DNA of 64,000 bases. Source: Dicyema japonicum. Lineage: Eukaryota; Animalia; Dicyemida. The notes beneath the pieces are model-generated. The model saw only the letters and a program-made list of their open reading frames with translations. It was not told the DNA's origin and searched no databases. Both the position numbers and the translations under genes were made by a program. Position 1 is the first letter of the stretch. Each line of letters starts with the position of its first letter. The stretch spans positions 913,962 to 977,961 of the forward strand of contig RDEW01000018.1 of the NCBI GenBank assembly GCA_011109175.1. Reading direction: 5' to 3'. Positions 1-64,000 of the stretch are shown piece after piece.

Positions 1-46
1 TTGTTGGCCCTACCAATCTCAACAGGATGGTACCGATATTTCATTG

Positions 47-917
47 TTAAAAACATTTGAGGTAATCGATCAAATTATGTGGTAGTTCGCACAGTTTGTC
101 TCCGTTTTGGATCATAAAGTCAACGATATCTATGCAGTCTTTCATATTATTCATTAAATCAAATTCAATCTGAAATTAGGATTAAATATACAGGAAATAA
201 TGTCGGAGTAAAAACTATGGCCAAATTCTTACTATTCATATTGGGGGACCGATGACCGATTTCATGGAGGAAACAAAATAAGTTGAATATTCCACACTGA
301 ATATATCTCGGCATTAAACGAATTAAGATTGAGTAAGCAGTCAGTTTGTTGGCTTCTGTACATTCTAAACATTATTCCTAATATCCCACGTGGTGAAATC
401 AGTCGGACGGCTTCAATAAATTCAAGTGGAATTACTGAAGGCTCAAATGTACGAAGGAGTCGTTTTAGTGCACATGCCAACTCATGAATGGTAAAGTAGT
501 TCTGCACTTTAAGGAACTCATCTTTTTTCAGCAGCTCAATGATCTTTGTGACTTTATCATTGTTTCCACTCAATCTGAAGATTCCCTCCATTAAGTAGTC
601 TATGGTACATTACTCATATGACTACCCTTAAATGATTTAATTTTGTCCATTATCTGTTGGACTCTACTAATCAACCTCAATTTATCAGAATCTTCTATGC
701 TTATCTTATATCTCTTACCTTTAACCAGCGTTTTTTTCTTGCTAAAATTATGCATCTTTTTCTTTACTGGTACTTTAATTTCCATGAATTCGTGAACACA
801 CTCAACTTCTATGTACTGAAAGGCATGCATCATCATAACAGTCCTATAGCTTTCAGGGAAATTAATCATCATTGAAATAATGAACTCTTCAAGCATCAAA
901 CTGTTCACAAATAACAT
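47..917 (-). CDS. RhoGAP-domain protein (~265 aa), 3 micro-introns
   Basis: Removing GT-AG introns 600-625 (26 nt), 365-389 (25 nt) and 170-191 (22 nt) leaves 798 nt in frame to TAA at 47-49. The product contains FKDYLMEGIFRLSG (arginine finger), HELACALKRLLRTFEPSVIP and PNMNSKNLAIVFTPTLFP. The start codon is uncertain and extra upstream exons are possible. Confidence 0.87.
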
Positions 918-1689
918 TTAATGTAAGCGAACGGAATACTCAATTTAAATATAACCGGTTCCTTTACGAATATTACTTCCTTAGACTAATTGATTTAATT
1001 ATTATCATACTAAAATATTATTAATTCAAACAGCTATTAATAGTAGTATTTAACAATAATAGTCATCTCTCATTTACAACACGTGTGGAAGTTATTCATG
1101 TTACACGTCGATAGAACCTCCCCATGTCGATCTGGGGTCATTTACTTAGTTGGGAACTATCTCTTTTTCTTTGTAACCTTGTTATCCTGGGGTAATAATA
1201 GTGCTCTTTAACCGGATGTCTACATCGGAATCTTCAATAAGACCCTGTCGTTGGGAGGCCACCTAGAAATAAGAAGCTGAGAATATCTTCAACAATCACT
1301 TGACCACTACCACAAAGTTTCCCATTACTTGAATCCACTAACCAGAGACACACCTGGAGAACACTCAGGAAAATCTAATCTCCAGCAAAAGAACAAACCT
1401 GGACCAAGAGTAAAAAAACTTCGTATCTACGCATGTCATACGGACCCTCGAAGTGAACAAGATAATGGATCAGAGACTTCATGAGATAACACTTTAGAAA
1501 TGCTTCCCCGTGGGCCTTCAGACTGGAACGTGCACACCTCCGATGTGGGCATCATCTATATCTTGTTGGAAGAGTTGTTCAGGATCTCTTTACTTGCCCT
1601 GGAACATAAACGTGGATTGTATAACGTCAAGATGGGTCCCAATACTTCGGGAGTGCATTGATTCTTTACCGCTCCCGTGGATCTCTAAG

Positions 1690-2560
1690 AAACTAGACAG
1701 GCGCGTAGGGGGTTGCTATTCAGCAGTTTCTCAAACATACCTTCACACATGCTTTTACAAAGGTTTTTCTGGGATGGGAAACTTCCGACTACTCCGCATT
1801 GTTGGTCTCTGATGATTCTGTGAGAGGTGAGGATCACATTGACCAACACCTGAATGGAGTTTAGGGAAAAATGGGGGTGTTCTAAATCTATGGGAGTGTG
1901 GATTTCCAGATCGCCGAAGCAGACAAATAGGATGCTTGGTCCATTCTTGATCGTCAAATTTCAGTTTCGTACAACGTTCAATAGTGGAAGGAAGAGGGAG
2001 TGATTAGATTGAACTGTTTTATTCTTAGAACCAAGGTACCTTGTGGTTGTGGTGGACATGTTTCAGTTTTGTGCTAATAGGGAGTTCCTCAATAGAACAT
2101 GATGTATACCCGTCCAGCGTCTCAAGATGTGCGAATGTCATTTTATTTGTCCTCCTTTGAGAGTATCTCTAATTTCACGTCTTAAAGGGTATCCAAGTAC
2201 CTCCAGTTGGTGTGATGGTCTCCGAGGGCTTTGGAATGATCTATCAAAACGAGAAAAAATCAGATTAAATTCAAAGTGGGGGAATCCAAAATTGGTGACC
2301 TCACATTTTGAAGTATTAAGACTAAAGTCGAGGCTCTCCTGTTGAAGCATTAGTCTTCTTAGATTCTCTAACACATTGTTTGTTGGTCACCATAGTTCGT
2401 CATCAAAGTATATAGATTAACACCCCGTCACTAAATTGAACAAGAGCTGGTTGCAGTGGATCCCCTTTTGGAGACCCGAGGACGAGATAATGAAGTATTT
2501 GCTGTGACCCAGGCTTGACGTTTTTGTGTAAGGGCCACGCCCATATTTGTATTTTGAGGG
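1690..2560 (-). mobile_element. Decayed RT region of a CRE-like non-LTR retrotransposon
   Basis: Frameshifted motifs SSSGLQKGDPL, YFDD, FSLNTSKCEV, LEVLGYPL, FDDQEW and GDLEIHTPIDL appear in the order expected for CRE-like RT and thumb. Confidence 0.55.
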
Positions 2561-2808
2561 AGAGTCCTCCAAAATTACATCACGACGTATGCTGTCGAAG
2601 GTGTTTTAACATCAATTTGGGAATCATGGGGAATATTCATGTCTTTGAGCGTAACTGTCAAAACAGAGTGTACTTTTACTTCTCAACCTTCGAGACTGTC
2701 GACCCCTACTTCATTGGCTTAAGAGATCACACAAAAAACCAGACAACTTAAACACCAAAACTTGCTCTCAATAAATTTTAAGGTTTAAGACATACAATTT
2801 GTTAAAAA

Positions 2809-3804
2809 TCAAATAATCTCAAAATCTCCATTGGCAAATACCCTAATGGATCGCTCAGGAATACACGACAGCTCCCCCAGTGCTAATTCCTTCTTATAAT
2901 CAACGACAGTCTCCTCTGCCGAACATTCACTCAAATCAATATAAAAAGGGAGTAACGGGGACTTATGCAACTTCACCCCCACTGTCTTTATATTATTCCA
3001 CTCCTGGAATTTTAACGACGATTCTACTAAAGGCTTCAATTATGTTATCAGTCAAGAACTGCTCCCCCAACGAGCTGGTCCCAACCATGAAAGAACTAAA
3101 AGATGAGGACCAATCTTACCTAGTAGAAGCTCCCCCTCGAATAATACAGCCAATAGTGCACAAAGCTCGACGGACTTCTCTTGGAAGACTGAACTCTGAG
3201 CAATTCAAGGGAATCGGGATCCTGAGTTAACCCACATTTACTTTGCACAAGTCATAAACTTTGACCCCAGAAAATTACGCACGTGATGCTTTATAGACTT
3301 GTCTACCCAAAATACATCAAATGAGGCGCCCAGGTTTCTTTTAGCCTCAAAGGGTATGAACTCTTGTTTGAGCTTCATCATTGGGAAGATCTGGGGTCAA
3401 CAATAAAAGAACCTCAATGGATTCTAGGCATTTCATGTTATTGAGTCTTTGTTTGACTGTCTCGACTGTGTGATGTACACCCACGCCTTCGTTGAGTCTG
3501 AGAGCTATTAATTCGTGTTGTAGCACCTCCTGCTGGTCAACGGAAGGTAACTTGAGGTCTTTGTGGAATAAACAGATTTGCGGATTTTCTGGCACAGTTC
3601 TGTGAGGAAGTCTGCAATAAATTATGGTTTTGGATGATTTTAGGGATTTCTTGAGTGAAAATTGAACGTATATTTTGGATTCTGCAGAGGAATTAAAAAT
3701 GTCCTTATTTTCCTTAGACAATTTTGTATTATATTGTAACAATGCATGAACTGCTTCTTTAACCTACATAAGAGAAATTTTGTCACCTTATTTGAATTTA
3801 ACAT
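2809..3804 (-). CDS. RSL1D1: Ribosomal L1 domain-containing protein 1 (Utp30/CSIG family, ~301 aa), 4 micro-introns, one +1 frameshift
   Basis: Introns 3764-3786 (23), 3391-3412 (22), 3222-3241 (20) and 3096-3119 (24). The spliced product has VKEAVHALL, LPHR..ICLFHKD, FEAKRNLGASFDVFWVD, KIPIPLN and IP.WNNIKTVGVK..SPLLPFY, which match the RSL1D1 pattern. One extra base lies near 3001. Confidence 0.85.
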
Positions 3805-3909
3805 AAAACTGAATCAAAAGCACGTGCAATGTAATCTTTATAAATATAATTTTAAATAATTTAAAAAATATAATATAAATATTTTAAATAAGCTATTATA
3901 TAAAATGTC

Positions 3910-4780
3910 CTTTAATAATAATAATAAAAATGGAAAGTGCCCGTAAGGCCAGTTAGGTAAGTGGCCAATTGGTTGGAAAGTTGAGGTGGTCCTTGTCATC
4001 CTTCTCATGAGATTGGACGAAATGATTCACTCGGAAGACATCGAAAACTTGAATTTTTGAACAAAGTAAGTGTCTGATGCTCATAGGATCTGTATTCGAA
4101 TCTTGTCCAGTTTGAAATTAAAGGAACATTGAGGATCATCTGTCACGAACTTCGTGTATAGGAAATTAGTTGGTATGCTTATACTTGTTATGCCAATATC
4201 TAGCCACATTCCTGAACTTACCACCATTTGGAGTCTTTCCTATCCGTAAAGACAAGGATCATTTGGATCCCGATTAGACTAAGTCGGAATATAGAATAAT
4301 ACAACTTCAACAATTTTTTACTAACCAGGAAATGAAGAGGAATACTACCTTGGATTCTTACTTATCCTCCTTTTCATAGTTGGGGGATAAAATTGGACGA
4401 AGCACTTGGAAGAGTTGAGAAGAATAGAAAGTGAAATCAGGGGAGCTATTGGAATCTTCTTGAATTGTGGAAGAGGGTGCATTTAGGCGGTGGTCGTTCA
4501 GGCATACTAAATGGTCCTGTTCAGATAGGATATGAAGTTAAGGGAAGTTCACCAAGCAGGACTCTTGGCCTTAAAATTCCAACAAATTAAAAAGTTTTCA
4601 ATGGTGGAAAGGCTGAATAGTCGGTGAAGGTAGTCCCCTGAGCAACTTTTTGTGGTGGAATGTAGAGATTAAAGATCGTGTGAGGTTTAAAAAACTACCG
4701 GTATCCCACAAGCACAATAATACATATCATCTAGTGTCTTGGAGTACCAATGGTCAAGTCATAAAGGGTCAACATAGTGC
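3910..4780 (-). mobile_element. Internally deleted APE-type non-LTR remnant with (TTA)n tail
   Basis: Broken APE motifs LTIFNLYIPP, FVG.FKAKSPAW and NSSPDFTF at 4400-4700; (TTA)4 tail near 3915. Confidence 0.5.
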
Positions 4781-4886
4781 AAGTCCACGTTATAGACAGT
4801 AAAAAACAAAATAATCCGTAATTGGCGAAACAAAAAAAATTCAAAAAATCAAAATAAATAGAATTTAAAAATATAAATAAAAACTA

Positions 4887-6494
4887 TCAATGTCTGGAAG
4901 AGTTGGTGTACCTCATAGCATCGTGCTTATTAAAAATGCAGAGGAATGTAATCAAAGCGGAAATCAGGAAAATAATGTTGAACCACCTTTGGTAAAAATC
5001 AAATCTAAGGCCTTCCAAAATGGAAGTAATTATGGTCCTATACTCCGGAGGCACAGTGGACCTCATCAGTAACACGGAGGAGACACAGTACATCCCCTAA
5101 CCAATGAGACCATAATCTACCATGATCTCCGCCATCACCAAAAACAATAATGTCAGAAAAGGTCCCTTCGTTTGCCGCCCCTGTGAACAACCTCTCAAGA
5201 TTCAACAGAAGACCCCTCACACTGGTCACTGCCAGGATCCCCACTGCCATAAACGACGCCTGTTGAGACCACAGTTTCACCTATGCCATAAAATAGCTCA
5301 CTACGTCAATGTCGATCGAAAGAAAGCCTACCAAGATCGCTATTCCATTAGTAACGGGGTCCGCCCCGCCCACACGATTAAGTAGAATGCTGACGATCGT
5401 CTAAAGGTCACTCAAAATGCCACAATAAAAATCTTCCAGCAGCAGTAACCGAAGAACAACCAACCGACGATGTTGAAATAGATCCCCTTGTAGGTTAGTG
5501 ACTCTAGTATGAGTTTCTAATGGGTGAGAGTGGTGGGTACCCGCTGTCTGGCCAACTCTCGATATTCAAGGTAGTACCAGGTGAACGAATCCTCTAGCAG
5601 TTCAATCTCACGTGCTAGTTTTCCTAGGCTTCAATACAAGATAAACCGATCTCATCGTCCTCTGAGCTGAAATACTTGGAAAAAACGTGGAAACTCCGAC
5701 TTTTGAGAAGGTTTTCCTCGTTCCTTAAAAGTATGAGTCTACGCTTAGAGCCACGTGGACCTCCTTTTCTTTCCAATAATCATATTCAGTGTGACCATGA
5801 CCTGGTTCTTGGCAAACTCAACGTCCCGATCCTCGACTCGGCTAAAATCAAAAGAAGAGGTACCAGAGGAAGTAGAACATGGTATTGTAAGGGTAGGTGA
5901 TGACTCCGACCCCTGACAGAAGGGCAATAACGGCGACTCCAATGATTCCAACTCGACGACCGCCTGCTCGAGAGAGAGGTACCCTGGGTTGGGGAAAGAA
6001 AAATACCTGCCTTGTGGGAAATGAATGGGAACGGATTTCCGATCTTCCAGAAGAGGCAGAATAGGAAGGCCCAAAGAAGGGTGATGAGGAACCGACGAAG
6101 ACTACGATTAGCTGGAATATAAGAGAAGGATACTGAATGGGAGAGACTGCACAAGGGTGTAAGCCATGTGGAGGGGAATAACGAAAATTATGAAGAAAAT
6201 CATCATCACGAGGCTGAACTTCCAATGAAAATGGCGGGAACTAGGCTTGGGAATAAGTAATACTCTTGGGAGAGGATATCGAGGATCTCGAAAATTATTA
6301 GTTCAAATAAGGTGCACGAGAAGGCGAAGGTGAGGGAGAAAAGGAGAATCACGCTGAAGTTACGGATTTGGTAGTCACGGAAAAGTTTTTCGAGGAAGAA
6401 TATCCACGATCCAAGGAAGAAGATGATCTGTTTTGGTTAAAGAATAGAATACCTGGCTTGCTAAGACAACTATAGAATCTATAACGATCGGCAT
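4887..6494 (-). CDS. GPR89: Golgi pH regulator GPR89/GPHR (~450 aa), 11 micro-introns, two single-base frameshifts
   Basis: Introns 6428-6452, 6241-6263, 6112-6133, 5984-6006, 5842-5863, 5739-5760, 5624-5646, 5517-5540, 5401-5423, 5281-5304 and 5097-5120 (22-25 nt, all GT-YAG). The spliced length is 1353 nt. The product has MPIVIDSIVVLASQIIFF, FAFSCTLFELIIFEIL, SRHFHWK, RVGIIGV..IALLSG, DPVTNGI, VKLWSQQASF..VTSVRGLL, IMGMYCVSSVLL and FYQRWFNIIFLISAL. One base is missing at 5957/5958 and there is one extra T in the run at 5140-5144. Confidence 0.95.
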
Positions 6495-6594
6495 CAGCAC
6501 ATGAACGTAGAATTCTTTTGGATTATTTATATTTTATTATATAAATTAAAAAATTAATATCACTATATTTTATTTCAAATATTATTATTTCAAA

Positions 6595-7325
6595 TTGATC
6601 CATAGATGGAATGCTCTGGCATCCAACCTAGTCAGCCGGCTCTCTGGACATCGCCTGGATTGTTTCCAAAATTCGAGGGAGGCGGTTGATGGATCTTGGC
6701 TTGGGGTTTACCCATGTCAAGAAGTTGGTGGATTGTTGGATGATGACTCACTTCGTACAGCTGTATGTCTACACCTCGGATTGCCTGTTTGCACCAAATC
6801 GAAGTGCAAATGTGGCTGTCTATCGGACGAACTGGGTCTCCACCTCCTCTCATGCCGGAGCGGAATTGGCAGATCTTCTCGACATTCGGCAATGAACGGC
6901 ATCATTAAGAAAGCATTAGAATCGGCTGGATTCCGTTGCCGGATCGAACCGACTGGTCTATTTGACAACGGAAGACGCCCTGACGGCATGACCTCCTTTC
7001 CTTTTGAGCGAGGGCGAAACCTTGTATGGGATGTGACCTGTGTCTGCTCTTTCGCCCCAAGCAAAAAAATTATTCACCGGGCAGACCTTCTTCTCAAGCA
7101 GAGGAAGTAAAAAATGCTAAATACTCTGATATCAGCGACAGGTACATTTTCGCACCTGTCGCGATTGAAACTTCGGGGAACTTTGGCCCTTCCTGAACCA
7201 TTTGGGAAAACTACTAACTGACAAAACTGGTGATCTTCGTGAGACGAGATGGCTCAAGGAGAGGCTCTCGTTGGCTGTTGTCCGTGGGAATAGCTTGTGC
7301 ATCTCCCAACAGCTGAATTAAAATT
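6595..7325 (+). mobile_element. 3' part of a CRE-like RLE retrotransposon (zinc knuckle plus restriction-like endonuclease)
   Basis: GLLDDDSLRTAVCLHLG, CKCG..LHLLSC..GRSSRH, RRPDG..WDVTC, FAPVAIETSG and LSLAVVRGN; frameshifted after ~7065. Confidence 0.85.
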
Positions 7326-7485
7326 AACTATTCTTTTTCCATTTAAAATTTTGTAAAAAAAAAAAAATCGTTTAAGTGTTTTTATTTTTAATAAAACCGG
7401 GGAGGAGCATCGGGCCAAGATGAGGTCCCTGCTAGAGCGTGCTGGGATCACGTGATTAGTTAGTTTGTGTGACCGTGGTCTGGTG

Positions 7486-7503
7486 TTATTATTATTATTA
7501 TTA
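7486..7503 (+). repeat. (TTA)6 microsatellite, probably a retroelement tail
   Basis: Perfect (TTA)6 read directly from the sequence. The tail interpretation is inference. Confidence 0.6.
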
Positions 7504-8039
7504 ACTGGAAATTTTACTGTGTCGGCTCTCGGGAGGAGCACCGAAAAGGATGAGGCGGCTGCTTAAAGAGGCAACCCACAATCTCATTTATTTAGTCGGT
7601 GATTCTTGGTTTTAAATAAATAACTGGAAATAAGTGTCGGAAAATATCCAGATTGTTCCGGGTTTGCTTCTAGCTGCTGTCCATTCCGACTGAAGGTTTC
7701 CTGCATATACGACGTTTCTTGGCTTTACAAATGACCCCCGTCTTCAGTGATACCCACTAGTGACAGGATTGTCTTCAGGGACTCACACGCAACAATAAGA
7801 AAAAAATAAATTGAGAAAAATCTATATTTTGGCTTCAGGTATTTCATATCTCGTTTGGCCATAAATAAATAAGCTTTATCGATTTACTGTAATTAACAGA
7901 GGAATTAACATTTTTAATCAATGTGTGCTTGCACTGCATTTTCAATGTTATCTTTATTTAAAATGGTTCGCCAACAACAAAATTTAATTAATTTTTAATT
8001 TTAAAAACCTTAAGACCACTAAGAAAGAAATGATAACTC

Positions 8040-10130
8040 ACTAATTAGGTGATCCCATCCTCCAAAATCTCCCGAATTTTCCTTGAATGTTCCTTCAGCG
8101 ACCAAACTGACCTCAGGAAGTTCCTTCTTTGTGTCTGCAGAGGAACTCTATCGGAGTACACTTCTTTATGGTCGATCTGAATTCCTCTTCATGTGCCGCC
8201 TTTCTAACCCTGGTCATTTCTCAACGAGGTCGCTTCTGAAAAGAAACTGGGGATGGATCTACTATGATCCAGCTAAACCTCCACCTAACCCTAAGCTAAG
8301 GAGAAGGAAATAATGCTCGATAATCTGTTTTATCTTATATTATAGGTTCGATAACACTGCCTACCTTAATTTGGACCCTGCTGTTCTCAGCTACAGATTC
8401 CATCTTATGAGTCCGCAACTGTCTGGTGTGGCGAACACCATACTAGTGCATAGTAGAAGATGAAGACTCATGACTACCACGTTATGCCTCCATACTTAGC
8501 ATGCAAAAAAGATCTGATAGTGGCTAGGTGGGTTGCCCGTGTTTTCTCGGTCGTTATTATGGCGTGCTTCCTAGCACAAACACTTCTCCCAGCTATCAGT
8601 GTGTCGTGCAATCGCATAAGGATCTGCTCACTTAGTTGGACTAATCCACAAGGCTAAATTTATCACGGGGTAAATATAGTCTTTCCTTGGATGCCAGCAC
8701 ATGGAAATTCAGTAATTTGTTTCTTCGTCTCAGGCATTATAAGGGACTTTGGAGTTTCGGTAACACCAAGATACTTATCCTTCGTGTTCCTCTAGGACTC
8801 TTACTAACTCGCTACATACTTGCGTGTTAGACGCAGACTTTGAATAATTCAAATCTAGTCCTATACTCTCAAAGAATTCACTGGCACAGACCACCATGGA
8901 GTAGAGCTCCTCGGCTGTTCTAGTATACATCTTCAGGTCATCGATAAAAAAGAAGGTGATTTGTACTGAAACAAACACCCTCACAATCAACTGATATTTG
9001 CCAAACTGGGTCATTGGGGCGGTGACTCATTAGAAGAGAATTGGATTGGCCTCGACAAAGCTCATGACCTCATCAACCATCAATTTGGTCATCAGCTTAT
9101 ACTGGGTTGGCATGAGGATATCGATCGATAATCTGCAGCAGACTGAGGGTTGTCCAGCTTTAGGATCAAATTGTTTCGGTGCAGGCCCAATCAGGAATTG
9201 TTTCTTGGTTAGTGATGTTTTCTGTAATACGCGACACATAGACTCGTGCAATGAAATGCATCTTCTGATAAATTATACACTTTATCTACCCCGGTCGTTT
9301 CCCAATCGGAAAGACGTCTCACTATCGCCTCAAATTTCTTGCAAAATCGAAAATTCTGCAAGATTCCGCCAAGAAAGGAGCGGTGCTGTACGGGAAATTC
9401 CACGCATTACCGAGTCCTGTTGGAAACATGCACTATGGCCATTTTCGTGTAGGTGACGGTATAACAATCTGAGATTAAACTCAAGCAGATTATTTTTCCT
9501 CTTCTTCACTTACACCGACTTTCATGAGCATAGAGTTTCCTCTTATACACCATTATTGTCCTCCCCAATTTTTTAAGGTCGCATTTGGGAATACGGAGTT
9601 TACTAAGTAACCCTTATACTATAGGCGGTGCTCTTCCTTTAACCCCTCTCGCCACACTTGTACTTGTACGTCGACTCCTAGTAGGTGATCTGTGCTGAAT
9701 ACATTACTAGGGAGATGTTACCCAGTGACTTTATTGGATTAGCTTCCATCGCATAAGCCACAGCCTTTTTAATACAGGTTAACACTACTCAGATAACTAT
9801 ACTACGAGGGATCTTGCGAGTAAATCTTTGGTCCCTAGGGAAAATCTGCCGTTGCAGCGAGATTCAGCGCAAAGCTTGAGCTGCAACGTATCACAGCTCT
9901 GATACTATTGCTTTCTTTGACAGTTGTGATCATCTGGTCCCCGCCCCCTTTAGAGCAGAACTGCTCGTCTGACCCTCTTTGTCTACAGCAATGTTCTTGA
10001 GTTCACTCAGATATAGCAGTACTGAATCTGCCACTGCAGAGCTCCGCCAAATATGGCCAGCCATTCAAGAGCATCCAGGATAGCATGCTACTTGGTATAG
10101 TTATATATTATACTAAAGATAGCTCTTGCC
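8040..10130 (-). mobile_element. Decayed, internally deleted RLE-type (R2/R4-like) non-LTR retrotransposon with its 5' end next to the first tRNA-like gene
   Basis: N-terminal MVYKRKLYAHESR, RT motif FFIDDLKMY..IGLDLNYSKSA..EGYKYLG (8775-9014), and a C-terminal region homologous to 30450-31050. Confidence 0.8.
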
Positions 10131-10249
10131 CATAGCGAGATCGATGTTCTGGAAGTGCTACCAGTATAAACGAATAAGATGTTCGAGAAAGCGAAGACTA
10201 TAAGTAGAAAGTTTTTTCAATTTTTTGAAAAAAATAAACATCATAAAAA

Positions 10250-10325
10250 TGGTCCCCGACCGGATTCGAACCGGCAACATAGTGACTTTGAAACCACTGC
10301 TCTAAAAATTGGAGCTACGAGGACC
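10250..10325 (-). tRNA. Atypical tRNA-like gene, type 1 (UUUCAAAG loop), copy 1
   Basis: GGTCCTCG/CGGGGACC 8-bp acceptor plus A, D stem GCTC/GAGC, T arm GCCGG-TTCGAAT-CCGGT, followed by a T-run. The anticodon arm is non-canonical. The D loop reads CAATTTTTA here and CAATGTTTA in the other copies. Confidence 0.7.
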
Positions 10326-10476
10326 ATTTCTATTGTTCTATATTCCTATTAGCCTCTGCATCTCAATATCCTTGGTATGATCTCCCTTTTTCCAATCCTG
10401 GATCCTCAATTAACGAAACAGTAGTACAATAATCATGCAACGAAATGTACAATCAATAAAACTTTATTCGAGTTGC

Positions 10477-11530
10477 ATGCATCGTTGTGATTGTAGTGGT
10501 CGAAATACAAGACTCACTATCGAACAAAAAATGCAAATATTGCGTTATAATGACGACAACAACATATTATAATGCAAAGAATTGCTGATAAAATTCCTTT
10601 TTTAAAACTGAAAAATTGCAGAAAGACTGTTAACTTATCTAAATATGTCGCGAGTCAAATTTGAAACAATTCAAAACTAAAAACTCTTCAACAAAAACAG
10701 TCAAAAATTTAAAAGTTTCCGCAACTGATGAAAAGCTCGTTAAGTGAATGGATTTGATAGATTCAAAAGGTTTACTTAATGTTTTTAAATTTTAAAGTGC
10801 ATTATTGCCATGTAAAACAGAATTCTTTGTTAAGCTCTTTCTCTAGACTATTTCAAAAAATCATGGATTATAATCCATATTTAAGAAAATGGATTAATTT
10901 TAGATTAGGAAATTACACGGACAAATGTGTACACACAATAATGTCGACATTGAAAGGTTTTTCAAAGAATTTAAAGAGGTTTCAAAATCATATACCTGCA
11001 TCAGATTTATTACCTGGATAAAACTGGTCTTTTTACAAGCTTTTTCCATCAAGAAGTAGTATTCGCAAGACTCCATTTGGAGGATAAAAGAAATTAAAAG
11101 ATAGAGTATCTGTGAAGTCATTCACAAATATTTTTGGAAATCATAAAATAATGGCGTTTATTCATTGGAAAATCAAAATGTAAAATGTTTCAGAAAATAT
11201 GATCATCGGTATTCTGTTTCATCTTATAATGCCAAAGATCGTCTACTTTATTTTACGACGTATTATTCTTTAGTCTAGTCTCATACCAGGCACAGAGACA
11301 TCGATTCTGAGTTTCAAAAGTCAATAGGTTTGTTAGATGAAAAGGCCTAATAATATTAACACCAGAGACTACGGTTAATCAAACTAACTATTCACGTTAT
11401 ATCAGCACGCACTAGCATAGATCTCATCTTGGCCCGATGCTCTTTCCTCGACCCTAAACAACCACGTGTTGGTCGATTGACATAAGGCAGCTTATATCAG
11501 ATGCAGCAAGGGATGGTATTCTATCAAATT
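10477..11530 (+). mobile_element. Decayed pogo/Tigger (CENP-B-like, DDE_1) transposase, submonomer A
   Basis: Stitched frames give RLTIEQKMQILRY (CENP-B N-terminal HTH), DEKLV.WMDL (Tc5 HTH), KLHGQMC, IYNLDKTGLFYK (N.DETGL motif) and KKFKDRVSV. Sister copies lie at about 15829-16880, 21174-22220 and 26513-27560. Confidence 0.8.
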
Positions 11531-11689
11531 AGAGCAAAAGTAAAAGTCTTTAATTATCATTTAATAATCATGAAAATTAGCAGTCAATATTAAATTAATA
11601 ATATTCCCAAATTTTAAGCCACATCACCCTTTAATATCAGGTCGATCACCTTTAGGCTTTTTATGCGTTTTTTACGATTTGAATTTATT

Positions 11690-12240
11690 TTGGGTTCTGC
11701 TGAATTCTTATCAAAGTCAAGGAAGGAAACTAGTTTAAAACATTCGGTTAATTTTCCGTTGTAGATCTCCTACCATAGTAAGTAGGAAAACCTCAGGAAC
11801 TTCCAAACATTTCGATACCTGTTCTAGCTCACTAGTTACACGGTATTGAGTTTCACTTTTTTTAGGAATCTTTAATATCTCAATATTCAGAGTGTTAAAA
11901 TTATCTACGTAATTCTCTACCCTATCAGTCATACTACTATTACTCACATCCGCCATACTACTTATTTGTTATTCAAGTGCTTCCAGCTCTGTCTGTCTCC
12001 ATGCATTCATGGCTAAGATCTGCTCCCTCCATTTACGTGGAGGTCTGTTCTAGTACGTCAACTCAACGTAGGTGATCTGTTTTGGATACATCACATTGGA
12101 GATGTGACCAGATGATTTTACTGGCTAGTTTTGCCGGACTGACTATGCCACTGCCTAGCTTCGCCAAGTATAGCCAGCTATTCAAGAGCATCCAGGATAG
12201 CATGCTACTTGGGTATAGTTATATATTGTGCTAAAGATAG
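11690..12240 (-). mobile_element. 5'/N-terminal fragment of the RLE-type element, present downstream of every full tRNA-like copy
   Basis: Nearly identical to 10010-10130, then deletes ~270 bp and rejoins at the CAGATCACCTA block (9680-9730). Encodes PVKSSGHISNVMY..QITY..KWREQ. Recurs at about 15130-15480, 17030-17580, 22380-22930, 27720-28270, 34630-35180, 41870-42420 and 49440-49990. Confidence 0.7.
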
Positions 12241-12368
12241 CTCTTGCCCAAATCGAGATCGATTTAATGGGAGTGGTACCAGTATAAACGAATAAGATGT
12301 TCGAGTAAGCGAAGACTATAAGTAGAAAGTTTTTTCTATTTTTTGAAAAAATTTAAACATCAAAAAAA

Positions 12369-12444
12369 TGGTCCCCGACCGGATTCGAACCGGCAACATA
12401 GTGACTTTGAAACCACTGCTCTAAACATTGGAGCTACGAGGACC
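12369..12444 (-). tRNA. Atypical tRNA-like gene, type 1, copy 2
   Basis: Same 76-nt sequence with a T7 terminator. Confidence 0.7.
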
Positions 12445-12595
12445 ATTTCTATTGTTCTATATTCCTATTAGCCTCTGCATCTCAATATCCTTGGTATGAT
12501 CTCCCTTTTTCCAATCCTGGATCCCCAATTAACGAAACAGTAGTACAATAATCATGCAACGAAATGTACAATCAATAAAACTTTATTCGAGTTGC

Positions 12596-13670
12596 ATGCA
12601 TCGTTGTGATTGTAGTGGTCGAAATACAAGACTTACTATTGAACAAAAAATGCAAATATTGCGTTATAATGACGGCAACAACATATTATAATGCCAAAGA
12701 ATTGCTGATAAATTTTCCTTTTTCTAAAGTGAACATTTGCCGGAAAACAGTTATCCTTATCTTAATATATCGAGAGTCAATTTTAAAACAATTCAAATCT
12801 AAAAACTTTTCAACAAAAACAGTCAAAAAGTAAAAGTTTCCCCAACTTGATGAAAAGCTTGTTGAGTGGATGGATTTGATGGAATCAAAAAGCTTTCTTA
12901 AAGTTTTTTTAATTTTAAAGTGCATTAGTGCTATGTAAGGCAGAATATCCATTAAGATAAAATTCTTCGCTAAGAAACGATCTCTTGACTATTTCAAAAA
13001 CTCTTATGGAGTTGTATAAAAATTTAAAATAAGAAATTAAATTCGGATTAGGGAATTACATGGACAAATGTGCACACACAAAAGCGTCGACATTGAAGGG
13101 TTTTTCAGATTTTCAAGAGGTTTCAAAATCATATACCTGCGATCAGATTTATAACTGGAAGAAAATGGGATTTTTAAAAGCTTATTCCATCCAGAAGTAT
13201 CTGCAAGAATCCATTCGGAGGATAAAAGAAATTCAAAGATAGAGTATCTGTGATGTTATGCACAAATATGTTAGGAAATCATAAATTAAAGCTCACTATT
13301 CATTGGAAAATCAAAAAAGTGCAAAGTGTTTCAAAAAATATTATTATCGGTGTTCTGTTTCGTATTACAGTGCCAAAGAGCGTCTACTTAATTTTACAGA
13401 GACATATTCTAAAGTCTACTGTCATAAGTGTCTCAGAGATATCGGTTCAGTGTTCTCCACAAATCAAAAGCTCCGTTACACTGAAAGCCTAATAATTTTA
13501 ACACCAGAGACCATGGTTACACAAACTAACTTATCACGTGATTCCAGCACGCACAAGCATGGACCTCAATTTGTCACGATGCTCCTCCCTCGACCCCACA
13601 CAAGCACGTATCGGTCGATTCACCTATGGTAGTTTACATCAAATGCAGCAAGGGAGGGTTTTCTAGCAAT
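12596..13670 (+). mobile_element. Decayed pogo/Tigger transposase, submonomer B
   Basis: LDEKLVEWMDLMESK, KFKDRVSVMLCTNMLGNHKLK and GKSK..CFKKY..YYSAK. Sister copies lie at about 17933-19010, 23281-24350 and 28626-29068 (truncated). Confidence 0.8.
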
Positions 13671-14061
13671 TTAAATCAATAGTAAAAGTCTTTAATTATC
13701 ATTTAATTATCATGAAAATTAGCAGTCAATATTAAATTAATAAAAACATTCAAATCCTAAGCCACATCACCCTTTAATAATCAGGTCGATGCACTTTAGG
13801 CATACTTATGCGTTTTTACGTGTTGACTTTATTTTAGGTTCTGCTGAAATCCTATCCAAGACAAGGAAATCAAGCTCGTTTAAAACATTCGGTTGATTTT
13901 CCGTTTAGATCCTAACCATAGTAGACTCGAAAACCTCAGGAACTTCCACAACTTTCGATGCCTGTACTGGCTCATTTGTACAACGGTATTGATTTTCACA
14001 TTTTTCTTAGGAATCTTTAATTTATCCAAATTCAGACCATCAAAATTATCCACGTCATCCT

Positions 14062-15125
14062 CAGGTTTGCCAATTTCACTAAATGGGTAAATAATCAAAT
14101 AAATAGTTTATTCGGCTGAGTTAGTAGAATTTTGTCATCTTCAATCGGAATAGAAACTTGGGAGCAATTTTTCTCAATTCCAACGTTCAGTCTTTTACCC
14201 CATTTGTTTACTAATCCACTTGTCTAAAACGTGTCTAAATAGCAGGAATCAGCTACCCATAGGAATCGGTATTTTCGTTTGAACTTGATTAATCAGTGAA
14301 TTCAACTCAGATCAGATATAGGTTCATAACATGCAGTTACTTCCTCCTATTTGAACAAATCACGTCAAAAACAATTTCCAAACGGCTTCCAAGAAACAGC
14401 TCAATGGAAACATAATCGAAGGGAAGTAGATACTTCCTCCTCTTACTTCTAGTAACATAGAGGACAGGAAAGCGTCCATACTTCTTATCACTTCAACCAC
14501 CAGACGGTCATAGTAAATACCTGCTTCAATAATGTGGTAATCCACTGTATGAACAGTGTGCACAAACCTAGTCACTATTTAATGTCAGAGAAATTCACGA
14601 ATCACATAAAGAAGTAGAAATAAATGGCACGCAGGAGAAAAAAACTGGGAGACTACAAGAGTTGGCGTTCTTCTAAATGACCACCTGTAGGTTTTAATAG
14701 TTCTTATGAATGGGATCTGTCTCCTATGAAAATAACTTAGATTGAAAAATTAGTACAGGATTTCACGCAGTGAGAAATTTAGAGTAAGAACCAAGAAACT
14801 CCTGATCAATACGAAAAAATTAATAATTGACAGATTCACTTATCAAAAAAGTCTAATCAATCATCTTGATTTATTACATTCTATAGTAAATTTTATTATA
14901 AAAGAATTTTTCCAATTTTTTATTAAGCTTTTTAAGAAAATCCTCATTTTTGGGGAAAACCTCAAAATTAGGGAATTTTACTTTATTTCGGGGTCGGACT
15001 TGAACATTTATGTTAAACCGTAGATGAGAAATTATTGACTCGACTATGAATAATGAGATTACTCGAAGACATATGAAATATCAACAACCTATCGAATGTC
15101 AAGTCCATTTTACAAACAAAAAGTA
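14062..15125. other. ~1.07 kb insertion of unknown origin interrupting the RLE fragment in the long submonomer
   Basis: Absent from the short submonomer, and both sides resume the ENYVDNF-coding segment. Also present at about 19400-20470 and 24740-25810. Confidence 0.55.
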
Positions 15126-15601
15126 GCGTGTTAAAATTATATACGTAATTCTCTACCCTATCAGTCATACTACTTCTACCCCATCCGCCATACTACTTAT
15201 TTGTTATTACAGTGCTTCATGCTCTGTCTGTCTCCATGCAATCATGGCAAAGAGCTGCTCCCTCCAATTACGTGGTGGTCTGTTCTAGTACGTCAACTCA
15301 ACGTAGGTGATCTGTTCTGGATACATCACATTATAGATGTGACCAGATAATTTTACTGGCAGTTTTGCTGGACAGATTATGCCACTGCAGAGCTCCTCCA
15401 ATTATGGCCAGCCATTCAAGAGCATCCAGGATAGCATGCTACTTGGGTATAGTTATATATTGTGCTAAAAATAGCTCTTGCCCAAAGCGAGATCGATTTA
15501 ATGGGAGTGGTACCAGTATAAACGAATAAGATGTTCGAGTAAGCGAGAACTATAAGTAGAAAGTTTTTTCTATTTTTTGAAAAATTTAAACATCAAAAAA
15601 A

Positions 15602-15677
15602 TGGTCCCCGACCGGATTCGAACCGGCAACATAGTGACTTTGAAACCACTGCTCTAAACATTGGAGCTACGAGGACC
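15602..15677 (-). tRNA. Atypical tRNA-like gene, type 1, copy 3
   Basis: Same 76-nt sequence. Confidence 0.7.
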
Positions 15678-17705
15678 ATTTCTATTGTTCTATTTTCCTA
15701 TTAGCCTCTGCATCTCAATATCCTTGGTATGATCTCCCTTTTTCCAATCCTGGATCCCCAATTAACGAAACAGTAGTACAATAATCATGCAACGAAATGT
15801 ACAATCAATAAAACTTTATTCAAGTTGCATGCATCGTTGTGATTATAGTGGTCGAAATACAAGACTCACTATCGAACAAAAAATGCAAATATTGCGTTAT
15901 AATGACGACAACAACATATTATAATGCAAAGAATTGCTGATAAATTTTCTTTTTTCAAAACCGAAAATTTGCAGAAAGACTGTTAACTTATCTTAATATG
16001 TCGCGAGTCAAATTTGAAACAATTCAAAACTAAAAACTCTTCAACAAAAACGTCAAAAATTAAAAAGTTTCCGCAACATGATGAAAAGCTTGTCAAGTGA
16101 ATGGATTTGATAGATTCAAAAGGTTTACTTAATGTTTTTAAATTTTAAAGTGCATTATTGCCATGTAAAACAGAATTCTTTGTTAAGCTCTTTCTCTAGA
16201 CTATTTCAAAAAATCATGGATCATAATCCATATTTAAGAAAATGGATTAATTTTAGATTAGGAAATTACACGGACAAATGTGTAAACACAATAATGTCGA
16301 CATTGAAAGGTTTTTCAAAAAATTTAAAGAGGTTTCAAAATCATATACCTGCATCAGATTTATTACCTGGATAAAACTGGGCTTTTTACAAGCTTTTTCC
16401 ATCAAGAAGTAGTATTCGCAAGACTCCATTTGGAGGATAAAAGAAATTCAAAGATAGAGTATCTGTGAAGTCATTCACAAATATTTGTGGAAATCATAAA
16501 ATAATGGCGTTTATTCATTGGAAAATCAAAATGTAAATGTTTCAGAAAATATGATCATCGGTATTCTGTTTCGTCTTATAATGCCAAAGATCGTCTACTT
16601 TATTTTACGACGTATTATTCTTTAGTCTAGTCTCATACCAGGCACAGAGACATCGATTCTGAGTTTCAAAAGTCAATAGGTTTGTTAGATGAAAAGGCCT
16701 AATAATATTAACACCAGAGACTACGGTTAATCAAACTAACTATTCACGTTATATCAGCACGCACTAGCATAGATCTCATCTTGGCCCGATGCTCTTTCCT
16801 CAACCCTAAACAACCACGTGTTGGTCGATTGACATAAGGCAGCTTATATCAGATGCAGCAAGGGATGGTATTCTATCAAATTAGAGCAAAAGTAAAAGTC
16901 TTTAATTATCATTTAATAATCATGAAAATTAGCAGTCAATATTCCCAAATTTTAAGCCACATCACCCTTTAATATCAGTTCGATCACCTTTAGGCTTTTT
17001 ATGCGTTTTTTACCATTTGAATTTATTTTGGGTTCTGCTGAATTCTTATCAAAGTCAAGGAAGGAAACTAGTTTAAAACATTCGGTTAATTTTCCGTTGT
17101 AGATCTCCTACCATAGTAAGTAGGAAAACCTCAGGAACTTCCAAACATTTCGATACCTGTTCTAGCTCACTAGTTACACGGTATTGAGTTTCACTTTTTT
17201 TAGGAATCTTTAATATCTCAATATTCAGAGTGTTAAAATTATCTACGTAATTCTCTACCCTATCAGTCATACTACTATTACCCCATCCGCCATACTACTT
17301 ATTTGTTATTCCAGTGCTTCCAGCTCTGTCTGTCTCCATGCATTCATGGCTAAGATCTGCTCCCTCCATTTACGTGGAGGTCTGTTCTAGTACGTCAACT
17401 CAACGTAGGTGATCTGTTTTGGATACATCACATTGGAGATGTGACCAGATGATTTTACTGGCTAGTTTTGCCGGACTGACTATGCCACTGCCTAGCTTCG
17501 CCAAGTATAGCCAGCTATTCAAGAGCATCCAGGATAGCATGCTACTTGGGTATAGTTATATATTGTGCTAAAGATAGCTCTTGCCCAAAGCGAGATCGAT
17601 TTTCTGGGAGAGGTACCAGTATAAACGAATAAGATGTTCGAGTAAGCGAAGACTATAAGAAGAAAGTTTTTTCTATTTTTTGAAAAAATTTAAACATCAA
17701 AAAAA

Positions 17706-17781
17706 TGGTCCCCGACCGGATTCGAACCGGCAACATAGTGACTTTGAAACCACTGCTCTAAACATTGGAGCTACGAGGACC
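17706..17781 (-). tRNA. Atypical tRNA-like gene, type 1, copy 4
   Basis: Same 76-nt sequence. Confidence 0.7.
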
Positions 17782-20700
17782 ATTTCTATTGTTCTATATT
17801 CCTATTAGCCTCTGCATCTCAATATCCTTGGTATGATCTCCCTTTTTCCAATCCTGGATCCCCAATTAACGAAACAGTAGTACAATAATCATGCAACGAA
17901 ATGTACAATCAATAAAACTTTATTCGAGTTGCATGCATCGTTGTGATTGTAGTGGTCGAAATACAAGACTCACTATCGAACAAAAAATGCAAATATTGCG
18001 TTATAATGACGACAACAACATATTATAATGCCAAAGAATTGCTGATAAATTTTCCTTTTTCTAAAGTGAACATTTGCCTGAAAACAGTTAACCTTATCTT
18101 AATATATCGAGAGTCAATTTTAAAACAATTCAAATCTAAAAACTTTTCAACAAAAACAGTCAAAAAGTAAAAGTTTCCCCAACTTGATGAAAAGCTTGTT
18201 GAGTGGATGGATTTGATGGAATCAAAAAGCTTTCTTAAAGTTTTTTTAATTTTAAAGTGCATTAGTGCTATGTAAGGCAGAATATCCATTAAGATAAAAT
18301 TCTTCGCTAAGAAACGATCTCTTGACTATTTCAAAAACTCTTATGGAGTTGTATAAAAATTTAAAATAAGAAATTAAATTCGGATTAGGAAATTACATGG
18401 ACAAATGTGCACACACAAAAGCGTCGACATTGAAGGGTTTTTCAGATTTTCAAGAGGTTTCAAAATCATATACCTGCGATCAGATTTATAACTGGAAGAA
18501 AATGGGATTTTTAAAAGCTTATTCCATCCAGAAGTATCTGCAAGAATCCATTCGGAGGATAAAAGAAATTCAAAGATAGAGTATCTGTGATGTTATGCAC
18601 AAATATGTTAGGAAATCATAAATTAAAGCTCACTATTCATTGGAAAATCAAAAAAGTGCAAAGTGTTTCAAAAAATATTATTATCGGTGTTCTGTTTCGT
18701 ATTACAGTGCCAAAGAGCGTCTACTTAATTTTACAGAGACATATTCTAAAGTCTACTGTCATAAGTGTCTCAGAGATATCGGTTCAGTGTTCTCCACAAA
18801 TCAAAAGCTCCGTTACACTGAAAGCCTAATAATTTTAACACCAGAGACCATGGTTACACAAACTAACTTATCACGTGATTCCAGCACGCACAAGCATGGA
18901 CCTCAATTTGTCACGATGCTCCTCCCTCGACCCCACACAAGCACGTATCGGTCGATTCACCTATGGTAGTTTACATCAAATGCAGCAAGGGAGGGTTTTC
19001 TAGCAATTTAAATCAATAGTAAAAGTCTTTAATTATCATTTAATTATCATGAAAATTAGCAGTCAATATTAAATTAATAAAAACATTCAAATCCTAAGCC
19101 ACATCACCCTTTAATAATCAGGTCGATGCACTTTAGGCATACTTATGCGTTTTTACGTGTTGACTTTATTTTAGGTTCTGCTGAAATCCTATCCAAGACA
19201 AGGAAATCAAGCTCGTTTAAAACATTCGGTTGATTTTCCGGTTAGATCCTAACCATAGTAGACTCGAAAACCTCAGGAACTTCCACAACTTTCGATGCCT
19301 GTACTGGCTCATTTGTACAACGGTATTGATTTTCACATTTTTCTTAGGAATCTTTAATTTATCCAAATTCAGACCATCAAAATTATCCACGTCATCCTCA
19401 GGTTTGCCAATTTCACTAAATGGGTAAATAATCAAATAAATAGTTTATTCGGCTGAGTTGGTAGAATTTTGTTATCTTCAATCGGAATAGAAACTTGGGA
19501 GCAAATTTGCTCAATTCCAACGTTCAGTCTTTTACCCCATTTGTTTACTAATCCACTTGTCTAAATCGAGTCTAAATAGCAGGAATCAGCTACCCATAGG
19601 AATCGGTATTTTCGTTTGAACTTGATTAATCAGTGAATTCAACTCAGATCAGATATAGGTTCATAACATGCAGTGACTTCCTCCTCTTTGAACAAATCAC
19701 GTCAAAAACAATTTCCAAACGGCTTCCAAGAAACAGCTCAATGGAAACATAATCGAAAGGAGGAAGGGAAGTAGATGCTTCCTCCTTTACTTTTAGTAAC
19801 ATAGAGGACAGGAAAGCGTCCATACTTGCTTATCACTTCAACCACCAGACGGTCATAGTAAATACCTGCTTCAATAATGTGGTAATCCACTGTATGAACA
19901 GTGTGCACAAACTGAGTCACTATTTAATGTCAGAGAAATTCACGAATCACATAAAGAAGTAGAAATAAATGGCACGCAGGAGAAAAAAAATGGGAGACTA
20001 CAGGAGTTGGCGTTCTTCTAAATGACCACCTGTAGGTTTTAATAGTTCTTATGAATGGGATCTGTCTCCTATGAAAATAACTTAGATTGAGAAATTAGTA
20101 CAGGATTTCACGCAGTGTGAAATTTAGAGTAAGAACCAAGAAACTCCTGATCAATACGAAAAAATTAATAATTGACAGATTCACTTATCAAAAAAGTCTA
20201 ATCAATCATCTTGATTTATTACATTCTATAGTAACTTTTATTATAAAAGAATTTTTCCAATTTTTTATTAAGCTTTTTAAGAAAATTTGCATTTTTCGGG
20301 AAAACCTCAAAATTAGGGAATTTTCCTTTATATCGGGGTCGGACTTGAACATTTATGTTGAACCGTAGACGAGAAATTATTGACTCGACTATGAATGATG
20401 AGGTTACTCGAAGACATATGAAATATCAACAACCTATCGAATGTCAAGTCCATTTTACAAACAAAAAGTAGCGTGTTAAAATTATATACGTAATTCTCTA
20501 CCCTATCAGTCATACTACTTTTACCCCATCCGCCATACTACTTATTTGTTATTACAGTGCTTCATGCTCTGTCTGTCTCCATGCAATCATGGCAAAGAGC
20601 TGCTCCCTCCATTACGTGGTGGTCTGTTCTAGTACGTCAACTCAACGTAGGTGATCTGTTCTGGATACATCACATTATAGATGTGACCAGATAATTTTAC

Positions 20701-20945
20701 TGGCAGTTTTGCTGGACAGATTATGCCACTGCAGAGCTCCGCCAATTATGGCCAGCCATTCAAGAGCATCCAGGATAGCATGCTACTTGGGTATAGTTAT
20801 ATATTGTGCTAAAGATAGCTCTTGCCCAAAGCGAGATCGATTTAATGGGAGTGGTACCAGTATAAACGAATAAGATGTTCGAGTAAACGAGAACTATAAG
20901 TAGAAAGTTTTTTCTATTTTTTGAAAAATTTAAACATCAAAAAAA

Positions 20946-21021
20946 TGGTCCCCGACCGGATTCGAACCGGCAACATAGTGACTTTGAAACCACTGCTCTA
21001 AACATTGGAGCTACGAGGACC
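20946..21021 (-). tRNA. Atypical tRNA-like gene, type 1, copy 5
   Basis: Same 76-nt sequence. Confidence 0.7.
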
Positions 21022-23053
21022 ATTTCTATTGTTCTATTTTTCCTATTAGCCTCTGCATCTCAATATCCTTGGTATGATCTCCCTTTTTCCAATCCTGGAT
21101 CCCCAATTAACGAAACAGTAGTACAATAATCATGCAACGAAATGTACAATCAATAAAACTTTATTCAAGTTGCATGCATCGTTGTGATTATAGTGGTCGA
21201 AATACAAGACTCACTTTCGAACAAAAAATGCAAATATTGCGTTATAATGACGACAACAACATATTATAATGCAAAGAATTGCTGATAAATTTTCTTTTTT
21301 AAAACTGAAAAATTGCAGAAAGACTGTTAACTTATCTAAATATGTCGCGAGTCAAATTTGAAACAATTCAAAACTAAAAACTCTTCAACAAAAACAGTCA
21401 AAAATTAAAAGTTTCCGTAACTGATGAAAAGCTCGTTAAGTGAATGAATTTGATAGATTCAAAAGGTTTACTTAATGTTTTTAAATTTTAAAGTGCATTA
21501 TTGCCATGTAAAACAGAATTCTTTGTTAAGCTCTTTCTCTAGACTATTTCAAAAAATCATGGATCATAATCCATATTTAAGAAAATGGATTAATTTTAGA
21601 TTAGGAAATTACACGGACAAATGTGTACACACAATAATGTCGACATTGAAAGGTTTTTCAAAAAATTTAAAGAGGTTTCAAAATCATATACCTGCATCAG
21701 ATTTATTACCTGGATAAAACTGGGCTTTTTACAAGCTTTTTCCATCAAGAAGTAGTATTCGCAAGACTCCATTTGGAGGATAAAAGAAATTCAAAGATAG
21801 AGTATCTGTGAAGTCATTCACAAATATTTTGGAAATCATAAAATAATGGCGTTTATTCATTGGAAAATCAAAATATAAGATGTTTCAAAAAATATGATCA
21901 TCGGTATTCTGTTTCGTCTTATAATGCCAAAGATCGTCTACTTTATTTTACGACGTATTATTCTTTAGTCTAGTCTCATACCAGGCACAGAGACATCGAT
22001 TCTGAGTTTCAAAAGTCAATAGCTTTGTTAGATGAAAAGGCCTAATAATATTAACACCAGAGACTACGGTTAATCAAACTAACTATTCACGTTATATCAG
22101 CACGCACTAGCATAGATCTCATCTTGGCCCGATGCTCTTTCCTCGACCCTAAACAACCACGTGTTGGTCGATTGACATAAGGCAGCTTATATCAGATGCA
22201 GCAAGGGATGGTATTCTATCAAATTAGAGCAAAAGTAAAAGTCTTTAATTATCATTTAATAATCATGAAAATTAGCAGTCAATATTAAATTCCCAAATTT
22301 TAAGCCACATCACCCTTTAATATCAGGTCGATCACCTTTAGGCTTTTTATGCGTTTTTTACGATTTGAATTTATTTTGGGTTCTGCTGAATTCTTATCAA
22401 AGTAAAGGAAGGAAACTAGTTTAAAACATTCGGTTAATTTTCCGTTGTAGATCTCCTACCATAGTAAGTAGGAAAACCTCAGGAACTTCCAAACATTTCG
22501 ATACCTGTTCTAGCTCACTAGTTACACGGTATTGAGTTTCACTTTTTTTAGGAATCTTTAATATCTCAATATTCAGAGTGTTAAAATTATCTACGTAATT
22601 CTCTACCCTATCAGTCATACTACTATTACTCCATCCGCCATACTACTTATTTGTTATTCCAGTGCTTCCAGCTCTGTCTGTCTCCATGCATTCATGGCTA
22701 AGATCTGCTCCCTCCATTTACGTGGAGGTATGTTCTAGTACGTCAACTCAACGTAGGTGATCTGTTTTGGATACATCACATTGGAGATGTGACCAGATGA
22801 TTTTACTGGCTAGTTTTGCCGGACTGACTATGCCACTGCCTAGCTTCGCCAAGTATAGCCAGCTATTCAAGAGCATCCAGGATAGCATGCTACTTGGGTA
22901 TAGTTATATATTGTACTAAAGATAGCTCTTGCCCAAATCGAGATCGATTTTCTGGGAGTGGTACCAGTATAAACGAATAAGATGTTCGAGTAAGCGAAGA
23001 CTATAAGTAGAAAGTTTTTTCTATTTTTTGAAAAAATTTAAACATCAAAAAAA

Positions 23054-23129
23054 TGGTCCCCGACCGGATTCGAACCGGCAACATAGTGACTTTGAAACCA
23101 CTGCTCTAAACATTGGAGCTACGAGGACC
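23054..23129 (-). tRNA. Atypical tRNA-like gene, type 1, copy 6
   Basis: Same 76-nt sequence. Confidence 0.7.
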
Positions 23130-26100
23130 ATTTCTATTGTTCTATATTCCTATTAGCCTCTGCATCTCAATATCCTTGGTATGATCTCCCTTTTTCCAAT
23201 CCTGGATCCCCAATTAACGAAACAGTAGTACAATAATCATGCAACGAAATGTACAATCAATAAAACTTTATTCGAGTTGCATGCATCGTTGTGATTGTAG
23301 TGGTCGAAATACAAGACTTACTATTGGACAAAAAATGAAAATATTGCGTTATAATGACGGCAACAACATATTATAATGCCAAAGAATTGCCGATAAATTT
23401 TTCTTTTTCTAAAGTGAACATTTGCCGAAAACAGTTAACCTTATCTTAATATATCGCGAGTCAATTTTAAAACAATTCAAATCTAAAAACTTTTCAACAA
23501 AAACAGTCAAAAAGTAAAAGTTTCCCCAACTTGATGAAAAGCTTGTTGAGTGGATGGATTTGATGGAATCAAAAAGCTTTCTTAAAGTTTTTTTAATTTT
23601 AAAGTGCATTAGTGCTATGTAAGGCAGAATATCCATTAAGATAAAATTCTTCGCTAAGAAACGATCTCTTGACTATTTCAAAAACTCTTATGGAGTTGTA
23701 TAAAAATTTAAAATAAGAAATTAAATTCGGATTAGGAATTACATGGACAAATGTGCACACACAAAAAGCGTCGACATTGAAGGGTTTTTCAGATTTTCAA
23801 GAGGTTTCAAAATCATATACCTGCGATCAGATTTATAACTGGAAAAAATGGGATTTTTAAAAGCTTATTCCATCCAGAAGTATCTGCAAGAATCCATTCG
23901 GAGGATAAAAGAAATTCAAAGATAGAGTATCTGTGATGTTATGCACAAATATGTTAGGAAATCATAAATTAAAGCTCACTATTCATTTGAAAATCAAAAA
24001 AGTGCAAAGTGTTTCAAAAAATATTATTATCGGTCTTCTGTTTCGTATTACAGTGCCAAAGAGCGTCTACTTAATTTTACAGAAACATATTCTAAAGTCT
24101 ACTGTCATAAGTGTCTCAGAGATATCGGTTCAGTGTTCTCCACAAATCAAAAGCTCCGTTACACTGAAAGCCTAATAATTTTAACACCAGAGACCATGGT
24201 TACACAAACTAACTTATCACGTGATTCCAGCACGCACAAGCATGGACCTCAATTTGTCACGATGCTCCTCCCTCGACCCCACACAAGCACGTATCGGTCG
24301 ATTCACCTATGGTAGTTTACATCAAATGCAGCAAGGGAGGGTTTTCTAGCAATTTAAATCAATAGTAAAAGTCTTTAATTATCATTTAATTATCATGAAA
24401 ATTAGCAGTCAATATTAAATTAATAAAAACATTCAAATCCTAAGCCACATCACCCTTTAATAATCAGGTCGATGCACTTTAGGCATACTTATGCGTTTTT
24501 ACGTGTTGACTTTATTTTAGGTTCTGCTGAAATCCTATCCAAGACAAAAAAATCAAGCTCGTTTAAAACATTCGGTTGATTTTCCGGTTAGATCCTAACC
24601 ATAGTAGACTCGAAAACCTCAGGAACTTTTACAACTTTCGATGCCTGTACTGGCTCATTTGTACAACGGTATTGATTTTCACATTTTTCTTAGGAATCTT
24701 TAATTTATCCAAATTCAGACCATCAAAATTATCCACGTCATCCTCAGGTTTGCCAATTTCACTAAATGGGTAAATAATCAAATAAATAGTTTATTCGGCT
24801 GAGTTGGTAGAATTTTGTTATCTTCAATCGGAATAGAAACTTGGGAGCAAATTTGCTCAATTCCAATGTTCAGTCTTTTACCCCATTTGTTTACTAATCC
24901 ACTTGTCTAAAACGAGTCTAAATAGCAGGAATCAGCTACCCATAGGAATCGGTATTTTCGTTTGAACTTGATTAATCAGTGAATTCAACTCAGATCAGAT
25001 ATAGGTTCATAACATGCAGTTACTTCCTCCTATTTGAACAAATCACGTCAAAAACAATTTCCAAACGGCTTCCAAGAAACAGCTCAATGGAAACATAATC
25101 GAAGGGAAGTAGATACTTCCTCCTCTTACTTCTAGTAACATAGAGGACAGGAAAGCGTCCATACTTGCTTATCATTTCAACCACCAGACGGTCATAGTAA
25201 ATACCTGCTTCAATAATGTGGTAATCCACTGTATGAACAGTGTGCACAAACCTAGTCACTATTTAATGTCAGAGAAATTCACGAATCACATAAAGAAGTA
25301 GAAATAAATGGCACGCAGGAGAAAAAAACTGGGAGACTACAGGAGTTGGCGTTCTTCTAAATGACCACCTGTAGGTTTTAATAGTTCTTATGAATGGGAT
25401 CTGTCTCCTATGAAAATAACTTAGATTGAGAAATTAGTACAGGATTTCACGCAGTGAGAAATTTAGAGTAAGAACCAAGAAACTCCTGATCACTAAGAAA
25501 AAATTAATAATTGAGAGATTCACTTATCAAAAAAGTCTAATCAATCATCTTGATTTATTACATTCTATAGTAACTTTTATTATAAAAGAATTTTTCCAAT
25601 TTTTTATTAAGCTTTTTAAGAAAATTTGCATTTTTCGGGAAAACCTCAAAATTAGGGAATTTTCCTTTATATCGGGGTCGGACTTGAACATTTATGTTAA
25701 ACCGTAGATGAGAAATTATTGACTCGACTATGAATGATGAGGTTACTCGAAGACATATGAAATATCAACAACCTATCGAATGTCAAGTCCATTTTACAAA
25801 CAAAAAGTAGCGTGTTAAAATTATATACGTAATTCTCTACCCTATCAGTCATACTACTTTTACCCCATCCGCCATACTACTTATTTGTTATTCCAGTGCG
25901 TCATGCTCTGTCTGTATCCATGCAATCATGGCAAAGAGCTGCTCCCTCCATTTACGTGGTGGTCTGTTCTAGTACGTCAACTCAACGTAGGTGATCTGTT
26001 CTGGATACATCACATTATAGATGTGACCAGATAATTTTACTGGCAGTTTTGCTGGACAGATTATGCCACTGCAGAGCTCCGCCAATTATGGCCAGCCATT

Positions 26101-26285
26101 CAAGAGCATCCAGGATAGCATGCTACTTGGGTATAGTTATATATTGTGCTAAAGATAGCTCTTGCCCAAAGCGAGATCGATTTTCTGGGAGTGGTACTAG
26201 TATAAACGAATAAGATGTTCGAGTAAGCGAGAACTATAAGTAGAAAGTTTTTTCTATTTTTTGAAAAATTTAAACATCAAAAAAA

Positions 26286-26361
26286 TGGTCCCCGACCGGA
26301 TTCGAACCGGCAACATAGTGACTTTGAAACCACTGCTCTAAACATTGGAGCTACGAGGACC
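26286..26361 (-). tRNA. Atypical tRNA-like gene, type 1, copy 7
   Basis: Same 76-nt sequence. Confidence 0.7.
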
Positions 26362-28398
26362 ATTTCTATTGTTCTATTTTCCTATTAGCCTCTGCATCTC
26401 AATATCCTTGGTATGATCTCCCTTTTTCCAATCCTGGATCCCCAATTAACGAAACAGTAGTACAATAATCATGCAACGAAATGTACAATCAATAAAACTT
26501 TATTCGAGTTGCATGCATCGTTGTGATTATAGTGGTCGAAATACAAGACTCACTATCGAACAAAAAATGCAAATATTGCGTTATAATGCCGACAACAACA
26601 TATTATAATGCAAAGAATTGCTGATAAATTTTCTTTTTTAAAACTGAAAATTTGCAGAAAGACTGTTAACTTATCTTAATATGTCGCGAGTCAAATTTGA
26701 AACAATTCAAAACTAAAAACTCTTCAACAAAAACGTCAAAAATTAAAAAGTTTCCGCAACTGATGAAAAGCTTGTCAAGTGAATGGATTTGATAGATTCA
26801 AAAGGTTTACTTAATGTTTTTAAATTTTAAAGTGCATTATTGCCATGTAAAACAGAATTCTTTGTTAAGCTCTTTCTCTAGACTATTTCAAAAAATCATG
26901 GATCATAATCCATATTTAAGAAAATGGATTAATTTTAGATTAGGAAATTACACGGACAAATGTGTACACAATAATGTCGACATTGAAAGGTTTTTCAAAA
27001 ATTTAAAGAGGTTTCAAAATCATATACCTGCATCAGATTTATTACCTGGATAAAACTGGGCTTTTTACAAGCTTTTTCCATCAAGAAGTAGTATTCGCAA
27101 GACTCCATTTGGAGGATAAAAGAAATTCAAAGATAGAGTATCTGTGAAGTCATTCACAAATATTTGTGGAAATCATAAAATAATGGCGTTTATTCATTGG
27201 AAAATCAAAATGTAAGATGTTTCAAAAATATGATCATCGGTATTCTGTTTCGTCTTATAATGCCAAAGATCGTCTACTTTATTTTACGACGTATTATTCT
27301 TTAGTCTAGTCTCATACCAGGCACAGAGACATCGATTCTGAGTTTCAAAAGTCAATAGCTTTGTTAGATGAAAAGGCCTAATAATATTAACACCAGAGAC
27401 TACGGTTAATCAAACTAACTATTCACGTTATATCAGCACGCACTAGCATAGATCTCATCTTGGCCCGATGCTCTTTCCTCGACCCTAAACAACCACGTGT
27501 TGGTCGATTGACATAAGGCAGCTTATATCAGATGCAGCAAGGGATGGTATTCTATCAAATTAGAGCAAAAGTAAAAGTCTTTAATTATCATTTAATAATC
27601 ATGAAAATTAGCAGTCAATATTAAATTAATAATATTCCCAAATTTTAAGCCACATCACCCTTTAATATCAGGTCGATCACCTTTAGGCTTTTTATGCGTT
27701 TTTTACGATTTGAATTTATTTTGGGTTCTGCTGAATTCTTATCAAAGTAAAGGAAGGAAACTAGTTTAAAACATTCGGTTAATTTTCCGTTGTAGATCTC
27801 CTACCATAGTAAGTAGGAAAACCTCAGGAACTTCCAAACATTTCGATACCTGTTCTAGCTCACTAGTTACACGGTATTGAGTTTCACTTTTTTTAGGAAT
27901 CTTTAATATCTCAATATTCAGAGTGTTAAAATTATCTACGTAATTCTCTACCCTATCAGTCATACTACTATTACCCCATCCGCCATACTACTTATTTGTT
28001 ATTCCAGTGCTTCCAGCTCTGTCTGTCTCCATGCATTCATGGCTAAGATCTGCTCCCTCCATTTACGTGGAGGTCTGTTCTAGTACGTCAACTCAACGTA
28101 GGTGATCTGTTTTGGATACATCACATTGGAGATGTGACCAGATGATTTTACTGGCTAGTTTTGCCGGACTGACTATGCCACTGCCTAGCTTCGCCAAGTA
28201 TAGCCAGCTATTCAAGAGCATCCAGGATAGCATGCTACTTGGGTATAGTTATATATTGTGCTAAAGATAGCTCTTGCCCAAATCGAGATCGATTTAATGG
28301 GAGTGGTACCAGTATAAACGAATAAGATGTTCGAGTAAGCGAAGACTATAAGTAGAAAGTTTTTTCTATTTTTTGAAAAAATTTAAACATCAAAAAAA

Positions 28399-28474
28399 TG
28401 GTCCCCGACCGGATTCGAACCGGCAACATAGTGACTTTGAAACCACTGCTCTAAACATTGGAGCTACGAGGACC
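28399..28474 (-). tRNA. Atypical tRNA-like gene, type 1, copy 8
   Basis: Same 76-nt sequence. Confidence 0.7.
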
Positions 28475-29966
28475 ATTTCTATTGTTCTATATTCCTATTA
28501 GCCTCTGCATCTCAATATCCTTGGTATGATCTCCCTTTTTCCAATCCTGGATCCCCAATTAACGAAACAGTAGTACAATAATCATGCAACGAAATGTACA
28601 ATCAATAAAACTTTATTCGAGTTGCATGCATCGTTGTGATTGTAGTGGTCGAAATACAAGACTCACTATCGAAAAAAAATGCAAATATTGCGTTATAATG
28701 ACGACAACAACATATTATAATGCCAAAGAATTGCTGATAAATTTTCATTTTTCTAAAGTGAACATTTGCCGAAAACAGTTAACCTTATCTTAATATATCG
28801 CGAGTCAATTTTAAAACAATTCAAATCTAAAAACTTTTCAACAAAAACAGTCAAAAAGTAAAAGTTTCCCCAACTTGATAAAAAGCTTGTTGAGTGGATG
28901 GATTTGATGGAATCAAAAAGCTTTCTTAAAGTTTTTTTAATTTTAAAGTGCATTAGTGCTATGTAAGGCAGAATATCCATTAAGATAAAATTCTTCGCTA
29001 AGAAACGATCTCTTGACTATTTCAAAAACTCTTATGGAGTTGTATAAAAATTTAAAATAAGAAATTAAACGGGCAACATAATAGTACGTCATACCACTGC
29101 TAACAAATAAAAAAACGAATATTAGCAAAAAATTTTTTTCAGAATCCGTGAATCATATTAATATATGAAAGATCGTGAGAATAAAAATATAGATCACAGT
29201 CACAACAAAACTTATAAACCACACAGATATACAAACCTGTGTAGGCACTCGACAAAGTAAGAAATATCAAATAATTAGAAGCCTTCTTCACATGCATCCA
29301 CATAGACAAAAATGAGTTTTTGTGAGACAAAAAAATTTACATGTTGATCAAAGCCTATTCCTTTGCCTCCTGACAAATTCGCACAGTTCCAAATCGATTC
29401 ACGGTAAAAATCCCACTGCTTCTAGAAAGCCGTTGACCTCATTAGCCACCAATTTAGTCATTATTGCCACAACGCTCTCGGATATGCCAGGAATAGTAAT
29501 ATTAGATCTGGTAACGTAAGTGAACCTTCTATTTATCCATTCACATAAATAACAAAATTTAAAATATTTTATAAATAATAATTAGGAAATAATTATTATA
29601 AAAAAATTACTTGGAGCCTTTAAATTTAGATTTTTAAACGTCGACAAAAAAGTTTTAAACAATTCTTTGAAAAACACTTTAAAGTATATTTTAAATTTTA
29701 TAATACTCCATAATGCATATTTGGATGATCTTGGAATGCTGATTATAATTTACTCAATTGAAATAATTTTATTTTACTTTTGAATCAAATTCTATATTAT
29801 TTTAATCTGATTTGTGTATTGAGGTTAATCAACGTGATATTTACATTGTGATTTTTTAAGATTTAAGTTAAGGTATATAAGAAATTATACACTTTAAGAC
29901 TGACTCAAAAAACATTAGTCTATTTTATATATTATAATATATATAGTTTTTGCCAGAAGGAAAATG

Positions 29967-30226
29967 GATGTTCTTGAAGTGCTACCAGCATTTACAAATA
30001 AGATGCTCGAGAAAGCGAAGACTATAAATAGAAAGTTTTTTTTTATTTCTTTAAAAAACTTTATACATTAAAAATACAATTAATAGTCCTCAATCTGATT
30101 TGAACCGGACAATTATAGCGTTAACCACTGCTCTAATCATTGTAGGTAGGAGGACCATTTCTTTTGTTCAATAAGTCTTTGATTATCATTTAATATCACA
30201 AAATAGCAGTTAATAAATTAATAATA
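29967..30226 (-). pseudogene. Degenerate ~260 bp derivative of the module: tRNA-like relic (30084-30156) fused to the pogo 3' flank
   Basis: GATGTTCTTGAAGTGCTACCAG..GCGAAGACTATA left flank, then a decayed GGTCCTC..TTAGAGCAGTGGT..GGTTCAAATC..TGAGGACT, then AAGTCTTT.ATTATCATTTAAT matching 11545-11600. Confidence 0.7.
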
Positions 30227-30271
30227 ATCACATATCTTAAGTGAAAATTTTAGAGAGAAAAAATGACGTAC

Positions 30272-31420
30272 CTCTTAGTGGATTTATTCGAAACAATTAG
30301 CTTGTTGCAGTTGAATCCTCGATGCTGGAAGCCAATAAGGAGAGATTATATTTACCCCGTGATAAATTTGGCCTTTGACTGTGTGGATTAGTCAAACTAA
30401 GTGAGCATATCCTTATGCGATTTTACTACACCCTGATAGCTGGGAGAAGTGTTTCTGCTAGGAAGCACGCCATAATAACGACGAGAAAACACGGGCAACC
30501 CACCTAGCCAATATCAGATTTTTTTTATGCTAATTATGGTGTTGATGGTGGTGGGCTAGTAAATTTGAAGGCGTTGGTCGAATTACAATATAATAGTTTG
30601 ATGGAAAAAATCAATTTAAAAAGCCTTCATAAGGTCATCTTCATACCATCGGACAACCCACATGATGACTTTAAGTCGTCGACAACATGGTTAAAATACG
30701 TGACAGCTCACCTAGATCGGAGGTGTTGTACACGTATGTGCAATACATGCCCCCATGGTAAATTAAGGAGCATGTCGGTTGATCATTTAGCCACTTGGTG
30801 TATTCTCTGCACGTCTATGTGTGGAGGAATAACTTGGTAGTAATGAGTCATCATCTTTTACTATGCATTAGGTATGGTATTCGCCATACCAGACAGTTGC
30901 GGACTCATAAGATGGAATCTGTAGCAGAGAACAGCAGGGTCCAAATTAAAGTGGCAGTATTATCGAACCTATAATATAAAATAAACCAGATCATCGAGCA
31001 TTCTTTACTTCTCTTTAGCATAGGGTTAGGTGGAGGCTTAACTTGTATCATAGTAGATAAGGAGTCTGGCCAAGTCCTTATCATAGAGGTAGGCATCACG
31101 TCTCAAGACCGTTTGCAGACTGTGGAGGTGGAGAAAAAAATAAGTATGACTTTCTTGTAAACGAGATCGGGCAGATGTTTGGTTGCAAAGGTCCTCGTTA
31201 TTCCTATAGTAATGACATGGGAAGGAATGCAACAAAGTACCACAAGGGTTATCTGAAGCAGTTGGAGGTAGATAGGAAGCTCCAGGAGTATCCACAGTCT
31301 ACTGTGGTAAAGGGACCCTAGAGAGCCTGACACTGGAGTATAAGAGGCAGAGCCCTGAGATGCCATATGGGCAGATGGTTCAATTGGACAAGGCGCTCTC
31401 GGAGTTGTTTCAGTAACCAG
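30272..31420 (+). mobile_element. 3' fragment of an RLE-type (R2/R4-like) retrotransposon
   Basis: KERLYLPR, SSTTWLKY, C..C....SVDHLAT (zinc knuckle) and IIEVGITSQDRLQTVEVEKK.KY (PD-(D/E)XK nuclease). Copies at about 37826-38980 and 45095-46242. Confidence 0.85.
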
Positions 31421-31479
31421 AATCGAACCTGCCTGAAGAGGCTGGGGAACAGGCAGTCGAGGAAGGTTGTTGATTATTA
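31421..31479 (+). repeat. 59-bp direct repeat bounding each RTE copy (partners 34521-34579; 38981-39039/41758-41816; 46243-46301/49333-49390)
   Basis: AATCGAACCTGCCTGAAGAGGCTGGGGAACAGGCAGTCGAGGAA(G/A)GTTGTTGATTATTA occurs at both ends, with 1 mismatch in copy 1. Confidence 0.92.
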
Positions 31480-34400
31480 TTTATTTAAGCACTTCACGAG
31501 AGCCTTATTAATTATAGCCCCGCATGTGCAGCAAAAGAAACAAGGTTAGATGTCATCCTTTTCCATGCTCTCCTGTTCATAGCCAAGGCTCTCATGCTGT
31601 CCAGGTCGTCGGCATTTTTAGATTTTTTTGATCTTGACCAGGTCTTTTTGTAAGACTATTGGCAGTGTTGTTCTTGGTCTTCCACGATAGCGGCCTTCTT
31701 GACTAACATAGTATGTTTCCATAGATATGTTCGGTGGGGATGTTAATTCCATCCTCAGCACGTGTACGAAGAGCCTCCATCGGGATTCCAGTACTTCTAA
31801 GCTGATAGGTATAGTGCTGCATCTCTTATATAAAGCGTTCCTCGATATTCTCGTAGGCCAAGTAGTTCCTGTTATTTTTCTCAGCTGACCTCTGTGGAAC
31901 GAGTCTAGTTTTTCCATATCCGCTGATGAGGTCGCCCAAGTTCCAGCGTTATATAAAAGTACGGGTTTTATGAATGAGTCGTATAATAGGATTCTCATTT
32001 TCGTGTCGATGCCTTTTTGATTGAGCCATAAATTCTTCAGTTTATATAACGCAGCATTGGCTAGAGTTTTCCTACGTAAAATATCTTCGCTATCTCCCAA
32101 AAGTGAACCGAGTTTCTTTACTTGTCGCCACTTCTCTTCTAGGACGTTACTCATCCTTCTTATCTCTGTGAGTTCTGTTTTCTCTGTTCACAGTAAGAAA
32201 CCATTTCCCTAGTACATCTGGTGCTTTTTCTAATAGGTTTTCCAGGACCTCTTTGTCTTCAGAAATTAGGTCTACATCGTCCGCGTAGATTACTTCTTCC
32301 GTCTTTCCTTGGTATGACGGTCTAAGTTCCCTCATAGCGGCTTCCAAATAAATTGTGAATAGTAGAGGAGAAAGAGAGTCTCCTTGTGGAGTGCCCGTAT
32401 TTGTTTCAAATTTTCTTGAATAGGTTTTTCCGACTCTCACAAGGAGCTCAGTGTTAGAAAGTAGAATTCGGATCATCCTTAGACTCGATTCATCAAGAAA
32501 TCCGCTCAGTACCCCCATTAATTTGTTCCTGTTAACCGTATCAAAAGCTCTTGATAGGTCAATTCCCAGAATATTGGTGGCGTTACGGTATCTTTGATAT
32601 GTTGCACACCTCCATCTGTGACTCCAGACCGCATCAGCTGTGGATCTCCCTTCTCGAAAACCACTTTGACTATCTGGTAGGTATTTGTAAGCAGATCCTT
32701 TTATTCGTTCAAGCACAATGTTTGCCAAGACTTTGCGTAATGAATTTAGTAGTATGATGGGTCGCAAATTTTCGAGCGGTCCTCTGTTTTTGTTGTTTTT
32801 TGTATGGGGATTAGTAGTCCCGTACCCAGAGGTAGAGTTGAGTTAGTTGAAAACATTTCATTTAGTAGTGTAGCGATTTTTTCAAAAAGGAGGTCAGGGC
32901 CGTATTTCAGTAGTTCTGGGTTTATCGCATCTGGTCCGGGGCTTCTGTTATTCTTGAGTTTTCGGCAGGCCGTTTTGATTTCCTCGGCCGTGATTGGTAT
33001 CTTAAGGGGTCTTGGCCTTCCATCAAATGGGTGGATTTCTATGGTTTTGATGTTGAAAAGCTTCTCAAAGTGAGCCGCGATGGCTTCAGTTTGTTCTTTG
33101 GTGTTCAGTATCAGCTTACCGTTCTCGTCTTTTATGGTTAGTCGACTTCGGTTTGTTCGCCGCAGCAAACGGGCAGCGACGTACACCTGTGCGTTGTCTT
33201 TCACTTTGTTTACTTCTTCTATACAGGAGCTATTTCTTCTATGAAAAGCTTCTTGTTCAGACCCTTTATTTTTCTTCTGACACGTTGTCTTTCGCCTTGA
33301 AGGGCTTTTATCGCATTAGTGTCAGTGGCATTTGATTTTCTCATATTTATTTCTTTTAGACTTTTCGCAAGCTCAGGAACATCTGGATGAATAGCCTTCA
33401 GGTGCATTTTACTATTCTCCCTTTTGCCAAGACATGCTTCAGCAGCTTCGTTGATGGTGTCCTTTGTGCGTTTCCAGGCGTCTTCTAGCGTGGTATCCAC
33501 CAATACGTCCTGCAAATTAGTCTGAATGTATTGTTGATATCTCTCAGTAGTCTCCGGTTGAGAAATCAGCCTTTCAGTCGCGTAGTCGCCTCTGATTTTC
33601 TCAAATTCGTGATTTTTTGCATTCTGTATTTAATGGCATGTTTTTTCAGGGTGAAGGTCGCAATAACCATCTTGTGGTCGCTGACAGTCGTCGAGCCTTC
33701 ATATGAACGTGCGTTTACTAGAAGGTGTTTGTCTTTAGCCCGGCATATGACATAATCGATTTGGTTGTATATTGGGACCAGCTTTCCTTCTGAGTTCCTT
33801 CGCTTCCCCATCCACGTAGTTTTGTGGCAGGCAGGATGCGTAAATGCAGTATTGCATAGGAAAAGGTTGTTTGCCATACAAAAGTGACCAAGTATTGTCC
33901 CGGGTAAATTTCTTATTCCACGTCCATGTTCTCCCAAGAAAACATCATCCGGGTTATTCTTCATCCCGACTTTTGCATTCAAATCCCAGCAATGAGTATT
34001 AGTGATGACGACTCATATTCGTTGTACGTCCGTAACAGTGCTGAATAGAAGTCGTCTAGTTCTGTCGGATCTTTCGCTACTCTCCCGCAGTGTGGCGCAT
34101 AAACATTTACAATTGTCAGAAAGCTCTTCGAAGGTGGTAAGTCGTTTAGCCGGATTTGTATAACACAGATCCTGTCATTCACACTCCATATACGGTGGAC
34201 TGCACTTGTCAACTTTGAGTGGATGGCAAATCCAAGTCCATAATGTTTTGAGTCGCTTGGCTGACATATAATTCGATATTCGCCAAAGTTTTCATCAAGG
34301 CTACAAGTAACTTTCGTCTCTTGTAGGCACCCAATAGATACGTCGTATCTCTCCAGGTCATCACAGAGAATCTTCCTCGACCATGTCGTAGATAAGCCTC

Positions 34401-34520
34401 TAGCATTGAACGTAAGGACTTTTAGACGAGATGCATCGCTTTTGTATCCATTGCCTTTTAGACATTTTTCTCAATTGCGATCCAATCAAGAAACGAAGCA
34501 CGTCACCACCTCACCAAAAA
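31480..34520 (-). mobile_element. RTE-clade LINE, copy 1 (single APE-RT ORF of ~980 aa, ATG at 34465, frameshifted)
   Basis: APE motifs TFNARGL, CLQET, NVYAP, G.DLNAKVG, QIDYV and SDH. RT motifs SPGPDAI.PELLK, LRPIILL, QSGFREGRS, IDLSRAFD, GTPQGDSLSPLLF and YADD. The ORF ends with NRRAWK. Confidence 0.92.
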
Positions 34521-35303
34521 AATCGAACCTGCCTGAAGAGGCTGGGGAACAGGCAGTCGAGGAAAGTTGTTGATTATTAAATATATTAACTTTTTTATTG
34601 TTTGTTAAATAAAGTGGGATCTATATTTTTGGTTCTGCTGAAATCTTATCCAAGTCAAGGAAGGCAAACTCGTTTTAAAACACTGTGTTGATTTTACGTA
34701 GTAGATCCCCTACCATAGTCAGCAGGAAAACCTCAGGAATTTCCACACCCTTCGATACCTGTACTGACTCACTTGGCACGATTGAGTTTCAGTTTTTCCT
34801 TAGGAATCTTAATTTCTCAACATTCAGATTATAAAATTATCCACATAATCCTCTACCCTATCTGCCATATTACTTTTACCCCATCTGCCATAATAGTTAT
34901 TTGTTCCTTCAGTGATTCCAGCTCCGTCTGTTTCCAATCAATCTTGGCAAAGATCTGCTCTTTCCATTTATGTGGTGGTCTGTGCTACTACGTTAACTCA
35001 ACATAGGTGATCTGTTCTGAATACATCACATGGGAGATGTGACCCAGTGACCTTACTTGCTTGTATAGCAGGACTGAATCTGCCACTGCAGAGCTCCGCC
35101 AAGTATAGGCCAGCCATTCAAGAGCATCCAGGATAGAATGCTACTTTGGTATAGTTATATATTATACTAAAGATAGCTTTTGTTCAAAGCGAGATCGATG
35201 TTCTGGAAGTGGTACAAGTATAAACGAATAGATGTTCAAGAATACAAAAACTATAAGTAGAAAGTTTTTTCTATTTCTTTGAAAAATTTAAACATTAAAA
35301 AAA

Positions 35304-35380
35304 TGGCCCTCGACCGGATTCGAACCGGCAACATAATAGTACCTCATACCACTGCTCTAAACATTGGAGCTACGAGGACC
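35304..35380 (-). tRNA. Atypical tRNA-like gene, type 2 (7-nt loop ATGAGGT, anticodon position GAG)
   Basis: Same D and T arms as type 1, acceptor GGTCCTCG/CGAGGGCC, anticodon stem GTGGT/ACTAT; 77 nt. Confidence 0.65.
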
Positions 35381-35531
35381 ATTTATATAATTCTATATTC
35401 CTATTAGCTTCTGCATATCAATATCCTTTGTATGATCTCCCTTTTTCCAATCCTGGATCCTCAATTAACGAAACAGTAGTACAATAATCATGCCACGAAA
35501 TGTACATTCAATAAAACTTTATTCGAGTTGC

Positions 35532-36290
35532 ATGCCTCGTTGTGATTGTAGTGGTCGATATACAAGACTCACTATCGAACAAAAAATTCAAATATTCCGT
35601 TATAAGGAAGATAACAACATATTATAATGCCAAAGAATTGCCATAAATTTTCCTTTTTTTAAACATAAAATTTGCAGAAAGACAGTTAACTTATCTTACT
35701 GTTTCGCGAGTCAATTTTGAAACAATTCAAAACTAAAAACTCTTTTAACAAAAACAGTCAAAAAGTTAAAGTTTCTGCACCATGATGAAAAGCTTGTTGA
35801 GTGAATGGATTTGATAGATTCAAAAGGTATTCTTAATGTTTTTAAATTTTAAAGTGTATTGTTGTACGATGTAAGGCAGAATCTCCAGTAAAAACAGAAT
35901 TCTTCGCTAAGAAATTTTTCTCGACTATTCAAAAACTCTTGAGGATTTTTATCCAAATTTATGAAAAGGGATTAACATCGGATGAGGAAATTACATGGAG
36001 AAATGTGCACACACAAAAAGTGTCGACATTGAAGGGTTTTTCAAAGAATTTCAAGAGGTTTTAAAATCATATACCTGGTGTCAGATTTATAACCTGGATT
36101 AAACTGAGAATTTTACAAGTTTATTCTATCCAGAATATCTCCCAACTCCATTCAAAAGATAATAAAATTCAAAGATAGAGTATCTGTGATGTTATTCTCA
36201 AATATGTTTGGAAATCATAAATTAAAGCCCTTTATTAATTGGAAAATCAAAAATGCCTAGTGTTTCAAATAATATTATAATCGGTAGTCT
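35532..36290 (+). mobile_element. 3'-truncated decayed pogo/Tigger transposase (copies at about 42771-43530 and 50364-51125)
   Basis: MPRCD.SGR..RLTIEQK, DEKLVEWI, KLHG.MC, QIYNLD and KFKDRVSVML. Confidence 0.78.
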
Positions 36291-36631
36291 GCTTCTGGAA
36301 ACTAGGGGACCTAGCGATCCTCTAAAATGACCACTGTAGATTTGAACATTGACATTACCAATCTCCAAAAGTTTTATGTTAAAAATACGAAAGGTAAGCT
36401 CTTTGGAAAAGGGGGAGCCCATTAAAATTAGGTGTTCCTCATCAGCAATTTTTATTCGAACAAAAGTGTTTTAAGAGAACCGTCCTTTGTGTGTATGATA
36501 TTCAAATTAATCGGATTTTAAAAGCAATATAGTTAAAATTTTAATCTATATTTTAAACCAACTCAAAATATTAAGAAAAATCAAACTACTATTATTTCAA
36601 ACGGGCAACGAGTAAATTAACATTACCCAAT

Positions 36632-36826
36632 TTAAACATTGGAATATTTTCCATCTGTTTTATTATATTTCTTTGACGTTTTTTTATAAAAAAACAAAGT
36701 AACTCCAATAATCGTAAGTACTACAGCAGTGATGGCAACTCCCATAATTTTATAATTTTGTGAAAGACTATTAGTAGTCTCTCTTGTAGCTTCTTCACTT
36801 ACAAAACACCCATAATCTAAAATCAC
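36632..36826 (-). pseudogene. C-terminal fragment of a single-pass membrane protein gene (copies near 43920-44110 and 51480-51700)
   Basis: Hydrophobic IMGVAITAVVLTIIGVTLFF, followed by basic YKKTSKK and a YSNV stop. No open upstream frame. Confidence 0.4.
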
Positions 36827-39039
36827 CGTAATTCAAACCTCTTCCAATTTAACAAAAAGTCAATCATTTCGAAAAATTTGATTGTAGATAAAACCAATTT
36901 CTGAAATATAATATTTATTTTGTGTCGAATTAAATTAAGTGATGGGGGAAGTAATATGAAAAGGTAGGGCATGCCAACCGACTTCTACCCCGACAGTCTC
37001 CACCAAAAATCACAGGGTCATCTCTGAAGATATGTGGCAGATTCTTTAGTTCGATTTATGAAACCTTGAATAAGATTTTCGAAAGTTCCGGCAGCTTTGC
37101 AATTTTTTATCAAATCATAAGGAAATAGGAACGAGGATTTTCGATAGTTCCAGTAGCCTTGCCATTTTTATCAAATCATGGAAGAGACCTTATTATTGTC
37201 AATTTATTACTTTGTATTACCTAATTTATGTTGAATTGTCTGTCTTGTTTTCTTTGTCTCATTAATGGTTTATGTAAATTAGAGAGTCTGTCTTCCATGC
37301 ATTTAAGCTTAATTTCACATTCACTATTTGATGACGTTAGTTTGGCTGTCTTTTAGTAAATATTTATTAATTGCTCTCTCCTTATACAGAATATTCTCAT
37401 CTAATTTTGAGATACTCACACTCATGCAATCTACTGTTGTTTGCAAATCATTATTCTTTACCTCCAATCTATCAACCCCTCTTTTTTGATGTTCCAAACA
37501 TTTTTGTAATTCCTATAACTTTATATTAATTTTACTATTATTTCATTTTCCTTATTACTAATACATTCTTTACTACGTCGAATACTATCTTGTGCTTTTC
37601 TTAGAGTTTCATTGAGGTGATTAGTATATCTAATGACGATTCTATATTTTGCTGAATTTTTTTTTGACTTAGAAAAAAAGTTTTTAAAATAGAAGTCAGG
37701 TAAGTTGCCGCACTCACTGCGTGGCTGTTCCCTCTCAAAAATTGCGAGCGAAATTCGCTTCAAATAGCCAGCGGCGTTCACGGAGATCTCCAGTGCATGA
37801 GGTGATCCGGTTTCCAAGAGAAATCCTCTTTAGTGGATTTAATTCGAAACCAATTAGCTTGTTGCAGTTGAATCCTCGATGCTGGAAGCCAATAAGGAGA
37901 GATTATATTTACCCCGTGATAAATTTGGCTTTTGACTGTGTGGATTAGTCAAACTAAGTGAGCATATCCTTATGCGATTTTACTACACCCTGATATCTGG
38001 GAGAAGTGTTTCTGCTAGGAAGCACGCCATAATAACGACGGAGAAAACACGGGCAACCCACCTAGCCAATATCAGATTTTTTATGCTAATTATGGTGTTG
38101 ATGGTGGTGGGCTAGTAAATTTGAAGGCGTTGATCGAATTACAATATAATAGTTTGATGGAAAAAATCAATTTAAAAAGCCTTCATAAGGTCATCTTCAT
38201 ACCATCGGACAACCCACATGATGACTTTAAGTCGTCGACAACATGGTTAAAAATACGGTGACAGCTCACCTCGATCGGAGGTGTTGTAGACGTATGTGCA
38301 ATACATGCCCCCATGGTAAATTAAGGAGCATGTCGGTTGATCATTTAGCCACTTGGTGTATTCTCTGCCACGTCTATGTGTGGAGGAATAACTTGGTAGT
38401 AATGAGTCATCATCTTTTACTATGCATTAGGTATGGTATTCGCCACACCAGACAGTTGCGGACTCATAAGATGGAATCTGTAGCAGAGAACAGCAGGGTC
38501 CAAATTAAAGTGGCAGTATTATCGAACCTATAATATAAAATAAACCAGATCATCGAGCATTCTTTACTTCTCTTTAGCATAGGGTTAGGTGGAGGCTTAG
38601 CTTGTATCATAGTAGATAAGGAGTCTGGCCAAGTCCTTATCATAGAGGTAGGCATCACGTCTCAAGACCGTTTGCAGACTGTGGAAGTGGAGAAAAAAAA
38701 TAAGTATAACTTTCTTGTAAACGAGATCGGGCAGATGTTTGGTTGCAAAGGTCCTCGTTATTCCTATAGTAATGACATGGGAAGGAATGCAACAAAGTAC
38801 CACAAGGGTTATCTGAAGCAGTTGGAGGTAGATAGGAAGCTCCAGGCGTATCCACAGTCTACTGTGGTAAAGGGACCCTAGAGAGCCTGACATTGGAGTA
38901 TAAAAGGCAGAGCCCTGAGATCCCATATAGGCAGATGGTTCAATTGGACAAGGTGCTCTCGGAGTTGTTTCAGTAACCAGAATCGAACCTGCCTGAAGAG
39001 GCTGGGGAACAGGCAGTCGAGGAAGGTTGTTGATTATTA

Positions 39040-41757
39040 TTTATTTAAGCACTTCACGAGAGCCATTAATAATTATAGCCCAGCATGTGCAGCAAAAGAA
39101 ACAAGGTTAGATGTCATCCTTTTCCATGCTCCCCTGTTCATAGCCAAGGCTCTCATGCTGTCCAGGTCGTCGGCATTTATTTGATTTTTTTGATCTTGAC
39201 CAGGTCTTTTTGTAAGACTATTGGCAGTGTTGTTCTTGGTCTTCCACGATAGCGGCCTTCTTGACTAACATAGTATGTTTCCATAGATATGTTCGGTGGG
39301 GATGTTAATTCCATCCTCAGCACGTGTCCGAAGAGCTTCCATCGGGATTCCAGTACTTCTAAGCTGATAGGTCTAGTGCTGCATCTCTTATATAAAGCAT
39401 TCCTCGATATTCTCGTAGGCCAAGTAGTTCCAGTTATTTTTCTCAGCTGACCTCTGTGGAACGAGTCTAGTTTTTCCATATCCGCTGATGAGGTCGCCCA
39501 AGTTCCAGCGTTATATAAAAGTACGGGTTTTATGAATGAGTCGTATAATAGGATTCTCATTTTCGTGTCGATGCCTTTTTGATTGAGCCATAGATTCTTC
39601 AGTTTATATAACGCAGCATTGGCTAGAGTTTTCCTACGTAAAATATCTTCGCTATCTCCCATAAGTGAACCGAGTTTCTTTACTTGTCGCCACTTCTCTT
39701 CTAGGACGTTACTCATCCTTCTTATCTCTGTGAGTTCTGTTTTCTCTCTGTTCACAGTAAGAAACCATTTCCCTAGTACATCTGGTGCTTTTTCTAATAG
39801 GTTTTCCAGGACCTCTTTGTCTTCAGAAATTAGGTCTACATCGTCCGCGTAGATCACTTCTTCCGTCTTTCCTTGGTATACGGTCTAAGTTCCCTCATAG
39901 CGGCTTCCAAATAAATTGTGAATAGTAGAGGAGAAAGGGAGTCTCCTTGTGGAGTGCCCGTGTTTGTTTCAAATTTTCTTGAATAGGTTTTCCGACTCTC
40001 ACAAGGAGCTCAGTGTTAGAAAGTAGAATTCGGATCATCCTTAGACTCGATTCATCAAGAAATCCGCTCAGTACCCCCATTAATTTGTTCCTGTTAACCG
40101 TATCAAAAGCTCTTGATAAGTCAATTCCCAGAATATTGGTGGCGTTACGGTATCTTTGATATGTTGCACACCTCCATCTGTGACTCCATACCGCATCAGC
40201 TGTGGATCTCCCTTCTCGAAAACCACTTTGACTATCTGGTAGGTATTTGTAAGCAGATCCTTTTATTCGTTCAAGCACAATGTTTGCCAAGACTTTGCGT
40301 AATGAATTTAGTAGTATGATGGGTCGCAAATTTTCGATCGGTCCTCTGTTTTTGTTGGTTTTTTGTATGGGGATTAGTAGTCCCGTACCCAGAGGTAGAG
40401 TTGAGTTAGTTGAAAACATTTCATTTAGTAGTGTAGCGATTTTTTCAAAAAGGAGGTCAGGGCCGTATTTCAGTAGTTCTGGGTTTATCGCATCTGGTCC
40501 GGGGCTTCTGTTATTCTTGAGTTTTCGGCAGGCCGTTTTGATTTCCTCGGCCGTGATTGGTATCTCAAGGGGTCTTGGCCTTCCATCAAATGGGTGGATT
40601 TCTATGGTTTTGATGTTGAAAAGCTTCTCAAAGTGAGCCGCGATGGCTTCAGTTTGTTCTTTGGTGTTCAGTATTAGCTTACCGTTCTCGTCTTTTATGG
40701 TTAGTCGGCTTCGGTTTGTTCGCCGCAGTAAACGGGCAGCGACGTACACCTGTGCGTTGTCTTTCACTTTGTTTACTTCTTCTATACAGGAAGCTATTTC
40801 TTCTATGAAAAGCTTCTTGTTCAGACCCTTTATTTTTCTTCTGACACGTTGTCTTTCGCCTTGAAGGGCTTTTATCGCATTAGTGTCAGTGGCATTTGAT
40901 TTTCTCATATTTATTTCTTTTAGACTTTTCGCAAGCTCAGGAACATCTGGATGAATAGCCTTCAGGTGCATTTTACTATTCTCCCTTTTGCCAAGACATG
41001 CTTCAGCAGCTTCGTTGATGGTGTCCTTTGTGCGTTTCCAGGCGTCTTCTAGCGTGATATCCACCAATACGTCCTGCAAATTAGTCTGAATGTATTGTTG
41101 ATATCTCTCAGTAGTCTCCGGTTGAGAAATCAGCCTTTCAGTCGCGTAGTCGCCTCTGATTTTCTCAAATTCGTGATTTTTTGCATTCTTGTATTTAATG
41201 CCATGTTTTTTCAGGTTGAAGGTCGCAATTCAAATCCCAGCAATGAGTATTAGTGATGACGACTCATATTCGTTGTACGTCCGTAACAGTGTTGAATAGA
41301 AGTCGTCTAGTTCTGTTGGATCGTTCGTTACTCTCCGCAGTGTGGCGCATAAACATTTACAATTGTCAGAAAGCTCTTCGAAGGAGGTAAGTCGTATATA
41401 ACACAGATCCTGTCATTCACACTCCATATACGGTGGACTGCACTTGTCAACTTTGAGTGGATAGCAAATCCAAGTCCATAATGTTTTGAGTCGCTCGGCT
41501 GACATATAATTCGATATTCGCCAAAGTTTTCATCAAGGCTACAAGTAACTTTCGTCTCTTGTAGGCACCCAATAGATACGTCGTATCTCTCCAGGTCATC
41601 ACAGAGAATCTTCCTCGACCATGTCGTAGATAAGCCTCTAGCATTGAACGTAAGGACTTTTAGACGAGATGCATCGCTTTGTATCCATTGCCTTTTAGAC
41701 ATTTTCTCAATTGCGATCCAATCAAGAAACGAAGCACGTCACCACCTCACCAAAAAA
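39040..41757 (-). mobile_element. RTE-clade LINE, copy 2, with a ~310 bp deletion in the APE domain
   Basis: Near-identical to copy 1. The junction GGTCGCAAT|TCAAATCCC at ~41229 removes the equivalent of 33665-33977. Confidence 0.92.
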
Positions 41758-42542
41758 AATCGAACCTGCCTGAAGAGGCTGGGGAACAGGCAGTCGAGGA
41801 AAGTTGTTGATTATTAAATATATTAACTTTTTTTATTGTTTGTTAAATAAAGTGGGATCTATATTTTTGGTTCTGCTGAAATCTTATCCAAGTCAAGGAA
41901 GGCAAACTCGTTTAAAACACTGTGTTGATTTTACGTAGTAGATCCCCTACCATAGTCAGCAGGAAAACCTCAGGAATTTCCACACCCTTCGATACCTGTA
42001 CTGACTCACTTGGCACGATTGAGTTTCACGTTTTTCTTAGGAATCTTTAATTTCTCAACATTCAGATTATCAAAATTATCCAGATAATCCTCAACCCTAT
42101 CTGCCATATTACTTTTACCCTATCCGCCATAATACTTATTTGTTCCTTCAGTGATTCCAGCTCTGTCTGTTTCCAATCAATCATGGCAAAGATCTGCTTT
42201 TTCCATTTATGTGGTGGTCTGTGCTACTACGTTAACTCAACATAGGTGATCTGTTCTGAATACATCACATGGGAGATGTGACCCAGTCACCTTACTGGCT
42301 AGTATAGCAGGACTGACTCTGCCACTGCAGAGCTCCGCCAAATATGGCCAGCCATTCAAGAGCATCCAGGATAGAATGCTACTTTGGTATAGTTATATAT
42401 TATACTAAAGATAGCTTTTGTCCAAAGCGAGATCGATGTTCTGGAAGTGGTACAAGTATAAACGAATAAGATGTTCGAGAATACAAAAACTATAAGTAGA
42501 AAGTTTTTTCTATTTCTTTGAAAAATTTAAACATTATAAAAA

Positions 42543-42619
42543 TGGCCCTCGACCGGATTCGAACCGGCAACATAATAGTACGTCATACCACTGCTCTAAA
42601 CATTGGAGCTACGAGGACC
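42543..42619 (-). tRNA. Atypical tRNA-like gene, type 2 (loop ATGACGT, anticodon position GAC)
   Basis: As above; a T-run follows. Confidence 0.65.
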
Positions 42620-45600
42620 ATTTCTATTGTTCTATATTTCTATTAGCCTCTGCATATCAATATCCTTGGTATGATCTCCCTTTTTCCAATCTTGGATCCT
42701 CAATTAACGAAAAAGTAGTACATTCATCATGCCACGAAATGTACATTCAATAAAACTTTATTCGAGTTGCATGCCTCGTTGTGATTGTAGTGGTCGAAAA
42801 ACAAGACTCACTATCGAACAAAAAATGCAATATTGCGTTATAAGGACGACAACAACATATTATAATGCCAAAGAATTGCCATAAATTTTCTTTTTCTAAA
42901 GTGAACATTTGCCGGAAGACAGTTAACCTTATCTTAATATATCGCGAGTCAATTTTAAAAAAATTCAAATCTAAAAACTCTTCAACAAAAACAGTCAAAA
43001 ATTAAAAAGTTTCCGCAACCCATGATGAAAAGCTCGTTGAGTGAATGGATTTGATAGATTCAAAAGGTATTCTTAATGTTTTTAAATTTTAAAGTGTATT
43101 GTTGTACGATGTAAGGCAGAATCTCCAGTAAAACAGAATTCTTCGCTAAGAAATTTTTCTCGACTATTCAAAAACTCTTGTGGATTTTTATCCAAATTTA
43201 AGAAAAGGGATTAACATCGGATGAGGAAATTACATGGACAAATGTGCACACACAAAAAGTGTCGACATTAAAGGGTTTTTCAAAGAATTTCAAGAGGTTT
43301 TAAAATCATATACCTGGTGTCAGATTTATAACCTGGATTAAACTGAGAATTTTACAAGCTTATTCTATCCAGAAGTATCTGCCAACTCCATTCAAAAGAT
43401 AATAGAAATTCAAAGATAGAGTATCTGTGATGTTATTCTCAAATATGTTTGGAAATAATAAATTAAAGCCCTTTATTAATTGGAAAATCAAAAATGCCTA
43501 TGTGTTTCAAATAATATTATAATCGGTATTCTGCTTCTGGAAACTAGGGGACCTAGCGATCCTCTAAAATGACCACCTGTAGATTTGAATAGTTCTTATG
43601 AGTGGATCAAGGTCAAGATGATTAACATTGACATTACCAATCTCCAAAAGTTTTATGTTAAAAATACGAGAGGTAATCTCTTTGGAAAAGGGGGAGCCCA
43701 TTAAAATTAGATGTTCCTCATCAGCAATTTTTATTCGAACAAAAGTGTTTTAAGAGAACCGTCTTTTGTGTGTATGATATTCAAATTAATCGGATTTTAA
43801 AAGCAATATAGTTAAAATTTTAATCTATATTTAAACCAACTCAAAATATTAAGAAAAATCAAACTACTATTATTTCAAACGGGCAAACGAGTAAATTAAC
43901 ATTACCCATTTTAAAACATTGGAATATTTTCCATCTGTTTTATTATATTTCTTTGACGTTTTTTTATAAAAAAAACAAAGTAACTCCAATAATCGTAAGT
44001 ACTACAGCAGTGATGGCAACTCCCATAATTTTATAATTTTGTGAAAGACTATTAGTAGTCTCTCTTGTAGCTTCTTCACTTACAAAACACCCATAATCTA
44101 AAATCACCGTAATTCAAACCTCTTCCAATTTAACAAAAAGTCAATCATTTCGAAAAATTTGATTGTAGATAAAACCAATTTCTGAAATATAATATTTATT
44201 TCGTGTCGAATTAAATTAAGTGATGGGGGAAGTAATATGAAAAGGTAGGGCATGCCAACCGACTTCTACCCCGACAGTCTCCACCAAAAATCACAGGGTC
44301 ATCTCTGAAGATATGTGGCAGATACTTTAGTTCGATTTTTGAAACCTCGAATAAGATTTTCGAAAGTTCCGGCAGCTTTGCAATTTTTTATCAAATCATA
44401 AGGAAATAGGAACGAGGATTTTCGATAGTTCCACCAGCGTATTTTTATCAAATCATGGAAGAGACCTTATTATTGTCAATTTATTACTTTGTATTACCTA
44501 ATTTATGTTGAATTGTCTGTCTTGTTTTCTTTGTCTCTATTAATGGTTTATGTAAATTAGAAAGTCTGTCTTCATGCATTTAAGCTTAATTTCACATTCA
44601 CTATTTGATGACGTTAGTTTGGCTGTCTTTTTAGTAAATATTTATTAATTGCTCTCTCCTTATACAGAATATTCTCATCTAATTTTTTAGATACTCACAC
44701 TCATGCAATCTACTGTTGTTTGCAAATCATTATTCTTTACCTCCAATCTATCAACCCCCTCTTTTGATGTTCAAACATTTTTGTAATTCCTATAACTTTA
44801 TATTAATTTACTATTATTTCATTTTCCTTATTACTAATACATTCTTTACTACGTCGAATACTATCTTGTGCTTTTCTTAGAGTTTCATTGAGGTGATTAG
44901 TATATCTAATGACGATTCTATATTTTGATGATTTTTTTTGACTTAGAAAAAAAGTTTTAAAATAGAAGTCAGGTAGTTGCCGCACTCACTGTGGGGCTGT
45001 TCCTCTCAAAATTGCGAGCGAAATTCGCTCAAATAGCCAGCGGCGTTCACGGAGATCTCCAGTGCATGAGGTGATCCGGTTTCCAAGAAAAATCCTCTTA
45101 GTGGATTTATTCGAAACAATTAGCTTGTTGCAGTTGAATCCTCGATGCTGGAAGCCAATAAGGAGAGATTATATTTACCCCGTGATAAATTTGGCCTTTG
45201 ACTGTGTGGATTAGTCAAACTAAGTGAGCATATCCTTATGCGATTTTACTACACCCTGATAGCTGGGAGAAGTGTTTCTGCTAGGAAGCACGCCATAATA
45301 ACGACCGAGAAAACACGGGCAACCCACCTAGCCAATATCAGATTTTTTATGCTAATTATGGTGTTGATGGTGGTGGGCTAGTAAATTTGAAGGCGTTGGT
45401 CGAATTACAATATAATAGTTTGATGGAAAAAATCAATTTAAAAAGCCTTCATAAGGTCATCTTCATACCATCGGACAACCCACATGATGACTTTAAGTCG
45501 TCGACAACATGGTTAAAATACGGTGACAGCTCACCTCGATCGGAGGTGTTGTACACGTATGTGCAATACATGCCCCCATGGTAAATTAAGGAGCATGTCA

Positions 45601-46301
45601 GTTGATCATTTAGCCACTTGGTCCATGCTCTGCCACGTCTATGTGTGGAGGAATAACGTGGTAGTAATGAGTCATCATCTTTTACTATGCATTAGGTATG
45701 GTATTCGCCACACCAGACAGTTGCAGACTCATAAGATGGAATCTGTAGCAGAGAACAGCAGGGTCCAAATTAAAGTGGCAGTATTATCGAACCTATAATA
45801 TAAAATAAACCAGATCATCGAGCATTCTTTACTTCTCTTTAGCATAGGGTTAGGTGGAGGCTTAGCTTGTATCATAGTAGATAAGGAGTCTGGCCAAGTC
45901 CTTATCATAGAAGTAGGCATCACGTCTCAAGACCGTTTGCAGACTGTGGAGGTGAGAAAAAAAATGTATGACTTTCTTGTAAACGAGATCGGGCAGATGT
46001 TTGGTTGCAAAGGTCCTCGTTATTCCTATAGTAATGACATGGGAAGGAATGCAACAAAGTACCACAAGGGTTATCTGAAGCAGTTGGAGTTAGATAGGAA
46101 GCTCCAGGCGTATCCACAGTCTACTGTGGTAAAGGGACCCTAGAGAGCCTGACACTGGAGTATAAGAGGCAGAGCCCTGAGATGCCATATGGGCAGATGG
46201 TTCAATTGGACAAGGCGCTCTCGGAGTTGTTTCAGTAACCAGAATCGAACCTGCCTGAAGAGGCTGGGGAACAGGCAGTCGAGGAAGGTTGTTGATTATT
46301 A

Positions 46302-49300
46302 TTTATTTAAGCACTTCACGAGAGCCTTATTAATTATAGCCCCGCATGTGCAGCAAAAGAAACAAGGTTAGATGTCATCCTTTTCCATGCTCTCCTGTTC
46401 ATAGCCAAGGCTCTCATGCTGTCCAGGTCGTCGGCATTTATTTGATTTTTTTGATCTTGACCAGGTCTTTTTGTAAGACTATTGGCAGTGTTGTTCTTGG
46501 TTTTCCACGATAGCGGCCTTCTTGACTAACATAGTATGTTTCCATAGATATGTTCGGTGGGGATGTTAATTCCATCCTCAGCACGTGTCCGAAGAGCCTC
46601 CATCGGGATTCAGTACTTCTAAGCTGATAGGTCTAGTTCTGCATCTGTTATATAAAGCATTCCTCGATATTCTCGTAGGCCAAGTAGTTCCTGTTATTTT
46701 TCTCAGCTGACCTCTGTGGAACGAGTCTAGTTTTTCCATATCAGCTGATGAGGTCCCCCATGTTCCAGCGTTATATAAAAGTACGGGTTTTATGAATAAG
46801 TCGTATAATAGGATTCTCATTTTCGTGTCAATGCCTTTTTGATTGAGCCATAGATTCTTCAGTTTATATAACCCAGCATTGGCTAGAGTTTTCCTACGTA
46901 AAATATCTTCGCTATCTCCCATAAGTGAACCGAGTTTCTTTACTTGTCGCCACTTCTCTTTAGGACGTTACTCATCCTTCTTATCTCTGTGAGTTCTGTT
47001 TTCTCTCTGTTCACAGTAAGAAACCATTTCCCTAGTACATCTGGAGCTTTTTCTAATAGATTTTCCAGGACCTCTTTGTTTTCAGAAATTAGGTCTACAT
47101 CGTCCGCGTAGATCACTTCTTCCGTCGTTCCTTGCTATAACGGTCTAAGTTCCTCATAGCGGTTTTCAGATAAATTGTGAATAGTAGAGGAGAAAGAGAG
47201 TCTCCTTGTGGAGTGCCCGTGTTTGTTTCAAATTTTCTTGAATAGGTCTTTCCGACTTTCACAAGGAGCTCAGTGTTGGAAAGTAGAATTCGGTCATCCT
47301 TAGACTCGATTCATCAAGAAATCCGCTCAGTACCCCATTAATTTGTTCCTGTTAACCGTATCAAAACTCTTGATAGGTCAATTCCCAAATATTGGTGGCG
47401 TTACGGTATCTTTGATATGTTGCACACCTCCATCTGTGACTCCAGACCGCATCAGGCGTGGATCTTCCTTCTCGAAAACCACTTTGACTATCTGGTAGGT
47501 ATTTGTAAGCAGGTCCTTTTATTCGTTCAAGCACAATGTTTGCCAAGACTTTGCGTAATGAATTTAGTAGTATGATGGGTCGCAAATTTTCGACCGGTCC
47601 TCTGTTTTTGTTGGTTTTTTGTATGGGGATTAGTAGTCCCGTACCCAGAGGTAGACTTGAGTTAGTTGAAAACATTTCATTTAGTAGTGTAGCGATTTTT
47701 TCAAAAAGGAGGTCAGGGCCGTATTTCAGTAGTTCTGGGTTTATCGCATCTGGTCCGGGGCTTCTGTTATTCTTGAGTTTTCGGCAGGCCGTTTTGATTT
47801 CCTCGGCCGTGATTGGTATCTTAAGGGGTCTTGGCCTTCCATCAAATGGGTGGATTTCTATGGTTTTGATGTTGAAAAGCTTCTCAAAGTGAGCCGCGAT
47901 GGCTTCAGTTTGTTCTTTGGTGTTCAGTATCAGCTTACCGTTCTCGTCTTTTATGGTTAGTCGACTTCGGTTTGTTCGCCGCAGCAAACGGGCAGCGACG
48001 TACACCTGTGCGTTGTCTTTCACTTTGTTTACTTCTTCTATAGGAAGGCTATTTCTTCTATGAAAAGCTTCTTGTTCAGACCCTTTATTTTTCTTCTGAC
48101 ACGTTGTCTTTCGCCTTGAAGGGCTTTTATCGCATTAGTGTCAGTGGCATTTGATTTTCTCATATTTATTTCTTTTAGACTTTTCGCAAGCTCAGGAACA
48201 TCTGGATGAATAGCCTTCAGGTGCATTTTACTATTCTCCCTTTTGCCAAGACATGCTTCAGCAGCTTCGTTGATGGTGTCCTTTGTGCGTTTCCAGGCGT
48301 CTTCTAGCGTGGTATCCACCAATACGTCCTGCAAATTAGTCTGAATGTATTGTTGATATCTCTCAGTAGTCTCCGGTTGAGAAATCAGCCTTTCAGTCGC
48401 GTAGTCGCCTCTGATTTTCTCAAATTCGTGATTTTTTGCATTCCTGTATTTAATGGCATGTTTTTTCAGGGTGAAGGTCGCAATAACCATCTTGTGGTCG
48501 CTGACAGTCGTCGACCTTCATATGAACGTGCGTTTACTAGAAGGTGTTTGTCTTTAGCCCGGCATATGACATAATCGATTTGGTTGTATATTGGACCAGC
48601 TTTCCTTCTGAGTTCCTTCGCTTCCCCATCCACGTAGTTTTGTGGCAGGCAGGATGCGTAAATGCAGTATTGCATAGGAAAAGGTTGTTTGCCATACAAA
48701 AGTGACCAAGTATTGTCCCGGGTAAATTTCTTATTCCACGTCCATGTTCTCCCAAGAAAACATCATCCGGGTTATTCTTCATCCCGACTTTTGCATTCAA
48801 ATCCCAGCAATGAGTATTAGTGATGACGACTCATATTCGTTGTACGTCCGTAACAGTGTTGAATAGAAGTCGTCTAGTTCTGTCGGATCTTTCGCTACTC
48901 TCCCGCAGTGTGGCGCATAAACATTTACAATTGTCAGAAAGCTCTTCGAAGGAGGTAAGTCGTTTAGCCGGATTTGTATAACACAGATCCTGTCATTCAC
49001 ACTCCATATACGGTGGACTGCACTTGTCAACTTTGAGTGGATGGCAAATCCAAGTCCATAATGTTTTGAGTCGCTCGGCTGACATATAATTCGATATTCG
49101 CCAAAGTTTCATCAAGGCTACAAGTAACTTTCGTCTCTTGTAGGCACCCAATAGATACGTCGTATCTCTCCAGGTCATCACAGAGAATCTTCCTCGACCA
49201 TGTCGTAGATAAGCCTCTAGCATTGAACGTAAGGACTTTTAGACGAGATGCATCGCTTTGTATCCATTGCCTTTTAGACATTTTTCTCAATTGCGATCCA

Positions 49301-49332
49301 ATCAAGAAACGAAGCACGTCACCACCTCACCA
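46302..49332 (-). mobile_element. RTE-clade LINE, copy 3
   Basis: Near-identical to copy 1, with different indels. Confidence 0.92.
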
Positions 49333-50115
49333 AATCGAACCTGCCTGAAGAGGCTGGGGAACAGGCAGTCGAGGAAGTTGTTGATTATTAAATATATTAA
49401 CTTTTTTTATTGTTTGTTAAATAAAGTGGGATCTATATTTTTGGTCTGCTGAAATCTTATCCAAGTCAAGGAAGGCAAACTCGTTTAAAATACTGTGTTG
49501 ATTTTACGTAGTAGATCCTCTACCATAGTCAGCAGGAAAACCTCAGGAATTTCTACACCCTTCGATACCTGTATTGACTCACTTGGCACGATTGAGTTTC
49601 ACGTTTTTCTTAGGAATCTTTAATTTCTCAACATTCAGATTATCAAAATTATCCAGATAATCCTCTACCCTATCTGCCATATTACTTTTACCCATCCGCC
49701 ATAATACTTATTTGTTCCTTCAGTGATTCCAGCTCTGTCTGTTTCCAATCAATCATGGCAAAGATCTGCTCTTTCCATTTATGTGGTGGTCTGTGCTACT
49801 ACGTTAACTCAACATAGGTGATCTGTTCTGAATACATCACAGGGGAGATGTGACGCAGTGACCTTACTGGCTAGTATAGCAGTACTGAATCTGCCACTGC
49901 AGAGCTCCGCCAAATATGGCCAGCCATTCAAGAGCATCCAGGATAGAATGCTACTTTGGTATAGTTATATATTATACTAAAGATAGCGCTTGTCCAAAGC
50001 GAGATCGATGTTCTGGAAGTGGTACAAGTATAAACGAATAAGATGTTTCGAGAATACAAAAACTATAAGTAAAAGTTTTTCTATTTTCTTTTGAAAAATT
50101 TAAACATTAAAAAAG

Positions 50116-50192
50116 TGGCCCTCGACCGGATTCGAACCGGCAACATAATAGTACGTCATACCACTGCTCTAAACATTGGAGCTACGAAAACC
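50116..50192 (-). tRNA. Atypical tRNA-like gene, type 2 (GAC), acceptor 5' strand GGTTTTCG
   Basis: As above; two C>T changes still pair as G-U. Confidence 0.6.
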
Positions 50193-52099
50193 ATTTCTAT
50201 TGTTCTATATTCCTATTAGCCTTCTGCATATCAATATCCTTTGTATGATCTCCCTTTTTCCAATCCTGGATCCTTCAATTAACGAAACGTAGTACATCAT
50301 CATGCCACGAATGTATTCATCATGCCACGAAATGTACATTCAATAAAACTTTATTCGAGTTGCATGCCTCGTTGTGATCGTAGTGGTCGATATAAAAGAC
50401 TCACTATCGAACAAAAAATGCAATTATTGCGTTATAAGGGACGACAACAACATATTATAATGCCAAAGAATTGCCATAAATTTTCCTTTTTTAAAGCTGA
50501 AAATTTGCAGAAAGGCAGTTAACTTATCTTAATTTGTCGCGAGTCAATTTTGAAACTATTCAAACTACAAACTCTTTTAACAAAAACAGTCAAAAAGTTA
50601 AAGTTTCTGCACATGATGAAAAGCTTGTTGAGTGAATGGATTTGATAGATTCAAAAGGTATTCTTAATGTTTTTTAAATTTTCAAGTGTATTGTTGTACG
50701 ATGTAAGGCAGAATCTCCAGTAAAAACAGAATTCTTCGCTAAGAAATTTTTCTCTACTATTCAAAAACTCTTGTGGATTTTTATCCAATTTATGAAAAGG
50801 GATTAACATTTCGGATGAGGAAATTACATAGAGAAATGTGCACACACAAAAAGTGTCGACATTAAAGGGTTTTTAAAAGAATTTCAAGAGGTTTTTAAAA
50901 TCATATACCTGGTGTCAGATTTATAACCTGGATTAAACTGGAATTTTACAAGCTTATTCTATCCAGAAGTATCTGCCAACTTTATTCAAAAGATAATAGA
51001 AATTCAAAGATAGAGTATCTGTGATGTTATCACAAATATGTTTGGAAATCATAAATTAAAGCCCTTTATTAATTGGAAAATCAAAAATGCCTAGGTGTTT
51101 CAAATAATATGATAATCGGTATTCTGCTTCTAAAATGACCACCTGTAGATTTGAATAGTTCTTATGAGTGGATCAAGGTCAAGATGATTAATATTGACAT
51201 TACCAATCTCCAAAAGTTTTATGTTAAAAATACGAGAGGTAATCTCTTTGGAAAGGGGGAGCCCATTAAAATTAGGTGTTCCTCATCAGCATTTTTATTC
51301 GAACAAAAGTGTTTTAAGAGAACCGTCTTTTGTGTGTAGATATTCAAATTAATCGGATTTTAAAAGCAATATAGTTAAAATTTTAATCTATATTTTAAAC
51401 CAACTCAAAATATTAAGAAAAAACAACAACTATTATTTCAAACGGGAAACGAGTAAATTAACATTACCCATTTTAAAACATTGGAATATTTTCCATCGGT
51501 TTTATTATATTTCTTTGACGTTTTTTTTTATAAAAAAAACAAAGTAACTCCAATAATCGTAAGTACTACAGCAGTGATGGCAACTCCATAATTTTATAAT
51601 TTTTTGAATGATTAAACTTATCATTTTTCAAAATTATTTCATAATTTTGTGAGTAGTCTTTCTTGTAGCTTTCTTCACTTACAAAACACCCATAATCTAA
51701 AATCACTGTAATTCAAACCTCTTCCAATATAACAAAAAGTCAATAATTTCGAAAAATTTGATTGTAGACAAAACCAATTTCTGAAATATAATATTTATTT
51801 TGTGTCGAAATTAAATTAAGTGATGGGGGAAGTAATATTGAAAAGGTAGGGCATGCCAACCGACTTCTACCCGACAGTCTCCACCAAAAATCACAGGGTC
51901 ATCTCTGAAGATATGTGACAGATTCTTTAGTTCGATTTATGAAACCTTGAATAAGATTTTCGAAAGTTCCGGCAGCTTTGCAATTTTTTATCAAATCATA
52001 AGGAAATAGGAACAAGGATTTTCGATAGTTCCACCAGCCTGGCCATTTTTATCAAATCATGGAAGAGACCTTATTATTGTCAATTTATTACTTTGTTAT

Positions 52100-55000
52100 T
52101 ACCTAATTTATGTTGAATTGTCTGTCTTGTTTTCTTTGTCTCAATTAATGGTTTATGTAAATTAGAAAGTCTGTCTTCCATGCATTTAAGCTTAATTTCA
52201 CATTCACTATTTGATGACGTTAGTTTGGCTGTCTTTTAGTAAATATTTATTAATTGCTCTCTCCTTATACAGAATATTCTCATCTTCTATTTTTGAGATA
52301 CTTACACTCATGCAATCTACTGTTGTTTGCAAATCATTATTCTTTACCTCCAATCTATCAACCCTCTTTTTTGATGTTCCAAACATTTTTGTAATTCCTA
52401 TAACTTTATATAATTTTACTATTATTTCATTTTCCTTATTACTAATACATTCTTTACTACGTCGAATACTATCTTGTGCTTTTCTTAGAGTTTCATTGAG
52501 GTGATTAGTATATCTAATGACGATTCTATATTTTGCTGAATTTTTTTTTGACTAAGAAAAAAAGTTTTTAAAATAGAAGTCAGGTAGTTGCCGCCCTCAC
52601 TGCGTGGCTGTTCCCTCTCAAAATTGCGAGCGAAATTCGCTCAAATAGCCAGCGGCGTTCACGGAGATCTCCCAGTGCATGAGGTGATCCGGTTTCCAAG
52701 ACGTCCGAAAAACTCGAGTGTAGAGGGGAGTAGGATCCGGAAGTCTCCATAGCAAGGGGAACAAATTTGACATCATCGGGAAGGTCGACGTATTTAACGA
52801 GTTTGGCCTTCTCCGCCTTTACGGATGCTGAACAGGCCCTTGTAGCACTCTCGTGAAGATTTTTCTGGGCGAACGTGTCTGTACATGTCACATCCCAAAA
52901 CCAGTGGTTTCCCGGGCTCAAATGGAAATATGGTCATCCCGTCCGGTCGTTTCCCGTCACTTCTGCATAACCGACCGGTTCAAGAATGGCCGAGTATCCT
53001 GCAGCATCCATAACTCGCCTGACAATTTCATTCAGAGCCCTTGTCCCTTGGGGATCTGCCAGCGCTCCTCCTGCAGGCGAGAGGGTGCAGGCCATAGCAG
53101 TCTATCAGGATGCCACATCGGCACGGGTGAGGTACACATACTTTTAGTCCCAGCCGCAGAGAGATACCAGTTCTAACGCATTCATCATCCAGAAAAGTGC
53201 CCAAGCTCCCATTGGGGATGGCGTTTAGCCTAGCTCCGCTCTCAGGGGAAGCCCCCGAAAGCAAACAAGCGCGTCTGTGCTGATTGGCAGATTCCAGTAA
53301 GGAGTCCAAATGATTTCCAACATAATAAAACCTTTTGCTGAAGGTTTTGGTTATCTATTGTTGCATTGCATTCTCTATCTTGAGCAAAGTTAAGTTTTTC
53401 CTATCAATTATTTACTTGACTTGCCGATAGTATTTTCTTATCATAATTTAATTGTTTATAATTGACTGTTGCTCAGACACCTGACTTTTGTATTTATTAA
53501 TTCGTTTTTCGTTTAATCTTTCTGATTCTTCTTGTTTTGAAAGGACGAGTTGAGTTTCTTCCAGTATGCCTTCCATTCTACTTTTTTCTAATATAATTAT
53601 ATTTATTTACTTTTGTAAATATCAGATAATGTTGTCTGTAATTTAATCAAACGGAATTCTATGTTATTCTTTGTTCTTCAGTTTCTTTTAAAGATGACTT
53701 TGCATATTTTGCCTGTTCTTTATATTCTATCTAAATTAATATTAATACTTTTTCTTTTTCTGTTTTTATTAGCTTTTGTAAGGCATTTCTAATTATTGAA
53801 CTAATTTGATTTGATTCTCTTAATATATAGTAATGCTACTCTGAGAACATCCAAAACAAAGTCTAATTTCAGTACAAATATTATTAATTTCATTTTCCAA
53901 TTCACTCTTTATTTCATTAATTCTAAGTAATTGTCCTTCCAATAATTCTATTCTTCCATCATTTGTTACAATTATTGTCTTTAAATTATTAATCTTTTTT
54001 AATATTATTACTTCTTCATTGGCACTCTATATTACGTCATTCAGTACTTTCTTTTCTTTTTTAATTTATTTTCCACCAAAGAAAAGTTATCAACTATTTT
54101 TTTCAAATTCTAATTCATTTTGCTTCACTAATTCATTCACACATTTAATCTTTTCTCAAGAGATTCTATTTTTACGTTAAATGATTTTTTTCACGTTCAA
54201 TATCCACCATATTCAGTCATTAACAAAAAATTCATTTTATTATTTTTTCATAAATATCATTTTTGAATTTATTTATTTGTTCTCGACTATTCGACAATTC
54301 ACAATTTAATTCACAGATTTCTTGTCTCGTTCTAATTCTCTCAGAGTTCATTTCTTTTTCAACCAAATCACATTCATTCCTCTCTTCTTGTACTCTTCTT
54401 AGTGTCTCATTAAATTCTTGAGTTTGTCTTTGAGAACTTGTCCACTTGTCATCCAAGTCTTAATAAATTCATAATAAAACTTAATATTATCGACTGTGCC
54501 TCTTTTAATTGACGAGTCATTTCAGAATTGTGATTCCATTCCACGTATATTATCTCAATTTTTTAGTTAATGTAATAGCCTTCTCATTTTCTTTAGTTTT
54601 ATATCAATGCAAACTAAATTATAAAATATTATTATTTTTTAATTCAGAATTATCTTTAAATTATAACATCTGTTTCACCTATTTTAATAATTTTCTTTTC
54701 CATCAAATCAATCTGTGATTTTAAATTATAATTAATTAGTTCTAGTTGCTCATCTGGGAATTCTTTTTGTTCATTTCATTTGCAGATTTAGTAATGCTTT
54801 CCTTTAATGATTTTTGTGATTCCTCAGTATCACATCTATCAATTAAACACTTTTCAATCATAGTCTCAGATTGTCTCAGACTCGTTTCTAATTCTTTAAT
54901 ATTTTCTTCACTGTAGTTTTGTCTATTCCCTGAATCTCGTTTTGTACGATTTAACTCATCGTTGATTTGTTCTATTTCTTCATTTAAATATATATTTTCT

Positions 55001-55100
55001 CTTGTAGTGAATTTATTTCACGGTTTAGATATATTTTAGTCTTAAATATAATAGTAATAAACTTGTTGATTTTCATCCTCCAAACATCTCTTTATTCGTT
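52100..55100 (-). pseudogene. Long coiled-coil protein pseudogene interrupted by a CRE-like insertion
   Basis: E/K/N/Q-rich heptad-like frames (e.g. ETLRRVQEERNECDLVEKEMNSERIRTRQEICELNCEL) with many stops. Removing 52541-53332 and one TSD copy restores IDNQNLQQNIESSLDI. Confidence 0.55.
52541..53332 (-). mobile_element. 5'-truncated CRE-like retrotransposon with poly(A) tail and 10-bp TSD
   Basis: ARLNAIPNGSLGTFLDD..LRLG..PHPCRCG..GLHPLAC, RPDD..WDVTC.DTFA, FVPLAMETSG and ISLAILRGN. A9 tail at 52541-52549. TSD TTCAGCAAAA at 52531-52540 and 53333-53342. Confidence 0.9.
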
Positions 55101-55352
55101 CACATTCAAGACTGATTGTAACGCGTAGAGGTGCTCTACGCACTTTTCTAAATATAGAAGCGCTCTAATTATAGAATCCCTTATGACTATTTTTCAAAGA
55201 ATATCCTATAGAAAGTATACTGATTTAAATCGGATAATCTTATTTCATTACAAGTGAGCTTGATAATCTAATTCAATACGAGTACCTACCAGGCTTTCCC
55301 TACATTCCACTTTCTCTCATGGTGGAAGTCTTCCGCTTAGAAGAGCGAGAGG

Positions 55353-55570
55353 TTGAAACGGGAAAAGTGCGTGATCCTACCCAAGGATTTTTTGTTTGTA
55401 CCACTCGCTATTGAGACTGCGACACTGGAATTCTTGAGTTGTCTTGGGAATCGGATTCTACACGAACAGGAGATCCCCGTGAGCTTTGCTAGATATTTGA
55501 AAAAATGTCGCTCGCCATCCGAGAGGCCACACAGTCAACTGCCGGAGAAATCTTTTGGAACAACCATTCG
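55353..55570 (+). mobile_element. CRE-like RLE 3' remnant
   Basis: FLFVPLAIET..EFLSCLGNRI..GDP motif. Another tail remnant (LLNRISLATLRGNSHA) lies at about 56540-56610. Confidence 0.6.
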
Positions 55571-57499
55571 GTTTCCCGACGCTCGTTGCTGACTCTAGAG
55601 ATCATTGACCCAAACGATCTTAGAAAAGAGACCGTCTTGGGCCCGAAGACTCCACTTGTCTCGATAACAATGGACTGAAAATGGAATATTGTAGAGAGAC
55701 TGTCGTATTTTTATCTTGAAATTCTATAAAATACGAGCAGCCTTTCTAGCTTTCAACGCGGAACCTAAAAGCCTCGACTGGGAAAAGGTGTCGGTACAAG
55801 TCCGATCCCAAATCAAGCATTTTTCTAAAACAAATTTTATTAAAAATTCCAAAATATTCTAGCCATCTAATTAATTAAAAACTTTTGGACTCTCCGACCA
55901 GTCCATCTTTTGCAATTCTCTTACTAGCATTTCCGCTTCTCCCCCCATTTCTGGACCATCCAGCTCTTTATCAGTGTCGTGCTCCCTCCTTCCCGACTTG
56001 TAGCCAATAAGAAGATTACATTATGAAAACTTTTCCGCCAAGAATGAAGTGATGTCAGCGACGGTAGGACGTGTGACATAAATAGAATAGGGCGAACCTA
56101 CTTTTTTTCTGAAGCGGAATACTGTAATGGACTACTGGAGAATGGAAGTAAATGTTCTCCCTTTGGACAATTCAAAACTCACTTAATCACCGATTAAAGT
56201 TTTATTTTACTCATAAGCTTAATTCAATGCGAATTAGTCATCAATCATAACTTTTAATCAAAAAAAACAACGAAAATTACAGGGAACAATCAAAAGTCTT
56301 TATAATCCTTAATGTGATACTTGTAGCCGTCTTTTCTGCAGTTGATAATTCTAAAGTCATCATAGTACTCAGCTTTCGCACTTTCTAACCATGTGCATTC
56401 GGGGCTCCTCAGCCAATCATTGTTGTATTCTTCCGCCATGGGAATCTCGATTATTTCTTTTCCATATGCGTACTGTCGTACCCCGACCCATTTTATTATT
56501 AACGTTATTTTCCGTTTATATTTAAATTTATGAGCGCTGCTTGTTACTTAATCGAATCTCGCTCGCTACTCTGAGAGGGAATAGCCACGCAGCAGGGGAC
56601 GCTATATGACCATTTGCTCACTTTTTTGCTTAATAAATTAATTTTTGGTTATTTAAATTGATTGATAAATTCAAGGATATTGTCAAATTATTGATATATT
56701 ATGACATTCCGATTAAATTTATTTCAAAAGACAGCAGGGGTTTGCATGGGCTCAGAAGAATCACAGAGCCAGGTTGAGCTCTGCTGAGACGTGTCTAGAT
56801 CACATATGATCTAGGTATCCTTGACGAGTTAAGGTTTCCGGAGTTTTTGGTGACTGTCGTTTTTATAAGTCGTTCAATATTTCCTCAAACCTCCATGTTC
56901 CATATTTACTTCCTTACTCATCATTTCTCACTCCAATTGAGAATTTTAGCACTACGTTCCAGTGGAGGGCCTGAAAATGAGAAAAATTTAAAAAGGTTGT
57001 TTTTTACCCTTAAAAATTTTTTAGCCTTAAATTTAGTGATGCATTGAAAGTGACGCTAATAGTCGGGAAACCCTATATCTCTAGCTTTTTCTGTTTCTAC
57101 ATGCCATTCCAACACGTGATGACAAGACTCCCTACTGTTATTCCATACAGATGACTTTAATCTCCCACCAAAAACCATTCCGCGTCATCAATATCCTTCA
57201 ACTGATGCTTAAGAATGTGTATGGGCAACAAAATCAATGTGGACACCATTCACTTCGGACCGACAATATAAAAAACATGGAATCTTTATTGGCTCTTTGG
57301 TAGTACCCGTAACAAGCTATTCAACGATTCTGGAAGTAACATACGACAGACTGATGAAGTTCACGGCCAATCCCAAGTTAATCGTCAAGATAACTTATTT
57401 TAATGTTGACGAATTCATCTCTAAACTTTATCGACAGACCATAGCATCAGCTGTGGTGTGTCCTTCTACCGCACAGAGATTCAGGCTATCAGAATCAAT

Positions 57500-59500
57500 A
57501 CTCCATTGAAACAACTAATCCTCTTTACCGTAGAGAGTATCCTCTACCGTAGAAGGCCAACTGATGGAAGGTATACAGTGACTATTAACGAAGGCAAGGT
57601 AAATGAATAACAGTGGATAATAGGTGGGTAGTACCTTTTAGTCACTGTTATGTAAAATTTTTAATGCTCACATAAATGTAGAATTCTGTAATTCAATTAA
57701 ATCAATTATATATGCTTGCAAATACAACAAGGGGTCAGGTCAGGCAGTTTTGCTATAGAAGGACAGGATGAGGTTACACAATACATGCATGGGAGATATA
57801 TTTGCAGCAGTGAGGCTGCGTGGAAAATTTTTTGGATTTCCCATACATGATAGATATCCTTTGGTAATGGATTTGAGTACACTTTGGAAAATGTACAAAA
57901 GAGTTTACTTCAATGAAGAAAACGTAAAAGACCAAATACAAACCACAAAGAATCTTTATGCTTTCTTTGGACTTGTGAACATACACAAAACATTATTATA
58001 TTGTGAAATTCCTAGATACTACACATGGGAAACTACCAGTAAGAAATTCAAACGAAGAATAAGAGAAGAACCAGTGAATGGATATCCAGGAATTGTAAGT
58101 AGTGATGCATTGGGCAGGGTGTACACAGTTTACCCTAACAACTCCGAATGTTATTGTGTTAGGTTGCTTCTGCATACCATCCGAGGACCGAAATCTTTTA
58201 CTGATTTAAAGACAGTCGATGGAGTAATCCGCGCAACATATAGAGAAGCCTGTTTTAAATTGGGACTTTTAGAAGATGACAAAAGCTGGACGACGCATTG
58301 ACCGAAGCTGGGATTTTCAATATGCCATCACATATTAGATATTTATTCACATTGATGTTGACATATTGTAATATATCAAATCCCTACAACTTTGGGAAGC
58401 ATAAAGAAATAATGTGTAAAAATATATTAAAGAGGGACACAAAATCAGATTTGATGAGGACATTTTTAATGAAGATTACTAATCATCAATAGATGCCTCG
58501 AGTCAGTGATTGGCGAAAATATTAATGAGTACGGGTTTACCGTTGACAGTCAAAATACTGCAAAAATTTGGAGATGTGAAAAATATAATTTAGAAAACTT
58601 CAAATAATAAAAGAAAGGGAACGAATTTATTGGAAGGTCAATCAAGAATCTAATCATCAATAGATGACTCGAGTCAGTGATTGGGAAAAATATTAATGAG
58701 TACGGGTTTACCGTTGACAGTCAAAATACTGCAAATAATTTGGAGTGTGAAAAATATAAATTAGAATAATTGCATCAAATAATAAAAGAAAGGGAACCGA
58801 ATTTATTGGAAGGTCAATCAAGAATCTATACTGAAATTAACAGAAATTTTGAAGAAAATGATGGTAAGATATTTTTTATAGATGCACCAGGAGGTACAGG
58901 TAAGACATATTTGTTGTATCTATTCTTAGCAAAGGCGAGATGCAATCATAAAATAGCCATAGCAGTTGCATCTACAGGTATCGCGGCTAAGCTTTTAGAT
59001 GGTGGTCGAACAGCGCATTCAATGTTCACACTACCATTTAATCTAGCAAGAGATATGGACCCAGTTTACAGCATTAAAGGAAATTCACTTATTAGGACTA
59101 TTATACGTGATTGTAATCTAATAGTATGGGATGAGTGCACAATGGTAAGTAAAAGAGCATTTGAAGCAGTTGATAAAACTTTTCGCGACATAAAACACTT
59201 CGACATACCGTTTGGTTAATCGGTATTAGTAATAGCAGGTGATTTTAGACAGACACTGCCTATTATTCAAAGGGGAACACCAGCAGATGAATTAAATGCA
59301 TGTCTGAAATCATCGTATTTGTGGACTTTTGTAAAAAAGGTAAGTTTAGATATAAATATTCGTGCACAAAACAAGTCAGAACGAATACCTTCGCTAAGGT
59401 ACTTTTAAATATAGGGAATGGAGCACTCGAAAAAAATTCGGAAAATTTAAAGGTACAACTTCCTGAAGAATTATGTATAAATGTATACAGCCCAGAAAAA
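57500..59500 (+). mobile_element. Decayed Helitron RepHel (Rep C-terminal region plus PIF1-like helicase)
   Basis: YPLYRRR, RWVVP, FNAHINVEFC, IFGFPIHDRYP, LGRVYTVYP..RLLLHTIRGPKSFTDLKTVDG..TYREAC..LGLLEDD, FIDAPGGTGKT, AVASTGIAA.LL.GGRTAHS, IVWDECTM and GDFRQTLP. Confidence 0.92.
58479..58828 (+). repeat. 171-bp tandem duplication inside the Helitron
   Basis: CTAATCATCAATAGATG..GGAAGGTCAATCAAGAAT starts at 58479 and at 58650. Confidence 0.85.
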
Positions 59501-59539
59501 TAATATAGGTAGTATGATATGACTGATAGGTAGTATGAT

Positions 59540-61420
59540 ATGACTGATACCTCTCTGATCTGATGCCTCCTTAGGCGACTGACTCGTAGAGAGCTGGATT
59601 TCTCAGTGGACAATCTCATCCCTCTTTTAATGCACCAGTCCTGTACTTGTCCAATAAATGACATGATTCTTTTTTCCGAGAGTCGATTTTCCGAATATAT
59701 CCGTGATCAGAATATCATCAGCGTATATCAATAATCTGGTGTTCATATCCGGTGGAGTTGGGAAGTCTGACAAGAATATGTTGAACAGAAGTGGGCTCAA
59801 GACAGAACCCTGTGGAGCTTCCCTCTTCAGTATGATATCTTTTGACATATTTGCTCCAACACGTACTTGGGAGATCCGTCTTGTTAGGAAGTCCTTTATC
59901 CACATGAAAATTTTTGTTTTGAATATCAGCAGTTGCTAGCCTTGATAGGAGGGCTTCGTGTCACACGCTATCAAAGGCTTTAGACAGATCCAAACATACC
60001 AGGTTGACTAGTCTCTTAAATTCCAGACCTCTCAATACCATCAAATGCATCTGGTAGATGCAGTCCGTGCATGATTTTCCAGGTCTGAAGCCACATTGTT
60101 CTGCGAGGAGGAAACCACTTTCTTCTATGTGGTCGTTAAGCTTTTTAAAGATAATTCGTTCGATAATCTTAGAGATCGAACAGATGAGGCTTATCGGCCT
60201 ATAGCTGAGTGAGTCCCTCCTCGATTTTCCCGGTTTCAGCATCATTCTGACTATAAAAGATTTTCAGCGTTTTGGGACATGGCCATAATGAATGCTTGCA
60301 TTGAATAAATTCTTTAGTATGGGAAATAGATCCTCTTGGCTTTCCTTGAACAATCTCATGCTTAGATGGTCATGTCCAGGAGCGTTAACCTTGCTTGTCA
60401 TGATTGCAGTCATGACGTCTTCCGTAGTTATCTTCATTTCAGGATCTTTGAGAACGTCCAAAGAGTAGGTTAAAATTACACATAAAAAATTTAACATCTC
60501 CCTTGGAATCAGCTCCATCTAGTTGACCTCTTGAATGCGGTCTAGTTGCTTCTTAAAGATATCTGAGGCTTCTTCCATAGAACACAGTCCACCTTCTGGC
60601 TTAGTCAAAGAGATTTTTATGTCATTCCTTTCCTGGCCAGTTATTCTTTTGTGGAACTTCCAGAACGAAGGGTCTTTGGTGTTTAGTTTGCTTGCCTCTA
60701 CCCTCAAACATTGTTTTTGAGATAATCTTGCTTTTTCTTCAATGGCTGTCTTGATTATCTTCAATTGTCCGGTCAATGCAATCCGGTCTATCCAGTCCAT
60801 CTTCTGAGTTTGGTCCTCAGGCGATTCCCTTCATTGATCAAAGATAATATGGAACGGGAAAGACTGATACTCTTTCCATAATTGGTACTTGAGGATCTCC
60901 TTTATGCGTAAAGCATTAAGTATGTCTTTATCATGATGGAGAGTTCATTGTCCACAGCATCTCACCTCGACGGAAACAAATTCACAGTGTGTATTCATAA
61001 TAATTTTTGGCTCACGTATCTGTAGAACTTCACTGTAGAAAAATGTGGTTCCAGTACCAGCTTCTGCACCTTCGAACCATGGAATTTCTATAGAATTGTA
61101 TCCCTGTAGCATTGTGGTGTTGGTCTTTTTCACCTTGGTCTCGTTGACCACCAGGATGTCAATCTTGGTGGACGATAGTAGTAGTGCCAGGTCATGACGC
61201 CTCTTCTTTAGGGATCGGGCGTTCACCAGCACTATCTTCAAGTTTCTTTTCAATTTTCTTGTTGGTGGCCCAGGCTCTCTATGGCCAGGTCCACCATACT
61301 GCGTAAATCCACCTCGAGTATCCCGCTTAGTTCCTTCAGTCTTGATATTATTTCCTTTAGTTCTTTTATAATACTCCCTAATAACTTTTCCCTCGGTAGC
61401 CGACTCTCGTGGAAGAAAAG
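59540..61420 (-). mobile_element. Jockey/I-group APE-RT LINE, truncated and deleted
   Basis: IVLVNARSL..IDILVVNET, NAPGHD, SYRPISLICSISKIIER, QCGFRPGKSC, LDLSKAFDSV, PQGSVLSPLLFNIF and YADD. Confidence 0.88.
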
Positions 61421-61429
61421 CACTCTCGT

Positions 61430-62750
61430 TTTTTCTCGAAGTTTCACTTGATGAACAAAACCATGCAAGATATTCAGTTGCTTCAGTTTGTGTTTCTTTA
61501 TTCCATGAATTAATTTGCTTGAACATTTCATTCATTTCCTCTTCTGAGTAATGATTATTTATGGTTTCATTGGCAGAAGCTCCGAACATCAATTTAAAAA
61601 GAGCGTGCAAAGTTGTTGACTGTTGGACAGAATTATAGGAACTTGTAATTTCTTCAATTATGTCTATCCATTTGAAATTCAAATTCTTTGAAAAATAGGT
61701 TGAAGAAATCATAAATTTCAATGTCTGATTTAGACGCTCGACTTGTCCCTGCACCCAGGGACATCTAGGACGTCCCCTGATGTGTTTTATACCATATGTT
61801 GAGCATAACTCGAACATTTTTTCATTTACAAANATCAATTTAAAAGGAGCGTGCAAAGTTGTTGAATGCTGGACAGAATTATAGGAACTTGTAATTTCTT
61901 CAATTATGTCTATCCATTTGAAATTCAAATTCTTTGAAAAACAGGTTGAAGAAATCATAAATTTCAATGTCTGATTTAGACGCTCGACATGTCCCTGCAC
62001 CAAGCAACATCTAGGACGTCCCCTGATGTGTTTTATACCATATGTTGAGCATAACTCGAACATTTTTTCATTTACAAATTACTTGTAATTTTCCGTTTAC
62101 AAAAAGGGTTGTTTTTCCAAACATTGAAATTATGCTCTTTATTGTACTTGACACCTCCGTAGCCGATTTACTCTTTAGAGGTCTTGTCCAGCAAAATTTG
62201 GAAAAGGAATCCAACCCAACCAAAAGCCAATAAAAGTTTTCATTGAAAATTGAAGTGTAGTAGATCAACTAAATCAAAAATATAGCTGAAATTAGAATAG
62301 TTAACTAGTGCTTATCTCTCATTGTATATGCTCTGATAGGTGTTATAGTTGGTCGAGTGTTCATAAGCCGTCTTGCCAGACATTGTGAGCAAGACCTGAA
62401 AACAACCATAACTTCATCTCTGCAAGATCCATAGACTAGATTCTTTAGAAGAGATAGAAGTCTATCACGACCATGATGTCCATTTTTTGAGGTGAACATT
62501 TTAAATAAATATCCTCTTCTGTTCATCTTCTTCCACTGCGAACACGTGCAATAAAATTCCACTTGTTTTGAAAAAAATAGTTGAGCCGGCAATGAGTCTT
62601 TCAGTCTGAATAATGACGCAGTTTTTATGAAATTTCGTTTTTCCTTCAGCAAATTAGGTGGTAAAATTTGGTATCTCAGATAGGTTATTATTTCTTGCTT
62701 TTGTGTCAGAATAAAATAGACAAGCTTCTTTACAAAAAACAAAAACAAGC
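61430..62750 (-). mobile_element. Stand-alone Gypsy-type integrase (Ginger/GIN-like) remnant
   Basis: Zinc-binding GHHGRD..CSQC, LDSFSKFCWTRPLKSKSATEV and GRPRCPWVQGQVERLNQTLK. No gag, protease or RT is seen next to it. Confidence 0.8.
61588..62078. other. 245-bp duplication joined by a single N (61833); probable scaffolding artefact
   Basis: 61588-61832 and 61834-62078 are near-identical, with the N exactly at the junction. Confidence 0.8.
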
Positions 62751-62943
62751 GTGAGCAAAAATCTATTACTATTCTATCTGACGTAAGCCGTTAAGAAAAT
62801 GAAAATTTGTGAGAAATTTAAATTATTAAAATTACTAATCTTTATAAAAATAGGAATTAATTAATTTATTGATTTATTTTTCATTAAAAAAATTATTGAT
62901 TTCTAACGCCTTTAACGTCGACAAAAATAAAAACGGTAAGTTG

Positions 62944-63265
62944 TCAAAGAAGAGATAAGAACTGCTTTTAAATTCTGTCCGATGAGGTGATAGATCAGGT
63001 ATGTTGTTTATATTTAAGAATTTCTACAGTTAGTAGGTATAACGTCTTTAACGGCTCGTATTGAACCTGGGTTCGTATTCAGCCAGTCACAATATATNTC
63101 AAAGAAGAGATAAGAACTGCTTTTAAATCCTGTCCGATGAGGTGATAGATCAGGTATGTTGTTTATATTTAAGAATTTCTACAGTTAGTAGGTATAGCGT
63201 CTTTAACGGCTCGTTTAACGGCTCGTATTCAACCTGGGTTCGTATTCAGCCGGTCACAATATATA
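62944..63265. other. ~154-bp duplication joined by a single N (63098); probable scaffolding artefact
   Basis: 62944-63097 is repeated from 63099, with the N exactly at the junction. Confidence 0.8.
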
Positions 63266-64000
63266 AGCCTGCCCAGTGGCTGAACAGGCATTGGTAGCAC
63301 TCTGAAAGATGTTATTTTAAACGAAAATGTCCGTGTACGTAAAGTCCCAAACTCGTGATTTTCCCACAAAAAAATGTAAGATGTTTATTCAATCGTTTTC
63401 CATTTTGTCTACATAAACTGGTAGGTTCAAATAACCACCCGCGTCTAAAGCCCATCGAACGACCTCGATTGATGTTTTATGGGGTCTTGGTAGTACTCCT
63501 TTAGTAAGTGAGTGTCTGCTAATCCCAGCTGTACTAGTGTTCACACAGATTTTCAAAGGTCCTGACAGCGGACAAGCAGTCGGTGTTGGTTGAAGACCCA
63601 AGAATCCTTTCACAATTTCCCTTGTAGAACAACATTGTCCAGGGTCCGCTGTTGGTCTGGAAATGTGAGGAGATACGATTCTAGATCTCATATGATTGGC
63701 AGACTTTCCAGTCAGAAGAAAATTCTGGGAGTGTAAATTCTGTAACGTCAACGTCAATCGTGAGGAAATCGTGAGGAAATAAAGATAAGCAATTCAAATT
63801 TCCACTAAGTTAATGGTCGATGGAGTAAACCACTGTACTATCTTCCAGATTGAAGTTGTTTTAAACTCAAAGACCAGTTCTTCAGGTTAAAATGAACTTC
63901 CTATTAAATTTCCAAGGAAACATAGAACTTCCGCCTAATAACCTTAATTCTTCTATTCCATAGAAAAGGTAAATTCTTTAAAAATTAAAAACCAAGTGAA

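Follow-up and report, generated by a model that had tools for sequence, protein, structure and literature searches.

Three minus-strand genes and their short candidate introns

The minus strand of the window (the whole stretch of DNA analysed, 64,000 nt) carries three genes interrupted by 18 GT..YAG segments of 20-25 nt: a RhoGAP-domain gene with three segments, an RSL1D1-like gene with four, and a GPR89/Golgi pH regulator (GPHR) gene with 11 (Table 1). The segments comprise one of 20 nt, five of 22 nt, six of 23 nt, four of 24 nt and two of 25 nt (mean 23.0, sd 1.2). All 18 have GT..AG termini and a YAG 3' end, 11 of 18 begin with GTA, and an A occupies position -7 in 11 of 18 and is frequent at -8 and -9 as well. 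Four lengths are divisible by 3, and each of these four segments contains an in-frame stop; in Paramecium, in-frame stops in introns of 3n length are linked to nonsense-mediated decay of unspliced mRNA. An earlier sequence-only reading had counted 18 introns in three genes, as found here. Its list of lengths stands for the 20-, 22-, 24- and 25-nt classes but gave five introns of 23 nt rather than six, and its single 26-nt intron is absent, since the sole correctly placed GT..AG segment of that length (5166-5191) runs into a stop once removed.

Table 1. Genes, candidate introns and frame breaks at the locus, in window positions
Feature	Position	Strand	Description
RhoGAP-domain gene	47..917	-	~266 codons as modelled; stop codon starts at 47
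RhoGAP intron	170..191	-	22 nt, GTA..CAG; Pfam match stops at donor; downstream exon reaches stop at 47
RhoGAP intron	365..389	-	25 nt, GTG..TAG; Pfam profile continuous across (~85 to ~86)
RhoGAP intron	600..622	-	23 nt, GTC..TAG; joins N-terminal ORF to RhoGAP ORF; ORF continuity only
RSL1D1-like (ribosomal L1 domain) gene	2809..3804	-	weak L1-domain and RSL1D1 matches; model corrected by DNA contigs
RSL1D1 frame break	3000..3001	-	two bases absent from window
RSL1D1 intron	3096..3119	-	24 nt, phase 2; in-frame TAA inside
RSL1D1 intron	3222..3241	-	20 nt, phase 2; keeps frame in ...GSKFMTCAK/IPIPLN...; shortest secure intron
RSL1D1 intron	3391..3412	-	22 nt, phase 0; joins ...CLESIE to IFPMMKLKQEF..., aligned with human RSL1D1 from residue 128
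RSL1D1 intron	3764..3786	-	23 nt, phase 0; follows 6-codon first exon MLNSNK; restores VKEAVHALL... frame
GPR89/GPHR gene	4887..6494	-	12 exons, 11 introns, 452-aa model, one break
GPR89 intron 11	5097..5120	-	24 nt, phase 0; in-frame TAG at end; column and phase conserved
GPR89 frame break	5140..5144	-	run of five T (A5 on plus strand); one break needed by model
GPR89 intron 10	5281..5304	-	24 nt, phase 0; in-frame TAG at end; 21-nt variant 6.3 bits lower; column and phase conserved
GPR89 intron 9	5401..5423	-	23 nt, phase 0; no alternative GT..AG; column and phase conserved
GPR89 intron 8	5517..5540	-	24 nt, phase 0; in-frame TAG at end; column and phase conserved
GPR89 intron 7	5624..5646	-	23 nt, phase 1; same phase, 2 columns off Capitella/Lottia intron, in gap-rich variable stretch
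GPR89 intron 6	5739..5760	-	22 nt, phase 2; column and phase conserved
GPR89 intron 5	5842..5863	-	22 nt, phase 2; column and phase conserved
GPR89 intron 4, alternative	5964..5982	-	19 nt; keeps frame without a break; lies 8 codons downstream of conserved position
GPR89 intron 4, preferred	5984..6006	-	23 nt, phase 1; exactly at Capitella, Lottia, Xiphophorus phase-1 site
GPR89 intron 3	6112..6133	-	22 nt, phase 1; column and phase as in Capitella, Lottia, Xiphophorus
GPR89 intron 2	6241..6263	-	23 nt, phase 2; column and phase as in Capitella, Lottia, Xiphophorus; top profile score
GPR89 intron 1	6428..6452	-	25 nt, phase 0; column and phase as in Capitella, Lottia, Xiphophorus, Branchiostoma

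Exon pieces of the RhoGAP gene matched Pfam RhoGAP (PF00620) over profile positions 19-80 (E 1.6e-9) and 89-145 (E 1.1e-7), with scores on the two exons of 38.3 and 32.2 bits against a cut-off of 24.5, and the arginine-finger motif GIFRLSG is visible in the ORF. Within the RSL1D1-like gene, the 52-aa exon at 3241-3396 matched Pfam Ribosomal_L1 (PF00687) with E 3e-6 and 27.4 bits, under the 32.2 cut-off; its top match among solved structures was human RSL1D1 residues 128-174 (E 0.015), followed by Utp30/C8F11.04. A search for homologues of the 117-aa exon of the same gene gave no match. These scores, weak and drawn from one exon, tentatively suggest an RSL1D1 identity.

GPR89 was identified with far more sequence. 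Its span of 1608 nt divides into 255 nt of intron and 1353 nt of exon, in agreement with the earlier description of 11 introns packed into 1.6 kb. Pfam searches with exon pieces recovered GPHR_N (PF12537, E 9.8e-8) and ABA_GPCR (PF12430, E 2.8e-13), and residues 3-450 of the 452-residue spliced product aligned with full-length GPHRs of animals and fungi (E 2.8e-113). Sixteen of the 17 animal GPHRs in the comparison were 42-46% identical to the spliced product, its exons lacked internal stops, and profiles built from homologues scored the spliced protein at 466-470 bits (469.7 for the profile of full-length hits). Each of the chosen introns gave the top profile score among GT..AG alternatives in the same frame. 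The highest BLAST scores went to spiralian GPHRs, by a small margin and in a comparison set that held no cnidarian; a near-identical protein was sought in the protein collections and none was found. A GPR89 tree gave a branch of length 2.04 weakly positioned outside the animals; it is uninformative on the position of the organism, and the odd placement probably reflects long-branch attraction.

Intron positions in GPR89

Intron positions and phases were compared with those of orthologues for GPR89 alone of the three genes. Nine of its 11 introns coincide in column and phase with GPHR introns of Capitella, Lottia and Xiphophorus, and the remaining two agree in phase, with offsets of 2 and 8 columns. 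The larger offset disappears when intron 4 is modelled as a 23-nt segment, which brings the count of exact matches to 10 of 11. The matching introns in these three animals are 49-29,696 nt long. The annelid and mollusc orthologues have 14 introns, 11 of which are retained here. The first coding exon is 42 nt long and ends in SQ before a phase-0 intron, as the sequence-only reading had stated for vertebrate GPR89; the fish Xiphophorus shares this arrangement, and so does Lottia.

Could frames of this length be restored by chance? GT..AG pairs with a spacing of 19-26 nt abound (191 on the minus strand of positions 1-6500), and an ORF-maximising script left to itself took a different and wrong path of 467 codons through GPR89. 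When the GPR89 stretch was shuffled 40 times at the mononucleotide level, the longest spliceable ORF had a median of ~84 codons and reached 395 at most, compared with 462 for the real sequence; as one shuffle came that close, ORF restoration taken by itself is only moderately significant. Together with the real frame breaks present in two of the genes, these observations speak for decaying pseudogenes whose segments are not spliced. Against this, 9-10 of 11 introns share position and phase with orthologues in which ~14 sites are occupied out of ~1350, an agreement beyond chance; every GPR89 exon is conserved at the level of identity given above, without internal stops; and one of the frame breaks is demonstrably an assembly indel (see below). 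We regard chance restoration in pseudogenes as scarcely credible. The decisive evidence for the putative introns is homology together with the conservation of intron position.

Frame breaks and assembly errors

The sequence-only reading had stated that each intron restores a recognisable protein frame. This is upheld in that spliced GPR89 is homologous to GPHR, but breaks are left in GPR89 (~5140-5144) and in the RSL1D1-like gene (3000/3001). At the latter, DNA contigs from runs X1, X2 and X3 insert 'CC' behind 3000, those of X2 and X3 at full depth, and with these two bases the frame at 2996-3115 continues straight into the frame at 2812-3039. A 19-nt 'intron' placed at 3001-3019 by the ORF-maximising script is therefore an artefact, and, because the contigs mend the break with two extra bases, the assembly contains indel errors. 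Many further indels, as well as SNPs, separate the window from short-read contigs of the same sample.

For the GPR89 break, a GT..AG segment was sought that would repair 5140-5144, and none restores the frame. When deletions of 1-40 nt were scanned, the best profile score was obtained with one base fewer in the T5 run; all deletions of at least 16 nt scored lower, and the top-scoring deletions lacked GT..AG ends. The X1 DNA contig covering 4758-6304 has three gaps relative to the window. A further break of 1 nt, at ~5960-5975, is entailed by the preferred model of intron 4, which nevertheless beats the 19-nt model by 6-10 bits with the X at the break included; the 19-nt candidate is probably a frame-break artefact. 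Most probably, the additional breaks in GPR89 and the RSL1D1-like gene arose as indel errors in an assembly built on long reads and have no biological meaning.

The T5 break, and possibly the one at ~5960-5975, would alternatively be genuine and mended at the level of the mRNA or the ribosome, which would call for insertion or deletion in the transcript or for programmed +1 frameshifting. In a milder variant the segment at 5964-5982 would be a real intron that slid 8 codons from its ancestral site; with 19 nt it would be shorter than any other of the 18 modelled introns and would lie below the length classes (20-27 nt) that PMC13644364 examined. We consider these alternatives very unlikely.

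Lineage and comparison with known micro-introns

The genome properties point to a dicyemid. GC content is 36.8% in the window and 36.7% in the published Dicyema japonicum genome. Reverse-transcriptase ORFs, several of them RVT_1, are abundant in the window, and the flanks of the genes are rich in LINEs; the published genome consists of 49% repeats, including LINE ORF2 copies, with a heterozygosity of 1.24%. The published assembly was built from both Illumina and PacBio data, with which the long-read-type indels relative to short-read contigs agree. GC, repeats, micro-introns and the pattern of indels and SNPs all fit the D. japonicum nuclear genome. The proposal of a reduced dicyemid- or myxozoan-like parasite that kept ancestral intron positions thus gains support from the nine of 11 shared positions and from GC, LINEs and assembly type.

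Introns of the same kind in a myxobolid myxozoan, a parasitic cnidarian, would resemble these in having medians of 22-27 nt and similarly reduced signals (PMC13644364), and the mean of 23.0 nt differs less from the median in two myxobolids (22 nt) than from the dicyemid values of 26-27 nt; the GPR89 tree, being uninformative, leaves room for such an origin. We nevertheless think it unlikely. Henneguya salminicola has a GC content of 29.1%, against 36.8% here, and myxozoan genomes are relatively poor in transposable elements, M. honghuensis having very little LINE sequence, whereas reverse-transcriptase ORFs abound in the window. By BLAST, spiralian proteins score highest, albeit in the set lacking cnidarians, and GC, repeat content, assembly type and the dates of the sequencing runs fit D. 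japonicum. Independent evolution of introns of less than 30 nt in a third animal lineage, as yet undescribed, would agree with the failure to find a near-identical protein in the protein collections, and PMC13644364 anticipates further lineages of this kind. Such an origin is highly improbable, in that all measurable genome properties match the published D. japonicum values and the sequencing runs date from 2017 and 2019, the years in which a transcriptome (Lu et al. 2017) and the genome of this species were published.

Micro-introns at conserved positions have been reported from dicyemids in 2007, 2010 and 2019 and from myxobolids in 2026. Dicyema introns average 26.2 +/- 1.9 nt (n=16) at conserved positions (Aruga et al. 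2007, PMC2222250), and the median in Dicyema sp. is 27 nt (Zverkov et al. 2019, PMC6543705), with which Ogino et al. 2010 (Gene 449:70; 40 D. japonicum genes) agrees as cited in PMC6543705; Lu et al. 2019 (PMC6736024) also belongs to this literature. Published D. japonicum gene models have a mean intron of 38 nt, skewed by long introns. The locus shares with dicyemids very short, uniform GT-AG introns at conserved positions, fast-evolving proteins, a repeat-rich genome of 36.7% GC and an intron density normal for animals (3, 4 and 11 per gene here; 4.9-6.2 published), but its mean of 23.0 nt (n=18) lies below the published 26.2 mean, 27 median and 38 mean. Myxobolids (Hadjez et al. 2026, PMC13644364) are alike in their medians of 22-27 nt, 5' GTa, conserved positions between conserved exons and weak A residues upstream of AG, proposed there as branch point, with which the A at -7 here would be compatible. 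They differ in being cnidarian, in having few LINEs and in their GC content, which is lower (29% in H. salminicola), and their 3' signal is less reduced than that of D. japonicum, in which 'GTa', 'AG' and weak A residues before the AG are all that is left of the splice signals (PMC13644364); the 3' signal here is YAG only. Micro-introns of non-animal lineages, among them the ciliates Paramecium (20-35 nt) and Stentor (15-16 nt), are similar in length class and minimal splice signals, but they do not occupy ancestral metazoan positions, and Stentor introns are shorter than any found here. Given Stentor and the two myxobolids with a median of 22 nt (PMC13644364), the suggestion that the introns had shrunk close to a physical limit was overstated.

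The sequencing contigs over the genes are colinear, span intergenic DNA and contain no intron-skipping joints; four runs were used, of which X5, possibly transcriptomic, contributes three short exon pieces only, and the others behave as DNA. The termini, lengths, restored homology and conserved positions and phases are thus read from genomic sequence, and from them we infer that the 18 segments are removed from the mRNA. Taken together, we conclude, with a probability of roughly 0.88, that they represent U2-type (GT-AG) spliceosomal introns shrunk to 20-25 nt in a reduced, fast-evolving animal genome. We found no prior description of these three genes individually; tiny introns at conserved positions are genuine, well supported and already published for dicyemids and, lately, for some myxozoans. 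In such a genome the recognisable intron signal would be pared down to a 5' GT(a), a 3' YAG and, ~7 nt before the AG, an A that is a possible branch point, and most ancestral metazoan intron positions would have been retained while intron length shrank.

Three intron-rich genes on the minus strand

Positions 1-7000 of the window, read together with their ORFs, contain three minus-strand genes, each split into short ORF blocks in differing frames. Pfam searches with single ORF blocks of the first gene identified a RhoGAP domain (262-591, E 1.6e-9; 168-371, E 1.1e-7), and the third gene matched GPHR_N (E 9.8e-8) and ABA_GPCR (E 2.8e-13), confirming the names RhoGAP and GPR89 (GPHR, Golgi pH regulator) given in the sequence-only reading. 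The name RSL1D1 for the middle gene is plausible: block 3241-3396 scores 27.4 bits against Pfam Ribosomal_L1, below the cut-off of 32.2, and its top solved-structure match is human RSL1D1 residues 128-174 (E 0.015), both of which point weakly to this assignment. The last GPR89 exon had no entry in the protein collection by exact-protein look-up, and a word-index search with GPR89 ORF 5041-5280 gave no match in the collection searched. A Cys/His-rich ORF of 171 aa without a Pfam match lies just past the GPR89 start.

Features of the window
Feature	Position	Strand	Details
RhoGAP gene	47-917	-	three introns: 23, 25, 22 nt
RSL1D1-like gene	2809-3804	-	four introns: 23, 22, 20, 24 nt
GPR89 gene	4887-6494	-	1608-nt span; 12 exons of 42-210 nt; 11 introns: 25, 23, 22, 23 or 19, 22, 22, 23, 24, 23, 24, 24 nt; 452-aa product
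GPR89 intron 4, 23-nt model	5984-6006	-	GT..CAG
GPR89 intron 4, 19-nt model	5964-5982	-
Introns of 3n length	3096-3119, 5097-5120, 5281-5304, 5517-5540	-	in-frame stop in each
Cys/His-rich ORF	6595-7110	+	171 aa
100-nt piece	7400-7497
Rfam tRNA matches	10251-28473, 35305-35379, 42544-42618, 50117-50191	-	eleven matches, 32.6-38.5 bits
Reverse-transcriptase (RVT_1) / integrase core (rve_3) ORFs	32150-32767, 39180-41079		best RVT_1 E 1.9e-28 among all four ORFs
Reverse-transcriptase (RVT_1) / integrase core (rve_3) ORFs	47364-48023, 60948-62063	-

A script that sought only the longest ORF, by removing GT..AG segments of 18-30 nt, gave reasonable models for RhoGAP and for the greater part of RSL1D1. 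Its path through GPR89 was wrong and was replaced by a homology-guided model; a 19-nt intron that it placed in RSL1D1 was spurious. GPHR homologues were collected with the last GPR89 exon as query (419 matches across eukaryotes) and in a second search with a mite protein (at least 120 animal GPHRs), profiles were built from the full-length sequences, and the GPR89 introns were chosen by homology. Residues 3-450 of the resulting product align to full-length GPHRs (best given E 2.8e-113, a chytrid protein), with 42-46% identity to 16 of the 17 animal GPHRs compared, among which a nemertean, an oyster, a tubeworm and a freshwater mussel have the four top scores. By profile score, each chosen GPR89 intron surpasses every other nearby GT..AG alternative in the same frame. 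In RhoGAP, the Pfam profile is continuous over the 25-nt intron, with about position 85 before it and 86 after it.

The 18 introns measure 20 nt (one), 22 nt (five), 23 nt (six), 24 nt (four) and 25 nt (two), with a mean of 23.0 and a standard deviation of 1.2. The length distribution obtained previously from sequence alone is nearly identical, except for a single 26-nt intron, which does not hold: removal of the GT..AG segment 5166-5191 leads to a stop.

Intron positions, splice signals and evidence for splicing

GT..AG pairs separated by 19-26 nt are common: the minus strand of 1-6500 has 191 of them. When the GPR89 stretch was shuffled 40 times by mononucleotide, the median length of the longest spliceable ORF was about 84 codons and no shuffle exceeded 395; the real sequence reaches 462. 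A restored ORF is thus by itself suggestive only. Homology and intron position are what decides the case for the introns. GPHR loci of Capitella teleta, Lottia gigantea, Xiphophorus couchianus and Branchiostoma floridae were compared, with exons mapped exactly. Capitella and Lottia have 14 introns each (49-29,696 nt), at positions identical between the two, and Xiphophorus shares 11 of those 14, with one more junction left unmapped. Nine of the 11 GPR89 introns in the window fall in the same alignment column and the same phase as orthologue introns; the remaining two agree in phase and are offset by 2 and 8 columns. Among the nine is the phase-0 intron that follows a first exon of 14 codons ending in SQ; the sequence-only reading had noted this arrangement for vertebrate GPR89, and it is borne out here. 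Three ancestral GPHR introns (columns 36, 377 and 420) are missing from the window's gene.

All 18 introns begin with GT and end in YAG (T in 12, C in 6), and 11 have A as their third base. T makes up a high share (38%) of the intron sequence; A is over-represented at -7 (11/18) and is common also at -8 and -9, and the exon sides of the 18 introns show no consensus. These signals agree with the way introns of D. japonicum and myxobolids have been described: 'GTa', 'AG' and, ahead of the AG, two or three weak A residues (PMC13644364). Every intron of 3n length contains an in-frame stop, which is the terminal TAG in three of them, so that retention would truncate the protein; the sample is small (n=4).

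Splicing of RNA in D. japonicum is documented genome-wide by RNA-seq-based gene models (PMC6736024), and for the 18 introns in the window we infer it. Three sequencing runs from one sample that match the window (X1-X3) are taken to be DNA, because over 501-6500 they cover genes and spacers alike and contain no joints at introns. A further run, X5 (2017, 12 million letters), yielded three short pieces, all inside RSL1D1 exons, and none on GPR89. It contains 0.50 of the sampled words of 4880-6500, and our own estimate for a spliced GPR89 transcript is about 0.6; this hints, and only hints, that X5 may be a transcriptome containing spliced GPR89, the contig of which was filtered out.

Frame breaks in the assembly and intron 4 of GPR89

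The intron offset by 8 columns is the 19-nt segment in GPR89. The 23-nt segment falls exactly on the conserved phase-1 position, and its removal yields GYLSLEQAV, which matches GILSIEQCI in homologues; the profile score gains 6-10 bits in spite of an X at the 1-nt frame break that this model needs. A second break in GPR89 is unavoidable: the frame shifts between LERLF... and ...VMAEIMGMY, where no GT..AG segment fits. In a scan of all deletions of 1-40 nt the best was one base fewer in a T5 run at 5140-5144. A non-canonical intron at this break was rejected, as deletions of at least 16 nt score worse than the 1-nt change and none of the best-scoring deletions has GT..AG ends.

RSL1D1 provides direct evidence that breaks of this kind are most likely assembly errors. 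At its frame change at 3000/3001, the X1-X3 DNA contigs carry two extra bases (CC), present at full depth in X2 and X3, which join both RSL1D1 frames without an intron. Compared with short-read contigs from the same sample, the window has about 23 small indels in the 6 kb between 501 and 6500 (12 listed), for example at 1119, 1386, 2094, 2399, 2442, 3000, 4565 and 4653, several of them at full depth in X1-X3; the X1 contig spanning 4758-6304 shows three gaps relative to the window. The D. japonicum assembly was published as a merge of PacBio RS II and Illumina data (PMC6736024). Because the pattern of differences fits such a merge, the 23-nt model of intron 4 is preferred over the 19-nt model as the probable structure. 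The sequence-only reading recognised a real feature and read it correctly, except that it counted a 26-nt intron and overlooked the frame breaks. Uncorrected assembly indels can mimic frameshifts and spurious very short or non-canonical micro-introns. In this assembly a shift of frame within a gene need not mean an intron, and odd micro-introns call for caution.

Micro-introns of probable dicyemid origin and their genomic setting

The spacers at 950-2800 and 3850-4890 gave no Pfam domain match with their ORFs, and no copies of them were found elsewhere in the window. Around 2312-2382 the contigs from the DNA runs fork into several continuations, as at a repeat boundary. The tRNA matches form a tandem higher-order array around a tRNA-like gene; seven of the eleven score identically, with alternating spacings of about 2.1 and 3.2 kb, and the 100-nt piece has 84-85% identity to seven sites within the array. 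With several reverse-transcriptase ORFs and an integrase ORF, the remainder of the window is retroelement-rich. Repeats, LINE ORF2 copies among them, make up 49% of the published D. japonicum genome, in which genes have 6.2 introns on average and heterozygosity is 1.24%; the genome was sequenced from dicyemids of a single octopus, with PacBio reads added to one paired-end and four mate-pair libraries (PMC6736024). Published accounts portray myxozoan genomes as relatively poor in transposable elements, and that of M. honghuensis as containing little LINE sequence. GC content is 36.8% in the window, compared with 36.7% published for D. japonicum (PMC6736024) and 29% for the myxobolid H. salminicola (PMC13644364). 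GC, retroelement content and the dates of the matching runs (2019, with an earlier one of 2017) favour D. japonicum and make a dicyemid origin highly probable; GC and the scarcity of transposable elements in myxozoans speak against a myxobolid.

The last exon of GPR89 has its nearest matches among insect proteins and unnamed Logan fragments. The closest (58% identity; positions 961-3076 of a 3.2-kb Logan contig from SRR18067577) is a complete animal GPHR gene whose few introns measure about 50-350 nt and which lacks several ancestral introns; these ordinary small introns rule it out as a micro-intron relative. Over two aligned halves it is 41-56% identical to Lottia GPHR, to which it is nearer than the window's protein is. 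A GPR89 tree, proposed earlier as a means of placing the organism, gave a long branch (length 2.04) that was weakly placed and did not locate it.

The micro-introns are real and are already known for dicyemids (2007, 2010, 2019) and myxobolids (2026). Very short, uniform introns (26.2 +/- 1.9 nt, n=16), which in Zic and Pax6 occupy exactly the conserved positions, were reported from Dicyema in 2007 (PMC2222250), such introns in 40 D. japonicum genes by Ogino et al. (2010), as cited in PMC6543705, and short introns in both 2019 dicyemid genome papers (PMC6736024, PMC6543705); a 2026 comparison adds myxobolid myxozoans and concludes that animals evolved introns below 30 nt at least twice (PMC13644364). 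The interpretation offered from sequence alone was correct and coincides with the published one. Relative to the Dicyema literature, the lower mean in the window and the gene-level detail for GPR89 are the sole small differences. The window's own addition is a clean gene-level example, GPR89, in which 9-10 of 11 micro-introns are placed as in annelid, mollusc and fish genes. Intron positions can outlast nearly all intron sequence, and introns of 20-25 nt probe the minimum sequence that a canonical spliceosome needs.

Follow-up and report, generated by a model that had tools for sequence, protein, structure and literature searches.

Tandem tRNA-like genes with an abnormal anticodon arm in Dicyema japonicum: probable genes of a small structured RNA, or relics, rather than working decoders

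Several described systems come close to the locus reported here. A 13-bp acceptor/T helix recalls tRNA-Sec, in which this helix takes the 8/5 form in bacteria and the 9/4 form in eukaryotes, and which combines it with a D arm of 6 bp and 4 nt, a long variable arm and a 7-nt anticodon loop. An anticodon loop of 8 nt is found in frameshift suppressors of the sufD, sufA6 and sufB2 type, and tRNA-like small RNAs of the mascRNA type are cut from longer transcripts. The known frameshift suppressors carry one additional base in the loop of a tRNA that is canonical in all other respects. Such tRNAs have been reviewed (PMC5009743). Tandem tRNA arrays have likewise been reviewed for Entamoeba (PMC2888827), and tRNA-like sequences are known from LTR elements of animals (PMC10886601).

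The gene family described here comes from Dicyema japonicum, whose genome has a GC content of 36.7% and consists of repeats to 49% (PMC6736024); the GC content of the window, by which we mean the whole 64-kb stretch of DNA analysed, is 36.8%, compared with 29.1% in Henneguya salminicola (PMC13644364). With tRNA genes and pseudogenes in tandem arrays the family shares a cloverleaf, a B box, a T-run, repeat units of a few kilobases and a match to the Rfam tRNA model above the gathering score. It differs from canonical cytosolic tRNA genes in the 6- or 8-nt anticodon loop of eight copies, in eight contiguous acceptor pairs, in a D loop without G19 and with an additional C in front of A14, and in the presence of several unrelated anticodon arms on one body. 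The anticodon arm is abnormal and differs between the two halves of the array, and the gene probably does not work as a decoder but specifies a small structured RNA or is a relic.

Copies and units of the array

A search with a 19-nt probe from the 5' end of the gene, for which the expected number of chance matches is zero, recovered in their places all eight copies that a preliminary description of the window had reported, with 5' ends on the minus strand at 10325, 12444, 15677, 17781, 21021, 23129, 26361 and 28474. The alignment agrees with that description in that copies 2–8 are identical and copy 1 departs from them by a single D-loop change (G to T), and the T-run it had noted is indeed present after every one of them. 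What it had missed is the continuation of the array to 52.7 kb with a second type of anticodon arm: three further copies, here called C type as opposed to the AB type of the first eight, have probe-matched 5' ends at 35380, 42619 and 50192. Altogether, a 43-kb tandem repeat (window 10010–52701) holds 11 intact tRNA-like copies, each followed by a run of at least five T (11/11), and two relics, with no others; a family model run over the whole 64 kb likewise returned no copy beyond these. The features are as follows.

6595–10009, minus strand: high-copy transposon debris at the array boundary, with decayed reverse-transcriptase pieces
10010–52701, minus strand: whole tandem array, A/B units, then C units and a partial unit
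10250–10325, minus strand: tRNA-like copy 1, AB-type arm, D-loop G to T, in the last unit of the array
12127–12727, minus strand: conserved core as it lies around copy 2 (−283 to +318), one example
12362–12368, minus strand: T7 run that follows copy 2 and resembles a Pol III terminator
12369–12444, minus strand: tRNA-like copy 2, AB type, begins a 2.1-kb A unit
15602–15677, minus strand: tRNA-like copy 3, AB type, begins a 3.2-kb B unit
17706–17781, minus strand: tRNA-like copy 4, AB type
20946–21021, minus strand: tRNA-like copy 5, AB type
23054–23129, minus strand: tRNA-like copy 6, AB type
26286–26361, minus strand: tRNA-like copy 7, AB type
28399–28474, minus strand: tRNA-like copy 8, AB type
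29072–29101, minus strand: 30-nt fragment of a C-type anticodon arm, exact match to 42566–42595
30084–30156, minus strand: decayed copy c12x, 60.6 bits against the family model, six broken pairs and a 4-nt deletion
35304–35380, minus strand: tRNA-like copy 9, C-type arm, 7-nt loop AUGAGGU ('GAG')
39177–41702, minus strand: LINE fragment (endonuclease and reverse transcriptase) in C unit 10
42543–42619, minus strand: tRNA-like copy 10, C-type arm, loop AUGACGU ('GAC')
50116–50192, minus strand: tRNA-like copy 11, C type

The A unit (2.1 kb) and the B unit (3.2 kb) alternate and together make up a 5.34-kb higher-order repeat, which occurs 3.5–4 times with 98–99% identity; beyond these repeats lie three C units of 6.9–7.6 kb and one partial unit. 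A core of ~600 bp is 94–97% identical among the A, B and C units, the remaining unit sequence being 82–85% identical, and the end of the array coincides with the end of this core. Homology between units stops at 29069, and the 30-nt arm fragment sits at that breakpoint. The decayed copy c12x shares with the other copies only the interval from about −20 to +225.

Fold, Pol III signals and decoding capacity

The minimum-energy fold of the AB type is a cloverleaf with an 8-bp acceptor, a 4-bp D stem, a 5-bp anticodon stem and a 5-bp T stem, an 8-nt anticodon loop and a 5-nt variable region (z-score −3.3 to −3.6), in which a sixth, U:G pair in the anticodon stem would leave a loop of 6 nt. These are the two forms of the arm (5 bp with 8 nt, 6 bp with 6 nt) that had been drawn from the sequence before, and the short variable region likewise bears out the earlier remark that a long variable arm is absent. 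The 8+5-bp acceptor/T geometry, also proposed earlier, is present as a 13-bp helix in every intact copy, and all 23 base pairs are standard in 11 of 11. The C copies have the same body with a different anticodon arm, whose 7-nt loop (GAC or GAG) has U33 and a purine at 37; if A32:U38 and U33:G37 also pair, as they can, the hairpin grows to 8 bp and its loop shrinks to 3 nt.

All 11 copies have a perfect B box (GGTTCGAATCC) and a partial A box, the T-run begins 1–2 nt past the acceptor stem, and U8 and the entire canonical T loop are present; a tRNA-like gene with the usual putative Pol III signals is supported. Covariance scoring, which the preliminary description had proposed as a check, places the copies over the gathering score of 29 bits of the Rfam tRNA family (RF00005), weakly so at 32.6–38.5 bits. 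A typical tRNA is expected to score well above 33–38 bits. ARAGORN calls seven of the eight AB copies tRNAs with a 4-base anticodon 'tcaa', missing copy 1, and reads the C copies as Leu-GAG or Val-GAC. In the Rfam alignment C stands at A14 and U at G19, the D loop thus lacking G19, and copy 1 has lost G18 too. Of the features of canonical tRNAs, then, the four paired stems and a score above gathering are present, and the invariant D-loop bases and, in the AB type, the 7-nt loop are absent.

As a working decoder, the gene would in its AB type suppress opal codons (UGA) or read a quadruplet (UUGA, +1 frameshift), and in its C type act as a Val-GAC tRNA. The UCA at the loop centre, the 4-base anticodon of ARAGORN and the 8-nt loop of the minimum-energy fold speak for this, as do the loop of the C type (7 nt, U33, purine at 37) and the intactness of every stem. 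We nevertheless consider it highly improbable. The AB loop has 6 or 8 nt, and UCA never occurs in a loop of 7; one body carries GAC, GAG and UCA-type loops, which no single aminoacylation identity fits; the 'anticodon' of copy 9 is unlike that of copies 10 and 11; and the C-type loop may close into the 3-nt-loop hairpin. The missing G19 would weaken the D/T elbow, C occupies the place that belongs to A14, and seryl-tRNA synthetase would find no long variable arm. Val and Leu tRNAs with G34 are, moreover, unusual in eukaryotes, and the one host gene fragment examined (a RhoGAP domain) contains nothing unusual. A suppressor in particular is disfavoured because the AB loop is never of 7 nt, the D loop is abnormal, the arms of sister copies differ and the UCA arm may be derived.

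With tRNA-Sec the gene shares the 13-bp acceptor/T helix in its bacterial (8/5) form, unlike the eukaryotic one, a possible 6-bp anticodon stem and the UCA-centred loop. Membership in the class does not stand, and tRNA-Sec identity is ruled out by the variable region of only 5 nt in place of a long arm, by the D arm (4 bp with a 9-nt loop) and by an AB anticodon loop of 6 or 8 nt rather than 7, the sister copies moreover being without UCA. Frameshift-suppressor tRNAs are matched in the predicted 8-nt loop and a possible 4-base anticodon (UCAA), and unlike them the gene has position 26 absorbed into a stem, an abnormal D loop and paralogues with other arms. RNAs of the mascRNA type resemble it in an intact acceptor/T domain and an anticodon arm unconstrained by decoding; unlike them, the gene has its own B box and terminator, and no upstream A-rich or U-rich 3'-end element of the mascRNA type was seen when the upstream flank was read by eye.

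Three further derivations were considered. An origin from a bacterial tRNA-His-like gene (G-1:C73) is not supported by body-pattern searches: the strict pattern had no match in JGI metagenomes and 185,579 prokaryotic genomes, and a looser one matches Met, Phe, Thr and Arg tRNAs, not His. The AB acceptor stem resembles that of eukaryotic tRNA-Trp, a resemblance that we dropped, as c12x indicates that the U:G pair shared with tRNA-Trp is derived. A nuclear gene for a mitochondrially imported tRNA-Trp(UCA) seems remote, the AB loop not being of 7 nt and the organism not being a myxozoan; it is from myxozoans that a lack of mitochondrial tRNA genes is described (PMC11034133).

Probable stem constraint and apparent exchange of the anticodon arm

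The pattern of substitution bears on whether the array is a set of dead pseudogenes. Eight stem positions have changed among the intact lineages, all by one-sided transitions that keep a standard pair; in copy 11, for example, two C to U changes in the 5' strand of the acceptor leave G:U pairs at both sites. Stem transversions number zero in the intact copies, whereas the flanks, with 17.3% variable sites (88/508), have a transition fraction of 0.48, i.e. about 1:1 with transversions. From the flanks, about 5.8 pair-breaking changes would be expected in the 46 stem bases and none is seen (Poisson p about 0.003), a test based on no more than about four independent lineages. The anticodon arm accounts for four of the eight pair-keeping changes, which may be one event; with five events the probability is about 1e-3, and it rises to about 0.02–0.05 once it is considered that the 5' strand has only G and U, so that opposite transitions always pair. 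Among the seven A and B copies, no site varies over 76 nt against 3.9 expected from their own flanks (p=0.02). Over the tRNA-like body as a whole, 5 of 58 sites are variable against the 88 of 508 in the flanks, a rate about 2-fold lower (p=0.095).

The preliminary description had named, as the pattern that would speak for a dead sequence, a rate equal to that of the flanking dead transposon together with no stem-preserving bias. The flanks turn out to be mostly non-coding array sequence and not one dead transposon; the rate is indeed flank-like, but the bias is strong, so the proposal of a structured RNA is not overturned. This bias favours a structured RNA over a dead pseudogene, without proving it.

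A pseudogene is still a serious, if lesser, possibility. A tRNA gene without the D-loop invariants and the 7-nt loop would have been duplicated in tandem and its copies homogenised by unequal crossing-over or gene conversion, the pairing being owed to chance and transition bias. The higher-order repeats are 98–99% identical over entire 2–3-kb units, from which it follows that most of the identity simply reflects young age. The ~600-bp core, far exceeding the gene, shows conservation over its full length, and much of the identity could be owed to gene conversion. A search of indexed sequencing runs recovered the locus in no RNA run. The only about 2-fold lower rate of the body, the low Rfam scores, the missing A14, G19 and 7-nt loop, and the plain decay of c12x, which has no cloverleaf fold and served us as a neutral comparator, also fit. 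Such a relic would, however, be expected to have accumulated pair-breaking changes and, with flanks at about 1:1, stem transversions; it would hardly have kept the B box and terminator intact in 11 of 11 copies, nor would a replaced arm fold again as a perfect hairpin.

That replacement is conspicuous. Fixed differences between the two sub-arrays affect 8 of the 18 nt of the arm compared with 14 of 508 flanking sites, about 3% (Fisher 8e-8), and the fold of the replaced arm is again a perfect hairpin. An exact 30-nt copy of the C arm lies at the rearrangement breakpoint (29072–29101), and the arms thus appear to have been transferred as short patches copied from a template; for the AB arm, a donor was not found in the 64-kb window. 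The UCA-centred arm may be the derived state, as two relic copies point that way, although the alignment of c12x is ambiguous. Taken further, the gene could be a modular tRNA-shaped scaffold, in which a fixed 13-bp acceptor/T helix and D arm would receive an exchangeable anticodon-arm cassette of ~20–30 nt with arm-specific roles. These could be those of a guide, a decoy or a non-standard decoder (a UGA/UUGA reader). We regard this as a long shot, and to our knowledge a tRNA scaffold with exchangeable arms has not been described in animals.

Proposed RNA and relation to mobile elements

The reading that we tentatively prefer is that of a Pol III tRNA-like gene under structural constraint, probably without a role in decoding, that has multiplied by tandem duplication. 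Of the three options raised in the preliminary description, this favours the structured RNA, with the pseudogene second and the suppressor disfavoured. We infer its transcription, its processing and any cellular role from sequence features. The gene would belong to a low-copy tRNA-derived family that has left ordinary decoding and is still kept as a folded RNA. RNA polymerase III would start from the internal B box and the weakened A box and stop at the T-run, yielding a cloverleaf of roughly 76 nt with an intact 13-bp acceptor/T helix and a canonical T loop, features by which RNase P, RNase Z and the CCA-adding enzyme recognise a substrate. In its D loop G19 would be lost and an extra C would precede A14, and the anticodon arm would be a free hairpin whose loop measures 6 or 8 nt in the eight AB copies and 7 nt in the three C copies. 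Copies would have been multiplied by tandem duplication of 2–7-kb units rather than by retroposition, and the anticodon arm would have been swapped as a templated patch of ~20–30 nt rather than altered by gradual mutation.

If the RNA is made, the array would supply an RNA that has the shape of a tRNA and an unusual 8/5 helix but does not decode, in the strongly reduced genome of a parasite. It would also be a clear case of the replacement of an anticodon arm by short templated patches, one of the ways in which tRNA-like genes could take on another identity or drop out of translation. If no such RNA is produced, the array would show how tandem arrays grow out of transposon-rich DNA and would recommend caution in tRNA annotation, for a perfectly paired, terminator-bearing 'tRNA' present 11 times may be a relic.

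A mobile element offers a further, improbable account: the gene would be part or target of such an element, namely a SINE head, a tRNA-like Pol III promoter in an LTR (Helenus/TRIMp3 type) or the landing array of a site-specific retrotransposon. The array is full of retrotransposon pieces, including fragments homologous to the LINE of C unit 10 at 31618–33204 and 47361–48490. A high-copy retrotransposon lies at +317 after copy 1; it is an abundant reverse-transcriptase element on the minus strand, with its 5' end (about 10009) in the same orientation as the gene. The array terminates exactly at the end of the conserved core, and the limited interval shared by c12x looks like a module of a tRNA plus 150 nt with a history of its own.

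Copy number argues the other way. Contig depth in DNA data relative to unique depth, in four runs from one sample, puts the tRNA-like gene at about 8–10x in three runs and 25x in the fourth, compared with 600–2500x for the adjoining transposons; the '+77 to +318 head', too, has a low copy number. With about 8–25 copies per genome, the family fits being essentially confined to the array. A SINE or dispersed family was rejected on this ground and because the T-run ends the tRNA part directly after the acceptor stem, unlike in SINE heads. Individual units have insertions of their own, at +317, about +550 and about +758, and the repeats of each insertion are duplications of its unit; their offsets differ, so there is no common target site, and the array is not supported as the target of a site-specific retrotransposon. 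Nor is repeated fixation of the gene upstream of an R4/Dong-like element supported, as only copy 1 abuts the abundant element.

With Helenus/TRIMp3 the array has in common a tRNA-like sequence with A and B boxes in a repeated block of a few hundred base pairs, and an inconsistent isotype and anticodon; it differs in its low copy number in a single array, its immediate terminator and its far larger units. The 2.1-kb units and ~600-bp core exceed the largest Helenus reported (1263 bp, with an LTR of at most 323 bp; PMC10886601). No primer-binding site matching the 3' end of the tRNA-like RNA, PPT, TG..CA ends, LTR ends or duplications were found, the last two being sought by eye, and a Helenus-type LTR is accordingly a weak reading, given also the low copy number and the wrong sizes. 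The bodies of the A and B units are devoid of transposon protein domains, and a permissive Rfam scan of 10000–15700 returned no other RNA families. The locus as a whole sits amid transposon debris, and a restriction-like endonuclease motif can be recognised by eye on the plus strand at 6595–7110.

Copies of the tRNA-like gene and their predicted fold

A 19-nt probe for the 5' end of the tRNA-like gene has 11 matches in the window, all on the minus strand, against 0 expected by chance; three of them are additional to the eight copies reported earlier. A covariance model trained on these genes recovers, in the whole 64 kb, the 11 intact genes and only 2 relics.

Features of the tandem array (copies 1–11 are numbered by rising position and located by the 5'-end probe; relics by the covariance model; array limits by unit comparison)
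10010–52701, minus: whole tandem array
10325, 12444, 15677, 17781, 21021, 23129, 26361, 28474, minus: 5' ends of copies 1–8
35380, 42619, 50192, minus: 5' ends of copies 9–11
29060–29136, minus: second relic, a weak match
30084–30156, minus: decayed copy c12x (6 pairs broken, 4 nt deleted, no cloverleaf fold)

Probe and alignment bear out the preliminary description, in which eight near-identical genes were followed by a T-run: copies 2–8 are the same throughout, copy 1 differs by a single D-loop base, and at least five T directly follow each of the copies. The Rfam tRNA model scores all 11 copies at 32.6–38.5 bits, above the gathering score of 29 yet low; in its alignment the A14 position is C and the G19 position is U. 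When two units were scanned permissively with Rfam, tRNA was the only family returned. ARAGORN identifies as tRNAs seven of the eight genes with a UCA-centred anticodon arm (AB type, copies 1–8), assigning them a four-base anticodon 'tcaa' and missing copy 1, and reads the three with the C-type arm (copies 9–11) as Leu-GAG or Val-GAC.

The minimum-energy fold is a predicted cloverleaf (z about −3.5) with an acceptor stem of 8 bp, a D stem of 4 bp, a T stem of 5 bp and a variable region of 5 nt. The predicted AB arm has 5 bp and an 8-nt loop, or 6 bp and a 6-nt loop if U:G closes, so that both this arm and the 8 + 5 bp acceptor/T geometry match what had been proposed. For the C arm, 6 bp and a 7-nt loop are predicted, with extra pairing possible that would leave a 3-nt loop. 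Searches of JGI metagenomes and prokaryotic genomes gave no match to the pattern of the gene body; a looser version matches bacterial tRNAs for Met, Phe, Thr and Arg and none for His, and the G-1:C73 appearance is therefore not a His signature.

Array layout and copy number

On the minus strand, the tRNA-like gene opens every unit of the array. Units of type A (2.1 kb) and type B (3.2 kb; type A with about 1.07 kb added) alternate, and an A–B pair makes up a 5.34-kb higher-order repeat that occurs 3.5–4 times at 98–99% identity. In the three C units (6.9–7.6 kb) there is a LINE whose domains are an endonuclease and a reverse transcriptase; a search of the A and B unit bodies for transposon protein domains found none. 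A core of about 600 bp around the gene (−283 to about +318 relative to it) is 94–97% identical among A, B and C units, the remainder 82–85%. The extra B segment (12969–14035 and its counterparts) is bordered by a stretch of about 25 nt that can be aligned to the A unit on either side (unit positions 528–553); either the segment was inserted together with a long duplication, or a deletion between direct repeats gave rise to the A unit. An opposite-strand ORF of 45 codons (10435–10572 and 12554–12691, plus strand) recurs, with a single amino-acid change, in at least two units; it falls within the conserved block upstream of the gene, of which it is probably a chance feature.

Copy number was estimated from four runs with the locus (X1–X4), all as DNA contigs and from a single sample; X3, too shallow in unique DNA, was scaled from A-unit contigs.

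Depth by run (unique DNA 6201–6594, word depth; A-unit contigs, copies; tRNA-like position, copies; transposon debris 6595–10140, copies)
X1: about 33; about 5; 10; hundreds to thousands
X2: about 319; about 5; 25; hundreds to thousands
X3: about 0; word depth about 10–13, set to about 5; about 8; high, unscaled
X4: about 31; 3–5; 9; hundreds to thousands

The gene family is essentially this array. A SINE is excluded, the depth being about 8–25 copies versus hundreds to thousands for the adjoining debris.

Constraint on the gene and readings of its function

A large share of the identity among copies simply reflects young duplication. Across six distinct intact lineages, 88 of 508 sites vary in the core flanks (17.3%; transitions to transversions about 1:1) and 5 of 58 in the gene minus its anticodon arm (8.6%; p = 0.095), so the overall rate in the gene is just mildly lower. 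The preliminary description had set the absence of a transcript, together with a flank-like rate without stem-preserving bias, against its reading; the rate indeed comes near that of the flanks, but the bias is present. All eight changed stem positions are one-sided transitions retaining a standard pair, with no transversions, and no pair is broken in 46 stem bases, where the rate and transition fraction of the flanks predict about 5.8 breaks (p about 0.003). Counting the four changes in the arm as a single event puts the probability of pairing being kept in every event at about 1e-3, or at 0.02–0.05 with the most lenient of the models. Among the seven A and B copies, 0 gene sites vary against 3.9 expected (p = 0.02). 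In contrast to the intact copies, c12x exemplifies free decay. These comparisons provide moderate evidence, with few lineages behind it, that the fold has mattered.

Three options had been offered for the gene. A working suppressor or decoder, the reading to which the tRNA calls and UCA-centred loops would belong, is very unlikely and ranks last: none of the UCA copies forms a 7-nt loop; loops of GAC, GAG and UCA type sit on one body; the 'anticodon' of copy 9 is unlike those of copies 10 and 11; G19 is missing; and the long variable arm of a Sec-type tRNA is absent. The B box, terminator and acceptor/T helix are intact, and these are what transcription by Pol III and the processing of tRNA-type ends require. 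With a decoder unlikely and these parts intact, a structurally constrained, non-decoding tRNA-like RNA, presumably transcribed, is therefore ranked first, though tentatively. Second comes a dead pseudogene, co-amplified with its unit, which is possible but rather doubtful; the mild rate reduction and young duplication would suit it, the preserved pairing would not.

Relic copies, arm exchange and neighbouring mobile elements

Between the AB and C sub-arrays the arm shows 8 fixed differences and one indel in 18 nt, against 14 differences in 508 nt of flank (Fisher 8e-8), and both arms make good hairpins despite these differences. The second relic contains, at 29072–29101 (minus strand), a 30-nt exact duplicate of the C-type arm at 42566–42595, in surroundings otherwise just faintly tRNA-like. 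It sits at the breakpoint (unit homology stops at 29069) where the AB sub-array gives way to a junction-specific segment, which suggests that short templated patches covering the arm moved inside this array; such movement is the simplest account of the arm swap. The duplicate also has the look of filler DNA, or of a patch left by template switching. Since this fragment is clearly nearer the C-type arm, and c12x apparently so, its alignment being ambiguous, the UCA-centred arm may be the derived one. A search of the window turned up no donor for this arm. Homology of c12x to other units spans only about −20 to +225 (the gene and about 150 nt downstream), at about 77% identity and with broken stems.

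That the gene is a module or target of a mobile element is improbable, ranking third. Copy 1 is adjoined by an abundant reverse-transcriptase element starting at about 10009 (+317); the +77 to +318 stretch 3' of the gene is itself low copy, and insertions peculiar to other units are found at about +550 and about +758, so the idea of a gene placed at a constant distance from a site-specific element is unsupported. No primer-binding site or other complement to the RNA 3' end occurs in the whole window. Helenus-type LTR elements (PMC10886601) likewise have a tRNA-like Pol III promoter within a repeat, but the array genes differ from them in size, copy number and signals.

The debris at 6595–10140 includes a restriction-like endonuclease motif spotted by eye (6595–7110, plus strand) and decayed reverse-transcriptase pieces (about 8700–9300, minus strand); Pfam recognized neither. 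A PIF1-like helicase fragment at 57768–59219 (plus strand; E 2e-35) suggests a Helitron-type element and is adjoined by reverse-transcriptase pieces at 59627–60245 (minus strand). An integrase-core ORF (60945–62063, minus strand) holds a 246-bp tandem duplication (61588–62078, 96% identity) and shows an X; the window has two N. Window GC is 36.8% and repeats are many; the Dicyema japonicum genome has 36.7% GC and 49% repeats (PMC6736024). These values, together with the presence of a RhoGAP gene fragment, appear to suit that species better than the myxobolid Henneguya salminicola (29.1% GC; PMC13644364). Host genes at 47–6494 include a RhoGAP-domain exon (262–591, minus strand; E 1.6e-9).
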